A DNA stretch of 64,000 nt from a virus (lineage: Duplodnaviria; Heunggongvirae; Uroviricota; Caudoviricetes). The translations under genes were made by a program, and so were the position numbers. The notes below the pieces were generated by a model, which worked only from the letters and a program-made list of their open reading frames with translations, searched no databases and was not told where the DNA came from. Within the stretch, counting starts at the first letter, position 1, and every line of letters starts with the position of its first letter. This document shows, piece after piece, positions 1 to 64,000 of the stretch. The stretch is from the IMG/VR virus record IMGVR_UViG_3300032050_000059; one strand, 5' to 3'.

Positions 1-1636
1 TCACCCACTTACATTGTTTACCATCTACCCAGCGCTCTAGTCCTTCGGCTTGCTTACACACCATTTCACCCTTCAGCTTAATACGACGCACCCCAGGGAC
101 TCCACTAGCTTTACCAGCACTAATACGTTGCTTCTTTCTAGAATCAACAAATGTTTGCGGCACCTCTAGTGCATCTAAATCAATGAACGTACTCACCAAG
201 CTCTTGACAATCAATTGGAAATCTTGAATCAACTGACGCCATTGTGCCTTTGGATGGTTTCTAAGATTTAGGATGTTGTAATAATTGTCATAAGCCTGCA
301 CCATGCCCCCTGGTTTAGGACGAAGTTTGAAGGATTTCACCTTTCTAAACACATGCTCTTCTTCCCATTTACCTCCGTGTAAACTCTTGATATAGTCTTT
401 CTTAAGACCAGGAATACGCTCTCCCTCATAAACATACACCTTGTCAGCCATACGTTTTACAGATGTAATCTGATAATAATGCTTGGCATCACGCATTGCT
501 GACTTAGTCACTACAAACTTAGCCTCATACTCACCAAGGATGTATTCTTGTATCTTGGCAATACGAGAGGGCTCAATCAAACTTGTACCCTTGAACTTAG
601 GCTCAGCTATCTTAATTGTAGCAAACTTAGAAAGAGGATGTACATCCCAGGATGATGTGCCAAACTTAATCTCTCTACGGTCAGTGCTGAAATAGTTAAC
701 TATCTGTCTTACATCCTCTGTATCAGTGATGGTTTCATTGTACTTCTGGATGAAATAGTCAGCAGCTTCTTGTAGACGTTTAAGAATGACAACCTTAGCC
801 TCCTGTGTATATCTGATGGATTCTCTGTTAGGCGTAGGAAATATACCATCTGTCAGGCTGAATCTCAGCGCTACAGGAAGACCAATCCTCTCAATACCTA
901 GTTTGTTGAAGTCCATAGGATAATAAACATTATCCAAACAGATGTGCAGGTTGTTATCCTTGGCTAGTTCAGAGAACTGGAAATACTGGTGACGAACGAT
1001 TGTAAAATCATTATTAATGTCTTCCACATCAAAATACACGCTCTCAAAATAAGCTAGCTGTTCTCTAATCTTGTTCTTGAAGTCATACTTATCACGCCAG
1101 CTAACAGGAACAATCACCTTAACACCATTGGGCTGATCTGTAGGAGTTTCATAGAGAAGGTCAATAGTGTTGACATCTTCTCCCTCGTACATCATATACT
1201 TGCGTTCCATTCCATTCTTACGAGCAACGAAATAGAAGCTGGATGTATATGCTAGTGGGGCCTTAAAACCTAGACCCATCATGCCCAGCTCTGTAGAGCT
1301 ATTACGTTTGGTAGACTTACCATACTTGCTGATGATATTCTTTACGTCCTCAGCATCCAAACCAATACCAAAATCCTCCACGGAGAACTCAAATCCTCCA
1401 TCTTTTGTAGCTCTCAAGGCTACAACAATAGGCTTATCTACGCCTGCTCTTCTGTGACTATCCAGTGCATTTGATGCGCACTCACGGATAGTTGAACCTA
1501 TTGAGTCTGAATACAAATTCTTACTCAACATCTGCATCAACACCTGTGCAGAATCTAAGTCTAGGGACATCCCTATAGACTCGGTTGCCTCACCATCTTG
1601 GTGAATCATGGCTTCTTTCTGTTTCTCTAAAATCAT
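1..1636 (-). CDS. GHKL (Bergerat-fold) ATPase domain protein, 5' partial (start codon at 1636; the gene runs off the window start)
   Basis: Manual reverse translation from 1636 gives MILEKQKEAMIHQDGEATESIGMSLDLDSAQVLMQMLSKNLYSDSIGSTIRECASNALDSHRRAG... The N-box E-x-x-x-N-A-x-D (IRECASNALDS, Hsp90/MutL/topoII-like) is followed by glycine-rich G1/G2-like segments (DFGIGL, GLGFKA). ATG overlaps the stop of the upstream gene (ATGA). Confidence 0.45.
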   Translation of the reverse strand, partial: MILEKQKEAMIHQDGEATESIGMSLDLDSAQVLMQMLSKNLYSDSIGSTIRECASNALDSHRRAGVDKPIVVALRATKDGGFEFSVEDFGIGLDAEDVKNIISKYGKSTKRNSSTELGMMGLGFKAPLAYTSSFYFVARKNGMERKYMMYEGEDVNTIDLLYETPTDQPNGVKVIVPVSWRDKYDFKNKIREQLAYFESVYFDVEDINNDFTIVRHQYFQFSELAKDNNLHICLDNVYYPMDFNKLGIERIGLPVALRFSLTDGIFPTPNRESIRYTQEAKVVILKRLQEAADYFIQKYNETITDTEDVRQIVNYFSTDRREIKFGTSSWDVHPLSKFATIKIAEPKFKGTSLIEPSRIAKIQEYILGEYEAKFVVTKSAMRDAKHYYQITSVKRMADKVYVYEGERIPGLKKDYIKSLHGGKWEEEHVFRKVKSFKLRPKPGGMVQAYDNYYNILNLRNHPKAQWRQLIQDFQLIVKSLVSTFIDLDALEVPQTFVDSRKKQRISAGKASGVPGVRRIKLKGEMVCKQAEGLERWVDGKQCKWV

Positions 1637-2025
1637 TTTACTGGGAATTTAATACTGATTAATGCTTCTTTTGATTTTTTGTATCTGTCTAAGTCTTCTT
1701 GTTCTGTAAATATGCTCTCTGGATCTGCTATCTTAACAACACGAGACCCATTTAAATTTATACCACCTCCATAGATGTAGTCTTTGTAGAACAACTTAGA
1801 GCTAAATCCATGTTTTTTAAATCGTTCTCCAAGCCAGGTGTGGTTATCTAACTTACCAGCTTCCCAGTCTTTGAACTCCTTAAATCTATCTCCTGGAACA
1901 CCATAGTGATAGTATTGCACTGTGCCACTACCCTGTCCACAATACCACCCAAAGGATGTGTAATTGCTATTTGCCACCATAATAAAGTCTCCTATTTGGA
2001 GATCACCTCCATATCTTACTTTCAT
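1633..2025 (-). CDS. hypothetical protein (130 aa)
   Basis: ORF in an operon-like tight array with 4-nt overlaps to its neighbours. No recognisable motif. Confidence 0.5.
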   Translation of the reverse strand: MKVRYGGDLQIGDFIMVANSNYTSFGWYCGQGSGTVQYYHYGVPGDRFKEFKDWEAGKLDNHTWLGERFKKHGFSSKLFYKDYIYGGGINLNGSRVVKIADPESIFTEQEDLDRYKKSKEALISIKFPVK

Positions 2026-2369
2026 ATGTTATGCTTTTTGATTAACCAAATGTTTCTGTAATTGAGATCTACATACTTCTCAACAGTATAATTATCTGAA
2101 GCATTGTATTCTTTTCTAGTATATGTGCTTGTTCTACCATTGTATGTATGAGTGTAAGTTGTTTCTTTAATAGCCACCTTACACTTCACAGATTTGTAAA
2201 AGGTTTTGTTTGTTGGATTGTAAGTAGGTTGCACCTTCTTTGGTTCTACAGGTCTAATCACCTTAGCTCTGGCAATAGTTCCCTGTACAGAGTAGAGGAA
2301 CTCATCCCCCATCTGTAACTGTGTTACATCAATTTCCATAAATGTTTGTTTAGAAAGGTGGCTCTTCAT
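2022..2369 (-). CDS. hypothetical protein (115 aa)
   Basis: ORF overlapping both neighbours by a few nt. No recognisable motif. Confidence 0.45.
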   Translation of the reverse strand: MKSHLSKQTFMEIDVTQLQMGDEFLYSVQGTIARAKVIRPVEPKKVQPTYNPTNKTFYKSVKCKVAIKETTYTHTYNGRTSTYTRKEYNASDNYTVEKYVDLNYRNIWLIKKHNI

Positions 2370-3069
2370 AGAGCCAATAGATTGTGTAATTGTTGTTGTC
2401 TTTAATAATCTTGTTCACCTTGGTGAATACACCCTCTGTATCCCAATCAGTTTGCTTGTAAGAAGCACTGGCTGGATGACTGAGGACAAATGACCATGTG
2501 AACGGAGGAACGTAGCGCTCATATTTAGCAGCGTCCTTACCTAGAAATATAACAGGAACACCAGCTGTGTCTATTACATGCTCAAAGAAATACCTTGTGA
2601 AAGGTTCCCAAAGAGCAATGTGTGAGCCTGCCTTGTTGATTTCTGTGGTGAGCGCTGCGTTAAACATTAGCACGCCCTGGTGAGCTAAATAGCTAACATC
2701 TGGTGTCTTTTCATACTTAAGATTGAGCCCGTTATACAGGTCTCTCTCTATTCCACCATAGAATTGTTCTAGTGATGGCTGTAATGTCTTTGTAATAGAA
2801 CAACCCATAAGTAGGCCATCTGCTACATATACACCATTCTTAGCTGTGTGATAAGGACACATGCCCATCATCACCACCTTTAGATCATCCAGAGAAGTTT
2901 CTTTGAATGCTCTGAAGACATTAGAAGAAAGAGGGGCAATTTTCTTACCCCTCTTTGACTCCTTTTTGAGAAACTCATAGATCTTGTCGCATTCCTCACT
3001 CTCGATAAACGGTTGCATTTTTGTATGCCAGCTCTCATGAAACTGGTCTTTGAATTTCTCCCAAATCAT
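2350..3069 (-). CDS. ung: family-1 uracil-DNA glycosylase homolog with a non-canonical active-site motif (GMCPYH in place of GQDPYH)
   Basis: Colinear match to E. coli/human UNG motifs: KVVMMGMCPYH (cf. VVILGQDPYH), HQGVLMFNAALT (cf. QGVLLLNTVLT), ALWEPFT (cf. LGWETFT), GVPVIFLGKDA (cf. GVVFLLWGSHA), LSHPASAS (cf. HPSPLS). Confidence 0.75.
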   Translation of the reverse strand: MIWEKFKDQFHESWHTKMQPFIESEECDKIYEFLKKESKRGKKIAPLSSNVFRAFKETSLDDLKVVMMGMCPYHTAKNGVYVADGLLMGCSITKTLQPSLEQFYGGIERDLYNGLNLKYEKTPDVSYLAHQGVLMFNAALTTEINKAGSHIALWEPFTRYFFEHVIDTAGVPVIFLGKDAAKYERYVPPFTWSFVLSHPASASYKQTDWDTEGVFTKVNKIIKDNNNYTIYWLYEEPPF

Positions 3070-3851
3070 TAGAATTCCATTTCTAGTTGACGTAATACTG
3101 TTGGTTCAGCCACCTGAATCTCTGTAGGTGTCACCATAATCCCTGCAGCATTAACAAAGAAGCTATGCGCATTAATATGATTTCTCATCCAGAGGGAGGG
3201 ATGCACTTCCTTCATAGCATAAGTGGTGTGTTGATACAACTCCCACAAGCTACCTGGTGCACCATAATCAAAGGATGGATTATCAATCTGGCCTCTAATG
3301 ATGTTAAGCTGTGTGCTCTCAATAATGTTCTCCTCAATAATCATACGACCAACAAGCTCAGCTGTTGCACGCTTAGTGAGCTCTATATTCTTCATGGTCT
3401 CACGATCAGCCTGAATCCTTGTAAATGCTTCACCTGCTTGCTTGATGTATTCTGTGATAGCATTAGGTGTGAATGTTTGGATTTCTCCCTGATGCTTCTT
3501 TCTGAAGGCACCATAGTCACCTGATACACAACCATTTGAACAAATGAAGATGTGTGTACCAATAGCAAACTTCAAGCTCATAGACTTGTCATAGCTATTC
3601 TGCCAGCCAATTTGTAGCTGCATCTCATTATCTGCTACATTCTTGATGGTATATCTGCCATTAGCAACATTACCATCTCTGGCTGCAGAATACGATTCTG
3701 ATTCTAGTTCAAACCCTGCACCATGTATGCTCTCTAGTGTCAGGTCAATAAGCTGTTGATGTGTAACAGGCTTATAAGTTTTAGTTTCTTGTGGGATTTC
3801 TGCTCTCAACAGAATATCCTTTGCTGTAACGTAGGATTTCTTACTTTCCAT
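3069..3851 (-). CDS. hypothetical protein (260 aa), possibly a phage DUF932-like protein (weak)
   Basis: ORF with start/stop overlap to the UDG gene. No catalytic motif recognised. Confidence 0.4.
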   Translation of the reverse strand: MESKKSYVTAKDILLRAEIPQETKTYKPVTHQQLIDLTLESIHGAGFELESESYSAARDGNVANGRYTIKNVADNEMQLQIGWQNSYDKSMSLKFAIGTHIFICSNGCVSGDYGAFRKKHQGEIQTFTPNAITEYIKQAGEAFTRIQADRETMKNIELTKRATAELVGRMIIEENIIESTQLNIIRGQIDNPSFDYGAPGSLWELYQHTTYAMKEVHPSLWMRNHINAHSFFVNAAGIMVTPTEIQVAEPTVLRQLEMEF

Positions 3852-4855
3852 TATAATAGTTGTTTGTGTTTTAAATATGACTCAATTGCACCTAGTCCAT
3901 GTTCTTTGGCTAGATCAGCCCAATCTTTGATTCCTTCTGTCAGATAGTTACGTGGGACGTTAGCATACTCAAAATCAAACAGCTTGGTTATCATTTGACT
4001 ATTCTTTACACCCACCTCATCTGCATCAAAGGACAGGATTTGCCTGTCAGAGTTGGCCTTTAGATATTCTACATTCTCATCAGAAAAGCATGCTACACCC
4101 TCATTCTGGACAGCACAACAGCATGGAAATATCTTCTTCATCACCATATAATCCTTCTTGGACTTGTTGATGAATGCCACGCTGCAATTCTTTATATCCT
4201 CCTTACCATCCATGGTTGTAATAGGTACATTATTGGGCACCCATTTGCTTTTCTTGTCTCCAAAAGGACGATACACCTTCCAATGGCCATCATAGAGATA
4301 GCCAAATCTAAGTTCTGTATCCTTAATAGGAAACTTCTTTCTGTTGAGATAGAGCTGTTTGATAGAATAAACGTTGTTAGCTCTGAGATCGTCGAGACTT
4401 TGATAATACTGGTTCCAATAGGCTAGTTCCTCTTGTGTGAACTTCCTTGTAACCACCTGAATCAGGGAATAGCGCTTGCCCAGGTCCTCTGGTTGCTTAT
4501 ATTCCTTCTGAATAGCCTTGTATTTCTCTGTTGAGTTGCCTGGTAGAAATCCCAGTCCAAAGTCCTTATCAATCATTCTGAGCACATCGTCTATAGAGCT
4601 GAGATTGAACAGCATTTTGACAAATGTGAAGCAATCTCCACGCTTACTGGTATCACCAAAGTCTATAAAGGATAGAAACCCTCTCTTGTTCCCTATTACA
4701 AACGAGGGATTGTTCTCATTTCTGAAGGGAGATAGTGTTGCTTGGTTGATTTTCCAGTTCTTATCTGGCATGTAGAACCTGAATATATCATACTCTGATA
4801 TCTTGTTGAGCACAGCTTGAGGTGTGAGCCTCACCTTGATGTCACCTTGGATCAT
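3851..4855 (-). CDS. TOPRIM-domain protein, putative DnaG-type primase
   Basis: C-terminal segment QILSFDADEVGVKNSQMITKLF matches the TOPRIM DxD motif (cf. DnaG IILCFDGDRAGR). It sits in the replication gene cluster. The zinc-finger region is not evident. Confidence 0.4.
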   Translation of the reverse strand: MIQGDIKVRLTPQAVLNKISEYDIFRFYMPDKNWKINQATLSPFRNENNPSFVIGNKRGFLSFIDFGDTSKRGDCFTFVKMLFNLSSIDDVLRMIDKDFGLGFLPGNSTEKYKAIQKEYKQPEDLGKRYSLIQVVTRKFTQEELAYWNQYYQSLDDLRANNVYSIKQLYLNRKKFPIKDTELRFGYLYDGHWKVYRPFGDKKSKWVPNNVPITTMDGKEDIKNCSVAFINKSKKDYMVMKKIFPCCCAVQNEGVACFSDENVEYLKANSDRQILSFDADEVGVKNSQMITKLFDFEYANVPRNYLTEGIKDWADLAKEHGLGAIESYLKHKQLL

Positions 4856-5235
4856 TTGTAATCAATATACTGTTTTACTTCTTGAATATCTGAATCTGTT
4901 AGGATGTTTATCTTGCTCTTTAGACTGAAGCGCTCATCATTGAGATGATAGACACTCCTAGCCAATGAGATAAACTCTCCTTCAAAAATACCGTCTTTTT
5001 CAAGTTGTCTCAATCTATCCTCTACATTCCATAGTTGTGAATTCACTCCTATCAGATCCTCGTATAGGACAGAAATAGAATCATTTACAAGAAACGGATT
5101 GGCATTTCTAAACAGTCCTGAAAGTTCTTTTTCAACCTTTGCAAGCTTACTGGCATCTGTAATCTTGCTTTTCTTTATTTGCAGGATGCTGATCTTATCT
5201 ATCAGCTCACCCACACTCACTGGAATTGTTACCAT
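4852..5235 (-). CDS. hypothetical protein (127 aa), coiled-coil
   Basis: ORF with start/stop overlap to the neighbour. Confidence 0.4.
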   Translation of the reverse strand: MVTIPVSVGELIDKISILQIKKSKITDASKLAKVEKELSGLFRNANPFLVNDSISVLYEDLIGVNSQLWNVEDRLRQLEKDGIFEGEFISLARSVYHLNDERFSLKSKINILTDSDIQEVKQYIDYK

Positions 5236-5293
5236 AATAAAAATAAAGCCCCCACCATTTTACTGATGAGGGCTATTTGGAGGTTAAGGGAAT

Positions 5294-6157
5294 TTAATAA
5301 TCATCACCATCATCAGAAAGTACAGCATCTGACGCCACGAGGTTATCATCTGCATTATACTCCTTCAGATCACGGAGAATATAGAAGTCTCTACATCCAT
5401 ATTCACCTGTAACATTGAGCACGAAGCGCTCATGTGGTTTAAGGTCTTTTAGCTTCTTAGCACGAAGACCACTTTGAACTGTACCATCATTATAGTTGAT
5501 GAGACGGAAGTTCTTCAGAGCATAAGCTGGCAAGAATGCCTTGTTGTATATACCCTGATATTCTTTGTTCTCACCATCTTTCTCTTTCATGATGATTGTA
5601 GCAAGAGCACCAATGTTTGTGCAATAAGCACCATCCACTTGTGCTTTCAGCTCGCTAACATTACCTTTCATTAGCTTCTTCCAGTCAGCTTGTAGAACAG
5701 CGTTCTCTTTCATGAAGTCAAGCTTACCCAACCAGGTGCGCAAGAATTCATAAAGTTCTTCTTCTCCTACATATGCAACACGGTAGTCACGCTTTGTGAA
5801 CCAGTCAGCTAAATCATTAGCATCTGCAGCCCAAGCACATCTACCAACATTATTGATATATTGTTTCTTAGAACCGTCTTTGTTTTCACGCTCTTTGTCC
5901 TCTAGGAAGAATGAAGCCTTGAACTTATCTCCGCTCTTGACATCCTTCAACCAGACATCAACACGCAGATAGGTGTTCTTATCCCTGCTCTGTCCTAAAT
6001 ACTCTGTAGCTTTACTGTTCTCAGGAAGTTCAATTCCTAATACTTCTTTGTACTCTTCTGCTGTAGGATTGATGGCTATTACCTCAGCCTCAAACAAACC
6101 TACCTTCTTTGCGAATTCTTGTACTTGTTTCTGTTCTCTTTGATCACCTTGAATCAT
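5294..6157 (-). CDS. putative single-stranded DNA-binding protein
   Basis: 287 aa with an acidic C-terminal tail LSDDGDDY typical of SSB C-termini. It sits between the primase-like and ATPase/helicase genes. Confidence 0.4.
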   Translation of the reverse strand: MIQGDQREQKQVQEFAKKVGLFEAEVIAINPTAEEYKEVLGIELPENSKATEYLGQSRDKNTYLRVDVWLKDVKSGDKFKASFFLEDKERENKDGSKKQYINNVGRCAWAADANDLADWFTKRDYRVAYVGEEELYEFLRTWLGKLDFMKENAVLQADWKKLMKGNVSELKAQVDGAYCTNIGALATIIMKEKDGENKEYQGIYNKAFLPAYALKNFRLINYNDGTVQSGLRAKKLKDLKPHERFVLNVTGEYGCRDFYILRDLKEYNADDNLVASDAVLSDDGDDY

Positions 6158-6192
6158 TGCTTTGAATTTTAAATGTTAATTAATGTGTGCTT

Positions 6193-6864
6193 TTATTTAT
6201 AATACTCGTCTATTGTTTCTGATACTAGCTTCAGATTGTTTGGCACCTTCACATCAGTGAACATACCATCTGGGCTCTTAGCAGGATATTTTCTAAACCT
6301 GTTGGTTAGGAAATAATAATTGGATGTACCGTCTTTGCTCTCCTCAACAAATGTGTATAGACACACTGTCAACAGACCTTCTAAGACAATCTGATTGTCA
6401 ATCATCTTACCAGCTGTCTTAATCTTGTATCCTATAATCTCACCACCATCTTCAATAGTTTCAGGATGTGTGAAATAGAACACTTTAAGATCGTCACGAA
6501 GAGCACGGGCTGTTCTAAAAAGATCAACCATGTCTCTAGCCATCAGTGTAAACTTGGTGAAACCAGTTTCTGTGGCTTTTGCCATCATGTTAAAACCCAT
6601 GATGTAGTTGCTGTCCTCAATAATAATATTCTTGATGTGAGGAGCATCGTTGGATAGCTTGCGCAATCTCTGTGAAATCAGGTTTGCGTCATCTATCTCA
6701 TCATAATTTCTGTTCTCTCTGTTGTACAATTTCTCTGCGCCTTTGAATGGTAATTCTTTCTTTGCTACGTTGATGATGTACGTTTCTTTCGGGTCCAGAT
6801 GTTTGATTGAAGTGGACTTGCCTGTACCAGTTGGGCCCACAATTCCGATTAATTTACTTGCCAT
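6193..6864 (-). CDS. P-loop ATPase (Sak4/AAA_24-like RecA-fold phage ATPase)
   Basis: N-terminal Walker A IGIVGPTGTGKST. Size of about 220 aa is typical of phage AAA_24 ATPases next to helicase genes. Confidence 0.5.
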   Translation of the reverse strand: MASKLIGIVGPTGTGKSTSIKHLDPKETYIINVAKKELPFKGAEKLYNRENRNYDEIDDANLISQRLRKLSNDAPHIKNIIIEDSNYIMGFNMMAKATETGFTKFTLMARDMVDLFRTARALRDDLKVFYFTHPETIEDGGEIIGYKIKTAGKMIDNQIVLEGLLTVCLYTFVEESKDGTSNYYFLTNRFRKYPAKSPDGMFTDVKVPNNLKLVSETIDEYYK

Positions 6865-6922
6865 GTGCTTTGATTTAAAATATGTAGTTTAATGAGCTAT
6901 AAAGATACAAAATCCCTATGAA

Positions 6923-7999
6923 TTAAACAAATTTTATCTTGTTTTTATCAAAGAATTCTAGGGCTTTTTTCAGCCATTTTCTCTCTACATCCTCGTTTGT
7001 ACAAATGATGTATATCTTGGCCTTCTTATCTGGATTATCATACTCCATAGCCATACATCTGTTAATCTTCTGAGCCAGGTTTTCTGCATTACTATCGAAA
7101 TAGTTGATAATCACCTTGTTTAAGGGTTTATACGTAACTCCTGTGTTACCTATCTTTACAACAGCCATGTGATTACCCTCACCTGCAGCAAACTTCTCAA
7201 ACATATCCTTCTCACCCTTCTTTGAGTGATAGGAAGGAATGCCTAATGCATCAGCTATTTTAGTGACACCACAGAACACTAGAATGCGTTCATCCTTGAA
7301 GTTCTGTAATATTCTCCTGGTGCACTCACGCTTGGCTAAACTGTTCTGGATTATTCTCATCCTTGCGAGCCTAAGAAACATTGTGTTTTTACCCTCACGC
7401 TCAGATTGATTTATACCCCACGTGTATGCATCAAATTGTTTTTTCTCTGTTCTCATCTTACCCTTGTAGTCTTGCTTCACTCTGTCATCCAAAGGAACTA
7501 GCTTTACAACTATCTCATAATCAACAATTACGCCTTCCTGGATAGCTTGCTCAATAGTGTACGTAGCAATGACACACAAATCTAGGTGATCACAGAGTGT
7601 GTCCTCTGTCCATCTGGATAAGGTGCCTGTTAGTCCTAATACAACATCATTATGCTTGAGCAGGTCCTTGGTTGCAAATAGCTGATTATCAGAGAGTAAG
7701 TGAATCTCATCTATAATCACCATATCATACTTGTTATCCTTGTACTTATGGAGAGATAGATGGGTGGTATATGTGACACCACTGTCATCATATCCACGTT
7801 TCTCAAAGTCTGCTTGCCAGGCAGCTTTAATCTTTGTGTCTGGATAGGCAATAAGAATGTTCGATGGTTTGGTCTTCTCAAGGATGTTGATGGTAGTGTA
7901 AATCTTGCCAAATCTTGGGCATAGATTCAATATACCAAACTTCCCTGCTTTAATCCACACATCAGCAAACTCAGCTTGCCTTTGGTCTCTTAGTGTCAT
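6923..7999 (-). CDS. SF2 DEAD/DEAH-box helicase
   Basis: Motif II DMVIIDEIHLL (DEIH), motif III LGLTGT, and an N-terminal GKIYTT P-loop-like segment. Confidence 0.65.
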   Translation of the reverse strand: MTLRDQRQAEFADVWIKAGKFGILNLCPRFGKIYTTINILEKTKPSNILIAYPDTKIKAAWQADFEKRGYDDSGVTYTTHLSLHKYKDNKYDMVIIDEIHLLSDNQLFATKDLLKHNDVVLGLTGTLSRWTEDTLCDHLDLCVIATYTIEQAIQEGVIVDYEIVVKLVPLDDRVKQDYKGKMRTEKKQFDAYTWGINQSEREGKNTMFLRLARMRIIQNSLAKRECTRRILQNFKDERILVFCGVTKIADALGIPSYHSKKGEKDMFEKFAAGEGNHMAVVKIGNTGVTYKPLNKVIINYFDSNAENLAQKINRCMAMEYDNPDKKAKIYIICTNEDVERKWLKKALEFFDKNKIKFV

Positions 8000-8241
8000 A
8001 GTATTTTTATAAATTGTCCATTCCTGTCAAGCAGTTGCACCACACCAAACTTAGCATCATACTCCTCGATAATACTATCAAGTATATCACGAGGATTACG
8101 CCACATAGGTAGATAGGTGAGAAGCTCCTGACCAGATAGCATTCTACCATGCTTAGAGCTGTCATAGTTCTCCCTATACTTTTCATATATTAGTATAGTA
8201 GGATTGGTCCTCCTTATTATCAGGTAGTCTTCTCTTGTCAT
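7996..8241 (-). CDS. hypothetical small protein (81 aa)
   Basis: ATG overlaps the helicase stop (ATGA). It partially overlaps the alternative ORF 8183..8404 in another frame. Confidence 0.3.
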   Translation of the reverse strand: MTREDYLIIRRTNPTILIYEKYRENYDSSKHGRMLSGQELLTYLPMWRNPRDILDSIIEEYDAKFGVVQLLDRNGQFIKIL

Positions 8242-8406
8242 TAAAAAAGATTGACACGCTCCAGAAAAGCCATTCTAGATTCACCACTGTGTACTTGTCA
8301 GCAGCATCAGGACTTCTTAGGATTGTAATGGTTGGTAATAGAATAATCTGCCAATAGGATTCTTCCTTACAGGGAACTGTAGAGAAGGTTTTGATACTCA
8401 TCATAG

Positions 8407-9468
8407 TTATTTGTTTAAGAAATAGGTTTTGTTTGTCACTGCCTCATAATCAGAATCTGTAATAGCAGATTTCTTAGGCAACTCTTTGAACATACCAATC
8501 TGGCCCATAAAGCCTAGACCAATACGAACATCATCTTCACCATAGGAATTCTTTATCAGCCTAAGGTTTCTAAAATACTTAGCACCATACTGATCCTTCA
8601 GCTTATTCAGGTCATAACCACTAGGGTCAGCCACCTTATAACGCATAGGATCAAACAGCGCTAACACAACATCAGCATCATTCTGAGTCTGTGAACTCTC
8701 AGCAAAATCTTCTAGCTGAGGCTCAACATCACCATTCTTTATCCTGATGGGATTGCTAATATCACGATTGAACTGACTCACAACCACTGGCGTATATCCA
8801 TAGAAGTCACGAGCATATCTAAGCTCATCTGACATCTTATCAATAGCCTGCTTCTTGGTAGTCTGGTCCTTGGTTGTCTTCAATAGACCAATATGATCTA
8901 TGATGACAATAGTGATTTCATTCTCATGATTGGGGAAATAGCGCTTATTGAACTCATCCACCTGTTCAATCTTGCCATGCTGCAGAGCGTGAGCTTTAAG
9001 CTCCTTAGCAATACCTACAGCGTTCTCTGGACCATCGATGATTGTGATGACATCATCCATCCTCTGGATGTAATCTTCATACATCAAGAACAAATCATGC
9101 TCATCCTTGGACATCTTATCATTCCAGCCCAATAGCTTGCTTACGGGGATGATAATCCCTTGGTCAATGAATATCTTCCTACTCACCCATTTAGCTAGCT
9201 TATATGTTCTAGAGCGCTCCATAGAGCGATATATGATGCGTAGCTTAACGCCTGGATCTGGTTGACTGATATACCAATCAAATGGATTCAGGACAAACGC
9301 ATCATCAATAAAACTTGTCTTACCAGAGCCTGTTAAACCACCTACAAGGAAGTATATGCTCTTACGGATGCCAATATACCTATTGAGCCTATTAAAGCCC
9401 ATGGGTATACCGTTATTCCTCCCTTCTAGGCCAAGCTCTACTTCTTTCTTAAGTAGTTCAAAACTCAT
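8407..9468 (-). CDS. DnaB-like replicative helicase (RecA-fold C-terminal domain)
   Basis: Walker A GGLTGSGKTSF, Walker B-like VIIDHIGLL, and the H4 motif VVVSQFNRD (Q..R) typical of DnaB/T7 gp4 helicases. Confidence 0.65.
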   Translation of the reverse strand: MSFELLKKEVELGLEGRNNGIPMGFNRLNRYIGIRKSIYFLVGGLTGSGKTSFIDDAFVLNPFDWYISQPDPGVKLRIIYRSMERSRTYKLAKWVSRKIFIDQGIIIPVSKLLGWNDKMSKDEHDLFLMYEDYIQRMDDVITIIDGPENAVGIAKELKAHALQHGKIEQVDEFNKRYFPNHENEITIVIIDHIGLLKTTKDQTTKKQAIDKMSDELRYARDFYGYTPVVVSQFNRDISNPIRIKNGDVEPQLEDFAESSQTQNDADVVLALFDPMRYKVADPSGYDLNKLKDQYGAKYFRNLRLIKNSYGEDDVRIGLGFMGQIGMFKELPKKSAITDSDYEAVTNKTYFLNK

Positions 9469-10091
9469 ATATCAGTTCCTCCTACGGGTTTATCAGTTTC
9501 TTCAACCTTTCCACCCTCTTTAATTAATTCAATGAATGGTTCAAAGCTACGCTGATTCAGATAGGTGAAAGAGTTCTGCATATAACTAAGTCTGTTAGTG
9601 CTAGTTTTAACAGAGTTCTCTTTCTTCTGAAGGACATCAAAGTTCAGCGCTTCTATCATTTGAGCTGCTGTATATTCTCCCTCAAGAAGAATCTTATCAA
9701 ACCTGAGCCTGCATTCATCTTTATTCTGTCTCAAGCTTCTTGCGCCTGTGAACTTCTTACCCTTGTGGGTAAATGTATCAGTGCCTGGATATGCTTTCCA
9801 CCACTCTTCAAACTCTGTAGTGGCAGGCTTACGCTTAACAATCTTTGTTGCTTCTTTGCTTTCTATAAATTTAAGGAGCTCTGTCCCTTCTGTCGTTATC
9901 TTCTCATCACTAGTGGATATGAGTCCTTTTCTAATTAAAGTTTGATAGAGCGCAGCGATCTTCATGCTTCCTTCACAGAGAGGCTGAACATCCATCTGCT
10001 GCTCTATCAACTTTAAGAGATAAATAACGTCCAAGGAATAGCCTTTTTTAATCAGCTCTTCAAAATGGTAGGGCGTTATCTTTAAGTTCAT
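9465..10091 (-). CDS. hypothetical protein (208 aa)
   Basis: ORF overlapping the DnaB-like gene start by 4 nt. Its position suggests a helicase-associated function. No motif found. Confidence 0.4.
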   Translation of the reverse strand: MNLKITPYHFEELIKKGYSLDVIYLLKLIEQQMDVQPLCEGSMKIAALYQTLIRKGLISTSDEKITTEGTELLKFIESKEATKIVKRKPATTEFEEWWKAYPGTDTFTHKGKKFTGARSLRQNKDECRLRFDKILLEGEYTAAQMIEALNFDVLQKKENSVKTSTNRLSYMQNSFTYLNQRSFEPFIELIKEGGKVEETDKPVGGTDI

Positions 10092-10249
10092 CTGGCTGGA
10101 GTTTATTCTCGTAAATCACTGTAATCTTTGCAGGAAGTCTATTCTCTTCCTCTATAATTTCCTGCATAATTTCTTCTTCTGTTCTAGCTTTGTCAGCCTG
10201 CAAATATACAACATCTTTCAGGTAATCCCGCTCAAAATCTTCAGAAAAA

Positions 10250-10801
10250 TTAACAACTTGCCCATCCAAAGAATACGTATTTTCCTTCTTTTTCATTTGA
10301 TGACTTTTTGTAGGAGATGTTAGCTACAATAGGCTTTCCCTTCTCCAATGTTTTCTCCATCACAACTGTTGTGGGAGATTGATGTTTCTCTGTGTAAGCT
10401 CTTGCAGCTTTCACTGCATCTCCTTTCGTGTTATGTCTGCTTAATTCGCCTTCACGCTTATGCACAACATACTTGAGCACCCATTTCTTGGTGCCAGGAG
10501 TTACAATGTGTTGCACCTGTGTCTTTATTTTATTACCATTAGTCACAGGTTCCTCTAGACAGATACATTCTGCACCTTGGAACTTAGTAAGTTCATCGAT
10601 GCGCTTCTCAATGTAGTTATACAAAGGAAGTTTTGCAGCTTTATATTCTTTTGTTACATCTCTGAATCCTGGCGTAGAATTGATGGCACCACTATATCCT
10701 TGTTGGTGGCCATATTCTGCTTCAGCATCATCAACTGCGTTCTGGTATGCTTCTTTAGCAGACATACCTCTGCTGTTCACTGTAAATGATTGTGATCCCA
10801 T
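10250..10801 (-). CDS. hypothetical protein (183 aa)
   Basis: ORF. A 78-aa ORF at 10060..10296 partially overlaps it. Confidence 0.4.
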   Translation of the reverse strand: MGSQSFTVNSRGMSAKEAYQNAVDDAEAEYGHQQGYSGAINSTPGFRDVTKEYKAAKLPLYNYIEKRIDELTKFQGAECICLEEPVTNGNKIKTQVQHIVTPGTKKWVLKYVVHKREGELSRHNTKGDAVKAARAYTEKHQSPTTVVMEKTLEKGKPIVANISYKKSSNEKEGKYVFFGWASC

Positions 10802-10813
10802 AAATAATTGATT

Positions 10814-10957
10814 TTAATTGTCATCATCCTCATGCCAAAATGTAGTGGTTGGATCATCGATATCCTCTTCTTCCTCATATAGAGGGGCTTTGTTTATCTC
10901 ATAGGCAAGCCATACCCAGGCAGTCACTAAGACCGCAATAAAAATGTAAATGAACAT
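10814..10957 (-). CDS. small membrane protein (47 aa): one hydrophobic helix plus an acidic tail. Coordinates are approximate.
   Basis: Manual translation gives MFIYIFIAVLVTAWVWLAYEINKAPLYEEEEDIDDPTTTFWHEDDDN. It falls below the ORF-track length cutoff and fills the gap between 10801 and 10963. Confidence 0.3.
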   Translation of the reverse strand: MFIYIFIAVLVTAWVWLAYEINKAPLYEEEEDIDDPTTTFWHEDDDN

Positions 10958-10962
10958 AAGGA

Positions 10963-11394
10963 TTAGTCTTTAATGCGAAGCCCATATCCCAGGTCAAACC
11001 ACTGGAATGTTTGTTCAGCTTTGCCTTTGTTGAATTTAAACACCTTCCTCAGTAGAGGAATAGCGTAAGACTTGAACAGCTCGTGCTGTTGTGTGGTCAT
11101 TGTGAAGTTGTGAAACCACATTTCATCCTTTTTAGCATCCTCTATGGTTTTACCCACCATATTCAGCTGATACTCAATTAGATGGTCCTGTATATTTGTT
11201 CTATTGATGGTCACCTTGGGCTGTGGGAAGAATCTATTGAGCCTTATTTGCTCTAGGAATTCTTTTTTATCCCACACTTCCACATGTGGACGCTCTTCAA
11301 TAAAAGACAGCTTGACAATATCCCCTTTAATGTAACTGATGAAACAAGGAGTACCAATGTAGTCCTTGTACTTGTCTCCTTTTGAAAGTTTCAT
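10963..11394 (-). CDS. hypothetical protein (143 aa)
   Basis: ORF that abuts the polymerase gene stop. Confidence 0.4.
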   Translation of the reverse strand: MKLSKGDKYKDYIGTPCFISYIKGDIVKLSFIEERPHVEVWDKKEFLEQIRLNRFFPQPKVTINRTNIQDHLIEYQLNMVGKTIEDAKKDEMWFHNFTMTTQQHELFKSYAIPLLRKVFKFNKGKAEQTFQWFDLGYGLRIKD

Positions 11395-13352
11395 TAGAAT
11401 AAGGTTAACTGATTAGGATTAACTACCACCTTGCGCTTCTTGCCTTCAGATGCTATCTTATAGATGATCTTCTCAGCACGCTCAATGTAATAGTCATAAT
11501 TAATGTTATCCAGAGGATGTTTTTTGTCTAGGTGATTGCATACGGTGGCTAACCACTCACCAGCTTCCACTTGTGAAACACTGGCAGCACCACTTTGACT
11601 GTCCTCATTTTTAACCTTTAGGAGCTTTTCTCCTGTATTGGAGATGTAATAACGAATGAGCTTATTGTATAGCTTCTTCTCACCTGTTGACTTATCTATT
11701 CCTTCATAATGGAAATCCTTGCTAGCCTTTTGTCTCAGGCAGAAGTCAAAGATATTATTATGATTCCTAATAGTATGCTCAATAGGTATATCACGAACAA
11801 AATATTGTTCAAGAGCCATTGGTACAATGCGTGCTGACTTGTTCTTATGAAGCTCGAAATCTGTGAGGAAATCGCCTTTCTTCTTAATTTCTCCATCTGT
11901 TTTTATCGCAAGATAGTCATTTACAGTGGAAAATATAATTTTTTGATAGTCAGCTCGTTCTAGCTCATATTTGGTCAGTTCAGACCACCATTTGTTTATC
12001 TCATGCATCCTATCGATGAGTGTCTTCTTTATTCTTATAGTGACACCATCTGTATTTGCAGAGATAACACGTATACCAGCTAGTTCATAGGCCTCAATAA
12101 GCATCATCAGGCTCAGTTCACCTGTAATAGTGGTGAACATAGTGAGCTGCCTATCATAAATCCAGGATTGCATATCACTAGATTTGCCATAAACTGAGTT
12201 TACAGCAAGCTTCAGTGCACCTACAATACCCTTGATTTTCTTATCCTTCTTAGCTAAAGGCTTGAGTTCCAATCGCTTCTCAAACATGGCTTGATAGCCT
12301 CTGAGAAACGCAGATCCTAAGTGTTGTGGATAACGGCCATTATTAATGATGATGGCTGGATAATAGGAACTTACGTCCCAGTCTATAATCTCATGCTCAT
12401 CATCAGCTTCAAATATCTTAGGTTTATTCTCTGTATGCAGTCCGCCCTTCATGAAAGAATATACATTATCATAGAAATGTAGCTCCTCCTTAAAGTCATC
12501 CTGCAGCCCTAAGCTTAATCTCTTTATTCTCTTGAGGAAGTCTTGTAGCTCTTTGGTCTGAAACTCCACATATGGAGCAATACAGTTCTTTACAGCTATA
12601 GTCTTCCTAAAGAAGCCCTTCTTGGGCAGTTCTTTATATTCTATTCCCTTCTCCTGGCAATAGAACTTCTTAATCATCTCATCACCTATCTTACTATCAG
12701 AATAGTTGAGACAAGGGATACCGAACTCTTGCTCGATATCCTGTCTCAGCTCAATCTTATTATCTCCCTTATACAAGGGATGATCTGTTTGTCCAATAGT
12801 AACTAAATAGAATTGATAAGTGGCCCACACATCATTCAAACAATAACCCGTGATGGTAAAAATATCATCGCTGGTCATGTCTGTCTTGTTGTGATCAATA
12901 GGCATCTCCTCAATATTCTCAAGGTCCATCTCAAACTCTAATCTCTTCAGGCTCACTCTTCTATTCTTGTTGTCAAAGTGGTGTATCCTGAATAAGTCTA
13001 TTTGTTTGAGCGTGAGGTCTGTCTCACGATACTCTGGAAATACATCATGATTAGCATCATCAATAACATCAGATGCTTTCTGATTTATCCTGGCTGTAAT
13101 CTCTAGACTAGAGAGCTCATGCCAATTCTCATAGTTGCGTATCACCCATTCTATCACCTGAGAGTCAAAGCGCAAGTTGTTGTAGCCCACCCAATGATAG
13201 TCTTTGTACTTCTCTGTGAAATTAATAAACGCATCCAGATTGTTCTCATCCTTATTCACCTTGAACACTCTGTATGGTTCTTGAGGAATCAACGCCACCA
13301 CAAGGAAATATTCTTTAAGCGTCTCTATGTCATAAATGATTACATTGTCCAT
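11394..13352 (-). CDS. family-B DNA polymerase with 3'-5' exonuclease domain
   Basis: Exo I IIYDIETL. Pol motif A DWDVSSYYPAII (Dx2SLYPS-like). Motif B KLAVNSVYGKS (Kx3NSxYG). Motif C-like ISANTDGV. Confidence 0.8.
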   Translation of the reverse strand: MDNVIIYDIETLKEYFLVVALIPQEPYRVFKVNKDENNLDAFINFTEKYKDYHWVGYNNLRFDSQVIEWVIRNYENWHELSSLEITARINQKASDVIDDANHDVFPEYRETDLTLKQIDLFRIHHFDNKNRRVSLKRLEFEMDLENIEEMPIDHNKTDMTSDDIFTITGYCLNDVWATYQFYLVTIGQTDHPLYKGDNKIELRQDIEQEFGIPCLNYSDSKIGDEMIKKFYCQEKGIEYKELPKKGFFRKTIAVKNCIAPYVEFQTKELQDFLKRIKRLSLGLQDDFKEELHFYDNVYSFMKGGLHTENKPKIFEADDEHEIIDWDVSSYYPAIIINNGRYPQHLGSAFLRGYQAMFEKRLELKPLAKKDKKIKGIVGALKLAVNSVYGKSSDMQSWIYDRQLTMFTTITGELSLMMLIEAYELAGIRVISANTDGVTIRIKKTLIDRMHEINKWWSELTKYELERADYQKIIFSTVNDYLAIKTDGEIKKKGDFLTDFELHKNKSARIVPMALEQYFVRDIPIEHTIRNHNNIFDFCLRQKASKDFHYEGIDKSTGEKKLYNKLIRYYISNTGEKLLKVKNEDSQSGAASVSQVEAGEWLATVCNHLDKKHPLDNINYDYYIERAEKIIYKIASEGKKRKVVVNPNQLTLF

Positions 13353-13513
13353 TATTCTTCTATTTTCCAGTAGTGATCACATTCTTTCTTCTCCTCATTG
13401 TATGGAGGATTAACAAAATAGGATTGTCTGTATTCATTAGGTGTAGCTGTATATCTATAACAGTCTTCCTTCAGAGGACAATCTTTGCCTTCGCACATTG
13501 TGATATCGGCCAT
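13352..13513 (-). CDS. small Cys-rich protein (53 aa) translationally coupled to the polymerase gene
   Basis: Manual translation gives MADITMCEGKDCPLKEDCYRYTATPNEYRQSYFVNPPYNEEKKECDHYWKIEE. Its stop TAA overlaps the PolB ATG (TAATG), and its ATG overlaps the HNH stop by 1 nt. Confidence 0.35.
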   Translation of the reverse strand: MADITMCEGKDCPLKEDCYRYTATPNEYRQSYFVNPPYNEEKKECDHYWKIEE

Positions 13514-13929
13514 TAGATTTCGTTTTTAATATACTTGATAATATTCTCTAATATGTCTAGAGTTAATGATGACTTTAGAAGATTGGCTTTTCGAGATATC
13601 ACTCTGATATTACCTTTTACATATCCTTTATTGTTATCAACTCTATCTAAAGACATTGCATTTGGTAAATACCCATCGCCTTTTGCTAGTGTTAATCCAA
13701 GAATAGGACACTTTTCTGGTATGATTATATCCTCTTTTTCTATACTAAACTCAGTTCCATATTTTCTGGCTCTGGTTCTAGCAACATACCATAAATAATA
13801 TTGAGGGTCATTCTTAAACTTAACCTTTCTAGACGTCTCATATAAAACCTTATTGCCTTGTGAACGTTTTTCCTTATTTTTCTTTCTATACTCTATATCG
13901 TAGAGTCTCTTTTTTTCCTTGGATGTCAT
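13513..13929 (-). CDS. HNH homing endonuclease (HNH_3-type)
   Basis: C-terminal motif SLDRVDNNKGYVKGNIRVISRKAN. It is free-standing and immediately upstream of the polymerase gene. Confidence 0.75.
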   Translation of the reverse strand: MTSKEKKRLYDIEYRKKNKEKRSQGNKVLYETSRKVKFKNDPQYYLWYVARTRARKYGTEFSIEKEDIIIPEKCPILGLTLAKGDGYLPNAMSLDRVDNNKGYVKGNIRVISRKANLLKSSLTLDILENIIKYIKNEI

Positions 13930-14011
13930 AAGTTTACAATTTAGGACACAAGGTAAAACAAAAATGTCAGAAAACCAAATTTTTCAGGCACAAAATTTTA
14001 TATCTGGCATA

Positions 14012-14311
14012 CTATTTCTTTTTAGGAGCGGCCTTCTTAACTGCAGCCTTTTTCTTAGGAGCAGCTTTCTTTTTAGGCTTTTCAATAACATCAGTTTCAA
14101 GAACCACCTTAATAGCTAATGCCATCATCTCACGAAACTGATTACCTTCATCTTCAGTTGCCATAAGACATGCAAGAGCTGCTGTCATTGTTGTTGGATC
14201 ACCTTTCATTTTCACTGCGCACACTTCATCACTAGTACATACGATAGTGAGGCGTGCTGTTTCTTTTACAGCTTTCTTTGTAGCTGCTTTTTTGTTTACT
14301 GCTTTTGCCAT
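14012..14311 (-). CDS. histone H1-like lysine/alanine-rich DNA-binding protein
   Basis: N-terminus AKAVNKKAATKKAVK and C-terminus KPKKKAAPKKKAAVKKAAPKKK, resembling linker-histone / Hc1-like tails. Confidence 0.55.
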   Translation of the reverse strand: MAKAVNKKAATKKAVKETARLTIVCTSDEVCAVKMKGDPTTMTAALACLMATEDEGNQFREMMALAIKVVLETDVIEKPKKKAAPKKKAAVKKAAPKKK

Positions 14312-14542
14312 TTATTTGTTTTGATGGTAAATGTTTCTCACCTTATTGCCCAGTTCCTGGTCATTTGGTGTGTCTTCAATAATACTGTTTGGGATGAGTG
14401 TGTTTACACGCTCTGATCCCTTGTTATAACATGCTTTGCACAACTGTCCAATACCCTGAATATACCCAATACGCATGTCAATGTGTGTTTCAAAATCATA
14501 TGGTGTTTCTACACCACATATGATGCATACATCTTTTGCCAT
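14312..14542 (-). CDS. small Zn-finger protein (76 aa)
   Basis: CIICG...CKACY cysteine pairs. ORF in the early-gene array. Confidence 0.4.
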   Translation of the reverse strand: MAKDVCIICGVETPYDFETHIDMRIGYIQGIGQLCKACYNKGSERVNTLIPNSIIEDTPNDQELGNKVRNIYHQNK

Positions 14543-14591
14543 AAGAAAGGTGTTTTAAGTTTCCCCCACCAATATAGTGAGGGAAACAAAT

Positions 14592-14813
14592 TTACTTAAG
14601 TCTGCGCAATCTAACAACTCTTTTGTATGCGTCCGAAGGACAATAATACATTTTGTTGTTTTCTATCACCAGTCTATTAGTTTTCTTCTGTTTAAAGATG
14701 GCATCAATGAGCTTGTTAACATTGATGTTATCAGTGTCATCAGAATAAACTAATGGTCTGATTGGGCTCCATGAGGAGCGGTACACGAGGGATGATGAGG
14801 GTTGTGTAAGCAT
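14592..14813 (-). CDS. hypothetical small protein (73 aa)
   Basis: ORF in the early-gene array. Confidence 0.3.
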   Translation of the reverse strand: MLTQPSSSLVYRSSWSPIRPLVYSDDTDNINVNKLIDAIFKQKKTNRLVIENNKMYYCPSDAYKRVVRLRRLK

Positions 14814-14832
14814 GACTATATGGGTTTATGGT

Positions 14833-15153
14833 TTAGAAATATATTCTAATATGATCGTCATATCTCTCCACCCTTGCTATTTTCTGTGTAGGAGTTCTAG
14901 GAGTTTCCATTACAGCTGTTTCAGGAGCTGCAGGAGTTGTTGTATTCTTTTTCCTGCGTCTCTTTGGACCATTCCATTCTGCAATTTTGTACGTACGCTT
15001 AGCGAGATTGTACAATGTCATACGGAATGATTCTTCTGGTCTGTTGTACTGAGCTGCCAATCTTTCTGAAATAGAAACAATAGGCTCTCCTGTGCGAATA
15101 ATTGCTTTAAGTTGATTTACTTCTTCTGTTGTGAGGCGTTGTCCTTTTGGCAT
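14833..15153 (-). CDS. hypothetical protein (106 aa), possible HTH regulator with a basic C-terminus
   Basis: N-terminal LTTEEVNQLKAIIRTGEPIVSISERL is helix-turn-helix-like. It also contains a KRRRKK basic patch. Confidence 0.35.
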   Translation of the reverse strand: MPKGQRLTTEEVNQLKAIIRTGEPIVSISERLAAQYNRPEESFRMTLYNLAKRTYKIAEWNGPKRRRKKNTTTPAAPETAVMETPRTPTQKIARVERYDDHIRIYF

Positions 15154-15179
15154 TTTATTGAATTTTAATTGTTAGTGAG

Positions 15180-15380
15180 TTATTTGCTCTTTTTGTTGCT
15201 TACTTTATAACGTGCTTGATCTCTAATAGCTTGCATAGAACATCTGTAAGCAGATACAGCTCCCTTTAGAGAGGCTAAACTAGATGAATCTTTGAACCCT
15301 GAATAAGCATGATTGCCCATATCAAAGGTAGCGTTCTCGATGTGCTCTAACTTTTTAATAGATGTTACTTGAGTTTTCAT
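15180..15380 (-). CDS. hypothetical small protein (66 aa)
   Basis: ORF. Confidence 0.3.
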   Translation of the reverse strand: MKTQVTSIKKLEHIENATFDMGNHAYSGFKDSSSLASLKGAVSAYRCSMQAIRDQARYKVSNKKSK

Positions 15381-15882
15381 TTTCCAATTGTTTTAAAAGT
15401 CTTAAACACTTTAGGTAAATTATGTAATTCTTTCTTTGCTGTGGTGTAGTATACTCTCCTAGTTGATATCTGGCATATCTATCACTGGTCATAAATCTGT
15501 CACTATTTTCTTTCAACCATTGTTCTGCACGAATCCTATTCTTTTCTATATAAACAGGATTATTTTTAACTTTAGCATAATATCTAGCAGATCTCTCTGC
15601 AATAGTGAGAGGTGTTTTCTTGACTATTGGATGTAATTTTCTATATTCTCTACGCTTGGTCTTTTTTTTCAGTAAATAAGTTTGATAACTACGACGAGTT
15701 TTTCTATTTTCGTTATACTTTTTCTTATCGCAGTTTTTCCATCTATTTCTCTGATTTTCAAGACGTTTAGTAGAACACCAAAGTCTATCACCATGTGAAT
15801 ACCATTTTGTATTGCCACAACAAGGACATATCTTGTCTGGAATATCTATTGTAGGCATATCACCAGATTTCAAATCCTCCAC
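15355..15882 (-). CDS. basic Zn-ribbon protein (175 aa)
   Basis: CPCCGNTKW...WCSTKR zinc ribbon followed by a very lysine/arginine-rich region. Likely nucleic-acid binding. Confidence 0.4.
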   Translation of the reverse strand: MEDLKSGDMPTIDIPDKICPCCGNTKWYSHGDRLWCSTKRLENQRNRWKNCDKKKYNENRKTRRSYQTYLLKKKTKRREYRKLHPIVKKTPLTIAERSARYYAKVKNNPVYIEKNRIRAEQWLKENSDRFMTSDRYARYQLGEYTTPQQRKNYIIYLKCLRLLKQLENENSSNIY

Positions 15883-16432
15883 AATGGCGAAGGAATGTTA
15901 CAAAGTTTGTTACGTGATAGAGAGGAGCACTGTGTGATGGGAATACCAAATTACCTTTGTCATCCACCACCCCATTATAGAGAATAGTTCCAATTGGATG
16001 GTCCTGGTTTAGTTTCTCTGTTCTATCAGAGTTAATAAACCTGCCATCAGACGTGGTCCAGCTGCCTAAACATAGGTAGAATCTATCATCCTCATCATGC
16101 ATATTGGCATTATTGAGTATCATGAATGCCTCAATTGCGTCAGCTAATGCATCACAATCTTCCTGTGTCTTTAAGCCACCACCACTATTCTCTCCCCACA
16201 ACTTGGTATCAAAAGGAAGCTCTGTAGCATGTATAGCCATATCAGCTATTGCATGAATTGGTCTCCAACCCCACCAATTGCTTCTGAAATACACACCAGG
16301 ATTATTACTATGGAATAGATCCATAGAGTTGAAATACATACTCTTTTCATAATCTGTGGCTGTCTCCCAGTTTGGTTCTTTTGGGCGATCCCCTGTAATA
16401 CGAGGATTTATCCCAGCAATGTCTACTCCCAT
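15860..16432 (-). CDS. hypothetical protein (190 aa)
   Basis: ORF. No motif recognised. Confidence 0.4.
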   Translation of the reverse strand: MGVDIAGINPRITGDRPKEPNWETATDYEKSMYFNSMDLFHSNNPGVYFRSNWWGWRPIHAIADMAIHATELPFDTKLWGENSGGGLKTQEDCDALADAIEAFMILNNANMHDEDDRFYLCLGSWTTSDGRFINSDRTEKLNQDHPIGTILYNGVVDDKGNLVFPSHSAPLYHVTNFVTFLRHCGGFEIW

Positions 16433-16620
16433 AAACTGTTTTTTGATTTTGAATAATCTTGCATCATTTGATTTGCTGTAATGATCCCTGACCTATCCAC
16501 ATATAGTCTGCCAACATGTAAGTCTTGCATCCATCTGTGAAAACGAGGATCTTGTTGTGTCTGTGCTCTTTCAGACTCAATTTCTTGAAGTCTTTGAATA
16601 GAAATGTGCTCTAAATTCAT
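16423..16620 (-). CDS. hypothetical small protein (about 66 aa; internal Met start chosen to avoid overlap with the upstream gene)
   Basis: The 126-aa ORF 16423..16803 overlaps 16637..17224 by 160 nt. Shortening it to the MNLEHISIQ... start removes the overlap. Confidence 0.25.
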   Translation of the reverse strand: MNLEHISIQRLQEIESERAQTQQDPRFHRWMQDLHVGRLYVDRSGIITANQMMQDYSKSKNSLWE

Positions 16621-16636
16621 ATTCTCTTTGTTTTTG

Positions 16637-17224
16637 TTAAGAATTGTCGTCCATATCTGTTTCATCATCTTCTTCATCATAATATATTTCTCCCTCTCCC
16701 TTACATACAGGACAGGCTGTGTCTGGTGTAGCACCATATCCTGAACCATTACAATGTCCACATAACCAAGGACCATCATCCTCTTCTTCCTCTTCCTCAT
16801 CATCCCATGTGTCAGGAATAGACATAGTCACCTTGTCTGCGTAAATAATAGGATTCACCTCATCCTCATGAGCAAAATCCCATTCATCTATCTCAATGTG
16901 TACATATCCATCCCATTCATTAATGATAAGATTGATATCCTTTAGTTCTACATCTCTGAGCTCATCGAACTCAGGACCATCATCCCACCATCCAATCTCA
17001 TGTGGCTCAGCTATCACCTGCTCATCATAAATTAAATAAGGCTCTACAGGCGCACCATGTTTAGCTATGAACTCTTGCATGGGTTCTAAAGGAAACTTAT
17101 CAAGTGCCCATATCTCTGAATATTCTTTTCTGGTGCCTGGATTGAGTTTTGTAATAAACCACATTCCTAGCTCCAATTGCTTAGGCATATAGCTCTTAAG
17201 TACGAGTTCTGCGGTGAAATGCAT
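16637..17224 (-). CDS. acidic protein with a C-terminal DnaJ-like CxxCxGxG zinc finger (195 aa)
   Basis: CGHCNGSGYG...CPVCKGEGEI motif pair, and an EEEEEEDD acidic tract. Confidence 0.4.
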   Translation of the reverse strand: MHFTAELVLKSYMPKQLELGMWFITKLNPGTRKEYSEIWALDKFPLEPMQEFIAKHGAPVEPYLIYDEQVIAEPHEIGWWDDGPEFDELRDVELKDINLIINEWDGYVHIEIDEWDFAHEDEVNPIIYADKVTMSIPDTWDDEEEEEEDDGPWLCGHCNGSGYGATPDTACPVCKGEGEIYYDEEDDETDMDDNS

Positions 17225-17226
17225 AA

Positions 17227-17445
17227 CTATTTGTTTTGCAGATGTTTAAGAATGTCTTTCTCTTTAAATGTACGCTTCTGTGGATTAGCAGCACCCATAG
17301 GATCTTGTGTACTATCTACACGAACACATTCGTACAGATCATCTCCTAAATGTTTAGCCACCTTCCATGCTTGATACAATGATTTGCCAGCTGTGCCAGC
17401 CTCATGTCTTTCAATATGCTTTCTGAATATTGTTCCTATTCTCAT
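17227..17445 (-). CDS. hypothetical small protein (72 aa)
   Basis: ORF. Confidence 0.3.
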   Translation of the reverse strand: MRIGTIFRKHIERHEAGTAGKSLYQAWKVAKHLGDDLYECVRVDSTQDPMGAANPQKRTFKEKDILKHLQNK

Positions 17446-17471
17446 ATTATTCTTTTTTATATGTTTCGTAG

Positions 17472-17801
17472 TTATTTTTTTTCAGGTGTTCCAAAAGGAC
17501 CAATAATATAATCATCTATTTCTCTGTCATTAAGATATTCTTGTTCATTTGCATAGTTCTCTGCATCATTGATATGATTGCATTGAGCATCTGTATATCC
17601 AGCATTATAATCTTTTATACGCTGCTCTTTCTCCATTGCTTTGGCTTGGTTAATAAGATTATCCAATAGCAACCATTCAATAGTGACATAACCCAATCCT
17701 GAATTATTTTCTAATTGCTGCTTGAGCCATTCTACTGCTGTTTGTTGTGCCATGTTTTGCATTTTTAAGGATTCTTGTTGTGCAATTTGTAGCTCACACA
17801 T
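17472..17801 (-). CDS. hypothetical protein (109 aa), Q-rich
   Basis: ORF. Its ATG at 17801 is embedded in a palindrome and tandem-repeat cluster. Confidence 0.4.
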   Translation of the reverse strand: MCELQIAQQESLKMQNMAQQTAVEWLKQQLENNSGLGYVTIEWLLLDNLINQAKAMEKEQRIKDYNAGYTDAQCNHINDAENYANEQEYLNDREIDDYIIGPFGTPEKK

Positions 17802-18310
17802 GAGCTATAATGTCCGTTATAACGGACAAAAATGAGCTATAATGTGCATAATAACGGACATTATACTCTTTTGGATATAAAAAGGCAATATATTGCTCTT
17901 TTATATGCTTTCGGGTATAGAAAACAGTTTTACGTACGTAAAAGTGTGATTTACAGCACTTTTTCAAACATAAAAATGGAGCAGCCTATGTTTCAAGACT
18001 GCTCCTGTGTACTTACTAATAACCCAACCCTTCGAGTTCATATGCATTAGCTTCCACAACAATATTGCCATGGCTCACTGAATACATAAATAAGATGTGC
18101 AAGCGATTTGCAAGGGCTTGGAATAGTTTAAACTCTGTTGGTGTGAATGTGATCTTTTTCATTTTGAAGGATTGTGTGTTGTTGATTAATAAGGACGATT
18201 TGCTTTACGAACAACCTGTTCCCAAGTCATTCTACCCTTGCAGCCATAACCTGTGGTCCTGCAAGACGACATAAATATAGCAATAACTGCTAACAATAAC
18301 AATTTTCTCA
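17802..18310. promoter_or_regulatory. ORF-poor regulatory region dense in perfect palindromes and a 30-bp tandem duplication
   Basis: Perfect palindromes: TGTCCGTTATAACGGACA (17811-17828), GCAATATATTGC (17886-17897), TTTTACGTACGTAAAA (17927-17942), and the hairpin GGAGCAG-N14-CTGCTCC (17979-18006). There is a tandem ATGAGCTATAATGT... duplication at 17802 and 17832, and an inverted copy ATAACGGACATTAT at 17851-17864. Confidence 0.5.
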
Positions 18311-18493
18311 TTAGAACTTGTTTTTAGGGTTGAGAAATTCCTTTTTATTATCCATGAGAGATGTAAATATCCCTTCACATGCATTATCCCAATGTGAGCT
18401 GTCCCACATAATAATGCTAACTATTGCATGCCATGCAATGAATGGTGAGGCTAATGCTATAGACACACCATAATAAAACCATCTTAACAACAT
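18311..18493 (-). CDS. small hydrophobic (membrane) protein (60 aa)
   Basis: The hydrophobic stretch YYGVSIALASPFIAWHAIVSIIMW. Confidence 0.35.
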   Translation of the reverse strand: MLLRWFYYGVSIALASPFIAWHAIVSIIMWDSSHWDNACEGIFTSLMDNKKEFLNPKNKF

Positions 18494-18565
18494 AACTAAT
18501 TGATTTACAAATTAATAATAACTGATTGATTATCAGCTGATTAATACTATTTTCTGTATTCTAGA

Positions 18566-18600
18566 TAAATAAAAAGGGGACCGTGTAGACACACATCCCC
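18566..18600 (-). terminator. candidate rho-independent terminator for the leftward transcript
   Basis: On the minus strand: GGGGATGTGTGTCTACACGGTCCCC stem-loop followed by TTTTTATTTAT. Confidence 0.45.
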
Positions 18601-18824
18601 GTACGATTGCTTGCTTCCATAATATCTTTAACACCCTAATTTATCCAACTTACAGGTGTCATGGCTGTCCCTATTGCTAGGTTAGGAATAGTCATTCGTC
18701 CTCATGAGGTCAAGCTGACTGGCTTAGGTGTTCTCCCTATACACCAATGTACGTTCCCATATGGCTATCACACCATTTCTCATCGTATTGGGCATACTAT
18801 CTGTGGATTAGACAGAACGTAAGT

Positions 18825-19022
18825 TTATAATCCTCTAAATGTCCCATCAGGGAAAGCATATTCTTCCCACTCGCCATTCACAGGCACCATAACACTATTG
18901 TCATACATATTAATGACAACAATACGTTCTCCCTTATCTAATAACTTATCTAATCCCTGTTCAGGAAACTCTCCTGTGTATTTGACACATGTCTTCTGTG
19001 TCTTGTTGATGATGATGTACAT
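18825..19022 (-). CDS. hypothetical small protein (65 aa)
   Basis: ORF. It has a conserved upstream element shared with neighbouring gene starts. Confidence 0.35.
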   Translation of the reverse strand: MYIIINKTQKTCVKYTGEFPEQGLDKLLDKGERIVVINMYDNSVMVPVNGEWEEYAFPDGTFRGL

Positions 19023-19050
19023 AACTGATTGATATTTAAATGATTAATAA

Positions 19051-19587
19051 CTATTTATCTGCTTGTGCATCGTAATGCGCTTGTCTATCTTCCTCTGTAT
19101 AGCCTGCTGAGTCATATTCTGGCTCTTCATCATCAGCCCATACATATTCCACTGTCTCAATCTTCATCTGCTTTCTAACCACACCTCTTTCCTCATCCCA
19201 TGCATACTGATCATTAATGTCATCCACTTCTATGAACCACTTACAATCCTGTTGTAGTTCTTGAGCAAAGTTGGTTAACACATATTCCACAGACTTCCAA
19301 TCTGAATAATAAGCACTAGGAAGATATCTTTCTCCTGCCATTCTTATTGTAGAAACCCAAATAAGTGGTTCTTCATGACCATCCTCAGCTACCATAATGT
19401 CAAATGTGGCACATAATGTAGGATAGGAACACTTGTCATTAGTATACCTAACAGCAAACATTTTTGCCATTGTAGGAATGTGAGCAAACTTGTATGGCTT
19501 ACCGTGGAAGGAAACTTGACGATCTCCAAAATAAAGGTGACCATCTTCAATTTTAACTCCATTAGGGAGAGCAAATTCTTTTGTCAT
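19051..19587 (-). CDS. hypothetical protein (178 aa), acidic C-terminus
   Basis: ORF. Confidence 0.4.
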   Translation of the reverse strand: MTKEFALPNGVKIEDGHLYFGDRQVSFHGKPYKFAHIPTMAKMFAVRYTNDKCSYPTLCATFDIMVAEDGHEEPLIWVSTIRMAGERYLPSAYYSDWKSVEYVLTNFAQELQQDCKWFIEVDDINDQYAWDEERGVVRKQMKIETVEYVWADDEEPEYDSAGYTEEDRQAHYDAQADK

Positions 19588-19789
19588 AACAATCGTTTAA
19601 ATGGTTAATTAATGCTATATTTATCCTCTAATAATTTGATTCTCTGTTCTACCAATTTACCTATTAAAAGTGTCTATGGGTCACACTGCCTCTCTCTAAC
19701 TCACACTAAATCAATGAGTTATGAGTTGGAAGTAATGATGAGCCCACCCTAAGGAATGGTAATTCCCCACCCATATATATAATAGAAGA

Positions 19790-19818
19790 AAGAATGTCCC
19801 CATTGAGAGGACATTCTT
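19790..19818 (-). terminator. candidate terminator hairpin downstream of gene 19826..20251
   Basis: 10-bp perfect stem AAGAATGTCC/GGACATTCTT with a 9-nt loop. On the minus strand it is followed by TCTTCTATTATATATAT. Confidence 0.35.
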
Positions 19819-19825
19819 CTATTCA

Positions 19826-20251
19826 TTAGGCGTTCATCAAGCTGTTGATGAGTTCATCGCTTGCTGGTGCAACAGCAAGTGTTTCATAACGCTTGATTTG
19901 GGAGTTAACCCTTGCATCTTCAAGTTTCTCATCACGAAGAGAAGACCATTGCATCTTGTTAATGTAAGTGCTGAAATTGAGTGTATCAATTTCTGTGGCT
20001 GTTACATTACCATCATCATCAACTCTATCAATAGTTGATGTTCCAGGGATGAGTGTGATGCTTTTAACATTACCGCTCTTAAAATCGGTGTTAAAAGGAT
20101 GGTCATCTGGTACAGAGAATACTACATTGTTTCTCTGATAACGAGTGAAGGTCTTGCCATCTTTTGCTCTTTGACCTTTTTTGTACTTCAAGCCACTTTG
20201 TACAAAAGCAACTTCGTAAACACTTTCATCTTGCAACTTAATTGGTTCCAT
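19826..20251 (-). CDS. hypothetical protein (141 aa), first gene of the leftward arm
   Basis: ORF adjacent to the divergent switch region. Confidence 0.45.
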   Translation of the reverse strand: MEPIKLQDESVYEVAFVQSGLKYKKGQRAKDGKTFTRYQRNNVVFSVPDDHPFNTDFKSGNVKSITLIPGTSTIDRVDDDGNVTATEIDTLNFSTYINKMQWSSLRDEKLEDARVNSQIKRYETLAVAPASDELINSLMNA

Positions 20252-20733
20252 AATGCCCTTTCAGTTTTTTGTGTGGTGACTCCACATTTTACAGTTAATA
20301 ATTATTAAGGAAAAGAACAGGGGGGCTATCCCGACTCTCCAAATTCTGCTGGGGGTTTCTGGATGGAATACCCTCCCCTCCCATGCACATAATAGGTTTT
20401 TGGTTCCACGTGGAACATGGGGGGATTGTCAACCTATAGGCTTACATATGGGGGTGTTTTGTCAGCTTATAGGTTTACAAAAAAAATTTTGTTGGTTATA
20501 TGGAGGATGTGTTATAACTTTGGGGCGGTGGGTGGGTTAGGTGATAGTTCCGTCCTATGGATATATGAGCAATTGGTGGTTTGAAGTGGTTGACGGATGT
20601 CTCTGAGCTAAGAATATAAGAATGGGGAAGGTGTATCTGGTTGAAAATAAGACATAATATAGCAATAGTATAAAAGATTGTATTTGACTATGTTATAAAG
20701 TCTTCCTATCTTTGTATCAACTACATTAACAAT
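20252..20733. promoter_or_regulatory. divergent intergenic switch region: G-runs, direct repeats, a perfect palindrome and a host-type promoter
   Basis: The 14-bp perfect palindrome GTTCCACGTGGAAC (20403-20416). Two roughly 30-bp direct repeats, GGGGGGATTGTCAACCTATAGGCTTACA (20419-20446) and GGGGGTGTTTTGTCAGCTTATAGGTTTACA (20450-20479). Several further G5-6 / C-rich runs. Local GC is well above the genome background. Confidence 0.55.
20683..20714 (+). promoter_or_regulatory. Bacteroidetes sigmaA-type promoter (-33 TTTG / -7 TAnnTTTG) for the rightward operon
   Basis: TTTG (20683-20686), then a 20-nt spacer, then TATCTTTG (20707-20714), about 20 nt upstream of ATG 20734. This matches the Bacteroidetes consensus spacing of 19-21 nt. 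Confidence 0.5.
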
Positions 20734-21078
20734 ATGAAGGTCATATTACAAAAGCTGAAGAAACAGGAGGAGGATAGCTATCTGGTAGCAGAGAGGTATT
20801 ACACCATCCTGTCAGCTATTAATGATCTTAAGCTGACACAAAGGGAAATACAGCTTTTGGCTTTTACGGCTATTAGGGGGAATATATCCTATGCCAATAT
20901 AAGACAGGACTTCTGTGATAAGTATGGCACCACCAACCCCTCTATAAACAACATCATTTCCAGGCTGAAGAAGATGGGGGTGCTGGTGAAGGATGGGACA
21001 AAGGTGAAGGTGAACCCCAAAATACTATTAAACTTTGAAAACGATGTCACCCTTGAAATCAGACTTGTTCACAGATAA
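20734..21078 (+). CDS. hypothetical protein (114 aa), possible HTH regulator
   Basis: First ORF of the rightward arm. Contains the segment LTQREIQLLAFTAIRGNISYANI. Confidence 0.4.
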   Translation: MKVILQKLKKQEEDSYLVAERYYTILSAINDLKLTQREIQLLAFTAIRGNISYANIRQDFCDKYGTTNPSINNIISRLKKMGVLVKDGTKVKVNPKILLNFENDVTLEIRLVHR

Positions 21079-21085
21079 TAAGCCC

Positions 21086-21502
21086 ATGAGCCTTCCTGTT
21101 AAGGATTGGATCATTAGAAAGCTGGCTGTGAAGATGATGCTGGGGGAGAAGACCATTGAGGCTGTTGTCAACCATCAGTTTCAGGAAGCTAACAAGGCGC
21201 TGACAAAGCATAAGAGTTTGGAGATCAGTGGGTTTGGCAAGTTCTTCTTCAATGAGGGAAAAGCTGTCAAGCAGATGGCGAAGTTTGAAAGCCAGAAAGA
21301 GCTGTTCAGCAGGATTTTGGAGAACGAGGTGTTGACGGACCAGAAAAGGAAGTCGATAGAGCTCAAGCTGCAAATAGCCCTAGATAACATAAGAGACTTA
21401 AAACCAAAGATGTATGTCGATGATTTCCCAGATTTACGAGGGGTGGAGGAACAATTTGATACCCCCAGAGAAGATGAGGACAGCGATCATAGAGACGAGT
21501 AA
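21086..21502 (+). CDS. hypothetical protein (about 139 aa; internal Met start chosen to avoid overlap)
   Basis: ORF 21035..21502 trimmed to the MSLPVKDW start. Confidence 0.35.
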   Translation: MSLPVKDWIIRKLAVKMMLGEKTIEAVVNHQFQEANKALTKHKSLEISGFGKFFFNEGKAVKQMAKFESQKELFSRILENEVLTDQKRKSIELKLQIALDNIRDLKPKMYVDDFPDLRGVEEQFDTPREDEDSDHRDE

Positions 21503-21509
21503 TGAAAGA

Positions 21510-21713
21510 ATGAGGATCTGTAAGCAGTGTGAGTTTCATTCAGCTAACAGAAAAGATTATAAAACCATCCGTCCTGATGCTCATTGTACCCATTGTGGGT
21601 GCACCCTGTCTGCAAAAACCAAATGTTTATCATGTGAGTGTCCACTACAGAAGTGGATTGCTGTGGTTACGCAAGAACAAGAAGAGCAAATAAAAAAAGA
21701 TGATGGAAAATAA
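21510..21713 (+). CDS. small Zn-ribbon protein (67 aa)
   Basis: MRICKQCEF...CTHCGC...CLSCEC: three CxxC pairs. Trimmed from ORF 21414..21713. Confidence 0.35.
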   Translation: MRICKQCEFHSANRKDYKTIRPDAHCTHCGCTLSAKTKCLSCECPLQKWIAVVTQEQEEQIKKDDGK

Positions 21714-21960
21714 AGAGGTTGTTTTAAAGAAGATTCCCCTGAGGGTGTTGATAGACATTCTTCAGGATGCCTGGAACAAGGGAGCTGACTACATCGATAT
21801 TATTGGTGTGGCAGACGAGGTTCAGGACAATATAGCCATTGCTATAAAAGAAGAATATTTTAATACCAATCCAGAGGAAGAGTTTGAGGTGGATGTGGAG
21901 CTAGAAAAGCTGGATGAAGATAAAGACATTACTGACGAAGATTTAAACCAATTAATATGA
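21700..21960 (+). CDS. hypothetical acidic protein (86 aa)
   Basis: ORF. D/E-rich C-terminus. Confidence 0.35.
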   Translation: MMENKEVVLKKIPLRVLIDILQDAWNKGADYIDIIGVADEVQDNIAIAIKEEYFNTNPEEEFEVDVELEKLDEDKDITDEDLNQLI

Positions 21961-22139
21961 ACCCTGTAGTAGAAGCATGGATTGTTATTGAGAAACTGGG
22001 AGCTCTTGTGGCTACACCAGGCATCTCAGAAGATGTTAAAACTCTAGCTAACGAACAGATTGCTAAGCTTTTAAAGGATGTAGTTACACCTGGACTAAGC
22101 AAGCTCTCTGCTAGTTCGGCTGGAATTATTGCCTAAATT

Positions 22140-22427
22140 ATGCATATGGGAAAACCCAATGATTATTACAGAGTGCTTGCACTCCTCCAGCAATTACAAG
22201 TTAGCTATCCTAATTACAATATGGGTAGACATATAGCCACTGCGCTAGATGAGTATGGAGATGTGTGGGGACTTACAGATAGAGAGATATTGTTTGCTCT
22301 GGAGAAGTATAAGGCTGAGCTGGATATGGATGTCCCACATACGGACGAGAGTGAGATAGACCAGATTATAAAGGAGGGGATGAATCTGGAGAATATACTA
22401 AAAGAAGAAGATGGCGAAGACTATTAA
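22140..22427 (+). CDS. hypothetical protein (95 aa)
   Basis: ORF. Confidence 0.35.
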   Translation: MHMGKPNDYYRVLALLQQLQVSYPNYNMGRHIATALDEYGDVWGLTDREILFALEKYKAELDMDVPHTDESEIDQIIKEGMNLENILKEEDGEDY

Positions 22428-22746
22428 AAAAACTACATACGTAAATGCTGAGCTTGATTGGGCAGAACAGCAGCTTTCCTCATGGAAGGCTTATGTGGAT
22501 GCCAATCCCCTGCATGAACTTAAGGATAGAATTGAGTGGAAACCAACGGCTAAAGGAGGCATGCTTCCTATGGTGATCGCATCAATCGAAGCACAGGGTA
22601 AGTTTATACAGGAAACAATGAAGAACTACTTAGCTCTTCTTGAGGTGGTGGAGAAACTACGTGAGAAAGAGGAAGCTAAAGTGGAAATCAGAGGTAATGG
22701 AGAACTAAGCTCCATGGCTGAAGACTTCCTTAAGAGCAGAAGATAA
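22411..22746 (+). CDS. candidate terminase small subunit (111 aa)
   Basis: Small coiled-coil ORF immediately upstream of the large terminase. Its stop overlaps the large terminase ATG. The call is positional only. Confidence 0.3.
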   Translation: MAKTIKKTTYVNAELDWAEQQLSSWKAYVDANPLHELKDRIEWKPTAKGGMLPMVIASIEAQGKFIQETMKNYLALLEVVEKLREKEEAKVEIRGNGELSSMAEDFLKSRR

Positions 22747-24773
22747 TGAACGAGCTTAAGAGCATAGACTACAAAGACTGGTTTATTAACCAGGGGCGTC
22801 TGCCTGACCGTGAGTCTGCAGAGTATAAGCCGTTTTTTGACTTTCATAGAGAAATATGCTTGAACGGGTGCTTAATGAACGGGGTGTATATCAACCCATT
22901 CCTTTACTGGCACCTGAATGTTTGGCATACAGAGGTGGATGTTGTAGATGAAAGAGGACGCATCTTCCAGAAATATGCAAATCCCCTGTTACGTGATAAC
23001 GAATGGATTGTGACAAATGAGATTGACAGGGCACAACAAGATAAAAAGGGCTTGGTGATACTAGGAATACGACGTTTTGCCAAGTCTGTTTTAGAGGCTT
23101 CTTACATAGGGTGGGGCGCAACATTTGATGAAAACTCCCAGAATGTGATCGCTGGGTTAAATGCCCCCGACATAAAGCTGATCACAGATAAGCTGGACAA
23201 GGGCCTCAACTTCCTTCCTGAAGCATGGAGATGGCAGAGAGTTGAGGACAACTGGAAAAACCAAGTCACCCTAGGTATTAAGACTCGTGGAGGAGAACGT
23301 ATACCATTTTCTCAAATCCTCATCCGTAACTTGGATGAAGGTAATAACGAAGAAGCTATTGCAGGTACCAAACCTCGTAAACTAATCATTGACGAGATTG
23401 GTAAGGGCAACTTCCTCAGAGGCTTTCAGGCAGCTGTGCCAGGTTTCACCACACCTTATGGTTGGGGATGTTCTCCTCTACTTACAGGTACAGGTGGTGA
23501 CATGAAGAAATTCATGGATGCCAAGAGCCTAATGTTTGACGTGGACAACTTCAACTTTCTCACTTATAACAATGAGAAAGATGACAGAAGGGTGCACGGA
23601 CTTTTCATTTCCTATAAGTATAGGATGGAAGCTAAGGAAGAATCCACACTTGGAGCATTCCTTGGACATTCAGAGGACAGCGATTTGAACAATGTCCCTA
23701 TGCTTGTAAGTAATGAGGAGAAAGCAAAGGAGATAACAGAGAACAATCTCGAACGCCTTAAAAAGGCTGGAGATAGAGTGGCCTATCTGAAGGAAAAGAT
23801 GTACTATCCTATGGAGGTGGATGACATCTTCCTGAATGAGGACACAAATATATTTGACATAGAAGCAGCCAAGCGTCAAAAAGGTAGGTTGCTCATGCAG
23901 GGGCGTACAGGAACTCCTGTTATTCTGTTTCATGATGGTGAGAACATCAGCCATGAGTTTACAGATAAACAGCCCATAACCAACTTCCCCCTAAAGAACA
24001 GTGACTTGAAAGACGCTCCTGTTGTCATCTACGAATTTCCCATCGAAAATCCTCCATATGGACTTTATGTGGCTGGTGTGGACCCATATAGACAAGGTCA
24101 AGCTGCATATTCCACCTCTCTTGGTAGTGTGTACATTTATAAAAGAATGCATGACATAACAGGAGAGAAATATCAGGATATGTTCGTAGCTTCGTACTGC
24201 GCTAGACCTGAAAAGAAGGAAACATGGGAAGAACAGGCTAGATTGCTCATCAAATATTACAATGCTAGAACGCTTTGTGAGAATGATGACATCTCCTTCA
24301 TAGAATACATGAAAGCAAAGGGAGATGCACACTATCTAGAGAAACAACCTGACTGGCTGAAAGAAGTGGTGCCTGGAACAACAGTGAAACGTGACTATGG
24401 TGTACACCGTTCTGCAGATAAGATAAGAGACTACCTGCATAACTGTCTGAAGAAGTATATGGAGGCTGTGATATATCAGGAGAAGGATGAAGATGGAAAG
24501 GTGATTAAAGAAGTGACAGGTGTATCAAAGATATTTGATCCCGTGCTGTTGGAAGAGATAATTCAGTATAACGATCAAGGTAACTTTGACCGTATTGTGG
24601 CTGCAGAACTTGCTATTGCTCAGGCTCTTAAGATGGACCCTGTGATGGGCAAGGTGGGAGGATCATCAGATCCTAGAGTGAGTGCGATATTCAAACCCAA
24701 CAAGAAGAACGTATTGTTCACAGAATCTCGTGGGTTATTTAATAAAAGGAAAAAAAGTAAACTATTTTTATAA
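22746..24773 (+). CDS. terL: terminase large subunit (ATPase plus RNaseH-like nuclease)
   Basis: 675 aa. Walker B-like KLIIDEIG and P-loop-like ILGIRRFAKS. C-terminal nuclease-like VAGVDPYRQG. Immediately followed by the portal gene. Confidence 0.65.
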   Translation: MNELKSIDYKDWFINQGRLPDRESAEYKPFFDFHREICLNGCLMNGVYINPFLYWHLNVWHTEVDVVDERGRIFQKYANPLLRDNEWIVTNEIDRAQQDKKGLVILGIRRFAKSVLEASYIGWGATFDENSQNVIAGLNAPDIKLITDKLDKGLNFLPEAWRWQRVEDNWKNQVTLGIKTRGGERIPFSQILIRNLDEGNNEEAIAGTKPRKLIIDEIGKGNFLRGFQAAVPGFTTPYGWGCSPLLTGTGGDMKKFMDAKSLMFDVDNFNFLTYNNEKDDRRVHGLFISYKYRMEAKEESTLGAFLGHSEDSDLNNVPMLVSNEEKAKEITENNLERLKKAGDRVAYLKEKMYYPMEVDDIFLNEDTNIFDIEAAKRQKGRLLMQGRTGTPVILFHDGENISHEFTDKQPITNFPLKNSDLKDAPVVIYEFPIENPPYGLYVAGVDPYRQGQAAYSTSLGSVYIYKRMHDITGEKYQDMFVASYCARPEKKETWEEQARLLIKYYNARTLCENDDISFIEYMKAKGDAHYLEKQPDWLKEVVPGTTVKRDYGVHRSADKIRDYLHNCLKKYMEAVIYQEKDEDGKVIKEVTGVSKIFDPVLLEEIIQYNDQGNFDRIVAAELAIAQALKMDPVMGKVGGSSDPRVSAIFKPNKKNVLFTESRGLFNKRKKSKLFL

Positions 24774-27367
24774 TGGCTATCATTAGATATACCAAGGATG
24801 CTACGATTAGATATGCCTATCTAAACATATTCCCTGATCAGTTCAAGACTGACAAGGAAAAGCAAGATGAGAGTTGGATAAAGAACACCATGGACTACTT
24901 TGCAAACAAGGCATATGCTGAGTATGTAAAGAATCGTGACACCTTTGTCAAGAATTATGACTTAATGAAAGGCATCCTTCGCATGGAGGACTTCTATCAA
25001 GAACCTCAGGTGAGAAGTTTTACAGATATGATGACAGCTGATTTACAGCTTCCTGCATATGTAAAGATGTATTCCATCATAACCACTCCTGTTAACGAGC
25101 TGGTTGGCGAGATATCAAAACGTCCAGACACCTTCCGTGTTAAGGCATTTGATGATGACAGTAAAGCTGAAGAGCTACAGTTTAAGACAGAGATTCTTCA
25201 GCAATACGTTTTAAATGAGGCTAAACAAAAAATCATACAGTCTGCTGCTCTAAGTGGAGAAGAAATTTCTGATGAGGAATTGCAGCAGATGAGTTTTGAA
25301 CAAGTGAAAGAACAATTGGATGCTTACACATCTGTGGCTGAAAAATGGGCCAACCATGTTCTCACTTGTCAGAAAGCAGAGTTTAACTTAAAAGAAAAGT
25401 CAGAAGACGCCTTCCGTGATATGTTGATATCTGGAAGGGAGTTCTATCACATATATGAAGACAACTCAAAACTTGGATTTAATATTGAGGTGGCTAACCC
25501 AAAGAACACTTGGTTTCTTACAACTCCTGATCGTAAGTGGATCTCTGATCCTACAGGTAGAGCTCAGGGGGCTTATGCCGCTGGTACAGTTCAGGTTATG
25601 GAGCTTTCAGAAATCATTGAGAGTATTCCTGACCTCACCAAAGAAGAGATTGATCACTTACGTTCATCTCTTCAAGACTATGGATTGATTAATGTACGTG
25701 AGTCCAACCTTGGTAATCCTGATGCGATTCCTGGTATAGACTCTGTAATGTATGATACATATGATCCTCTTGTTCTTCAAACTCGTATGATTATTGAATC
25801 AGAGATGAAGGAGAACAATGATGGATTAAAAGACTTCTTGGGACTTACATCTAACGTATCTTCCTTTGGATACAAATACGTTGTTGTTCGTTGTTACTGG
25901 ATTAGTAAGAAGAAGATTGGTAAGCTCATCTATCTAGATGAATTGGGCAACGAACAGTCTGTTCTGGTAGACGAGAACTACAAATCTGGTACTGTTCCTA
26001 CACAACAGAGTTTGGAGTGGGGATGGATTAATCAGTGGTATCAGGGTACAAAGATTGGTCCAGACATCTATCACATCAAACCATTCAAGCTTCTTAACTA
26101 TTGTCCCATCATTGGTACAACTTATGAAGTGAAGAACACGGAGGCTAAATCTCTGGTGGATTTGATGAAGCCTTTCCAAGTGTTGTACAACGTTTGTATG
26201 AACCAGTTGTACAAATTGCTTGAGAAGGAAGTGGGTAAGGTGTATTTGACTTCCATCAGACATATTCCTGTTCCAAAGGATGGTGATGCTCAAGATGCAT
26301 TAGACATCTGGGAAATGGAAGCACGTAACAGGGGTGTTGTATTTATTGATGATAGCCCTGAGAACTTAAAGAGTCCTTCAAGCTTCAACCAGTTTAGGGA
26401 TATTGACCTTACACGTACACAGGAGATTCAATCTCGTTATACACTTGCTCAACAAATGAAGAATGAATGTTGGGAACTAGTAGGTTTGTCTAAGCAACGT
26501 CTTGGTTCTGTATCAGCTAGTGAGTCTGCAACAGGAACTAACACAGCCATTCAACAATCCTATTCTCAGACAGAACCTTTGTTTGTAGCACATGAATATG
26601 TTCTTGGACAGCTATATCAAGCCATCATTGATGCTGCCTTGTATGTAGAATCCAAGAAGCCTCAGTCTACACTCTCTTACATTACAAATGAAGGAGAGTC
26701 AGCATTTGTTTCTGTAAATGGTTCTGATTTAAGATTCCGTGATTTGAAAGTGTTCTTGACTAATCGTCCTGAGGATACACAAATGTTTAATGAGCTTCGT
26801 CAACTTGCTCAGGCTGTTATTCAGAACGGTGGAAGCTTGTACGATGTGATTGAGCTTTACAGCACCAAGTCTATGAGAGCCATGAAGAAGGTGTTCAAAG
26901 ATTTGCGTGATAAACAAGATGCCATCCAGCAACAGCAATTGCAACAAAAACAGCAAGAGCTTGATCAGCAACAACAACAAGTTGCAGCTCAATTGCAACA
27001 AGCTCAATTGCAACATGAACAACAAATTGCTCATGATGATTATCAGAAAGAGCTTGATAGAATCAATAAGAAAGAGATTGCTATAATTTCAGCCACAGGT
27101 TATGGAAAAGTGGCTTCCGAAGATGCAAACTCTAATGCTGTTCCTGATGTGTTGGAAGTGAGCAGGCTTGCTAATGAAGAAACATCTGCAGCAAATCAAC
27201 ATCAGGCAAAGCTTATGGAAATAGCATCCAAAGAAAGACAGGCTGCTGAAAAGCTAGCTCTGGAAAGAGAGAAGCTTCAGGTGGATAGAGAAAACCAAAA
27301 GAATGACTTAGCCGTAGCTAAAGAAAATGCTAAAGGAAGAGCTAAGCAACCTAAATCCAATAAATAA
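24773..27367 (+). CDS. portal protein
   Basis: 864 aa. Its ATG overlaps the terminase stop (TAATGG). Gene order is terminase-portal-scaffold-capsid. Q-rich C-terminal coiled coil QQQLQQKQQELDQQQQQVAAQLQQAQLQ. Confidence 0.55.
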   Translation: MAIIRYTKDATIRYAYLNIFPDQFKTDKEKQDESWIKNTMDYFANKAYAEYVKNRDTFVKNYDLMKGILRMEDFYQEPQVRSFTDMMTADLQLPAYVKMYSIITTPVNELVGEISKRPDTFRVKAFDDDSKAEELQFKTEILQQYVLNEAKQKIIQSAALSGEEISDEELQQMSFEQVKEQLDAYTSVAEKWANHVLTCQKAEFNLKEKSEDAFRDMLISGREFYHIYEDNSKLGFNIEVANPKNTWFLTTPDRKWISDPTGRAQGAYAAGTVQVMELSEIIESIPDLTKEEIDHLRSSLQDYGLINVRESNLGNPDAIPGIDSVMYDTYDPLVLQTRMIIESEMKENNDGLKDFLGLTSNVSSFGYKYVVVRCYWISKKKIGKLIYLDELGNEQSVLVDENYKSGTVPTQQSLEWGWINQWYQGTKIGPDIYHIKPFKLLNYCPIIGTTYEVKNTEAKSLVDLMKPFQVLYNVCMNQLYKLLEKEVGKVYLTSIRHIPVPKDGDAQDALDIWEMEARNRGVVFIDDSPENLKSPSSFNQFRDIDLTRTQEIQSRYTLAQQMKNECWELVGLSKQRLGSVSASESATGTNTAIQQSYSQTEPLFVAHEYVLGQLYQAIIDAALYVESKKPQSTLSYITNEGESAFVSVNGSDLRFRDLKVFLTNRPEDTQMFNELRQLAQAVIQNGGSLYDVIELYSTKSMRAMKKVFKDLRDKQDAIQQQQLQQKQQELDQQQQQVAAQLQQAQLQHEQQIAHDDYQKELDRINKKEIAIISATGYGKVASEDANSNAVPDVLEVSRLANEETSAANQHQAKLMEIASKERQAAEKLALEREKLQVDRENQKNDLAVAKENAKGRAKQPKSNK

Positions 27368-27897
27368 TGTTTGATAGGCTAATAGACCTACTAACAGGCT
27401 GGTTTGAACAATTGCTTCCTTTCTTCATCGTAAGGGATTATGAGGAAGCAGTTGTTCTAAGGTTTGGTAGGTTCCACAAGGTGGCTAAACCTGGTTTCCA
27501 CTGGCGCATCCCTTTTGTGGATGAGCCTATGGAACAGCATGTTGTGGTCACTACTATTAGCCTGGCTCCCCAGAGCTTATACACAAAAGACAAGCAGAAC
27601 ATTGTGGTGAAAGGTGTGATTAAGTATAGAATCTCTGATGTTCAAACCTTCCTTCTGGAAGTGTATGATGCTCAGGACGCTATATCAGATATGACCCAGT
27701 CTATCGTTAAGAACATCATCATGGATAAAACCCTGGATGAATGCATAGATCCTGAGATAGACAACACCCTCACGAAGAAAGCTAGGGTGGAAGCTAAGAA
27801 GTGGGGAGTGGAAATCCAACAGGTAACCCTCACTGACCTAGCTCCAATTCGTTCTTTCAGGCTTATAAACGATACCATCGTAAACAAACTTGATTAG
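27367..27897 (+). CDS. minimal SPFH/band-7 (stomatin/prohibitin-like) domain protein
   Basis: Colinear with QmcA/stomatin SPFH: EAVVLRFGRFHKVAKPGFHWRIPFVDEP (cf. WTVERFGRYTKTLQPGLSLVVPFMDRI), LAPQSLYTKDKQNIVVKGVIKYRISD, KKWGVEIQQVTLTDLAP (cf. NPWGIKVTRIEIRDVRPP). Confidence 0.7.
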   Translation: MFDRLIDLLTGWFEQLLPFFIVRDYEEAVVLRFGRFHKVAKPGFHWRIPFVDEPMEQHVVVTTISLAPQSLYTKDKQNIVVKGVIKYRISDVQTFLLEVYDAQDAISDMTQSIVKNIIMDKTLDECIDPEIDNTLTKKARVEAKKWGVEIQQVTLTDLAPIRSFRLINDTIVNKLD

Positions 27898-28019
27898 AGT
27901 AAATTAGATTAATGCTATATTATCTACGAAAAACCCTCATATAGCAACATAACTCTTTGCTATTCAATTATATCTATCTATTTTTACAGGCGTATAAACC
28001 AAATTAAAATAAACTACAT

Positions 28020-29306
28020 ATGGCTGAGAACCTTGATAGTCCGTCATTCGGCAACTTTAGTATTGAAAATACTATGGAAATGGGACCTGGGGGAGCAGAA
28101 TTGTTAAACGATCTGTTGTCTCCTGAGACTTCTACAAGCAACCCTGATGGTATTCAGGAGATTGTAAAGAATGTAGAAGATCCTGCCCCTGCTCCAAAAC
28201 CTGATGTTCCTAAGGGAAAAGAAATTGTCCCTAAAGAAGATGGTAAAGAACCTACAGGTCAAGACCTCATCTCAAGCTTCCTTGGTGATAACACTGATGA
28301 AGAAGAGGCTGAGGATACACAACCCACTGACAATCAACCAGTTAAAAAGAAAGCACCTGAAGCAAAACCTGCTGAAGCTGCTCCTGCTGATGAAGAAGAG
28401 AGCGAAGAGGGTGATGAGCAAGTGAGTCAATTTACAGCTCTTTCCCGTGATCTCTTTAAACTTGGTGTCTTTTCAAAAGATGAAGAAGAGGAAGATGTAA
28501 ACATCTCCACTCCTGAAGAATTCCTTGAGCGCTTCCAAAATGAGAAGAAGAAAGGAGCTGTTGAAATGGTACAAAACTTCATTGGTCAGTTTGGTGAAGA
28601 CTATCAACAAGCATTCGACGCTATATTCGTAAAAGGTGTTAGTCCTAAAGAATACTTTGGTACCTACAATAATGTAGTGAGCTTTTCTGAAATGGATCTG
28701 TCACAAGAGAACAATCAAGTGGCAGTGATAAAGCAAGCATTAGCTGACCAAGGTTTTGAGCCTGAGGACATTAACACAGAAGTTGAAAGACTTAAAAACT
28801 ATGGTGATCTTGAGAGCGTAGCTACAAAGCACCATAAAGTGTTGGTTAAAAAGGAAGCCGCAAAGCTCTCACAAATGGAGCAAAAGGCTGAACAAGAACT
28901 CCAACAAAAACAGGCAATTAAAAACCAATACATCCAAAACGTTCAACAAGTTTTACAAGATAAGTTGAAATCTAAGGAGTTTGATGGAATCCCCATCAAT
29001 CCCAAGTTGGCTAACGAACTACAAGACTTCCTACTGGTAGATAAGTACAAAACTCAGTCTGGTGAAACCCTGACTGATTTTGACAAGACCATCTTGGAAT
29101 TGAAGAGACCTGAGAACCATGCAACAAAAGTGAAGGTTGCTCTCTTGCTCAAAATCCTAGAAAAAGATCCCACCCTATCTACCATCCAAAAAACAGGCGT
29201 TTCAAAGAAATCAAACGAACTGTTTGGGGAAGTGGCTAGACAAGTGACTCGCACTAAGACAGCAAGTAGCTCTCAGCCTTCTAAACAAAATTCATGGTTC
29301 ATTTAA
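28020..29306 (+). CDS. acidic coiled-coil protein, candidate scaffolding protein
   Basis: 428 aa, very E/D/K-rich, with the low-complexity tract PEAKPAEAAPADEEESEEGDE. Sits between the portal and the major capsid gene. Confidence 0.45.
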   Translation: MAENLDSPSFGNFSIENTMEMGPGGAELLNDLLSPETSTSNPDGIQEIVKNVEDPAPAPKPDVPKGKEIVPKEDGKEPTGQDLISSFLGDNTDEEEAEDTQPTDNQPVKKKAPEAKPAEAAPADEEESEEGDEQVSQFTALSRDLFKLGVFSKDEEEEDVNISTPEEFLERFQNEKKKGAVEMVQNFIGQFGEDYQQAFDAIFVKGVSPKEYFGTYNNVVSFSEMDLSQENNQVAVIKQALADQGFEPEDINTEVERLKNYGDLESVATKHHKVLVKKEAAKLSQMEQKAEQELQQKQAIKNQYIQNVQQVLQDKLKSKEFDGIPINPKLANELQDFLLVDKYKTQSGETLTDFDKTILELKRPENHATKVKVALLLKILEKDPTLSTIQKTGVSKKSNELFGEVARQVTRTKTASSSQPSKQNSWFI

Positions 29307-29333
29307 ATTTTCATTAAATAAAAGGATAACAAA

Positions 29334-30887
29334 ATGGCAATTCAAACAATCCCAGGTCTAACTGGCTTCACGTATGCTCGTGTCGCATCTATGGACAAGC
29401 GTGCTGTGGGTAAGCTAACTGACGCTAACCACCTGGAGAGCTTTCACTCAACTGAGCCTGCTGATTACGATAAGAAAATCATCAGCCTCTACACACAGAG
29501 CTCTCTTTACAGCAATGACTTCCTAGACATGATCAACAAAAGCACGCCTTATTACATTGATAATAATAGCGATGCTTGGAAATGGCAAGTAGCTGTTCCC
29601 TACAAATTCCCTAAGATTATCGACATCCCTGCTTCAACTCTTGAGTTGAGCAAGCCTGGTATCGATGGTCAAGAGTTCCAATTGGTAATTGACACAAACG
29701 AGTTCTCTAAGAACGCAATCGTTTCTGTTGGTTCTCGCCAATATGGTCCTCGCTTTTACGTTATTAAGGATCCAGTTCCTTGGAACATGGGCTTCCTTTA
29801 TAGCTTCACTTTGGTTACAGACAATCCAACTGTAGACTTCGTTAGCCCTACCTTCTTGCAAGTGGGTATCGAACTTGAGTTGGTTGATGCTGCAATTGGT
29901 GAGTTCGATCAAGATTTGTTAGGTCTTCCTCGTTTGGGTGAGCAAATCACAATGTTTGAATCTTTGGGTTCTGCATATGGTTTTGAGCACAAAATCACTG
30001 AGTGGGCTGATGACAAAATGATGCGTGACTCTGCAGGACGTCCTTTGGATATCCTTGTTTATGCACCTCAGCGTCGTAACCAACTTCCTTTGACTCGTAA
30101 CGATGTTAAATGGGAGCCATTCATTGAGTTCTGGATGCGTAAGTCTATGCTTGAGTTGAAAGTTAAGCGTATGATTTGGTCTCGTCCTGGTACTGTTAAG
30201 ACTAACGGTAGCAAGCAAGAACTTAAGCGTACATCTGCTGGTGTTTATCACAGAATGCGTAATAACGGTAACTTGGTTCAGTACAACCGTGGAGAATTCA
30301 CTGCAAACTTGATTCGTTCAGTGTTTGGTGATTTGTTCTATCGTCGTGTGGATGTTAAGGACCGTCGTGTTAAAATGTATACTAATGAAGCAGGTTTTGA
30401 CGTGTTCCAACAAGCTTTGAAGACAGACGCTTTGAACAGTGGTTTGACATTCATGGCTGATAGCGGAAACCGTTACATGCAAGGAGAAGGTCAACACATC
30501 ACTTACAACTTTGCATTCGATGCAATGGTTACTCGTGAGACTGGTCGTGTTGAATTGATTCACTTGAAAGAACTTGACCTGCCTCAATCTAACCTTGAAT
30601 TTGGTCAGAACAAGAAGTCAACTCCTGTATTCATGGTGTTCGACGTATCTCCAATGTCTGATGGTTCTTTGGTTAATAACATCCGTGAAGTTCGTATGAA
30701 GGGTGCACCTTCTATGACTTGGGGTTATATCGATGGAACTCGCCACCACTTGGGCTTTGCTAAGTCTCAGGGTATGAGCTCTGCGAACAAATTCCCAGGA
30801 TATGAAATCTGGATGAAGGATCGTTGTGATGTATTCATTGAAGACTTGTCTCGTACAGTCTTGATTGAGGAAATCCCACAATTCTAA
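29334..30887 (+). CDS. major capsid protein
   Basis: 517 aa. Gene order fits. Extreme translation-optimised codon usage (Arg almost exclusively CGT; GGT/GCT/GTT/AAC/GAC preferred), unlike neighbouring genes. Followed by a multi-hairpin element. Confidence 0.6.
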   Translation: MAIQTIPGLTGFTYARVASMDKRAVGKLTDANHLESFHSTEPADYDKKIISLYTQSSLYSNDFLDMINKSTPYYIDNNSDAWKWQVAVPYKFPKIIDIPASTLELSKPGIDGQEFQLVIDTNEFSKNAIVSVGSRQYGPRFYVIKDPVPWNMGFLYSFTLVTDNPTVDFVSPTFLQVGIELELVDAAIGEFDQDLLGLPRLGEQITMFESLGSAYGFEHKITEWADDKMMRDSAGRPLDILVYAPQRRNQLPLTRNDVKWEPFIEFWMRKSMLELKVKRMIWSRPGTVKTNGSKQELKRTSAGVYHRMRNNGNLVQYNRGEFTANLIRSVFGDLFYRRVDVKDRRVKMYTNEAGFDVFQQALKTDALNSGLTFMADSGNRYMQGEGQHITYNFAFDAMVTRETGRVELIHLKELDLPQSNLEFGQNKKSTPVFMVFDVSPMSDGSLVNNIREVRMKGAPSMTWGYIDGTRHHLGFAKSQGMSSANKFPGYEIWMKDRCDVFIEDLSRTVLIEEIPQF

Positions 30888-31065
30888 GGCCCCCCTGTAA
30901 TCTCAGAATTACAGGTCTGCTTCCTCTGGAAGCGTACATATACCGAGAAGAGAATGCCCCCCACACTCCCATGTGGGGGAGCTCTTCTCAAATTACAGAG
31001 TGTTTGGATTGGGGAGTCTCCCAGTCGCTGGCCCTTCGGTGGGAACCACTCTGCAAATAAAACCA
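30888..31065 (+). ncRNA. GC-rich multi-hairpin RNA element downstream of the capsid gene (terminator/attenuator cluster or structured RNA)
   Basis: Hairpins: CCTGTAAT-CTCAGA-ATTACAGG (30894-30915). GCTTCC-TCT-GGAAGC (30919-30933). GAGAAGAG..CCCCCACA-CTCCCA-TGTGGGGG..CTCTTCTC (30945-30989). CAGAGTG...CACTCTG (30996-31053), enclosing a CCC-TTCGGT-GGG hairpin. Confidence 0.45.
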
Positions 31066-31081
31066 AATAAATAAACTACAT

Positions 31082-32050
31082 ATGGGTAAGTTAGGTAAAA
31101 TCTCAACAATTAAGAAGGAGTATAATAACTCACAACTTCAGACAATGCAAGGTGGTCTTGCACTTAAAGGCTTAACACGTATTCCTGGAACAGGGGTGTT
31201 TAAATATCCCTACAAGGAGCTGGATGGTCAATACAGAACAGGACTTGATCCTAATGCTGCATACATCCGTAGAATCTCTGATCCTCTAGAAAGAGAGATG
31301 GAGATTGAACGTGTTACAAAACTTAAAGACAAGTTACAAGCTGCACTTGGTGATATTGACTTAGGTCCTCGTTCTAGTTTCTGGAACTATGGATTGTCTA
31401 CATCTACACAAGATAGTTTGCATGTTCAGCCTGTGAAATTGCTGGATGGTGATAACTTCTTCGATCTTGCTATTCCTCTTCAGGAATTAGCTTTCTCTTG
31501 GTTACGTGTTCATCCAACAATTGCAAGCTCATATCAAGCTTGGGAACGTGGTGAATATGCTGCTGAAACTCAGTTCTATGTAGCTGATGATGAAATCGAG
31601 AATGCTGTACTCTTCAAGAAGAAGCAACTTATCAATAAAGCTATTGTTAAGTTTGACAGTATGACTCCTGAGAAGAAGAGAAAAGTGGCACGTTTGTTGG
31701 GACTACCTGTAACTGATGATACTAAAGAGGAAGCAGTTTACAACCTTGTAGACAACGTCCTTAAACAAACCGAGTTTAAAAACGGTAAGTATCAAGGTCT
31801 GAATCCTGTTGAAGTGTTCACACGCTTTGCAGACATGAAAGACAACTTACTCCATATTAAAGACTTAGTGAAACAAGCAATTGCTCACTCTGTTTATAGA
31901 GCTAAGCCAAATGGTAAAATCTATGAAGGTGAGTTTGAAATAGCTAAGGACGAAGATGATTTAATTAAACAACTTGCAGATGATGACAACCAAGACTTGC
32001 TCTTGACCCTCGAAGGTAAGTTGAAAACTAAGAAATTAGCTGCAGTATGA
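31082..32050 (+). CDS. hypothetical virion protein (322 aa)
   Basis: ORF in the head/tail module. Confidence 0.45.
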   Translation: MGKLGKISTIKKEYNNSQLQTMQGGLALKGLTRIPGTGVFKYPYKELDGQYRTGLDPNAAYIRRISDPLEREMEIERVTKLKDKLQAALGDIDLGPRSSFWNYGLSTSTQDSLHVQPVKLLDGDNFFDLAIPLQELAFSWLRVHPTIASSYQAWERGEYAAETQFYVADDEIENAVLFKKKQLINKAIVKFDSMTPEKKRKVARLLGLPVTDDTKEEAVYNLVDNVLKQTEFKNGKYQGLNPVEVFTRFADMKDNLLHIKDLVKQAIAHSVYRAKPNGKIYEGEFEIAKDEDDLIKQLADDDNQDLLLTLEGKLKTKKLAAV

Positions 32051-32778
32051 TACCAGTAGACAGTTTGTTGTACAAGATAGACCAAAAACTAAATAAACTG
32101 TCAACCAACATTCACCAGCAAATAAACTTAGAAGATAAGATATTGGCTTTGAATGAAGCCCAAATAAAGCTGATAAAACAAAAGGTTGATGGTTTTAGTG
32201 TAATAAGTGGAATGGGACTCGACGCTTTCAAGAAGCGTTATGAGGACCTCCAAAGCTTGGTCATAACCTACAACCACCAGCCCCTTAAGTTGAAGCTTAA
32301 GAACAAAGAACTAAATCAATGGTTTGCCAATATACACCTACTTGATCCCAAGTATATGTTCTACATAGATGCATATGTAATTGCGGACAAAGGAGTGTGT
32401 AAGGACAGAAAGATCTGGATTAACAGAGACTTGGCTAAACATGGTGACCTTCAGTTCATTCTGAATAACGACCATTACAAACCAAGCTTTGAATACCAAG
32501 AGACTTTCAACTTCCTTTCGACAGATGAAATAAGCATCTTTACTGATGGCACGTTCACACCAAAGCATATCTACATGTCATACATGAGATATCCTGTTTA
32601 CATAGACAAAACTGGTTATGTAAGATTTGATGGAACTGACTCAACAGATCAAGACTGCGAACTTGAACTCTATCTAGAGGATGAATTGGTAGACTTAACC
32701 GTACAAAACCTGGCTATGTACACAGAGAACGCTGCTGCTGTTCAGAGTGCACAGTTCAGGATACAGACAAACGAATAA
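32047..32778 (+). CDS. hypothetical virion protein (243 aa)
   Basis: ORF overlapping the neighbour by 4 nt. Confidence 0.45.
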   Translation: MIPVDSLLYKIDQKLNKLSTNIHQQINLEDKILALNEAQIKLIKQKVDGFSVISGMGLDAFKKRYEDLQSLVITYNHQPLKLKLKNKELNQWFANIHLLDPKYMFYIDAYVIADKGVCKDRKIWINRDLAKHGDLQFILNNDHYKPSFEYQETFNFLSTDEISIFTDGTFTPKHIYMSYMRYPVYIDKTGYVRFDGTDSTDQDCELELYLEDELVDLTVQNLAMYTENAAAVQSAQFRIQTNE

Positions 32779-32806
32779 ATTTTTTAATCACCTAAAATAA
32801 AGCAAA

Positions 32807-33979
32807 ATGGCTGATTTTTCATTAACTACGCTCTTCGTAGTACCAGTAGGGCAAACTGCGCTCCCTAGCTCTGGATCTACGCAAGACTTAACAGCAGGTC
32901 AGGTAGGTATCTACAAAGCTGACTACACTGTTGCCAACGCTGGTAACATTGCTGCTGCTCCTTACTTTTATATTGCGCAGGGCCGTACTAACACTTATCT
33001 GCAAGGCTCTAAGCGTTCTGATAAGATTAAAGGATGTCCTTCAGGTGCTGGTTGCAATAGCAACGTAACTGAATGGTATAAAGTGAACGGTTGTCCTACA
33101 CCATTGACTCAGATCACTGATGTAGTTAACTGGAACGTACAGTGTGGTGACATTGTTACCTTGACACTTCGTGCTCACTCTAGCTATTTGGATACTTTGT
33201 ATTTCAACGGTTTCACTCGTTCAGTGACTGTAAATGCTCCTTGTTGCAACTGTGGTGATAACCCATGTGACACTGTAGACATTCCTGCATTCATTGATGA
33301 TGTTATCTACCATTTGAATTTGCAAGCTCCAGGTAACAACCCTGATAACATCACTTTCTCTGACTTCTATCAGTTCCAGAGAATTGGTAATGACCAAAAC
33401 GCTTTCTTGCGTATCACTGGTAAGCCTCTTACCAAATATGGTCAGCCTTGTGATGTTGCAGCGTTTCCTTTCGAGTATGACAGAATGTGGTTCCGTACAT
33501 TCGTATTCAGTGGACCTGCTACAACTGCTGACTTCATTGTAGCTGATCCTTGTAACGTTGTTGCTGATCCTGTAATTGTACAGCGTTCTTCTTACGCTAC
33601 TGGTACTTCTGCAGAGATTGCACAATTGGAGAAAAACTTCTACAGCTACCAAGCTGGTTACTTGAAGCATCTCTACAGAATGAATGGTTACAATGAGAAC
33701 TTTGAAAGCTGGGTGAGTGATGGTACAACTTATACCACCTACTACATCAAGTTTAATGAGTATAACAAGTCTGAATACAGCTGGGGTGACTATATCAAAG
33801 AAGACAGCACTGTAATTATTGCTGTTGAAAAAGATAGTCTTGCTGAAGCTGCTATTGAGGCTGTTCTTGTAGCTGGTCTTGGTGCAGTGGCTGATGAGAA
33901 TGGAGTTTGTGTAACAACTACTTCTACCACAACCACAGTATGGCCTTCTACTTCTACTACTACAACCTTGATTCCGTAA
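32807..33979 (+). CDS. abundant virion protein candidate (390 aa), Cys-rich with a C-terminal poly-Thr tail
   Basis: Same extreme CGT/GGT/GCT codon bias as the capsid gene. C-terminus TTTSTTTTVWPSTSTTTTLIP. Confidence 0.5.
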   Translation: MADFSLTTLFVVPVGQTALPSSGSTQDLTAGQVGIYKADYTVANAGNIAAAPYFYIAQGRTNTYLQGSKRSDKIKGCPSGAGCNSNVTEWYKVNGCPTPLTQITDVVNWNVQCGDIVTLTLRAHSSYLDTLYFNGFTRSVTVNAPCCNCGDNPCDTVDIPAFIDDVIYHLNLQAPGNNPDNITFSDFYQFQRIGNDQNAFLRITGKPLTKYGQPCDVAAFPFEYDRMWFRTFVFSGPATTADFIVADPCNVVADPVIVQRSSYATGTSAEIAQLEKNFYSYQAGYLKHLYRMNGYNENFESWVSDGTTYTTYYIKFNEYNKSEYSWGDYIKEDSTVIIAVEKDSLAEAAIEAVLVAGLGAVADENGVCVTTTSTTTTVWPSTSTTTTLIP

Positions 33980-34068
33980 TAGTAGGATAGTAACCTAGAT
34001 TATATTAACCTAAGCCAGAGGTGAGAGGATACAAACTCAGATCCTCTGGCTTATTTATTTAGAACAAC

Positions 34069-34632
34069 ATGCCAGATTTAAAATTAGATATATTAGTAAT
34101 CCCTACATATAATGTAACCACATTGGGGGTTGCTGATGCTTCTACCTACCCAACTAATCCACCTGTTGTTTCTGGTGCTACAATTGAGATTACTGTTCCT
34201 GGATTTGGTACATTCTTTAAACCGTTCAGTGTTAACGACTTTAATATATTCACTACATCAAACTTGGGTATAACACCTCCAGGGATAGATCAACCTCTTC
34301 CTGATGGTGTGTATCGTTTGAAATATTCTGTTGCTCCTGCGTATAAAAACTTTGTAGAAAAGTCAATTATGCGCATTGAACAGCTACAAGAAAAGTTTGA
34401 TGGTGCGTTTATGAAGTTGGATATGATGGAATGTGATAGAGCTATAAAAACACAAGCGTTTGTAGACCTGAACACCATAAACTTCTTCATCCAGGGAGCT
34501 CTAGCTGCTGCAAATAACTGTGCTGATGTTGAAGCAACAAAGATGTACAATCAGGCAGATATGATGCTGAATAACTTTATTAAAAACAATTGTGGCTGTT
34601 CTGGAAACAACTACGTCATAAACTTCTACTAA
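34069..34632 (+). CDS. hypothetical virion protein (187 aa)
   Basis: ORF. Confidence 0.4.
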   Translation: MPDLKLDILVIPTYNVTTLGVADASTYPTNPPVVSGATIEITVPGFGTFFKPFSVNDFNIFTTSNLGITPPGIDQPLPDGVYRLKYSVAPAYKNFVEKSIMRIEQLQEKFDGAFMKLDMMECDRAIKTQAFVDLNTINFFIQGALAAANNCADVEATKMYNQADMMLNNFIKNNCGCSGNNYVINFY

Positions 34633-34633
34633 T

Positions 34634-34786
34634 ATGGCAGTATGTAAAAAATGTGGAGCTAAGGTTGGATGTGGATGTCAATTGATTAACGGTCTTTGTG
34701 CAGCATGTAACAGTGCTGTAAAACAAGGAAGAAAACTTATAGGAAATGTTATCACCCAGGCTTACAAGTTGTCCAGAATGCGCTAG
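34634..34786 (+). CDS. small Cys-rich protein (50 aa)
   Basis: Manual translation gives MAVCKKCGAKVGCGCQLINGLCAACNSAVKQGRKLIGNVITQAYKLSRMR. Below the ORF-track cutoff. An alternative 88-aa ORF lies at 34746..35012 in another frame. Confidence 0.3.
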   Translation: MAVCKKCGAKVGCGCQLINGLCAACNSAVKQGRKLIGNVITQAYKLSRMR

Positions 34787-35012
34787 TATTCCTGCACTCA
34801 TTGCTACAATAGATTGCAAGCTAGCTGAACTAGGAAACAACTTATACAATAATGTTGTATTTATGTTGAACCAGCCTGTACCTGGAGGTGTGATGCTGGC
34901 CCTCATAAACTACAGAAGAATACTTGCTTACAAGTATTGTAACCCCGATTATGCTGCTCCATATACAGTGAATATGATAGCTAGCAGAGTTAAACTTTTA
35001 AAATATAAATAA

Positions 35013-36140
35013 ATGTCTAACAATTGTTCAAATTGCTATAATGGTTGTGCAGAAACCATATCTGATCAATGTGTAAGATATACGGGTGTTGATGTTCCCG
35101 TTTTGGGAATTCAAACAGGAGATTCTCTCTCGTATGTTGAACAAGCTTTGATTACGTTCCTAGTTTCTACACTAGATGGTACAGGAATAAAGCTTGTTAT
35201 TGATCCTCAAATCATCTGTGAGATTGTAAACAAAAACCTTATAGAATGTGAAGATCTCACTCTTCCAAATGTAATACAAGCACTAATCAAAGCTATCTGT
35301 GAGTTAGACGAAAGACTTACTTCTCTTGAACTTGATTTTGCTGCTTTAGAGGGACCATATGATGTAGATTGTCTTGAAGGTGTGAACAGTGGTTCTGGAA
35401 CCCATGACATTCTTCAGGCAGCAATCTATAAAATATGTGGACTGGAAATTGACCTTACAGCTCTTGCTATTGATGTAGATACAAACTACGTTAAGTTGTC
35501 TGAGCTTAATGCCTTGATTGCAGCCTATCTTGCTAGCGTAGGAACAAGCACCAAGTTCTACAATCGTATGGTTCCATACACTGTTGTAGAATTTTATGGT
35601 GATCCTGCTGGTAAGTTTGATGTAACAGGTGCTGGTACTGGTGACTGGGAAAAAATCTATTTGTGTAATGGTAACAATGGCACTCCTGATAAAAGAGGAC
35701 GTGTACCAGTTGGTGCTACAACAGGAATGGGTGGTGGAGCTTTGAATCCTGCAGTTGATCCTGCTGTTTCTGGCAACCCTGCTTACACTCTGTTAGGAAC
35801 CGCTGGTTCTAACACAGTGACTCTTTCAGCTACACAGATTCCTGCTCACTCTCACAGTGCTACAAATACTGTCACTGTTACCAACCACACTCACAATACT
35901 GTCTTAGTTGGAACTCAGGTGGGACTTACATCTACCACTCCTATTGCACAAACTGCTACATATGGAGGCAATACAAGTTATAGCTTGTCAGGTGCTGTAG
36001 GTACACCAAATATAGGCGTTACTAGTGAGAACAAAAGTGATGTAACAGTGGATACTGTGATTGGATCTACAGGAGGCGGATTAGCCCATACAAACTACCA
36101 GCCTGGTCTGGGATGTTATTACATTATGTACATTCCTTAA
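35013..36140 (+). CDS. tail fibre protein with a phage tail-collar domain
   Basis: GDWEKIYLCNGNNGTPDKRGRVPVGAT...TLSATQIPAHSHSATNTVTVTNHTH matches the Collar domain signature (LCdG..tPDlRGr...G....lt..qlP.H.H) of T4 gp12-like fibres. Confidence 0.65.
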   Translation: MSNNCSNCYNGCAETISDQCVRYTGVDVPVLGIQTGDSLSYVEQALITFLVSTLDGTGIKLVIDPQIICEIVNKNLIECEDLTLPNVIQALIKAICELDERLTSLELDFAALEGPYDVDCLEGVNSGSGTHDILQAAIYKICGLEIDLTALAIDVDTNYVKLSELNALIAAYLASVGTSTKFYNRMVPYTVVEFYGDPAGKFDVTGAGTGDWEKIYLCNGNNGTPDKRGRVPVGATTGMGGGALNPAVDPAVSGNPAYTLLGTAGSNTVTLSATQIPAHSHSATNTVTVTNHTHNTVLVGTQVGLTSTTPIAQTATYGGNTSYSLSGAVGTPNIGVTSENKSDVTVDTVIGSTGGGLAHTNYQPGLGCYYIMYIP

Positions 36141-36154
36141 ACTTCTTACGTAAA

Positions 36155-36439
36155 ATGATATTCCTTCCAGAAAATCCTTGCTGTAATCCTATACCAGTAA
36201 CAAACACTATTCCTTGCCCTGGATCAAATCCTTGTGCATCAAATATAGTGTCCTCTGATTATGTTGGGTATAGTGGTCCTAATCTTCCCTGTACAACTAT
36301 CCAAACCTGCAACACACTCACAGTGTCTTTGCAGAAGTTGGATGAACAAATCTGCATTCTTAAAAGCACTGTATATTCTTTACAGCAGCAGATTAATGCA
36401 ATTAATGCCACTACCACTACAACAACTACACTTATTTAA
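36155..36439 (+). CDS. fibre-associated Cys/Pro-rich protein with a C-terminal poly-Thr (about 94 aa)
   Basis: Trimmed from ORF 36113..36439 to the MIFLPENPCCNP start. Ends NATTTTTTTLI. Confidence 0.35.
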   Translation: MIFLPENPCCNPIPVTNTIPCPGSNPCASNIVSSDYVGYSGPNLPCTTIQTCNTLTVSLQKLDEQICILKSTVYSLQQQINAINATTTTTTTLI

Positions 36440-36450
36440 ATCAATAACCC

Positions 36451-37287
36451 ATGACGGTATTAATAACATTAACAATAGCTGGAACTGATACAGGACCATT
36501 TGATCTCTACTCAGATGTAGATGGTTATGTATCAGCGTTTGAGACAGGAGTGAGTAAAGCAGCCTTAGAAGCTGGCTATTCCTCAGCTCTTGTTCCAAAT
36601 GGCACAACAGTGATCAGAGTGAAGTCTACAGGAATTTGTACAAATTATGTAGACATTACAGTGACCACAACCACTACAACCACAACCAGCAGTACCACAA
36701 CTACAACCACCACTACAGCTTTTGTATGTGCTGATTGTAAAACTTGGAACTATGTATCTGGAAACATTCCATTAGGAGGAGACATCATTCACTACTACAG
36801 CTGCTATGATGGCACCCCTCAAACCAGAGTGTTGAGCTTTGGTGATCCTGATGGAGACTTCTGTAACTGTAATAGCGTAGATGCTCCATACACAGAGAAT
36901 GGCACTATAATTACAGAGGTGGGAGTGTGTACAACCACCACTACTACCACCCTATTTACAAACTTGGTATTTGACTTGACAACTGGTATAGGTGGGTATA
37001 CAATCGGTGGAATAGATGTAAACTTTGTAACACCAACCCTCACTGGAGGTACAGATGTTCCATTCAGCACAGATACACACTCATATAACACAAGTCAAAC
37101 AGGCCCAAGCGAAGAGTTGAATATATTTGTTTCATCGTTCACTCTGAACGGTTGTATCACTGTAACTGACAGCTCATCAACGAGTTATCAACAGAATGTA
37201 AGCTCGTCTGGGACATACACTTTCTCAGGACTAGTTATTGACAACATAACACCTGTCCTTGTAGTATGTGCAGATAACGTATGCTAA
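36451..37287 (+). CDS. tail fibre/receptor-binding-like protein with two poly-Thr linkers
   Basis: TVTTTTTTTTSSTTTTTTTTAFVCADC and CTTTTTTTLFTNL linkers separate Cys-containing modules. Last gene before a strong terminator. Confidence 0.45.
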   Translation: MTVLITLTIAGTDTGPFDLYSDVDGYVSAFETGVSKAALEAGYSSALVPNGTTVIRVKSTGICTNYVDITVTTTTTTTTSSTTTTTTTTAFVCADCKTWNYVSGNIPLGGDIIHYYSCYDGTPQTRVLSFGDPDGDFCNCNSVDAPYTENGTIITEVGVCTTTTTTTLFTNLVFDLTTGIGGYTIGGIDVNFVTPTLTGGTDVPFSTDTHSYNTSQTGPSEELNIFVSSFTLNGCITVTDSSSTSYQQNVSSSGTYTFSGLVIDNITPVLVVCADNVC

Positions 37288-37325
37288 CTGACTAAAAAAG
37301 CCTTGTTTGTTGGTTTTCAAGGCTT

Positions 37326-37361
37326 CTCCCTGGGGTTTCAACCCTGGGGAGTTTTTATTTT
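37326..37361 (+). terminator. rho-independent terminator ending the capsid/fibre transcription unit
   Basis: CTCCCTGGGG-TTTCAA-CCCTGGGGAG: a 10-bp stem with 2 G-U pairs, followed by TTTTTATTTT. It is preceded by a second hairpin AAGCCTTG-N12-CAAGGCTT (37298-37325). Confidence 0.6.
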
Positions 37362-37466
37362 ATAACAAAGTTAGTTAGTACCAATAATGAACTTCGTTAA
37401 AATAATTTGGAAAATATCAAAAAACTTTCGTACCTTTAGGCCAATTTTAATCAAACAAAACCGTAA

Positions 37467-38717
37467 ATGCCTGAAAATCAATCTCTTCTGCAACAGCTGG
37501 AGCAGATGCTTCACTGGAAGAAAAGCAAAAAGTTTTATGCAGACAAACTAAACATTACAGAGAATGAAGTGGATGAGCTGTTGAAAGAATTAAAAGGTTC
37601 ACAAGATGCTCAGAATGAGGCAGAGATAGCAAGCTATATTGGAGAACTGGAAGATGCAATTGTAAGGTTTTCCGAGGATATACAGAAGGGAACAGGTGAG
37701 GTGGTGTTCAACTCTAAGGAAGAAATCAAGAGTTTGGACGAGTTGATTGAAAAGTGCAAGATTGATACAGACAAGTGGGAAATAACTAAATACGTACAAA
37801 ACTACTGGGGAAATGCTGAACAGCCCCACTACCAAGTTAAAGCTTGGCTAGGAAAGAAGAAAGGTGAGCAGATATTCCAGGACAGCTTTGTTAGCTTCCT
37901 TGAGACATATGAACCTGTTTCTCCTGAAATAGTAGCTCCTAAGTTTGATTCATCCAAGAAAGAAGCATGTCTAATTATCAACAAGCAGGATTCCCATTTA
38001 AACAAGCTAGACGTAGGAGGAGAGAATGATATAGAACAGCGCTTCGGTGATTTCATCCAGAGGGTGGAAATAATCTTAAACCAAGCTGCTCTAGCTAACA
38101 ATCTCACAGATATCAAATACATCATTGGTTCTGATGAGTTCAACAGTGAGTTCACTAATACAACTACAAAGGGCACCCCACAACAAAACATCCTATCCTA
38201 TCACGATTCTTTCCAAGCAATCTGTGATCATGAGGTGAGCGTGATAAACTTGCTTCTTCAAAGAGGTGGAGATGTGGAGGTGATATTTGTAGCTGGCAAT
38301 CATGATGAATATGTAGGATGGCATTTAGCCAGTTGGTTGAAAACCTACTTTAGAAACGAGGAGCGTGTGTTCTTTGACATCTCTCCAAGATATAGGAAGT
38401 ACGTAAGTTATGGTAGCTCTGCAATGATGTTTAATCACGGAGATGCTCTAAAGCCTGCTAAACTTGCGCACTTGTTCCCAATGGAGTTTAAACATGGATG
38501 GTCAGATCATGATAACTTCTACATCTTTACAGGTGACAAACACCATGAGATGAGTTTAGATTTTAACGGTATTAAGTTCTATCAGCTTCCAGCTTTCTCC
38601 ACAGCTAAAAGTAGCTGGGATGATAAAAATGGATACACAATAAGCAAGGGAGAGGTGACAGGATTTTTGATAGACTACGATAACGGAATAACGAATATAT
38701 TCAAACAGTATTTATAA
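37467..38717 (+). CDS. calcineurin-like metallophosphoesterase domain protein with an N-terminal coiled coil
   Basis: Ordered MPP motifs: INKQDSHLNK (D-x-H), IIGSDEFN (GD), FVAGNHDEY (GNHD/E), FNHGDA, FTGDKHHE (GH). Confidence 0.5.
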   Translation: MPENQSLLQQLEQMLHWKKSKKFYADKLNITENEVDELLKELKGSQDAQNEAEIASYIGELEDAIVRFSEDIQKGTGEVVFNSKEEIKSLDELIEKCKIDTDKWEITKYVQNYWGNAEQPHYQVKAWLGKKKGEQIFQDSFVSFLETYEPVSPEIVAPKFDSSKKEACLIINKQDSHLNKLDVGGENDIEQRFGDFIQRVEIILNQAALANNLTDIKYIIGSDEFNSEFTNTTTKGTPQQNILSYHDSFQAICDHEVSVINLLLQRGGDVEVIFVAGNHDEYVGWHLASWLKTYFRNEERVFFDISPRYRKYVSYGSSAMMFNHGDALKPAKLAHLFPMEFKHGWSDHDNFYIFTGDKHHEMSLDFNGIKFYQLPAFSTAKSSWDDKNGYTISKGEVTGFLIDYDNGITNIFKQYL

Positions 38718-39445
38718 TGTCAACTTTTAGGAAGTTAGTTTCAGATGTACGCTCTATGCACAAGTTGCTCTCCACGGACAACTTGATCACGGATAGAGCT
38801 GTTATGTCTGAAATTAAGAACAATGCCTTCCTCCTGATAAAGCGTGAGACTAACTTGAGGAAGTTATGGGCAACCGATACAGTTTTTACCACCATTCCCT
38901 GCTTGGAGATGGTGGAAGTTCCTATTTCTGAATGCTGTGATTACGCAGATCCTTGCACTGTAGCTAGAACTAAATTCAAGCTACCTCGTATTACTGAAGG
39001 TAACTATCAGTATGTGATTCAGGGTGTTTATTCTATAAACGCTATGAGTGGTCAAGGAAAGAAACTTAAGGAAATAACCATCAACCGATACGTAAACTTG
39101 CTCAAACTTCCCATCATTAAAAAGGAAGAATACTACTGGATTTCTAATGGATATTTGTATGTGAACAACCCTCTTTTGAAAGCAATCAGACTTGTTGCTC
39201 TTTTCGAGGAAGATGTTCCAAATGCAATTATGTATCCTGAATGTGGATGCGGAACTCCTGATTATACACCAGAGCAACTCTGTGTAAATCCATTAGACAA
39301 GGAGTCACCAGTTCCAGGCTATCTGGAAAAGCAAGTGTTAGAGCTCACTTCTCAAAAGCTTCTCTCTACGTATTTCAGATTGAAAACAGACATCACAAGT
39401 GATGGCGTTGATGGTCAAGCACCTAACGCCCCAAACTTGAGATGA
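38717..39445 (+). CDS. hypothetical virion protein (242 aa)
   Basis: ORF whose ATG overlaps the upstream stop. Confidence 0.4.
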   Translation: MSTFRKLVSDVRSMHKLLSTDNLITDRAVMSEIKNNAFLLIKRETNLRKLWATDTVFTTIPCLEMVEVPISECCDYADPCTVARTKFKLPRITEGNYQYVIQGVYSINAMSGQGKKLKEITINRYVNLLKLPIIKKEEYYWISNGYLYVNNPLLKAIRLVALFEEDVPNAIMYPECGCGTPDYTPEQLCVNPLDKESPVPGYLEKQVLELTSQKLLSTYFRLKTDITSDGVDGQAPNAPNLR

Positions 39446-39446
39446 T

Positions 39447-39926
39447 ATGAGAGTGAAAATAGACTGGCGAAGCGCTAGTAAAGATAACTACAACAGTTTC
39501 TGCAAGAAGCATCCCTCCATCAAACTTACATTTGATGAATGGAGAAACATCATCTATTCCTACAACGAGGCTTTCAAAGAATACATCCTAGAGACAGGAG
39601 AAAGAGCAAAGCTTCCATTTGGATTTGGTGAGTTCTCTGTCAACAAAAAGAAGCGTAGAAAGATGAAAGGAAAGGATGGAAAAGAGGACTTTGTTAATCT
39701 TCCTATAGACTGGAAGAAGACAAGAGAAAAGGGTAAGAGGATTTACAACTTCAACTTCCACACTGAGGGATATTTCTTTGGATGGGTGTGGTTCAAGAAC
39801 ACAGCTAGATTTAGACAATCAAATCTGTGGTATTTCAAAGCTTCCAGAAACACATCTAGACTGCTGTCACACTATCTAAAAACGGATGATAAATACCAAC
39901 ATCTTTATCACGAATGGAAAAAGTAA
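39447..39926 (+). CDS. hypothetical basic protein (159 aa)
   Basis: Contains a KKKRRKMKGKDGKE basic patch. ORF. Confidence 0.4.
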   Translation: MRVKIDWRSASKDNYNSFCKKHPSIKLTFDEWRNIIYSYNEAFKEYILETGERAKLPFGFGEFSVNKKKRRKMKGKDGKEDFVNLPIDWKKTREKGKRIYNFNFHTEGYFFGWVWFKNTARFRQSNLWYFKASRNTSRLLSHYLKTDDKYQHLYHEWKK

Positions 39927-39931
39927 AATAG

Positions 39932-40903
39932 ATGTCATACTATTACAAATATAATTTCATCAGCCCTGAGCCTGTGTATTCCACTGTTAAGGAGGAATTC
40001 AAAAGTTATTTTGATACAGGAGCTGTTGACGATTTAATGTTCCCTACCTACTTAGACAAGTGTCTAAGAAAGCTAGGTAGAACCACTTATGTGATTTCTC
40101 AGGAAATCCTACACATCTGTGACTACGAAGCTAGACTTCCAGACAACTTCTATGCTGTTCGTGAAGCATGGCTTTGTACAGCTGTAAATGGCTATCCCTA
40201 TCAACAGGCTAACTCTTTCTATTCACAGGCTGCCAGTTCTACAACAATTCAGGTGAGCCCTGTAATTGTGTATGGTAACCCTTGTAATGAGGGTGGATGT
40301 GACAATCCTTTCTGCCCTAAGTGTATGCCTGATTTGGTACAAGCTGTCTACAAGACAAACAACCAAGCCCCTGTGCTATATCGAAAGGAATATCTTCTCA
40401 AGCCTGGTAATATCTCCGCACAAGATAACTGTGGTGTAGACTATACCAGCAATTGGGAATTCTATCAAGAGGCACCTCCTCTACGTGAGTTCACTCCAGG
40501 ATCTGCTGGTTATGACTCATTTGACATCAGAGACAATAAGTTTGTAACAAACTTCCGAAATGGTGTTGTACATCTTCTTTTCTATGCTACAGAATATGAT
40601 GCTGGTGGAAATCAGCTAATTCCTGACAACTATCGTATCAGGGAGTTTATTGAGGCTTTCATCAAATACAAAGTGATTGAAACTCTCACCAATCAGACCA
40701 ACGATGAGACTTTCAACCAGCTTCAAACCAAGCTAGCTTTCTATAAACAACAGGCTGATGAAGCATTCATCATGGCTGATATTGAGATTAAGAAGCAAGA
40801 TCCTTGGACTAAGCAGCGTAGGATTAAGAATGACTTGAACAGATTTAATATGTATGAACTCCCTAACCGTACTAACAGATATGGTTGGAGACGAAATAAC
40901 TAA
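39932..40903 (+). CDS. hypothetical virion protein (323 aa), Cys-rich
   Basis: ORF. Confidence 0.4.
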   Translation: MSYYYKYNFISPEPVYSTVKEEFKSYFDTGAVDDLMFPTYLDKCLRKLGRTTYVISQEILHICDYEARLPDNFYAVREAWLCTAVNGYPYQQANSFYSQAASSTTIQVSPVIVYGNPCNEGGCDNPFCPKCMPDLVQAVYKTNNQAPVLYRKEYLLKPGNISAQDNCGVDYTSNWEFYQEAPPLREFTPGSAGYDSFDIRDNKFVTNFRNGVVHLLFYATEYDAGGNQLIPDNYRIREFIEAFIKYKVIETLTNQTNDETFNQLQTKLAFYKQQADEAFIMADIEIKKQDPWTKQRRIKNDLNRFNMYELPNRTNRYGWRRNN

Positions 40904-40908
40904 TACTA

Positions 40909-43900
40909 ATGGCTGAATTGGAAAAGGGCAATATTAAACAGGAGTACAATAATGCTACCACTGGTCTTAACATGGACCAAACTGTTAACCAGATCCAAAA
41001 GGGTAGGTTAACTTATGCATTGAATGCTGCTGTTGAAAACTTTGATGCTAATTCTGTAAACTATCAGAATGAGCCAGGGAACGAACTTTGTGTTACGTTC
41101 CCTTCTGGCTTTATACTTATAGGTACCCACTTCATCCAAGAGAAGAACAAACACATATTCTTCATCACTAATCCAGAAACTGGCGGAAGTCAGATTGGAT
41201 ATATGGAGAACAATGATTGTGTGTATCGTGTGATTGTAAATGCTCCCTGTCTTAACTTTAACATTGACCATCCCATTCATAAGGTGGCGCATAAGATTAC
41301 TAATTGCACCACTGAAATATATTGGACAGATGGATTTAATCCTAGGAGATACCTAGATATTGATGATGTACCAAAAGTTCTAAAATCTGGAACTCCTTTC
41401 TGCGATCCAGAATATACAGACGATCTAGACTGTAATCAACTTAAGCTTCAACCCAACTTTAAGATTCCTCAACTGGAGGTAACTGATGTTACAAGCACAG
41501 GTAATCTGATTGCTGGTACATATCAGTTTGCTATACAATACTCTGATCCTCAGGGTAATCCGTACACTTCCTACTATTCCATCACTAACCCAACACCAAT
41601 CGCTGATCCATTCATTACATCAGTGAACTTCAACTATCCTGTTGGGAAATCTATCATCCTCAATATAAGCAATCTTGAGGACACTGGACTATACCAGTAT
41701 TTCAACCTGGCAGTGATTAAGACAGTGAATGACATCACTTCTGTAGAACTGGTGGGCACCTACTATATTGACAACCTCCAGAAACAAATCACATACACTG
41801 GTCAGAACGTTACACAGATTCGTTTGACCATCAATGATATATTTGAGAAGTTCCCTTATTATGACGTTGCACAAGACCTCACAAATGCGCAAGATGTTTT
41901 AATCTGGGACAATCTTACATCTATTGATCGTATCAACTATCAAAGCATTGCTAATCAGATTCCTCTGCTATGGGAAACTTATCGTATCCCTGCCACAGAA
42001 AACTATGCAGACGAACTGAATGCCACCAATCTCAGAGGTTATCTAAGAGATGAGGTGTATGCTTTTGAAATAGTATTCTTGCTTAAGAATGGTAAGCAAA
42101 CTGATGGATTCCACATTCCTGGTAGAATCAAAGGTCCTGCAGAGAACTTGCAACCTGATGTTCCAGATACCAACCCAGACTTTATAGGCGTTCCTGATTA
42201 CACATCTGGAGGAGTAGGATATTCCCCATATTGGAAAATCTACAACACAGGATCTGTAATTGGTACAAGTCCTGGTTATTCACCAGCTCCTGACTACAAA
42301 GGACCATACCAATATGGTCAATTTGCATATTGGGAGTCTACAGACACCTATCCTTGTAACAAAGATGTATGGGGTGATTTAGCTGGCCAACCAATCAGAC
42401 ATCACAAGTTTCCTGATATTAATGTAAGCCCTGCTTACGAATCAAAGATATTCACAGGACCTGGTGGAATGGTGATGGGTAATGATGCAGTGTTCCCTAT
42501 TGGTGTACGTATTGACGTACAACAGGTATCTGCTCTCATTCAGTCTTCTAGTCTTACAGATGATCAGAAGAGTGATATTGTGGCATTTAAGATTGTTCGT
42601 GCTGATCGTGGCACTAATAAGTCTATCATTGCTAAGGGTATTCTTAGGAATGTAAATACATACGAGAGAGAAGAAGAGATTTACTACTATCCTAACTACC
42701 CATACAACGATCTTAACGCAGATCCATTCCTTAATACAACAAACAATGCCTATTCACAAATCTGTGATGGGTATAATGTATTTATAGACACACTTGCTGT
42801 AGATCCTGCTGGAGGACCTGACTTTGCAGAAATAGAATGGACAGATTGTAATACAAACAAACTTACAAAGAAGAAGGTTCTTGCCATTGGTGTCTATCCA
42901 TTTTGCTCAATTGGTAAACCTAGAATCCTTGGACCTGCAACAGGTAAAGTGGGACTTTCTACATATGAAGTGTGGACTGCCCAGGTTTGTAACACAAGTC
43001 CTTTTGGATTTGCACAAGGTGGTAGAATTGAGTGGGATGATATCTACACTGGTATAACCACAGATTGGGTATCTGGATGGCCCACATTCCCAACACTTAC
43101 ATTATATGTAGTTCCTGGAACTGTTCCTGTACAAATTGAAGGACCTGGTGAAATATGTTTCAATGGTCCTACACTTGTGACAGGACCTGATTGTAAAGGA
43201 GAAAATCCTCAACCAGGATTTACAGAGAAATACAGACAGATATTCAACTCTCCTGAAACTTCATTTGGACAGCCATTCTTGGGTGATATTCTAAAGCTTG
43301 AGAGTGTGATGTTTGGTAGAGGCAAGGCTCACTTTGTTGAGGTGAAGGATAATGCTAAGTATAAGCTCTTAACAGAAGAAGCTCAGCGTGATGCTCTTGA
43401 AAGTGCTGAAGACTTAGGAGATATCACCACACCGTTTAACGCCACTGCTATGTTTACAGCATATCAGGCGTATTTGACAATATATGTAAACGGTATCACA
43501 AGAAAGAACTATGCCTACTCTTTCAACTCTATAGCTGATTATAACTATGGAGTGGGAGTTCCTGATAACCTTGGCATCAAGCAAAGAACTCTAGACATTG
43601 CTAGATATTTGATTCCTGGTGTTTTGAACGTTGGTGATATACATAATATCAACAACTTCCAAAGAGAATCATCTGTCTACCTAAGAACTGACCTAACTAA
43701 GACAGCTCTTCCTTTCCCAGACCAGAGCCCTAATATGCTATCTGGAGGAAATCCTATAGTGACAGACATTTCGAGATTTACCATCTCTGAAAAAAACAAA
43801 TGTCAAGCTCCTGCTAGGGAAGAAGACATATCTGTTGTTTCCTACTATGCATCTCTTAAGAATGTGTTTGTCAATCAGTACGGACAGATCTATTCTTATG

Positions 43901-45984
43901 ACACTGTAGACACTGGTTTCCAAGCACTTGTAGATGACATCACTCCTAATGTATCAACTATATTTGGTGGTGATACATTCATCAGCAGATTTGCTTTCAA
44001 GACCAAACTTCCATTCTTCATAGATAATCGTGTAAATGCTCCTGATGATAGTGATATATTCTACGATGAGATTGGTAATATAGCCTATCCAAAATACTGG
44101 CACTCAGCACGTTCCATCCTGAAAGATTATGCAATCACAGGTGTGGGCGTACTATCAAACATCATATCTTACAAAGCTCACAACTTTGACTGTCCAAACA
44201 GTCAATTTGTAGCTCCTGGACAACCTAAGGATAGCAATCCTGGAAGAACCTATTACGATGGATATTTCTATCTGTTTGCATATGGTATTCCTAACTTCTA
44301 TTGTGAGAGCTCTTACAACGTAGATTTACGTCAGGCATTCAACAATAGAGAAGGTGACTTCTGGCCTCACGTGAGCACAGGTATTCCTGATGACTGGGTG
44401 CAGCAGAGCTTTGTTCCTATTATTCAGGACAACACCTACTACTATAATGTAACCTATTCTAAACAGAACAGGGAGAACACATTTACCCATTTGCCTATCG
44501 ACTGGGACAAACCTTGCTATACATACTATCCATTCAGAGCTATCTATTCTGATTCTCAGAACATTGATTCTGATAACAGAGTGAATAGCTGGTTGATTTA
44601 CAGAGCCATATCTTACTATGATTTCCCACAGAACTATGGAAATCTGATATCTCTAGACGGAATCCAGAACAGAGCTGTTCTTGCTCGCTTTGAGAACAAG
44701 ACACTCATGTACAACAACCTTCTTACGATAGATACAAGTAACCCTCAGGCTGCATACGTAGGTAATCCTATGCTGTTCAGAGGAGCACCTCCAATTGACT
44801 TTGCAGAAACTGATTTAGGATATGTAGGAAGTCAAAACAAGATGTTGTTGAAGATCCCACAAGGACAAGTGACTGCAGATGCTAAACGTGGTCAAATCTT
44901 CCTCATTAGTGGTACACAGGCTGTGGACATATCTGGATTTGGTTCAGGAGTAAACAGGTTCCTTACAGACCACTTAGCGTTTGAAATCTTACGTTACTTC
45001 CCCAAGGTAAACACTGATAACAACTATGCAGGTATTGGTTTGCATGGTGTATATGATAGTAAGTATGACCGTGTGTTAATCACTAAGCTTGATTACATTC
45101 CAAAAAGAAATGATATTGTATATGATGAGGTTACAAAAGAGTTCTATATAGTTAAAACTGTTAACGGTTTAACTATTAAAACTCCTGTAAACTTAACTGA
45201 CCAAGAATACTTCTGTAACAAGAGTTGGACATTATCCTTCAACTTTAATACTAAGAGCTGGATAAGTTTCCATACATATCTGCCTAACTGGTATATTGGA
45301 GAGAACAACTTCTTCTATTCTGGTATTAATGGATGCTGTGAAGACTTTGAGGTGATTGCTGGTATACCTGGACCTGTTCCAACCACCACTACTACTTCTA
45401 GTACATCTACCACATCTACCAGTTCTACTACTACAACCACTACAACACGTGATTGTCGTCTTGAAGGAGAAGTTGAGATTACAGATTGTCCTCTTGATGG
45501 AACAGCTATTGTAACTGTACCTGCTCCAAATCCTCCTTGTGAAAGACCTCAAGGATTAACTCAAGAGGCGTTCTTTACAGGATATGATATAATTATTCCG
45601 CCAAGCAACACTGTATCTACAGGAAGTGCAACAGACGCATGTGATGCTGTAAACTACCTGAATACATTCGGTGGAAGCTATGTGAATGTTATTCCTACAT
45701 ACGTCCTAGTAGAATACCAAGGATTGTACATAGGATCTGATGTATACATATTCAACGGTACAACAGACTGTGAGACTATTCCTGATGGCTGGTATTTCAC
45801 AGGAGCATCTCAGGCAGTGAATACAGTGTTCCATGTGGTGGGTGGTGAAATCTCAATGATTGTTGTTTGTCAACCTACAACAACTACAACATCAACTAGT
45901 AGCACAACAACTACTACAACCACTACAATAGTTCCTGTTGATTGTATATTTGGTGGAACAGCAGAGGAAACAGCACCTTTATAA
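40909..45984 (+). CDS. giant virion/tail protein (1691 aa) with a poly-Thr linker and a C-terminal module
   Basis: Long ORF. TTTTSSTSTTSTSSTTTTTTT linker at about aa 1485. Second T-rich tract TTTTTSTSSTTTTTTTT near the C-terminus. Confidence 0.5.
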   Translation: MAELEKGNIKQEYNNATTGLNMDQTVNQIQKGRLTYALNAAVENFDANSVNYQNEPGNELCVTFPSGFILIGTHFIQEKNKHIFFITNPETGGSQIGYMENNDCVYRVIVNAPCLNFNIDHPIHKVAHKITNCTTEIYWTDGFNPRRYLDIDDVPKVLKSGTPFCDPEYTDDLDCNQLKLQPNFKIPQLEVTDVTSTGNLIAGTYQFAIQYSDPQGNPYTSYYSITNPTPIADPFITSVNFNYPVGKSIILNISNLEDTGLYQYFNLAVIKTVNDITSVELVGTYYIDNLQKQITYTGQNVTQIRLTINDIFEKFPYYDVAQDLTNAQDVLIWDNLTSIDRINYQSIANQIPLLWETYRIPATENYADELNATNLRGYLRDEVYAFEIVFLLKNGKQTDGFHIPGRIKGPAENLQPDVPDTNPDFIGVPDYTSGGVGYSPYWKIYNTGSVIGTSPGYSPAPDYKGPYQYGQFAYWESTDTYPCNKDVWGDLAGQPIRHHKFPDINVSPAYESKIFTGPGGMVMGNDAVFPIGVRIDVQQVSALIQSSSLTDDQKSDIVAFKIVRADRGTNKSIIAKGILRNVNTYEREEEIYYYPNYPYNDLNADPFLNTTNNAYSQICDGYNVFIDTLAVDPAGGPDFAEIEWTDCNTNKLTKKKVLAIGVYPFCSIGKPRILGPATGKVGLSTYEVWTAQVCNTSPFGFAQGGRIEWDDIYTGITTDWVSGWPTFPTLTLYVVPGTVPVQIEGPGEICFNGPTLVTGPDCKGENPQPGFTEKYRQIFNSPETSFGQPFLGDILKLESVMFGRGKAHFVEVKDNAKYKLLTEEAQRDALESAEDLGDITTPFNATAMFTAYQAYLTIYVNGITRKNYAYSFNSIADYNYGVGVPDNLGIKQRTLDIARYLIPGVLNVGDIHNINNFQRESSVYLRTDLTKTALPFPDQSPNMLSGGNPIVTDISRFTISEKNKCQAPAREEDISVVSYYASLKNVFVNQYGQIYSYDTVDTGFQALVDDITPNVSTIFGGDTFISRFAFKTKLPFFIDNRVNAPDDSDIFYDEIGNIAYPKYWHSARSILKDYAITGVGVLSNIISYKAHNFDCPNSQFVAPGQPKDSNPGRTYYDGYFYLFAYGIPNFYCESSYNVDLRQAFNNREGDFWPHVSTGIPDDWVQQSFVPIIQDNTYYYNVTYSKQNRENTFTHLPIDWDKPCYTYYPFRAIYSDSQNIDSDNRVNSWLIYRAISYYDFPQNYGNLISLDGIQNRAVLARFENKTLMYNNLLTIDTSNPQAAYVGNPMLFRGAPPIDFAETDLGYVGSQNKMLLKIPQGQVTADAKRGQIFLISGTQAVDISGFGSGVNRFLTDHLAFEILRYFPKVNTDNNYAGIGLHGVYDSKYDRVLITKLDYIPKRNDIVYDEVTKEFYIVKTVNGLTIKTPVNLTDQEYFCNKSWTLSFNFNTKSWISFHTYLPNWYIGENNFFYSGINGCCEDFEVIAGIPGPVPTTTTTSSTSTTSTSSTTTTTTTRDCRLEGEVEITDCPLDGTAIVTVPAPNPPCERPQGLTQEAFFTGYDIIIPPSNTVSTGSATDACDAVNYLNTFGGSYVNVIPTYVLVEYQGLYIGSDVYIFNGTTDCETIPDGWYFTGASQAVNTVFHVVGGEISMIVVCQPTTTTTSTSSTTTTTTTTIVPVDCIFGGTAEETAPL

Positions 45985-45996
45985 AAGAAAATATAA

Positions 45997-46860
45997 ATGG
46001 CAAAGACAATCATCATAAAGTTAACTAGCTCAGGTCCTTCAATAGGTCCATTCACAATCTCTGATGAGTTTGGAAACGTTATTGCAACTAACGTTTCTAA
46101 AGCTGATTTGATTGCTGGAGTGAGCTATAGCGTAGGTGATGATGTTAATATTGTTGTAATAGAATCCACTGGTAAGTGTAAGAGCAAGAAGAGTTTCCCA
46201 GTTGGTGTAGTGACACCTAATGATTTGGCATTCGATGGATACAAACAAATCAAAACTGCTTGTATCTGGAGGCACCTGACTAACCCAGAGATATACAATA
46301 CATTCTATGGAAACATAGAACCTTATATCATCGAGTATCCTTTTGCCTACCAATACTACGATGAAATCCTTCAGAGTGTACAGGATTACACTAAGTCATA
46401 CAAATACCTTCCTACAGACGATGGTATTTTCAACGACAACAGAAGGATAGCTACTAATAACTACTTCAACAAGGCTGTTCTATATAACGATCAGCAGTCC
46501 ACTGGTATACTTGAGTTGGTTCCTAAACCAATCAACAACCTGAAGGAATACATGAAGTATCCTATATATAGCACTGATAGTAAGACAATTACATTCACAA
46601 AGAGTGATAACTTCTATCAGTATAACACATTCTGGTCATTGGTTAGAGATAAGGCTGTACCTCTGTTTGTAAAGAGCTGTGAATCTCTATCTATAGACAA
46701 GCTTGTGAATCAACCTAATATGGACTACGGCAAGAGATCTTTCAAGAAAGAACCTCTAAGAGCTAAGGATCTAAAGGTGAGACACATTCTGGACAATAGT
46801 TCAGAAACTCATTTGGTTTCCCAGTTTATTTACACACCTGCTCAAATCTCTTACAAATAA
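45997..46860 (+). CDS. hypothetical virion protein (287 aa)
   Basis: ORF. Confidence 0.4.
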   Translation: MAKTIIIKLTSSGPSIGPFTISDEFGNVIATNVSKADLIAGVSYSVGDDVNIVVIESTGKCKSKKSFPVGVVTPNDLAFDGYKQIKTACIWRHLTNPEIYNTFYGNIEPYIIEYPFAYQYYDEILQSVQDYTKSYKYLPTDDGIFNDNRRIATNNYFNKAVLYNDQQSTGILELVPKPINNLKEYMKYPIYSTDSKTITFTKSDNFYQYNTFWSLVRDKAVPLFVKSCESLSIDKLVNQPNMDYGKRSFKKEPLRAKDLKVRHILDNSSETHLVSQFIYTPAQISYK

Positions 46861-47765
46861 TGGCAAAGAAACTCACATCAGCAAAAGCAAAGGAAATCCT
46901 ACACGACAAGAGCGTGCATGGGCATCCTTTGACAGACAAGCAAAGAAGATTCTTCGGTGCTATAGCTGGAGGTGCTAAGCCTTACAAAGCTGAGGAAGGT
47001 GGATGGTTGGATAAGTATGAACAAGGAGGATTGGTATTGAAGCAAAAGAAACAAGATAACTACGGTAAAAAAGGCAACTATAACGACTATACAATATCCA
47101 CTCCCCCAGGATTTGTAGGTATGGGTAATAACCTCAAAGGTCGCAACTACAGTCCTGCGTGGGGTGGACAGTTTCAAGATGGTGGTAATTTGATGCCTGC
47201 TATGGCTGGAGCTAACCAAACTGTTCCTATGGCTCAATTGGGAGACAGTGTTAAACCCATCCCAATGCAATTAGCAATGGGAGGAAGTCTTCCTGGTGCT
47301 GTTGGGTTCACGTACGCACGCACGGTGGGAGCTGCTCCTGACAATGGTCCATATGCTAAGAAGACAAAGGCTAGTGCACAGAATGGACAGGAGATGAAAT
47401 ACTACCAAGCAGGACTAGATTTCAAACCTAAGACTATTAGTCAAGATGGGTCTGTTATAGATCCTGAAGGATACTGGAACCCAGACAACTGGGGTAAATC
47501 AGTTATCATCCCATCCACAGATATCACTATGAAGGGTGTGGATCAACCACTAATTGGTGTATCTGACACAGGAGATGTACAATATATGGAGCCTGGAGAG
47601 GATTATGAATTTGATGGTGAATATGTAACAGAATATCCTGTAGCTAAGGGAGGAATTAGTGTGAATAATGCTGATGCTCAACCTATTAAAAAGTTAGATC
47701 AATTACTTAACTTTACAAACTATAACAAACCAACCAAGGGCGGCTGGTTAGATAAATATAATTGA
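46860..47765 (+). CDS. Gly-rich virion protein (301 aa) with GGWLDKY repeated near both termini
   Basis: AEEGGWLDKYEQGG near the N-terminus and PTKGGWLDKYN at the C-terminus. FQDGG-type motifs are shared with the next protein. Confidence 0.4.
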   Translation: MAKKLTSAKAKEILHDKSVHGHPLTDKQRRFFGAIAGGAKPYKAEEGGWLDKYEQGGLVLKQKKQDNYGKKGNYNDYTISTPPGFVGMGNNLKGRNYSPAWGGQFQDGGNLMPAMAGANQTVPMAQLGDSVKPIPMQLAMGGSLPGAVGFTYARTVGAAPDNGPYAKKTKASAQNGQEMKYYQAGLDFKPKTISQDGSVIDPEGYWNPDNWGKSVIIPSTDITMKGVDQPLIGVSDTGDVQYMEPGEDYEFDGEYVTEYPVAKGGISVNNADAQPIKKLDQLLNFTNYNKPTKGGWLDKYN

Positions 47766-47766
47766 T

Positions 47767-50700
47767 ATGAAAAAACAGATGCTTAAAATCGCTGGTGTCA
47801 AGTCTGAGAAGGAGTTCTACAAGAAGTTTCCTACAGAAAAAGATTTTATGGCTAAGCATGGTAAAGCTTTCAAGAAAGCTCAAATCGGTTCATATATCGG
47901 TGGTGAATCAGATGCAGGTTTCCAACCTGTTAACTTCCAAGAGATGTATGATGCTGTTGACTATGGTGTTACAGGATCTACAGATCAAATGCGTAAGGAT
48001 GAACAGCTTAGACAAGCACAGATTAAAGCTGCCCAAGAGGAATCTGGCAAAGGAGGTGGTGGAGGACTTGGTAATATTGCCAATGTTCTTCAGAGCGAAG
48101 AGCTTATGACTGCCCTTAGTAGCGCAGCTGGTGCTGCTAGAAAAGGTAAGAAGATTAAGAAAGCACAGCCTGGAGAAGTGATTGAATCAGACACTCCTGG
48201 TGGAATGGGAAGACCTTTGCCTCCTGAGCTGAGACAAGATGAGTTTGATATAGAAGAGAAACCAGGAGGAGACTTTCTTAAACAAATATCTAAGTATGCA
48301 GGTCCTGCAGGTAAGATAGTTGAAGGTATTCAACAGTTGAAAGAAGAGAAGAAGGCTCTACAAAGAGCTCAGCAGATGCAGGGAGTGAGTGATGTTGTAA
48401 GACAAGCTGCTAATACACGCCCTGAAGAAACCAAACGTAGATATGTTCGTCCTGAGGATATTACAAATACAGGAGAGGAGTTCTTCCCAATATATGGCGT
48501 AGGTACAAATGTGCTTGCAAAAGATGGAGCTTCTGTTGGTGGTGGAGAAATCATGAACACGTTTGCTCCTAATACACTTTACGATGATCTTGGATATGAA
48601 CCTTTGAATGAGAGCGAAAGACTTAAGCAATTCTACTATGGTGGCAAAATGAGAACAGCTCAGACTGGTCTAGAAGCATTTGCTCAAGCTGGTGGAGGAG
48701 ACATGGCTAGTCAACTAATTACTGGTATCACTGGTGAAAACGCTGGTGGTAACATCGGTGGAACTATTGGTAAGACAGCAGGAATGTTTTTTGGACCAGT
48801 TGGAAGTATGGTAGGTCAAGCAGCTGGTCAACTTATTGGATCTGCTTTAGATAGAAAACCACAACAAATTAAAAAGGCAAAAGAAGCTACACAGAGAAAC
48901 ATTAAAGCTACTGCTCTTCAATCAGGGTTCCAAGGTGGACAAGCACAATATACATCATTCATGCAGGATGGTGGTACAACATCTCCTTATGAGTGGGTTA
49001 GTCATACATGGCAACCTCAGGTGATAGCTACCTTTGGAGAACACAAAGTGAGCCAATTGCTTAGACCTCCAAAGGATGCTGATATGCTCAGAGCTGGTGG
49101 TCATCTTAAAGAATACACTCCTCCTAGTGCAAGAGCTATGTCTACAGAAAGACCTAACTTCCAAATGGGTGGAGAGCTCCAAACACATTGGGGTGGATAT
49201 GCTGAGCCTATGTCTCAGAATCCTTATTTACCTGGAACAGGAGAAACCGTTATGTTCAGAGGACAATCCCACGATGAGTCTGATGGAAGAGGAAATACAG
49301 GTATTGGTATCACCTATGGTGGTAACCCTGTAGAGGTGGAGAGAGGTGAGCCTATGTTTGAATTGCAAGAAGGTGGTGAGATAGATCCTGCAACAGGAGA
49401 ACCTAAAAAGTCAGGTGTTGTACTTGGTAATATCAAGATTACAAAAGCTTTTGCAGATATGCTAGGCGATACTAAAGCTGAAGGTATGAAGTTTAAGACT
49501 TATGGTGCTGATCTATCTAAACAAGAAAATAAACAGAACAAGTTGATTGAGAAGGCGTTAGATAGAATTGATAACATGAATGTTGAAACATCTATTGATA
49601 AGATTGCAGCTGACACTGCTATGATAGATATATATGGTGGAAATGCTAAACTTAAAGACTTGGCAGATAAGAAAATAAACGCAGCCTCTCTTCAGAATGC
49701 TATTAATGATACAAAGGAAGAAGGATTTCTAAAGATTACAGATAGAGGTGATGTAAGAGCTGAGAAGGGTGCTAAGATTCCAAAAGCCCAAACTGGTGAA
49801 GATGTTCCAAAAATAGACGAGAAAAGCTATGATTATCTAAAAGGTCTATATGAGTCTGCCAAACAAGAAGAGGGTAAAAAAGGTGGAGGTCCTGCTACCT
49901 TAAGATTCCAACAGGAATATCATAAGCTTGCAAAACCTTTTGCTGAAAGAATTATAGCCAGTGAACCTTTAACTAGATTTGGAAAGAAAAAGGGATATCC
50001 TGTCACTGATGTAAGAAGTAATGAAGATTCTATCTTTGGAAAGAGGACAAAACAATACATGGCTGCTCTAGATGAAGCTGAGAAACAAAAACCTGTTGTC
50101 CCTGTTGAAGAAGGTAAACCTGGTCCAAAAGTAGAACCTATAAAACCTGTTACAGAAAAAACAACTGAGGACACTATTGATGTGGAAGAGGATAAGACTA
50201 AGCGTAACTACTGGATGGATATATTCAACCAGGTGGCTCCTTATCTGAGACCAAGTGATGTTGAAGACCTTGATCCTAACCAATTGGCTGGTGAGATGTA
50301 TGCTCTTGCTACCAACCAGGTTCAGCCTGTGTATGCCCAGACATTCACTCCTCAGCTCACAGTTCCTTATGATATCTCTCTTCAGGACATTCTGAACGAA
50401 AACAGAGCAACTACAAGAGCACAACAGAGACTTGTTGGATACAATCCTGCTCTGCAAAGTCAGCTTAGCGCACAAGAATACTCTGCTAATCAGAGAGTGC
50501 TTGGTGAGCAGTTCCGTATGAATCAAGCATTTAAGAACCAGATTTACAAAGAGAATAGGGATAAGCTTGACCAAGCAAACCTTGCAAATTTGCAAATCCT
50601 TGATACTCAGGCACAAAGACAAGCTGAGGCTTTGTCTAAGACCAAGGCTACCACACAGGCTGCTCTCAACTCTATTGCTAGCAAGTATGCTCAGAACAAG

Positions 50701-50940
50701 CTGGAGAACAGAACCTTGGCTACCTACGAGAATCTGTACAACTATCGCTACGATCCTAGATTCAGGGCTATCAATATGAACCCTCTGGCTCAGTTTAACA
50801 TTCCCCAACTTGCAGATTACACTCCTGAGGAACTTCGTGCTATGGCTCTTCTTAGAGAAAAAGAGAGCAAAACCACCAAGAAATCCTCTGAGGAGAAGAA
50901 AAGAAATGGCGGTATTGCCAAAGCATTTAAAAATCTCTAA
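47767..50940 (+). CDS. large Gly/Gln-rich virion protein (1057 aa); tape-measure-like or ejection/cargo protein candidate
   Basis: Recurrent K-A-Q-x-G motifs, xQxGG motifs, a GGGGGLG tract, and a Q-rich coiled-coil C-terminus. Confidence 0.4.
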   Translation: MKKQMLKIAGVKSEKEFYKKFPTEKDFMAKHGKAFKKAQIGSYIGGESDAGFQPVNFQEMYDAVDYGVTGSTDQMRKDEQLRQAQIKAAQEESGKGGGGGLGNIANVLQSEELMTALSSAAGAARKGKKIKKAQPGEVIESDTPGGMGRPLPPELRQDEFDIEEKPGGDFLKQISKYAGPAGKIVEGIQQLKEEKKALQRAQQMQGVSDVVRQAANTRPEETKRRYVRPEDITNTGEEFFPIYGVGTNVLAKDGASVGGGEIMNTFAPNTLYDDLGYEPLNESERLKQFYYGGKMRTAQTGLEAFAQAGGGDMASQLITGITGENAGGNIGGTIGKTAGMFFGPVGSMVGQAAGQLIGSALDRKPQQIKKAKEATQRNIKATALQSGFQGGQAQYTSFMQDGGTTSPYEWVSHTWQPQVIATFGEHKVSQLLRPPKDADMLRAGGHLKEYTPPSARAMSTERPNFQMGGELQTHWGGYAEPMSQNPYLPGTGETVMFRGQSHDESDGRGNTGIGITYGGNPVEVERGEPMFELQEGGEIDPATGEPKKSGVVLGNIKITKAFADMLGDTKAEGMKFKTYGADLSKQENKQNKLIEKALDRIDNMNVETSIDKIAADTAMIDIYGGNAKLKDLADKKINAASLQNAINDTKEEGFLKITDRGDVRAEKGAKIPKAQTGEDVPKIDEKSYDYLKGLYESAKQEEGKKGGGPATLRFQQEYHKLAKPFAERIIASEPLTRFGKKKGYPVTDVRSNEDSIFGKRTKQYMAALDEAEKQKPVVPVEEGKPGPKVEPIKPVTEKTTEDTIDVEEDKTKRNYWMDIFNQVAPYLRPSDVEDLDPNQLAGEMYALATNQVQPVYAQTFTPQLTVPYDISLQDILNENRATTRAQQRLVGYNPALQSQLSAQEYSANQRVLGEQFRMNQAFKNQIYKENRDKLDQANLANLQILDTQAQRQAEALSKTKATTQAALNSIASKYAQNKLENRTLATYENLYNYRYDPRFRAINMNPLAQFNIPQLADYTPEELRAMALLREKESKTTKKSSEEKKRNGGIAKAFKNL

Positions 50941-51026
50941 CTAATTCAGTTAGAGAGAATTACCAAAATCTGTTAGTGCTCTTGGAAATTATAATTCTTT
51001 CTATTACATTTGTAACTTAATACTCT

Positions 51027-53690
51027 ATGGCCTCTTATACAGACATAATACCCCAGTTTAACCCCTATATCCAGCAGCTTCCTGTGGAGGCTATGGTGCA
51101 GGTGGGTATGGAGAAACAGAAGCGCTATGATGAGGGGGTCCAAAAGATTCAGTCTCAGATAGATAGTGTAGCTGGCTTGGACATATACCATCCTTCAGAT
51201 AGAATGTATTTGCAGTCTAAACTGAATGAACTTGGTAACAATCTTAGAACTGTGGCCGCTGGTGATTTCTCCAACTATCAGCTTGTCAACTCTGTAGGAG
51301 GTATGACTACCCAGATTGTTAAAGACAAAAATGTACAGAATGCTGTACGTTCTACACAACAGATTAGGAAGCAACAAACTTTGATGGACCAGGCTAGGGA
51401 GAAAGGTACCCTCCATAGAAACAATGAGATTTTCTTCAACGACCAGGTGATCTCCTATCTGAATAACAATAAAGTGGGACAGGTATTTGGTGAGAACTAT
51501 CAACCGTACACTGACTACCAGAAAAAGTGGTTGGAAGTCCAAAAGAGTCTTGGTATAAAGGAAACACAAACAGATCTTCCATTTGTAATGCAAGATGGTA
51601 AGATAGTCATTGACCCAAAGACCAAGAAGCCTATGGTCAATGATTACATGGTAAGGGAAACCTTCAAAGGTGTTGATGCTCAAAGACTTAAGGAAGCCAT
51701 CATGGCAGCTATGGATGATAATGACTATGCACAGATGAAGATTGATGCATATGTTAGCTACAAGGGATACACACCTGATATGCTTATTAAGGAAGCTGAT
51801 AGCACTTATAGGTCTAACAAAGAGGAGTTGACAAAGACTATAGACAATCTAACCATCCTGAAAACTCAGAATGTTGGAAATCAACAGATGACCAAGGATA
51901 TAGATGTTCAACTTGAACAATATAAAAAACAGCTGAAGAATACAGAAGATCAGTATAGAGATGTAATAGCAGGAATTCAGGCAAATCCTGAGGGATACAA
52001 ACAGAAGCTATTTGCAATGAATTCTATAAACAACTTTGCTAATAGTTTCTCAAACATATCCCATATTCAAAATATTGTAGATAGTCCCATCAAAAAACAA
52101 ATGAATGAGGACAGAGCCTACAACTTCAAGGTGGTTGAGTTTAACACAAAGAATGCTCAGTGGCAGAAAGAGTTTGGTTTAAAAGTAGCTACAGAATCTA
52201 GACTTGCAAATAAAGAAGCATTTGACCAAGCACTAGCCTTATATAAAGAAGGATTGGGTCCTAATCCTCTTGGTCCAACTACAGCTAAATATGTTGGAGC
52301 TCCTCCTACAGATAAAGAGATATTGGATGGAATGGTAGAAAGCTTTAAACAAGGAGCTGACATAGACCAACTGAATAATGACAAGAATGCATTAAAGGTG
52401 AATTGGGCAAAGAACCAGCCTTCTAAAGCAGACTATGCAAAACAGAAAGGAATAGATCTTAAAAACTATACAGACGCACAATATAGAGCTGATTTAGATA
52501 AACAATTCAACAGTGACTTAGCTGCATATAATTCAAACAAGAACTCTGTAGATGCTCCTACAAGAAAAATCCTTGGTCAGTATTCTGAGCTGGATAGATT
52601 GTATAAGCTTAAGGTTAATGCAATAAATGATGCAACTGAAAAAGCAAACGCACTTCATCCTGAAGTGACTGAAGAGGCAAATAAGCTATCTAACAATAAG
52701 GTGAGCTTTTTGGATTATACATTTAAAGATGGAAAACCTGGAGTGTATAACATACTAACAAAAAGTGCAAGAGAGATATACGAAGATATTCAATCTGGAA
52801 AAGCCACATTAAGAGTGGACAAAGCTCCTGGAGGATATATTGTACTTAGATATCCTGGTTCAAATATTACATATGAAATATCTAAGAAAGGTGGATTCTT
52901 TGGTTCTGACAAGGTGGGAGGAAAACAAACAAGAGAATTGCTTTTGTCTGTTCATGATACATACAACAGAGTAGGACAGTCTATTAAAAATAGAGATGCA
53001 GACTTTGCAAAAATACTTGGTGAAACTATCAACTCTGTAGCTCCAGTATCATCATTGCTTCCAAAGGGAGCAACAAGCACTCTTCTACCTTTGATAGAGG
53101 ATAAACTAGGAAGAGAGCAAAAAGGACAGACAGAGGAACTAGCTGGCTTTGTAAAAGGTAAGGATTTTAACTTTGACACTGTAAAAGAACTAGCTCTAAA
53201 TCCTGACACTAAGGTGACTCATACTACCTGGGGAGATAATGTATTCATTACAATGACTGGAATGCTAGGTAAAAATCTTGCAACTCAGAAGTTTAAGATT
53301 TCAAAGTCTGACTTTGCTACAATGTATCCAAATCTTGTTGACAATACAAATATGGATTTCTGGCAATCAGCAGCAGCAAATGGTAGCACCAACTACAAAT
53401 ATCACGTTGCTAAGAGCGCTTTGATGAATCCAGATGATGCTTTCACTTCTGGCACTTACGATATTCCATCTAAGAAATACATAGTGAAGGGTGATATCTT
53501 CTTTGATCAAACTGACAAAAACAACACCACCCCTGTTGTTTATGTAAAAAGTAAAAAGACAGGAAAGGTTGTTCCTATTCCTGGCGAGGTGTTTTCTACT
53601 TTTTCAGGTTCTGAAAAATCAATGTATCAAGTGAATGATCTGTTGATAGAGAACTACTTTAAAAATAATAATCTAGATGCCGATTTTTAA
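51027..53690 (+). CDS. large virion protein (887 aa), K/N/D-rich
   Basis: ORF. Candidate -7 promoter element TACATTTG at 51005-51012. Ends with tandem stops TAATAA. Confidence 0.45.
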   Translation: MASYTDIIPQFNPYIQQLPVEAMVQVGMEKQKRYDEGVQKIQSQIDSVAGLDIYHPSDRMYLQSKLNELGNNLRTVAAGDFSNYQLVNSVGGMTTQIVKDKNVQNAVRSTQQIRKQQTLMDQAREKGTLHRNNEIFFNDQVISYLNNNKVGQVFGENYQPYTDYQKKWLEVQKSLGIKETQTDLPFVMQDGKIVIDPKTKKPMVNDYMVRETFKGVDAQRLKEAIMAAMDDNDYAQMKIDAYVSYKGYTPDMLIKEADSTYRSNKEELTKTIDNLTILKTQNVGNQQMTKDIDVQLEQYKKQLKNTEDQYRDVIAGIQANPEGYKQKLFAMNSINNFANSFSNISHIQNIVDSPIKKQMNEDRAYNFKVVEFNTKNAQWQKEFGLKVATESRLANKEAFDQALALYKEGLGPNPLGPTTAKYVGAPPTDKEILDGMVESFKQGADIDQLNNDKNALKVNWAKNQPSKADYAKQKGIDLKNYTDAQYRADLDKQFNSDLAAYNSNKNSVDAPTRKILGQYSELDRLYKLKVNAINDATEKANALHPEVTEEANKLSNNKVSFLDYTFKDGKPGVYNILTKSAREIYEDIQSGKATLRVDKAPGGYIVLRYPGSNITYEISKKGGFFGSDKVGGKQTRELLLSVHDTYNRVGQSIKNRDADFAKILGETINSVAPVSSLLPKGATSTLLPLIEDKLGREQKGQTEELAGFVKGKDFNFDTVKELALNPDTKVTHTTWGDNVFITMTGMLGKNLATQKFKISKSDFATMYPNLVDNTNMDFWQSAAANGSTNYKYHVAKSALMNPDDAFTSGTYDIPSKKYIVKGDIFFDQTDKNNTTPVVYVKSKKTGKVVPIPGEVFSTFSGSEKSMYQVNDLLIENYFKNNNLDADF

Positions 53691-53691
53691 T

Positions 53692-56600
53692 AAAGATTTA
53701 CCAGCTTTTGATAAGCCACTTGAAGGATTTCCCAAAGAGCAAGAAGTCTATAAGGGAAAGGTGTTGCCTGACACCCTGCATCCTGCTGTCCCAAATCTAG
53801 ATTCAGACTTTGGACAGGTGGGTACTGGAGATGTTCAAGACCTATTCAGAATGAACTCTGTCCAATCAGGACCTATATTCGGATCTACAATAAGTGAGCT
53901 TTCTAGAAACAAGAGGTATGATTATTATAAGCCAGGAACAAACTATGAAGATTTATATGCAAGAGTACAACCCTGGTACAAGCAGATTGGTAACGGTCTT
54001 GTAAAAGGGGGTGCCTTTATGGTGGGCACCTTTGCACAATCATTCAATAGTATTCCAGAAACAATAAACGCTGTAGCAAAAAAAGATTTATCTGAGCTTG
54101 CTGGAAAAGACTCTTATGTTAGTCCTATAGATGATTGGTATAGAAATCTAGAAGATCTCTATCCCAACTACTATTCAGACTATGAGAAAGCACATCCTTT
54201 TAAAAGCATCCTAGGTAGTGGCTTTGCTAACACCTTTGGAGACAAGTTTGTTAAGAACCTTGGATTCATGGGTGGTGCTATTGCTGGTGCTGTAGTGCAG
54301 GATTTTGCCATAGGTGCTCTTACACAAGGACTTGGTGAAATTCCTTTGCTATCTAACCAGATAGGAAAAGCAGCTCTTTACATGAATAAAATCCTATCCT
54401 CAGAAAGCAGGGTGGGAAGAGCATTGGGTGCTAGTGAAAAGGGTATACTTACATCGTTTCTAGATAGCGGTGTGCAAGCTGGTAGAACAGCTGAGCAGCT
54501 CAATAGAATGGAAACATTGGCTCAATTGGCTGCTTCTAGAAAGATTAACAATCAGTTTAGATATGGACTTAATCTGTGGACATCTGCTCTCACTGAGGCA
54601 GGAATTGAGTCAAGAGATGGATACAGAACATTGAAGACTGATCTGATTGATCAATACAAGCTTGACAACTATGGATTAGAACCCACTGGAAAAGACCTGA
54701 AAGATATTGAGGATATTGCTACATCTGCTATGAATGCTAGGGAAATAGGAAACCTTGGCATCCTCCTTGTATCAAACGCTATACAGTTTGAAAACATATT
54801 AAGACCTTTCTCTTCAGCAAGAGTAGGTGTAACCTCTCCTATATTCCAGGAAATTGCTGGTAAGCGCATTGCTCTTCAAGATGGACTAATGGGTGGCTAT
54901 TCAGAAATAGTGCCTAAGTCTACATTTGGAAAGATAGTTAGAGACATCAAACCATATGCACCTGAACTGTTTACAGAAGGTGTGTTTGAAGAGGGTGGAC
55001 AGTTTGCAATAGAAAGAGGTACGTACGACTATTACAATAAGAAGTATTTTGATCAGAAAAATAACAAATCAAGAAACGACTTAGCTGAATTCATTGATTC
55101 TATAGGAACTGGACTAGTTGACCAATTCAGAACAACAGCTGGTTGGGAGAACATGTTCCTAGGAGCTTTGACAGCAGGACTCACTGGTAAAGCAAAGAGT
55201 GTATATAGTAACATAAAAGGTACAGGATCAAAAGCTCAGATAGCTGCTGAGATTAACAATCTCAACTCTAGCCAGCTCATGGGTGTATTTGAGAACAACT
55301 TTGAAAATGCTGCTCAACAGCTTAAGGCTTCTAAAGACATGGAAGCTGCTGTTAAGAAGAGAGATATATTTGAATACAAGAATGCTCAGTTTAGAGCTTT
55401 GTTCTCTTGGGCAAATGCCAGAATGCAGGGCAACAGATATGGTCTTCTAGAGGAAGAAATTAAACTTGCCAAAGAACTTCCTAATGAGCAATTCAAACAA
55501 ATGTTTGGATTTGATGCTACGGCAGACAACAGACAGGTTGTAAATGCATACCTGTCATTGGTTCAAGAGGAAGCTAATAAGATTAAGAGAAACTACGACA
55601 AGATCAATGAGTTCTTTGTAAACCCTTACAAGTATATTAGAACTCCTAAGACTGATGAGGAAATAACTGAAAGCGAGAACTACAGGAAGTATGAGAACTA
55701 TAAGACAGCAATGACTTATTTCCCATCCTTGATTGATCATGCTGACAGAAGAACCGATGAGATACAGAAAGAACTGATTGACATCAATCCTCTATTGTCT
55801 GTAGATATAGTTAAGAAACTTGGTAGTGTTGACTCGCTATTAGACTTGGCTAAAGAATATGAGAAAGAGGCTACAACATCTCTTGGTCTAATTAGTGACA
55901 TCACCACTCCTGAGGAAAGAAAGAAACTGGAGAGAAGAGCTAAGACACTTAGAAACCTAGCAGAAAAAATATATGGTGTTACAGACACCTACTATTTAGT
56001 AGCAAAAGATGAGATGTCTAAAGATGTTCTTTCTAGGAAGGAAAATCTACCAGGCGACTATCTTAAGCTATTTGACAACCTAGTAAACTTTGAGATTAAC
56101 GGAAGAGACCCTCTAAGAACTGATAAGAACATCAAACATCCTCTGGATGTAGAAAAGGCTATCTCTCTAGCTGTAGATCTTAACAGACTGGCTGAGATGA
56201 AGAAAGATGCAGGAGATGCATTTGATATTCTATCTAATCCTGAGAAAGGGTTTGACGAGTTTAACAAGGTGGATGAGAACAGACTTCCTCCTAAACATTC
56301 TCCTGAGTCAGAACTCACTCCTGGTAGAGAGTATGAAACTTCAAATCTTGGTAAGTATAGAACCAGGAAGATTGCTGATGGAAGATACCAAGTGATTAGT
56401 CCAGACAAGACTATTGTATCTACACATCCTTCAAAAGAAGAAGCATCTGCCACTACTAAGTATTTGAATGAAAATCTAAGCAGCCTACTTAAGGTGACTG
56501 TGGTTAGAGATAATGGAGATGGCACTATCAGAATCACTGACTCTAATGGTGACATTCAAGATATTCCTAAAGCAGATATATTAAAATACACTCCTCTTGA

Positions 56601-59600
56601 AACCCAAGAGGAAAAGATAGCTAAGCAGAAAGAGCAAATAGCTAATGAGCAGAAAGACCTAGAGGCAGATTCTGGAAACGTAAACACAGGAAACCCTGCA
56701 GAACCTTACGGTAAAGAAAGTGCTCTTCCTGATATAAAGATATTGTTCAGCTCAAGCACTACAGAATCTGAAGGTAGTGATGATCCTAACTGGCAGAAGA
56801 ATGCTGCTCTGTCTCCTATTCACATTAAGAATTCTAGAGAGTTTTTAAACAAGGCACAGGGTTTTGCTAATAGAGCAAACCTAAGAGCCATCCTTATCAC
56901 TCCTCTATTGGAGAAAGCATATGGATTAGAGGGACTCACTCAAATCTCCTATGGTGTCAGAAATGAGGACCTAGCAACACAAGAACAAAAAGACAAGTTC
57001 TTAAAAGACACTACAGATTTAAACAATGGATTCATTGCCCAAGTGTTTGTAGAACAAGTAGGTAGTGATCTATACTTTATTGATAAAACTGGAAACAAAC
57101 TTGGTAAGTTTGGAGAGCAATTAGATGAAACCAAACTTGGTAATGTTGTTTTCCAGACAATGCGTAGAGCTGCTCTTAAAGATAGTCAGGGTGGTACAAA
57201 AGCAAGAAGTGGACAGGAGGAAGAAGCTAAAGTATATCTAGAAGCTTGGAAAAAAGAAAGAGCAAACATATTTGCTACAGATCCTAACGCCTCTCCTACA
57301 GTTTATGAGTTCAACATATCTAGAGGTATACCTATAGATGGTGATACTCCTAATCATGTAGCAGGCACACTGATTACATCTGATCCTAAGGAAGAAAGAC
57401 AAGTTCTTAAGGGTCAATCAATTATACAGATTCCAACAACCAAGACTATCACATTCAAAGGAAGAGCTATAAACTTCCCTAATGGCAGACCAGTTCTTGT
57501 ATATGGTGACAATGTTGCCTTCTTGAACAATGTGAAGTTGGATGGCAAGAGAGCTCAGGTGATATATGCTGTTATTGAGAAGATGGCTAATGACATCACT
57601 CAGAGAGCTAATGCTGGAAAGAAGATTGTATTCAGTAAGACAAAAGAAGCCAAGTTCCTGCAGAACATTCTCTATTGGAGAACAGGAGATACAAAAGAGG
57701 GTTCTAATCAGATAAACATTTCTGAGGATGGAACCACAATATCTTTTGCTGGTAAGTCATTCCCTATTGCTAAACTGGCTGAGAATAAGAAGGAATTAAT
57801 TGAGGCCATCAGTAACTCCTACCACAATACAAACAACAAGAGCTTGTCTGAGGAAATGTTCAGCAAGTCCTTTACAGAGTTCTACATTGAGAAGGGAGAA
57901 CTCAAGTCTCGTGATTGGGCTAACTACCAGTCCTACTTGTTGTCCTCTACATTCCCAGATGGATCTAAGAGAGCTGCAGCTGACACCCCTCTTACAACTA
58001 AAATAGCTATTCCTCTTTCTGAGATTCCTTATACACATAAGCAGAAATACTCAACTCTTATAGGACTTGAGCTTCCTATTGGTGTAATAAACAAACCTGC
58101 TGCAGAAGCTAAAGAAACTGTTGTAGAAGCTCCTAAAGGTAAGTTTGATTACAACGGAACAAAAGAGAACACCACTCCTATTCTGAGCTTTGGTAATGTA
58201 TCCTTCACTGTTAAGGAAGGAGAAGATCCTCAGTTCTTGGTAGACAGCGAGGAGTTTAAGAAGACACAAGATAACCTTGTTAAGAAACTAAGACAAAACT
58301 CCCCAGAGGCAGATGAGGAATCATTGGTTAAACAAGCCAATGGTGTCATCCTCAGTGTTGTTAGAAAGGAAGTGGATAATGATCTAAAGACTGCTACAGT
58401 TGAGGAAGTTGTTCCCACTGCTGAGGAAGTAAAACCTACTGAGGAAGTAAAACCTGTTGAAGAGAAAAAAGAAGAAGAACCTAAGAAGACACAGTTTGAT
58501 CCTAAGAAGACAAAGAAGAGAGGAAACCTATTCAGAGCTGTAAGTGAGACTGATGAGTCTGAGAGAATGACTGAGGCTGATATTGAAGCCTTTAAGAAAT
58601 GGCATGCTGAGAAGGTACCTCAAATCCCTTATGAGATTCTTGGACAGATGGTAACCATCAATCCTAATAGAAAGGCATGGGGTGTGTTTGAAAATGGTGT
58701 GGCTAAGTTTGTACGTGGTGGATTGAGAGCTACAGAATACCATGAGATATTTCATGGCATATGGAGAGGATTGCTAAACGCTGATGAAAGAGCTGCTATT
58801 GTAAAAGAGTTTAATGCTAAAGAGGGTAGCTTCAAAGACAGGCTTAGTGGTAAGACTATCAACTTTGCTGATGCTACAGAAGAGCAAGTGGAAGATAGAC
58901 TAGCTGATGACTTCAGTGATTACAGAAAAGGTAAGCTTGCTGCTAGAACTTTAGGAGATGCTATCCGTGAGTTCTTCAAAAGAATCATGGATTTCTTCAA
59001 GTCCTTTGTAGCCAAACCTACATTAAAGGACCAACTGTTTGATAATATTGAGCAAGGTAGATTCAAAGATAGAGAGCTTGCACCTGAGGTTAAGAACCTA
59101 GGCCCAGCTTACAGAGCTGCAGAAGGTCTTAACGAACAGCAGACTAACGAGTTTGTTCAGGATATGACAGCCCTATCTTCTGCCATGATCTTTGGAAATG
59201 GAAAGATAGGTGCAATTGATAAGTCAGCCATCTATGATATTAGAAAGATAACCAGCAAGCAAGTGTTTGATGAGATTAAAAACATCTACACTGAGCAGGG
59301 CTGGATGGATCAACTTAGTGAAAACACCTGGAATGATCTGGTTGAAAAGACTAAGCGCTCCCTAAAAGCCAACCTTAAGGTTTCCTTTAATGAGGAAGAC
59401 TTGGTGAACATCAACGATGAGCAAAGTAATAACAGAGACTATGCTCCAGAACCATTCTCTACAGACTATAAGAAGTCTGCTCCTGTTGGAATAAAGTTCA
59501 CATCTTCTACTATTCCTAAGACCAAAGCAATGAGTCAGGAGGGTAGAACATCTCTCACTCTTCCTGATCTAAAAGATACTAATAATCTTTATTCACTGGT

Positions 59601-62600
59601 TCCTTATGGACAAGTGTTCTCCACTGTAATCAACGCCCTCCATAATACAAGCATTGGTAAAATAGCTGGAAAACTTCTAAAACTAAGCCAGAAAGACTCT
59701 GACTATGTTAGATTCTTCCAAAGGGTGGGAGGAGATCTGGAAACAGGAACTCTTCCATTTGGAGACTTCAAGTATGATGATTGGAGATTGTTTATAGAAT
59801 TGGTACAGGTGTATACAAAACAAAAGCCTGATGCTAGGATAGAATACATACAAGGAAATCAGGTGTATTCTGGTTCTGCGCTTGTAACAGGTATTGTCAA
59901 CACCACTGTTAAAGGATGGATACAGAACATCAGAAACCTGGCTAAAGATCCAGACTCAATCATTAAATATGATAGTATAGATAAATCCTACACAATTGAG
60001 GATATATCAGATGTAAAGATTGACAGCCCTAAAGAACAATTGGAGTTCCTTGCAAAGCTGGGAGTAACATTCTCTAAGGATGCATATGACCGTCTTAGCA
60101 AAGATATTAAAGAGAACAAGTTCCCAACAGCTGTAAGCTCTATTAAGAACACCCTGCTTAAGGATAAGCAGATCATGAATGTTCAGAAGAAAACTCTGGA
60201 CATCGGAGGTCCTCTAAATACATTGGCTGAGTTCCTGGTAGGTGCTACTAATCCTATTCAGGCAAGCACCCGTACAAACATCACAGGTAACCAAGCTAAC
60301 TCATTTGCAGATAGCAACGCTCCTTCTGTGTTTGAAACCACATTCAATGAGGTGGGAAGTATACAGGAGCTGTTCCAAATCAGACCTGAGCTACAAGATG
60401 TGTTCTCTAAAGGATCACAAGTGCTCAAACTTGGTGGACTGTTCTTTGATGAAGACGGTAAGAGAACTAACTTAAAGATTAAGTTGGGATATATCGAAGG
60501 AAGAAACAACAATGACACCTCTTCAGGAAAGTCAGTTGGTAATCTTACAGAGGGAGAAAAGCTTTCTTTGGAGATTAACCAGAACCTGAATGGTCAGTTC
60601 TATGTACTGATTCCTGCAGATAGCTCTACAGAATGGATGATGAATCTAGGAAACAATGTAGAGTTTGCTGAATTTGAAACAGGAGAGGCATGGGACAAGG
60701 TGAATAACATATTCAAGGATTATCTATTTGATGACGTAGCTCTTGCCCTAGATGCTGATAACAGAAAAGATATTAGAAACCTTGGAGACAGAGCAAGAGA
60801 TCTTCGCTTCTTTGGAGAGATTCTCTCTGAGAAATACGCTTCTGCCATCCAGGAAATGATTGATGATGAGAGATCACTTAGTGATATCCAAACATACATC
60901 AATGAGAACTTTAAGGATAGAGAGGTTGAAGACCCAGTGGGTAACAAGAAAATTGTTCTTGGTATAGAGTCTGACATCAAAGCTTTCATAAATGGTTCAG
61001 CACAAGAAACCATAGAAAACCTGAAAAACACAGGTGAGCTTTCTTTCACAGATGAAGGTTTTCTTAAATATGAATCTCTTGATGGCAACTTTGCTAGCAG
61101 AGAAAGTTTAAAAAAGAATGAGCTAAGTGAGGAAGATGTTACAAACATTATAATGTTTGCTAATACCAACCAGATCATTAGCAACTTTGAGTATCACAAG
61201 ATATTGTTTGGTGATCCTTATCAGTTTGCTATTAAGGATAATCAGCTAGATGAGACTAAGCGTATTAAGAGCTTCCTCTCTCCAAGAAGAATGACTGTTG
61301 ATCTTGTGGAGTTTAACTCATTCCTTAATGATAATGTGAACAATGCTGATGGAATAAAGCTTGATCCTAAAGATCCAGGCTACCACACCTTCAAGTCTTA
61401 CACAAAGACTATTACATTGAATGATGTGAAGGTGGCTAGTTCACTGGCTAATAATCCTAATCTTTCTAAGGAAGTGAGAAAAGCCTTCCTTGATATCACT
61501 GAGGCTGACGCTTCTTCTATTCTTGAGCTAGGCACATATAGAGAGGTTAAGATTAAGAACTCTCAGTGGCCTAAGGAAGCAGAAGATTGGTATCAATGGC
61601 AGATGGCTTATACCAGACAGAACATGCCTGGATATGAATACACTAATCCTGTTCTTGAGGAACATGACAAAGCATTGGTAGCTACTCCTGAGCCTAGTTT
61701 CGTAATAGAGGTGCTGAAGCCAATTGTATCTGGTGTAAAGAACAACAAGAACAGAATTGAGCTTGTGCTTGATAAGTTCTCCCAAATGCCCATCTACTAT
61801 AAGGCTGTACAGGGAACTAGTCTTGAAGATGTATATCTGAGAATGATTAATCCTGATAACCAAATAGGTTATGCTATCATGGTGTCTGGTAGAAAGGTGG
61901 GTGCTCAGAAATTGTATGAGCTATACAAAGGTGGCAAACTAAACAGTGATGCTTTCTCTGAGGAAGACATTGTTGAGGTGCCTTGGAAGATATATGGTAT
62001 ACAGGTGGAGAATAGTTATGAAGGTCCTGGTTACCAAACTAGAGGTAGTCAGCTTACAAAGATATCTACCCTTGACCTATATGCATACGGTGAACCTATT
62101 GGTGCTAATGCTGAGAGAAAAGAAGCTATTAGAGCTGCTGTAAATAAGAACAAAGACATCCTTAGTAGATACCATAAGAATAAATATGAAGGTTTCCTTA
62201 AGAAAGCTGGACTAGAAGACTTGGAAGGTGTGTACAGAATTGTAGACAGAGCTGCTCTTGCTAAGGCTCTGCAGGATGAGATGTTCAAAAGAACTCTGTC
62301 TGAGAATGTAGTGGATAGTATACAACTTGATGAAAACAACGAGTTCATCATTCCTTTTGAGGCTTCTCCTGCATATGTTCAGATTAGAAACATCATCTAT
62401 TCTTTCATAGATAAGGCTATCGGTTCTCCTAAAATGTCAGGTGGTCCATATGTACAGGTGCCTGTAACAGGATGGGAAAGTGCTTCTAAGGGAAGAGGTC
62501 TGGCTGTAAAGACAAAAGATGGCTACAAAAAGATAAGCAGAGAAGAGTATGAGGCTATGGAGGATAAGAAAGGTGTAATCCTTACAGAGGACACTCTTAA

Positions 62601-64000
62601 GATATATGAGGATGAGAAGGGTAAGAGATATTGTGAGGTGATGATTCCTCACTGGTTCAGAGATTTGGGCAAGCTGTCTAAGAAGACAGATGCTGAAATC
62701 CTGCAATATCTGAACACTCCTGAAGGAAGAAAGATACTAACAGGTGTTGGTTTCCGTATTCCTACACAGGCGCTAAGCTCTGCAGAAGTGTTTGTTGTGA
62801 AGGGCTTCCTTCCTAAGGCTATGGGTAAGACGGTGGTTGTTCCATCAGCCATCACTACAAAAGCTGGATCTGACTTTGATATAGATAAACTCAACATGTA
62901 TCTGAAAGCCACCTATATTGATAGGAATGGTAATCTCAAACTTGTCACTCTTGAGGGTGATGAGGCAAGTACAAGAGCTTTCTATACAAAGGTGTTCAAT
63001 GATTCATTAGCTGGAAAACAAATGTACAAGACTGAGCTGTTGGAAGCTGCACAGATCTTATCATACAACCTTGATGATCCTAAGAATCTTGTAGAGAAAT
63101 ATGCTAATACATTAAACATTGTTCTTGAAGGAGTTACTGACTCATCTGACTATGAGCAGGCTATAATAGATGATATTAATGAGCTTGGAGATGAAAACAT
63201 TCAGAAGGGTCTGAGAGAGAAGTTTGTAGATGAGATGTATACAAAAGCTCTTGAAAATGAATACTATGAGAGCCTAGAAGAACTGCTTACACTCCCTGAG
63301 AACTTCAGCAGATTGGTGAATCCTGTAACTGATGGTGGTCTGAAGAAGCTAGCTGGAAAGATAGATGCATTGAAAGGATATGATGAAGCAGCTGTTAAGA
63401 ACAAGCTTCTTAATAGAAACTTCCTGAGCAATCTAAGGAATGCATTCATCACTGGTAAGAAGTGGGTGGGTATTGTGGCTACAAACATCACAGGACACTC
63501 TCTTGCACAGAAGTCTAAGATTATAATTGATCCAGTTAGATTTGAAAATGTTAAGAATAGAGACGAGAGAAACATTCTTAAATACAATGGTGGACAGATC
63601 CTCCTTGATCATAACACTATAGAAGTGGATGGTAAGACATATGCTTCTATCTCAGGAATCTATGATGCTAAGAATGAAGGATACATCTCTGATGGTTTAT
63701 CTGGATATGCTACAGCTGTTGTGGACGTTGCTAAAGACCCATACATCTTGAGAATCATTAAGAGCGATCTTTTGATAAGCACATTCATGTTCCTCAGAAG
63801 AGTAGGTGTTCCTAATGAGCAGCTGGCAATGTTCATGAACCAGCCAATCATAGATGAGTATATTAAGCTCTTAGATAAGAAGAAGTCAAAAACTCTATTT
63901 GATTCAAGATATATAAATGAGATACAGGAGTTTTTCCCTCATCTTAAACAAGACATAACTAATACGTTTGATAAGGATGGTCTTGAAGAAAACATCAAAA
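53692..64000 (+). CDS. giant virion protein (more than 3400 aa, 3' partial) containing a crAss-like virion RNA polymerase DPBB catalytic segment; start codon uncertain
   Basis: Frame 53692... is stop-free to the window end. The first in-frame ATG is at 53851; GTG is at 53761. At 62792-62886 the translation reads GFRIPTQALSSAEVFVVKGFLP...VVPSAITTKAGSDFDIDKLNMY, paralleling RNAP beta-prime RAPTLH...NADFDGDQMAVH. An HEIFH motif lies at 58741-58755. Confidence 0.6.

Follow-up and report, generated by a model that had tools for sequence, protein, structure and literature searches.

A covarying RNA hairpin array behind the capsid gene of an environmental crAss-like phage and its likely role in capsid message accumulation

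The Rhodobacter puf hairpins, the E. coli malE-malF REP sequences and papBA are intercistronic mRNA-stabilising stem-loops, which are thought to block 3′ exonucleases. In phage T7, the terminator T-phi lies after the capsid gene (gene 10), and the RNase III processing hairpins carry an internal loop. Mitochondrial tRNA punctuation and the plant t-elements are examples of tRNA-like punctuation elements. Crassvirales are among the most abundant phages, and their Bacteroidota hosts largely do without Shine-Dalgarno-dependent initiation and Hfq-type RNA biology; to our knowledge, almost nothing is known about post-transcriptional control in these phages and hosts. For the Cellulophaga phage phi14:2 (Crassvirales), RNA-seq found the capsid transcript to be the most abundant, and its middle and late genes are transcribed by the host RNA polymerase. 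One survey reports that the phage contigs of IMG/VR hold 8,495 covariation-supported structured RNA candidates, among them terminators, motifs placed shortly before genes and tRNA-like structures (PMC10690425).

The window of this study, a stretch of 64,000 nucleotides of DNA, comes from an environmental crAss-like phage, and the array lies in the spacer 3′ of the capsid gene. The gene upstream, which an earlier note made from the sequence had called a capsid gene, was confirmed as such by its match to Pfam Crass_capsid (E = 6e-26). We infer a transcription unit that runs from the promoter at 27956-27986 through a gp092-like gene, the capsid gene, the array and three genes to a terminator at about 34011 (Table 1). 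The promoter is predicted from its match to the Bacteroidota-type consensus TTTG-N19-TAnnTTTR (PMC7366714). This motif stands upstream of the pre-capsid gene in 61 of 63 related loci, always with a spacer of 19 nt and at 5-9 nt from the leader, and it was found in none of the 92 capsid-downstream spacers; within the window, it precedes ORFs 20734, 28020 and 37467. A terminator equivalent to that at 34011 is conserved in at least 53 of 74 relatives. Because the promoter is found only upstream of the pre-capsid gene, is absent from all 92 spacers, and is matched by a terminator three genes on, the array would be intercistronic. It is placed where a decay barrier would be expected in silico, in an untranslated spacer inside one putative transcription unit and 3′ of the capsid cistron.

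The phage phi14:2 has the same order of terminase, portal, gp092-like gene, capsid gene, spacer, three structural genes and terminator. It also has a Bacteroidota-type promoter before the gp092 homologue and a canonical terminator three genes past the capsid gene, after g088. Between g091 (major head protein) and g090, it carries a stable GC-rich hairpin without a clean U-tract, followed by an A/U-rich leader. The spacers differ, however: that of phi14:2 measures 62 nt and holds a single 11-bp hairpin, and that of the window measures 194 nt and holds five helices, with a three-way junction (3WJ) among them. The phi14:2 hairpin is analogous by position only, and the capsid proteins of the two phages are too distant for a tblastn match.

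The relatives compared were metagenomic phage loci from IMG/VR, cited here by L numbers. The cluster of capsid proteins alone has 3,829 members; of the spacers, about 100 distinct variants were read. Near and distant DNA similarity searches among GenBank phages gave no match, and tblastn with the capsid protein returned only Leptolyngbya phage Lbo-JY46, at 25.6% identity, which is useless for spacer comparison. The proteins encoded upstream and downstream had no match among PDB sequences.

Table 1. Features of the array and of its surroundings in the window
Feature	Position	Strand	Remarks
Bacteroidota-type promoter, predicted (TTTG-N19-TATTTTTA)	27956..27986	+	Pattern match; context, outside the array
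A-rich 5′ UTR of ORF 28020 (ATAAACCAAATTAAAATAAACTACAT)	27994..28019	+	Paralogous to the leader 3′ of the array
Major capsid protein gene, crAss type	29334..30887	+	Pfam PF23898 (Crass_capsid), E = 6e-26; PHROG major head protein
H1, 8-bp hairpin (CCTGTAAT/ATTACAGG)	30894-30901 / 30908-30915	+	-8.8 kcal/mol, z = -4.2
H2, 7-bp hairpin, UCU loop	30918-30924 / 30928-30934	+	-8.4 kcal/mol, z = -3.6
H3, interrupted hairpin (GAGAAGAG..CCCCCACA/TGTGGGGG..CTCTTCTC)	30945-30989	+	-27.1 kcal/mol, z = -4.95
3WJ	30996..31053	+	P1 encloses two hairpins, P2 and P3
3WJ P1, 7 bp, CAGAGTG/CACTCTG	30996-31002 / 31047-31053	+	Outer helix
3WJ P2	31004-31014 / 31019-31030	+	Bulged, nearly invariant G at 31027
3WJ P3, loop UUCGGU	31032-31034 / 31041-31043	+	Small arm
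A-rich leader of ORF 31082 (CAAAUAAAACCAAAUAAAUAAACUACAU)	31054..31081	+	Copy of the ORF 28020 5′ UTR
Downstream gene ORF, 322 aa	31082..32050	+	Positional counterpart is phi14:2 g090
Canonical intrinsic terminator, hairpin then UUAUUUAUUU	34011..34060	+	Closes the putative transcription unit; context only

On the plus strand, positions 30894-31053 of the window fold into the hairpins H1 and H2, the long interrupted hairpin H3, and the 3WJ. The whole 206 nt has a folding energy of -70.4 kcal/mol, compared with -52.8 ± 4.0 kcal/mol in shuffles (z = -4.4), and none of the 200 shuffles was as good. The GC content of the spacer is 0.49, with a peak of 0.53, against about 0.40 in the flanks. These results agree with the earlier description of a GC-rich array of at least four hairpins after the capsid gene, and all of the helices named there were recovered in place, in the sequence and in the folds. 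H3 has a layout of 8 bp, an internal loop, and another 8 bp; its lower stem (GAGAAGAG/CUCUUCUC) pairs a purine tract with a pyrimidine tract, and its upper stem is a GC clamp (CCCCCACA/UGUGGGGG) of the GC-rich kind found in intrinsic terminators. For the last element, the CAGAGTG/CACTCTG helix and the TTCGGT arm of the earlier note were found again, but an 8-bp hairpin at 31007-31014 / 31019-31026 had been missed, so the element is a three-way junction. The sequence ATTACAG does occur twice (30908-30914 and 30992-30998), but its recurrence is not conserved, because the first copy lies in a hairpin that is replaced by unrelated sequence in relatives.

P3 of the 3WJ has 4 bp and a 6-nt loop, with 1-3 unpaired nucleotides between P3 and P1, and the P2a extension is supported. 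When the 3WJ is folded alone, its energy is not significant (z = -1.65), and it is covariation, not energy, that argues for its reality. The motif is single-copy in the 64-kb window, scoring 70.7 bits against 17 bits for the next-best site, and no second copies were found there with filters on or off. We also considered pseudoknots of the P3 loop or J1/2 with the leader, and of the H3 loop with the P2 apex; each has 5-6 bp in the window, and they are not maintained in relatives.

H3 and the 3WJ are present once each, at this position, in approximately 150 related metagenomic phage loci. The alignments A2 and A5 were made by MAFFT and were not fitted to the structure. Across the alignments, 92-94% of cells are paired, compared with 38-57% in slid controls, and compensatory changes are seen in 19-27 pairs. 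In alignment A2, 93.7% of cells are paired (slid controls, 45-57%), double changes occur in 20 of 32 pairs, and none of 500 shuffles reaches the observed value; in a second sequence set, double changes occur in 27 of 32 pairs. For the 3WJ alone (79 distinct sequences, MAFFT), paired cells amount to 91.6%, compared with 38-49% under slid controls; double changes affect 19 of 22 pairs, with 351 double-change cells compared with 107 in shuffles. Helices 1-2 of H3 covary in alignment A2 and in the second set. RNAalifold on the raw MAFFT alignment missed P1 owing to a one-column misalignment in one clade, and a hand-drawn structure and covariance models were used as the remedy. Over all pairs of 51 distinct sequences, G·U and A·C occur in a ratio of 91:21, and the excess of G·U indicates an RNA on the plus strand.

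The 3WJ drifts in sequence at about the rate of synonymous sites: its identity of 0.62 equals that of third codon positions, with 92% of cells still paired. P1 has a near-invariant CAGA/UCUG at its base, and the bulged G and the UUCGRU loop are conserved as well; the loops of H3 and P2 vary freely among relatives. The hairpins that the spacer encodes are real and have been maintained in evolution as a set of RNA structures. The earlier note had suggested something more elaborate than a simple terminator, perhaps a structured RNA, and had named covariation across related genomes as a check, and an absence of conserved structure in them as part of what would refute it; the comparison clearly found conserved structure, with compensatory substitutions in all five helices, on the plus strand, over about 150 loci. 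As a whole, its interpretation is partly supported.

The array adjoins a leader of about 27 nt that duplicates the 5′ UTR of the first gene of the operon. The leader (31054..31081) is unstructured, its energy of -1.4 kcal/mol being no better than that of shuffles. Every locus examined retains it upstream of both genes, with a mean pairwise identity of 0.80, compared with 0.62-0.73 at third codon positions. We read this A-rich tail as a 5′ UTR because a canonical Bacteroidota promoter lies further upstream. Its reading as a sigma-70 promoter (TTTACA-N16-TAAAAT) was rejected, the -10-like hexamer not being conserved in relatives. Two further candidates were dropped at this border. An insertion of the 3WJ between TTACAG and GC was rejected, since the TTACAG of the paralogous copy takes in the 3′ end of the -7 box together with the adjoining downstream bases. 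The invariant TCTGC was rejected as a -35-like block, since the outer pairs of P1 covary (C-G to U-A in L146 and L157; A-U to G-C in L148).

Comparison among relatives shows that H1 and H2 are freely replaceable and that H3 is the widely conserved core. The mean pairwise identity of the H1 region is 0.30; H1 shows compensatory changes with respect to L028 and L034, and other clades have non-homologous hairpins in its place. H2 is optional, being present in the window, L028, L034 and L047, with ACACC-UCU-GGUGU in the L053 clade. In the clade of L127, L132, L147, L148, L150, L154 and L159, H1-H3 are replaced by one canonical terminator (GAGGGGAG-UUUUAUU), and the 3WJ persists downstream of this true terminator. 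The 3WJ itself is a clade-specific module linked to the leader that follows it. It sits immediately before this leader, at a distance of 4-10 nt, except in two lineages: L074 has an insert, and L064 a duplication of the leader. Relatives with 82-87% capsid identity have no 3WJ, and a single H3-like hairpin adjoins the leader; the downstream gene and its leader are kept.

In this study, we propose that the array most likely tunes the accumulation of the capsid message relative to the next genes. The specific reading that we prefer, with a probability of roughly 0.5, is that a cis-acting plus-strand array in the late operon acts as a decay barrier or leaky terminator favouring the capsid mRNA. 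The late operon would be transcribed by the Bacteroidota-type host RNA polymerase. Stable hairpins, H3 above all, would block 3′→5′ exonucleases, and H3 may also stop a fraction of the polymerases, since the pyrimidine tract CUCUUCUC, similar to a degenerate U-tract, comes after its GC clamp. By either route, the capsid-coding segment would accumulate to a higher level than the downstream cistrons. Because each structure closes on itself, the A-rich leader of about 27 nt would stay single-stranded for Shine-Dalgarno-independent initiation of the next gene, and the 3WJ would be an extra module of the window's clade that gives the leader a structured 5′ boundary. The operon context fits such a role in the stoichiometry of capsid and downstream products, which the earlier note had put forward. 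The top abundance of the capsid transcript in phi14:2 gives indirect support to a higher level of the upstream segment. We infer the decay barrier, the partial termination and the effect on stoichiometry from these structures and their position.

Termination by H3 is speculative because H3 has no proximal U run. A clean U-tract is absent on the plus strand after every helix, as the earlier note had said; AGCUCUUCUCAAAUU follows the H3 clamp in the window, and the terminator scan found no plus-strand site in the spacer. A link to terminators is supported by the L127 clade, with its canonical terminator in place of H1-H3, and by L066, L099 and L130, in which the tract after H3 is CUUUUCUC, a marginal U-tract. 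A decay barrier alone leaves unexplained the sequence-specific conservation in the 3WJ (CAGA/UCUG, the bulged G and UUCGRU) and the survival of the 3WJ downstream of the terminator in the L127 clade.

Other explanations were also weighed. One is a processing signal, in which an endonuclease would recognise the 3WJ and cut at a single border or at both, in the manner of tRNA punctuation, plant-mitochondrial t-elements or T7 RNase III sites; the capsid message would then end in H3, and the downstream message would start with the leader of about 27 nt, like a primary transcript. We consider this unlikely, and we hold as equally doubtful the broader proposal that the 3WJ represents a class of RNA signals of Bacteroidota phages, for punctuation or regulation, that has so far gone undescribed, recognised by a nuclease or RNA-binding protein of host or phage and marking or creating the 5′ boundary of a Shine-Dalgarno-less 5′ UTR in a late polycistronic transcript. 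If the latter were true, an internal cistron would be given the leader context that a primary transcript has. In favour of processing, P1 ends on its 3′ side (31053) at 1-3 nt from the position matching the predicted transcription start in the ORF 28020 leader, which is 5-9 nt after the -7 box. The borders of the 3WJ (A/CAGA ... UCUG/C, with slashes at the edges) are its most conserved bases, P1 has 7 bp, the P3 loop UUCGAU recalls a T-loop, and the layout of H3 is like that of a T7 RNase III site. However, ARAGORN in standard mode found no tRNA or tmRNA in the window or in 96 unique spacers, and its relaxed and mitochondrial modes gave scattered, inconsistent calls on both strands. The tRNA layout is not seen: next to the 7-bp P1, P3 has 4 bp and a 6-nt loop instead of 5 bp and 7 nt, a linker of 1-3 nt lies between the two helices, C-AAAU without CCA forms the 3′ tail, and position 5 of the P3 loop is G in about a third of the sequences. 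In addition, the 3WJ is missing from the single-hairpin relatives. The hammerhead core (CUGANGA ... GAAA ... UH) is missing from the junction strands of 0-3 nt, and no ribozyme family appeared in the Rfam scan. Following the Y-RNA/TROVE lead from crAss001, no TROVE domain was found in ten replication-module proteins.

Slightly less probable again is a cis-regulatory operator, in which the 3WJ would be the binding site of a small ligand or of a protein from phage or host and would thereby control the translation of ORF 31082 via the leader. Its fixed place 4-10 nt upstream of the leader in all but L074 and L064, its persistence when a terminator replaces H1-H3, and its single-copy, gene-specific occurrence would suit such an operator, as would the conserved unpaired bulged G and UUCGRU loop amid freely covarying stems. 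On the other hand, very few junction nucleotides are conserved, and strands of 0-3 nt at the junction give little room for a ligand pocket. A riboswitch would be expected to have many more conserved unpaired positions than those seen, which are mainly the bulged G and the UUC of one loop. In the predicted folds, neither the leader nor the start codon is ever paired, and there is no alternative-pairing expression platform. The 3WJ is also dispensable in the relatives with 82-87% capsid identity, which have the same downstream gene and leader, and no Rfam riboswitch or leader family matches. In the scan of Rfam 15 at E <= 10, no family reached its gathering threshold; the only two matches, Scr5676 (19.7 bits, threshold 56, E = 0.37) and MIR9772 (17.6 bits, threshold 64), are both on the minus strand and palindrome-driven. 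The 3WJ matches no described RNA family among those of Rfam 15.

We regard as improbable an intra-operonic small RNA, in which H3 and the 3WJ, or the 3WJ alone, would be released and act in trans on host or phage targets. Strong conservation of structure with drifting sequence is typical of stable non-coding RNAs, and phi14:2 expresses abundant non-coding intergenic RNAs, elsewhere in its genome. For Bacteroides thetaiotaomicron, small RNAs whose 5′ or 3′ end lies at a processing site are documented inside operons (PMC7366714). However, the freely varying loops of H3 and P2 offer no conserved single-stranded seed, the element has neither its own promoter nor its own terminator, and its position is strictly fixed relative to the leader.

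Still more improbable is that the nascent 3WJ acts as a processive antitermination RNA like put (HK022) or EAR (B. subtilis eps), modifying the RNA polymerase so that it passes the canonical terminators further along the operon. Both put and EAR are compact multi-hairpin RNAs inside operons, as is the element described here, which is intercistronic and lies upstream of the conserved intrinsic terminators at about 34011 and 37326; between the first of these and ORF 34069, no space is left for a promoter. Against this, the element resembles no described family in sequence or in Rfam, and gene order is kept in the 3WJ-less L162 and L167-L169 and in phi14:2, the downstream terminator having been checked in phi14:2 only. 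The last explanation, an ordinary Rho-independent terminator cluster, an accident of GC content or a hidden coding region, is largely refuted, because the GC-rich stem of H3 lacks a plus-strand U-tract in a phage with canonical hairpin and U-tract terminators elsewhere in the same gene module (34011-34053 and 37326-37351), the terminator-like minus-strand call at 30980-30957 faces neighbouring genes that are all on the plus strand and G·U pairs that favour it, covariation excludes chance, and the 60-codon frame open after the capsid stop in the window is not conserved, the longest open frame differing between relatives, spacer lengths modulo 3 being spread 29/32/31 and the next in-frame stop lying at a median of 4 codons, while the listed 60-aa antisense ORF, which the earlier note had called spurious, likewise has no conserved frame.

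This locus is a well-defined test case with rich natural variation, and it bears on the ratio of capsid to downstream structural gene messages. The natural variants comprise the full array, a true terminator with the junction, a single hairpin, and swapped arms. If the 3WJ were a processing or protein-binding signal, it would be new to Bacteroidota both as a tool and as a regulatory principle; if the array were only a decay barrier, it would be a well-documented but ordinary example.

Among the known systems, tRNA-like punctuation shares with the 3WJ a 7-bp closing helix, a small arm with a UUCGAU loop, a position exactly between two cistrons, and borders that coincide with the start of the would-be mature 5′ UTR. 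However, the 3WJ fails ARAGORN, has a 4-bp arm, a 6-nt loop and neither CCA nor an anticodon-type 7-nt loop, and its unpaired linker nucleotides break the acceptor/T stack. The array would share the logic of the T7 gene 10 signals, in which a signal right after the capsid gene limits downstream expression and stabilises the capsid message, and H3, with two stems and an internal loop, resembles the T7 RNase III sites. Unlike T-phi, H3 has no U-tract, and the phage of the window would use the host RNA polymerase and Bacteroidota-type promoters instead of a phage polymerase. In puf, REP and papBA, stable hairpins without a U-tract lie in the untranslated spacer 3′ of the most expressed cistron of an operon, as the array would do here, and they would lead to differential abundance within one transcription unit. 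Those are simple hairpins or repeated REP sequences, whereas the array of the window adds a covarying 3WJ with conserved loop features and adjoins a duplicated 5′ UTR. The regulation by the array would be of an ordinary phage kind in an unusually elaborate form.

All the helices that the earlier note had named were recovered in the spacer by sequence inspection and folding, and only the last element has to be redrawn: its outer helix (P1) and inner hairpin (P3) stand, but P1 encloses two hairpins, P2 and P3, instead of one, which makes the element a three-way junction (3WJ). The region that holds this array, hairpins H1-H3 and the 3WJ, folded as a whole at -70.4 kcal/mol (z = -4.4), and 0/200 shuffles were equally good. 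The spacer was GC-rich as claimed (0.49-0.53 vs. approximately 0.40 nearby), and the lack of a clean U-tract was borne out by a terminator scan, which called no terminator-like site on its + strand. The 28 nt immediately 5' of the ATG of ORF 31082 were A-rich and folded into no structure.

Features of the capsid-downstream spacer in the window
Feature	Position	Strand	Details
Spacer	30888-31081		194 nt, from the crAss-type major capsid gene to the following + strand ORF
Major capsid gene	29334-30887	+	Pfam Crass_capsid E = 6e-26; PHROG major head protein
Next ORF	31082-32050	+	
H1	30894-30915	+	-8.8 kcal/mol
H2	30918-30934	+	-8.4 kcal/mol
H3	30945-30989	+	-27.1 kcal/mol, z = -4.95
P1	30996-31002 / 31047-31053	+	CAGAGTG/CACTCTG
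P2	31007-31014 / 31019-31026	+	extended below bulged G at 31027
P3			CCC-UUCGGU-GGG, inside P1

The capsid protein search returned 80 IMG/VR loci with 96-100% amino-acid identity, and a second query, the protein encoded downstream in the most divergent of these loci, returned 80 further loci; the combined sets held 96 unique spacers. For the core (H3 and 3WJ), 46 distinct sequences were aligned with MAFFT and the structure was drawn by hand. Standard pairs filled 93.7% of cells vs. 45-57% with partners slid by 1-3 columns, both-sided changes occurred in 20/32 pairs, and the observed values were reached by 0/500 shuffles. A covariance model of the core matched in every one of the related loci L001-L080 and in 72/80 of L081-L160, exactly once per matching locus and always in this spacer; in the latter set, 27/32 pairs showed compensatory changes. 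For the 3WJ alone (79 distinct sequences, MAFFT), 91.6% of cells were paired vs. 38-49% in slid controls, with double changes in 19/22 pairs and 351 double-change cells vs. 107 in shuffles. Support was also found for the 3 bp that extend P2 beneath the bulged G (G-C to A-U in one clade), and some side branches showed covariation even in the near-invariant outer P1 pairs (C-G to U-A in L146 and L157; A-U to G-C in L148). Because G·U pairs outnumbered A·C pairs by 91 to 21, it is the RNA of the + strand that folds. Covariation across related phages, one of the checks proposed in the earlier note, found a conserved structure with compensated pairs where relatives might have lacked any. These alignments strongly support the view that the array is a real structured RNA under selection for structure.

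The sequence identity of the 3WJ (0.62) was that of third codon positions (0.62-0.73), and the leader, an A-rich stretch of approximately 27 nt before ORF 31082, lay above both at 0.80. The H1/H2 region was essentially unalignable (0.30), with hairpins of unrelated sequence at these positions in every lineage. Neither Rfam families nor GenBank phages matched the array, and no second copy was found within the 64-kb window, filters on or off. A tRNA/tmRNA search rejected that identity, and a coding region was rejected because the reading frame is not conserved in relatives. The window's capsid frame stays open for 60 codons beyond its TAA stop (30888-31070), and a 38-codon ATG-started ORF lies inside H3-3WJ; neither is conserved in relatives.

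A second copy of the leader, AAACCAAAU..AACUACAU-AUG, precedes ORF 28020, which lies immediately 5' of the capsid gene. Both copies (27994-28019 and 31055-31081), each preceding a structural gene, are conserved in all relatives. In all of them, the leader exceeded synonymous sites in conservation, and this could reflect a translational enhancer or binding site. By pattern match, TTTG-N19-TATTTTTA lies 5' of the ORF 28020 copy and fits the Bacteroidetes primary-sigma consensus (-33 TTTG, -7 TAnnTTTG; PMC7366714). The motif stood 5-9 nt before the leader in 61/63 loci, its spacer always 19 nt, and it occurred in 0/92 capsid-downstream spacers. The A-rich tail is therefore a complete 5' UTR of about 27 nt, a length typical for Bacteroides (PMC7366714). 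The copy in front of ORF 31082 starts directly at the 3' edge of the 3WJ. Intergenic + strand matches in the window precede ORFs 20734, 28020 and 37467, and a fourth (9844) falls within a minus-strand ORF. Textbook terminators (hairpin and U-tract) were found at 34011-34053, conserved in at least 53/74 relatives, and at 37326-37351. The predicted transcription unit would run from promoter 27956 through the gp092-like gene (ORF 28020), the capsid gene, the array and three genes to the terminator, a Bacteroidota-type operon in which the array is intercistronic.

Both canonical terminators lie inside the structural module (34011-34068 and 37326-37438 regions). ORF 34069 begins approximately 9 nt past the first U-tract, which leaves no promoter room, so that its expression must depend on read-through. 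A Bacteroidota-type promoter (37406-37438) stands after the second terminator. Several structural ORFs carry imperfect ACNACN (Thr-rich) direct repeats, internally or close to their ends (33907-33967, 36406-36725, 45389-45947); these probably encode flexible linkers of tail or fibre proteins. On the + strand, a single frame without stops (53677-64000; at least 3,441 codons) runs past the window end, which accounts for the missing ORF entries in this part; it is probably a giant crAss-type virion protein (RNA polymerase-like protein). Between the divergent replication and structural modules, a G-rich 482-nt intergenic region (20252-20733) is strongly structured (MFE -128 kcal/mol), has a perfect TTTG-N20-TATCTTTG promoter at its end (20683-20714) and could encode a non-coding RNA; abundant intergenic long non-coding RNAs have been reported in the cultured Cellulophaga crAss-like phage phi14:2 (bioRxiv 10.1101/2020.03.07.982082).

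In one clade (L127/132/147/148/150/154/159), a single canonical terminator (AAAAUCUCCCCUC..GAGGGGAGUUUUAUU) replaces H1-H3, with a reduced 3WJ and then the leader behind it. H3 follows the same plan of purine tract, GC clamp and pyrimidine tract, and the tract 3' of its clamp varies from CUCUUCUC to CUUUUCUC across relatives. In L074 and L078, H3 is separated from the 3WJ by inserts. The capsid protein cluster has 3,829 members, with relatives among the matches listed down to 82% identity, and eight contigs at 82-87% were read. Four (L162, L167, L168, L169) have only one H3-like hairpin, adjoined by the leader in three; L163 and L166 have one more hairpin besides, and L164 has H1 and H3 with a weak 3WJ match (16 bits). 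L161 (4055-4186; capsid 82% identical) carries a terminator-like hairpin in which the two H3 arms have changed places (CUCUUCUCC ... GGAGAAGAG, then UAUUU) and a three-way junction that is AT-rich, wholly so in its closing helix, and retains a UUUUCGAU loop. The H3-type hairpin is thus the core common to the whole family, and the 3WJ is an elaboration of the window's clade, moving with the leader. In L163 (4055-4198; capsid 83% identical), the H3-like C-rich apical loop CUGCUCCC can pair perfectly, over 8 nt, with the next hairpin's 5' arm GGGAGCAG, which suggests a pseudoknot or alternative fold; a weaker 6-nt analogue in the window (ACUCCC 30965-70 with GGGAGU 31012-17) is not conserved. The capsid homologue P0056 (86% identical) is an NCBI entry from a 114-kb contig in an 'Alphaproteobacteria bacterium' MAG, most likely a mis-binned phage contig in view of the Bacteroidota-type promoters.

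The reading with most support, at a probability of about 0.5, is that the array is an intercistronic decay barrier or leaky terminator. The capsid message would rise over that of the downstream cistrons, and the Shine-Dalgarno-less leader would stay open. The conserved bulged G, the UUCGRU loop and the nearly invariant basal pairs of P1 are not explained by this reading. RNA processing or punctuation at the 3WJ borders is unlikely, and a protein or ligand operator controlling ORF 31082 is slightly less likely again. An intra-operonic small RNA is improbable. Antitermination of the put/EAR type is more doubtful still, and a plain terminator, chance or coding sequence has the least to recommend it.

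The array is carried by very abundant environmental crAss-like phages, and the large catalogues of anonymous IMG/VR RNA candidates (PMC10690425) may include it. It falls in no described family. Its kind is familiar: a structured spacer behind the capsid gene that would, as a decay barrier or leaky terminator, tune operon expression. Phage phi14:2 shares the layout of the window, gene order included; its promoter motifs precede the gp092 and portal homologues, and its most abundant transcript is that of the capsid (bioRxiv 10.1101/2020.03.07.982082). TTTG-N21-TATATTTG stands before its g092, where the window has TTTG-N19-TATTTTTA before ORF 28020. In phi14:2, a canonical terminator follows g088, just as one follows the third downstream gene in the window, and the 62-nt spacer 3' of the phi14:2 capsid gene holds a single 11-bp hairpin with no clean U-tract, in contrast to the array in 194 nt.

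Follow-up and report, generated by a model that had tools for sequence, protein, structure and literature searches.

The window, a stretch of 64,000 nucleotides of viral DNA, ends inside a giant gene on the plus strand. In frame 0, a TAG codon (53674–53676) is followed immediately by ATG at 53677, and from there the frame is free of stops to base 63999, that is, for 3441 codons, as in the preliminary description, which had reported an uninterrupted frame of more than 3400 aa. The sequence past the window, which that description had proposed to obtain, is provided by matching contigs. It contains the stop 537 codons further on, and the full gene, read from a 100% identical protein (P0001), encodes 3978 aa. 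One contig (L004) coincides with the window base for base over the overlap of 20324 nt and includes the gene in full, while two more differ from the window at 3 and 10 positions and encode the same 3978-aa product. Since these three contigs, which come from different samples, carry the same gene, the long frame is no assembly artefact, and the read error that might have split it into genes of conventional size is absent. The start is conserved as well, M1 and the N-terminal MPIF being retained in 40 homologues. The whole ORF has no Pfam family at E≤1 except for three noise hits and no PHROG family, and 4 kb compared by blastn with phage genomes yielded no match.

The gene belongs to the late, structural block. 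It lies on the late strand between the muzzle and cargo genes and a tail-fibre gene, with the muzzle protein (PF25731) encoded upstream; the phage has a TerL, a portal and a major capsid protein of the crAss type. The separate downstream gene of 1671 aa, on the same strand, is a homologue of crAss001 gp49 and phi14:2 gp65 (mini-profile E 5e-19), which gives the order gp67–gp66–gp65 that phi14:2 also has. Every one of the 109 phage records matched is crAss-like. Among cultured phages, the closest by TerL are Leptolyngbya phage Lbo-JY46 and members of the epsilon group. The RNA polymerases (RNAPs) of these phages are very divergent or not recognisable, hence the behaviour of the protein described here could differ from that in phi14:2. 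Its features are as follows.

53677–64000, plus strand: giant ORF running off the window end, with the first 3441 of its 3978 codons inside
53677–58086, plus strand: N-module, aa 1–1470, homologue of the N-terminal portion of gp47 of crAss001, an RNAP-associated virion cargo protein
58087–58536, plus strand: low-complexity linker rich in Glu, Lys, Val and Pro, aa 1471–1620, delimited by composition; length differs among relatives
58594–59076, plus strand: HE domain, aa about 1640–1800, with HEIFH at aa 1689–1693 (nt 58741–58755); candidate zincin-like peptidase
59077–60789, plus strand: conserved region between the HE domain and the RNAP core, aa 1801–2371, kept across the family
60790–63999, plus strand: RNAP core, aa 2372–3441 in the window, colinear with phi14:2 gp66 744–1747 and with crAss001 gp50
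61684–61986, plus strand: beta-like first barrel region, aa about 2670–2770, boundaries inferred; aligns to gp66 just before the Connector
61987–62451, plus strand: Connector between the barrels, aa 2771–2925, equivalent to gp66 1095–1238 (hmmalign, 139 aligned positions)
62452–62916, plus strand: beta-prime-like second barrel, aa 2926–3080, with FRIPTQ (3026–3031) and the catalytic GSDFDIDK, by alignment to gp66
62872–62886, plus strand: DFDID, predicted Mg2+-binding triad, aligned to gp66 1361-DFDID-1365
63412–63540, plus strand: bridge-helix equivalent, aa 3246–3288, corresponding to gp66 1529–1559 (hmmalign, GKKWVGIVATNITGH against GKSGVGITANMLVDH)
63667–63798, plus strand: trigger-loop equivalent, aa 3331–3374, corresponding to gp66 1598–1636 (hmmalign, VVDVAKDPYI against FVDNAKDPYI)

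The RNA polymerase core

The Mg-binding triad spelled DFDID had been placed about 3060 residues into the frame, within positions 62780–62890. It is indeed found there, at aa 3066–3070, in the peptide GVGFRIPTQALSSAEVFVVKGFLPKAMGKTVVVPSAITTKAGSDFDIDKLNMY, which occupies residues 3023–3075 of the ORF. This is the sole DFDxD in the six frames of the window, the chance expectation from the ORF's own composition being 0.003 for DFDID and 0.05 for DFDxD. By itself the motif is weak evidence; what goes far beyond chance is the significant and colinear match of about 1000 flanking residues to a solved crAss-type RNAP.

That structure is 6VR4, phi14:2 gp66. It is retrieved from the PDB by single-sequence phmmer at E 2e-16 (query 2372–3406, chain 758–1682) and by the family profile at E 3e-29, so the profile comparison suggested earlier for the DFDID region is significant. 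No other credible match was found in the PDB with either the sequence or the profile, the one additional hit, to a nucleoporin (E 0.12), being noise. In hmmsearch, the family profile matches gp66 at E 2e-38 and crAss001 gp50 at E 2e-32. Domain matches on gp66 cover residues 790–986 (E 1.5e-8), 1027–1252 (E 1.7e-13) and 1314–1717 (E 3e-28). The identity of the core to gp66 is about 25%, and the homology extends past the window to approximately residue 3485. The string SDFDIDK aligns with gp66 residue for residue; the attribution of the motif to the virion-type polymerases of crAss-like phages has thus held.

The 40 aligned homologues span 39–88% identity, and over this range the catalytic and first-barrel motifs are invariant, or near-invariant in the case of the basic motifs KPIVSGVK (2681), LDKFSQMPIYY (2698) and SGRKVGA (2737) of the first barrel. 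DFDID is present in 39 homologues and DFDVD in one. The residues F3026, R3027, P3029, G3064, S3065, D3066, F3067, D3068, D3070 and K3071 are the same in all 40. In gp66 each aspartate of DFDID is essential, any D-to-A change killing the enzyme (Drobysheva et al.).

By homology mapping, a single chain holds the two barrels, the Connector, the bridge helix and the trigger loop, with all landmarks colinear with those of gp66; the boundaries of the Connector on gp66 were taken from Drobysheva et al. The preliminary description sought a second double-psi barrel beyond the window. Instead, the other barrel lies upstream of DFDID, at approximately residues 2670–2770. AlphaFold2 applied to aa 2600–3441 with 18 homologues gave a poor model (pLDDT 50, pTM 0.37, barrels below 50), and the barrel folds are thus predicted from sequence only.

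The layout RxPT...DFDxD of the Mg-binding barrel is the same as in the cellular RNAP beta-prime subunit and in QDE-1 of Neurospora, this kinship having been established structurally on gp66. Hence the proposed colinearity with beta-prime stands by way of the published gp66 structure, but not by sequence, as Pfam yields nothing at E≤1. Unlike cellular beta-prime, the ORF has Ile in place of the universal Gly at the fourth position of the motif, and both barrels reside in one chain. Nothing in the window ORF departs from the known kind of crAss-type RNAP.

The region between the HE domain and the core, aa 1801–2371, matches the equivalent part of the 2967-aa protein of crAssphage cr108_1. It has no significant match to the N-termini of gp66 or gp50 in profile and sequence comparisons, and probably corresponds to their diverged N-terminal third. 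No part of the ORF aligns significantly with the first 740 residues of gp66, though divergence may hide a counterpart. The same applies to the cleft-blocking element of gp66 (196–233), which lies near the N-terminus and keeps the enzyme self-inhibited: alignment detects no counterpart of it, the sequence being possibly too diverged.

The N-module, the linker and the HE domain

The N-module is related to crAss001 gp47, which is the probable equivalent of phi14:2 gp67. The tblastn match to gp47 has E 2e-14, the family profile matches gp47 colinearly at E 4e-24, and phmmer started from gp47 yields three colinear stretches at E 4e-18. The matches to gp67 are colinear but weak. In Lbo-JY46 the module is a separate gene of 1552 aa (E 2e-82). 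Some homologues seemed to have a swapped N-terminal half, being covered by BLAST at only 53%; this is a BLAST artefact, as by alignment the N-module is kept in 40 of 40. A weak match of aa 466–557 to gp66 1974–2068 was also seen, and it was not reproduced with profiles.

The linker accommodates insertions of 60–180 aa, which in the relatives fall at positions 1531–1600, and some relatives appear to be split here.

The HE domain has its homologue in the HEAFH domain at the C-terminus of gp47 (residues 2121–2297, profile E 3e-18), so that the gp47 homology of the ORF, from residue 1 to about 1800, takes in the C-terminal HExxH domain. Y1688, H1689 and E1690 are invariant in the 40 homologues, and the second His is replaced by Glu in 25 of them. 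HEIFH is predicted to be helical in a poor AlphaFold2 model (pLDDT 62). The domain has no match in Pfam and no profile match in the PDB, and Foldseek of the same model against the PDB gave nothing below E 0.7. Its assignment as a zincin is that of a candidate, made from the sequence. The HExxH motif also suggested that the fusion partner could be of the phi14:2 gp65 type. This was rejected, because the HE domain matches the C-terminus of gp47 rather than gp65, and because gp65/gp49 has its homologue in a gene of its own downstream.

The fusion in relatives and in known phages

These matches identify the extra length as a module of the gp47 cargo-protein family fused ahead of the RNAP core. The suggestion that the enzyme may be fused to cargo domains is thereby borne out, residues 1 to about 1800 being homologous to gp47, and so is the remark that the frame is far longer than relatives of about 2200 aa: 3978 aa against 2180 in gp66 and 2412 in gp50. 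The fusion is already known and is not new, as Drobysheva et al. mention that in some phages the proteins are fused into one huge polyprotein. The search with the RNAP core yielded 2687 clusters at 50% identity (E≤1e-3). Among the nearest 150 clusters, about 125 have proteins of at least 3500 aa, with the core 2400–3100 residues from the N-terminus, and most are 3700–5600 aa long; more than 200 homologues share the giant architecture. Thus, the giant fused form of the crAss transcription proteins, to which the literature refers only briefly, predominates in a large metagenomic clade. Relatives carry further enzymes as C-terminal additions, which account for their extra Pfam domains: an AlkB-like oxygenase and an SF1 helicase. 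Such gains are also typical of the "polyvalent" virion proteins.

The position of the gene boundary varies. It follows the HE domain in crAss001, falls at the linker in Lbo-JY46 and probably in some metagenomic relatives too, and elsewhere is missing altogether. These varying boundaries delimit functional modules of nearly uncharacterised proteins.

In phi14:2, gp66 is likewise a single chain with two barrels, an identical SDFDIDK and a gp65-like gene after it. However, gp66 is free-standing, whereas in the window ORF the gp67/gp47-like gene ahead of the polymerase is joined to it in frame. The HExxH motif lies upstream of the core here, and in phi14:2 it is found as HEIMH in the downstream gp65, described as zincin-like.

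In crAss001, the N-module with the HE domain corresponds to gp47 in three colinear stretches that take in the motif (HEIFH against HEAFH), the core to gp50 and the 1671-aa gene to gp49, and the genes adjoin those of the muzzle and cargo proteins as well. Unlike here, gp47, gp49 and gp50 are separate, with gp49 and gp50 on the strand opposite to gp47, whereas in the window the gp47-like and gp50-like parts form one ORF followed by the gp49-like gene on the same strand. The catalytic motif of gp50 is DFDVD, not DFDID.

In the RefSeq crAssphage cr108_1 (NC_055878), the counterpart comprises two genes, of 2967 and 798 aa. The HE domain (YHESFH), the middle region and the RNAP core share one frame, hence the fused layout is already present in public annotated genomes. 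The N-terminal 1460 residues of the cr108_1 protein are not recognised by the N-module profile of the family, and an insert of about 290 nt breaks the RNAP frame exactly within GSD|FDID.

Coliphage N4 gp50 is similar in that a virion polymerase of more than 3000 aa starts with an N-terminal ejection or anchor part, continues with the polymerase and includes an HExxH domain. However, the sequences are not homologous, and the polymerase of N4 belongs to the T7-like, single-subunit type with a right-hand fold rather than to the two-barrel type; the two proteins resemble each other in architecture only.

Function and alternative readings

We believe, with a probability of roughly 0.9, that the ORF encodes a virion-type single-chain two-barrel DNA-dependent RNAP of a divergent environmental crAss-like phage, N-terminally fused to a gp47-family cargo protein. 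Phi14:2 gp66 is packaged in the virion, is Mg-dependent, copies DNA and transcribes the early genes (Drobysheva et al.), the early transcripts having no known common motif. In crAss001, gp47, gp49 and gp50 were detected in virions by mass spectrometry. Extrapolating packaging, activity and processing from such relatives by homology at about 25% identity, the protein would be made late and packed into the cargo zone of the capsid. At infection it would be pushed through the tail partly unfolded and would refold in the cytoplasm. The three DFDID aspartates would bind Mg2+, and the enzyme would transcribe the phage early genes without the host RNAP, so that this transcription would be rifampicin-resistant. 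Thus, early transcription in this divergent crAss-like phage is probably host-independent. The N-module would probably aid ejection or anchoring, and the acidic linker and the HE domain would be the likely site and agent of proteolytic separation, if any.

The fate of the fused chain may be described in several ways. With a chance that we put slightly below even, the 3978-aa product is a precursor that is cleaved at or close to the acidic linker or the HE domain, either by this domain or by a different protease, to yield a gp47-like cargo protein and a free RNAP of about 2100–2400 aa; the working enzyme would then be of conventional size. Exactly such cutting was proposed by Drobysheva et al. 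for the fused forms, and Iyer et al. make the case that polyvalent virion proteins are processed by zincin-like peptidases. The low complexity and variable length of the linker are consistent with cleavage, as is the coincidence of the module boundary with gene boundaries elsewhere. However, there is no known cleavage site, the second His of HExxH is lost in most of the 40 relatives, neither profile nor fold comparison relates the HE domain to zincins, and the N4 virion RNAP, whose layout is comparable, works as an intact tethered chain.

The latter system suggests, tentatively, that here too the chain stays intact: the gp47-like N-module would enter first and anchor at the envelope or the ejection channel, and the RNAP would refold in the cytoplasm on the flexible linker. 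The order of parts would parallel that of N4 gp50 (N-terminal domain, RNAP, C-terminal domain), which also has an HExxH domain, although there is no homology to N4 proteins. The retention of the fusion over more than 100 clusters at 50% identity, and over 39–88% identity, argues for selection on the linkage; on the other hand, cultured phages (crAss001, phi14:2 and Lbo-JY46) encode the modules in separate genes, hence the covalent link is dispensable. Conservation within the N-module is highest at aa 105–225, a glycine-rich and moderately hydrophobic stretch, which speaks for this reading, but the top hydropathy segment (aa 197–215, mean 1.53) is under the usual transmembrane threshold.

A stronger version of the intact chain is rather unlikely. 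According to it, the RNAP of this large environmental clade is permanently welded to the gp47-like module and works as a single chain of about 450 kDa; the N-module leads ejection and holds the polymerase tethered where the DNA enters, the HE domain has lost its peptidase chemistry in most members (HExxE), and the C-terminus is where relatives dock extra injected enzymes (AlkB-like oxygenase, RecD/TraI-like helicase, NADAR). If true, the protein would be a convergent equivalent, of crAss type, of the ejectosome-polymerase gp50 of N4 and would serve as a modular platform for effector delivery.

It is very improbable that the polymerase is expressed in the cell rather than packaged, or that it uses RNA templates like QDE-1. 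In structure, the closest relative of gp66 is indeed QDE-1, an enzyme with DNA-dependent as well as RNA-dependent activity; however, gp66 itself copies DNA, the homologues gp66, gp47 and gp50 are virion components, and the gene is located on the late strand of the structural block. Finally, the joining of two genes by a sequencing or assembly error, or a random DFDID in an unrelated structural protein, can be dismissed: the motif is short and family databases are silent, but the same product is encoded on three further contigs, the architecture recurs in the homologues, and 6VR4 is matched at E 2e-16 and 3e-29 over about 1000 colinear residues.

The giant frame and its polymerase core

The giant ORF is open on the plus strand from ATG 53677, immediately after the in-frame TAG 53674–53676 (frame 0 of the window translation), up to the window's final complete codon, that is, over 3441 codons. 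The preliminary description had noted an uninterrupted frame of more than 3400 aa, and this is borne out, the same gene being present on three contigs, each from another sample. A protein search yields a 3978-aa protein with 100% identity across the whole query. The check on the sequence beyond the window, proposed at the same time, places the stop codon 537 codons past the window end, since the matching contigs carry the full 3978-aa gene. Contig L004 agrees with the window at every one of the 20324 overlapping bases, and the remaining two differ from the window at 3 and 10 positions. The differences in these two contigs, L002 and L003, are not scattered; they form short runs (3–5 substitutions per approximately 20 nt; window 44556–44577, 47429–47450 and 61239–61257), which may reflect micro-recombination or local hypervariability.

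The peptide cited in the preliminary description occurs in this frame. DFDID occupies residues 3066–3070 of the giant ORF (nt 62872–62886) and is the sole DFDxD across all six window frames. The chance expectation from the ORF's own composition is 0.003 for DFDID and 0.05 for DFDxD. The motif by itself is weak evidence, but the surrounding context is not. Pfam and PHROGs searches with the giant ORF gave no match. Phmmer against all PDB sequences produced a single one, 6VR4 (E 2e-16, query 2372–3406, chain 758–1682). This entry is gp66, the virion RNA polymerase from the crAss-like Cellulophaga phage phi14:2, and 'ITTKAGSDFDIDKL' of the giant ORF is aligned with 'IPTKTGSDFDIDKM' of gp66. An 18-member family profile finds 6VR4 at E 3e-29; the only other PDB profile match, a nucleoporin at E 0.12, is noise. 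Tblastn against 50,697 phage genomes yields 109 records at 22–29% identity, all 109 crAss-like, and those with annotation are named RNA polymerase. The proposed profile comparison with known crAss-type polymerases gives 2e-38 for gp66 and 2e-32 for crAss001 gp50. The suggested reading as a crAss-type virion RNA polymerase is supported.

The gp66 landmarks of Drobysheva et al. were transferred through the profile alignment.

Polymerase landmarks (gp66; giant ORF, plus strand)
gp66 1095–1238; aa 2771–2925: connector
gp66 1361–1365; aa 3066–3070: DFDID
gp66 1529–1559; aa 3246–3288: bridge helix
gp66 1598–1636; aa 3331–3374: trigger loop

The AKDPYI of the trigger loop is conserved between the two proteins, and GSDFDIDK is invariant among 40 homologues except one with DFDVD. 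The basic motifs KPIVSGxK, LDKFSQMPxYY and SGRKVGA are near-invariant in the same homologues N-terminal to the connector, the stretch where, judging from sequence, the beta-like first barrel would be expected. Of the colinearity with RNAP beta-prime proposed earlier, the layout is correct (RxPT, about 35–39 residues, DFDxD), but the similarity is undetectable by sequence here (Pfam), and the basis of the comparison is the published gp66 structure. The AlphaFold2 model of residues 2600–3441 is too poor for use (pLDDT 50), thus the fold is assigned by homology only.

Module order and the fusion partner

The architecture was read from an alignment of 40 homologues.

Modules of the giant ORF (plus strand)
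aa 1–1470: N-module, conserved
aa ~1470–1620: linker, Glu/Lys/Val/Pro-rich, of variable length
aa ~1640–1800: HE domain, TEYHEIF[H/E]GIW, with HEIFH in the giant ORF
aa 1801–2371: middle region, conserved, no known match
aa 2372 onward: RNAP core, matching gp66 and gp50

The N-module matches crAss001 gp47, annotated as 'putative RNA-polymerase subunit' (tblastn 2e-14, profile 4e-24), and the HE domain matches the gp47 C-terminus (2121–2297, HEAFH included; profile E 3e-18). With gp47 as the phmmer query, three colinear stretches are seen in the giant protein. The guess that the polymerase is fused to cargo domains therefore holds. Residues 1801–2371 match only the equivalent segment of crAssphage cr108_1; they have no match to gp47 or to the N-termini of gp66 and gp50, and the exact fusion junction is not placeable. 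The lengths of phi14:2 gp67 and gp66 sum to 3977 aa (1797 + 2180), in agreement with the 3978 aa of the giant ORF. A weak local match of aa 466–557 to the gp66 C-terminal region 1974–2068 (conditional E ~3e-5, full-database E 6.4) was not reproduced with profiles and may be compositional.

Taken together, these data support the giant ORF as a crAss-type virion RNA polymerase in fused giant form.

Predicted role as virion cargo and possible cleavage

Orthologues of gp66 and two neighbours are virion proteins, which some phages encode as a single fused polyprotein (Drobysheva et al.), and gp47, gp49 and gp50 were found in crAss001 virions and treated as cargo partly unfolding for tail passage (Bayfield et al.). 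By extension from phi14:2 and crAss001, the giant protein would be synthesised late and packaged as capsid cargo, ejected before or alongside the DNA, and refolded; it would then transcribe early genes in a Mg-dependent, rifampicin-resistant manner, DFDID serving as the metal site. What was observed directly is the homology, the order of the modules, the conservation of the motifs and the setting in the genome.

It is possible that the 3978-aa chain is cut as a polyprotein, the reading favoured by the literature and by the coincidence of module borders with gene borders in other phages. The HE domain, a candidate zincin-like peptidase, could be the processing enzyme. However, 25 of 40 relatives have Glu in place of the second His of its HExxH, no zincin profile matches it in Pfam and PDB profile searches, and its mediocre model (pLDDT 62) yields no structural neighbour, so this role is tentative. 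Alternatively, the chain might remain intact, by analogy with N4 gp50, which combines an N-terminal domain, RNAP and an HExxH-bearing C-terminal domain, and with the 'polyvalent protein' theme.

Locus, relatives and distribution

Genes downstream of the giant ORF
L004 21934–26949: 1671-aa gene directly after the giant ORF (4-nt overlap), gp49/gp65 homologue
Between the 1671-aa and 3951-aa genes: 131-aa gene
L004 27423–31937: 3951-aa tail-fibre gene, long Gly-Thr/Ser-Ser collagen-like repeats, tail-fibre PHROG matches

A match to the gp49/gp65 family is seen for the 1671-aa gene (mini-profile 5e-19; gp49 4e-8, colinear). Given the gp47, gp50/gp66 and gp49/gp65 matches, the locus has the phi14:2 order gp67-gp66-gp65 with the first two fused. 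Upstream, the 1057-aa and 887-aa genes have no family match and resemble crAss001 gp45/gp46 only faintly. The ATG of the giant ORF overlaps the final 14 nt (53677–53690) of the 887-aa gene (51027–53690, other frame), suggesting translational coupling inside the cargo gene block.

The phage is crAss-like: TerL, portal and major capsid protein are of the crAss type, and the crassvirus muzzle protein PF25731 is at 40909–45984. The layout is divergent, in two blocks. The minus strand encodes all ORFs of at least 150 aa between ~2.3 and 19.6 kb, DNA polymerase (11394–13352) included. The structural block is on the plus strand, which beyond ~21 kb holds almost every long ORF, among them each structural and cargo gene identified. 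A search for tRNA genes over window 1–64000 was negative. By TerL, the closest cultured relative is Leptolyngbya phage Lbo-JY46 (40% identity); the epsilon-group Cellulophaga phages phi17:2 and phi4:1 are at 33%.

With residues 2600–3441 as query, a full HMMER scan over 1.84 billion representatives yields 2687 clusters at E<=1e-3, of which 539 reach E<=1e-30. Among the best 150 of the 2687, about 125 have a length of at least 3500 aa, with the core 2400–3100 residues from the N-terminus. A few of these 150 are ~2400–2900 aa, possibly truncated at contig ends, with the core near residue 1000–1400, which would be consistent with separation at the linker, as seen in Lbo-JY46. In that cyanophage (PP438436, 15794–28700) the N-module forms a gene of its own, of 1552 aa (E 2e-82). 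The next gene, 2748 aa, has a gp49-like C-terminus (E 2e-31), no DFDxD and no match to RNAP or HE profiles; the polymerase may have been lost or replaced. In cr108_1 (RefSeq NC_055878), a single frame already combines the HE domain, the middle region and the RNAP core, as in the giant ORF. Thus, given the independent contigs, the HMMER clusters, the literature and cr108_1, the fusion is real, conserved and widespread, and not new in kind. The cr108_1 RNAP frame (18300–18760) stops exactly within the catalytic motif (…AKAGSD, then stop) and resumes ~290 nt on in a different frame (…DIDKMYLY…), which looks like an intron-type insertion inside DFDID; each half is annotated as a hypothetical protein of its own.

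Beyond this ORF, some interest attaches to how large the clade is and to the accessory enzymes that relatives append at the C-terminus. Both close and distant homologues carry extra enzymes C-terminal to RNAP (aa 4128–4288 in P0002; aa 4068–4493 and 4543–4758 in P0022), including an AlkB-like 2OG-Fe(II) oxygenase and a RecD/TraI-like SF1 helicase, with NADAR and histidine phosphatase in further homologues (precomputed Pfam lists); the giant protein of the window has none of these. Such enzymes would enter with the polymerase at injection, and the helicase is suggestive, since gp66 in vitro transcribes only single-stranded or denatured DNA. One 3929-aa homologue, labelled by NCBI as an Ignisphaera sp. 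(archaeal) MAG, most likely stems from a phage contig that was misbinned.
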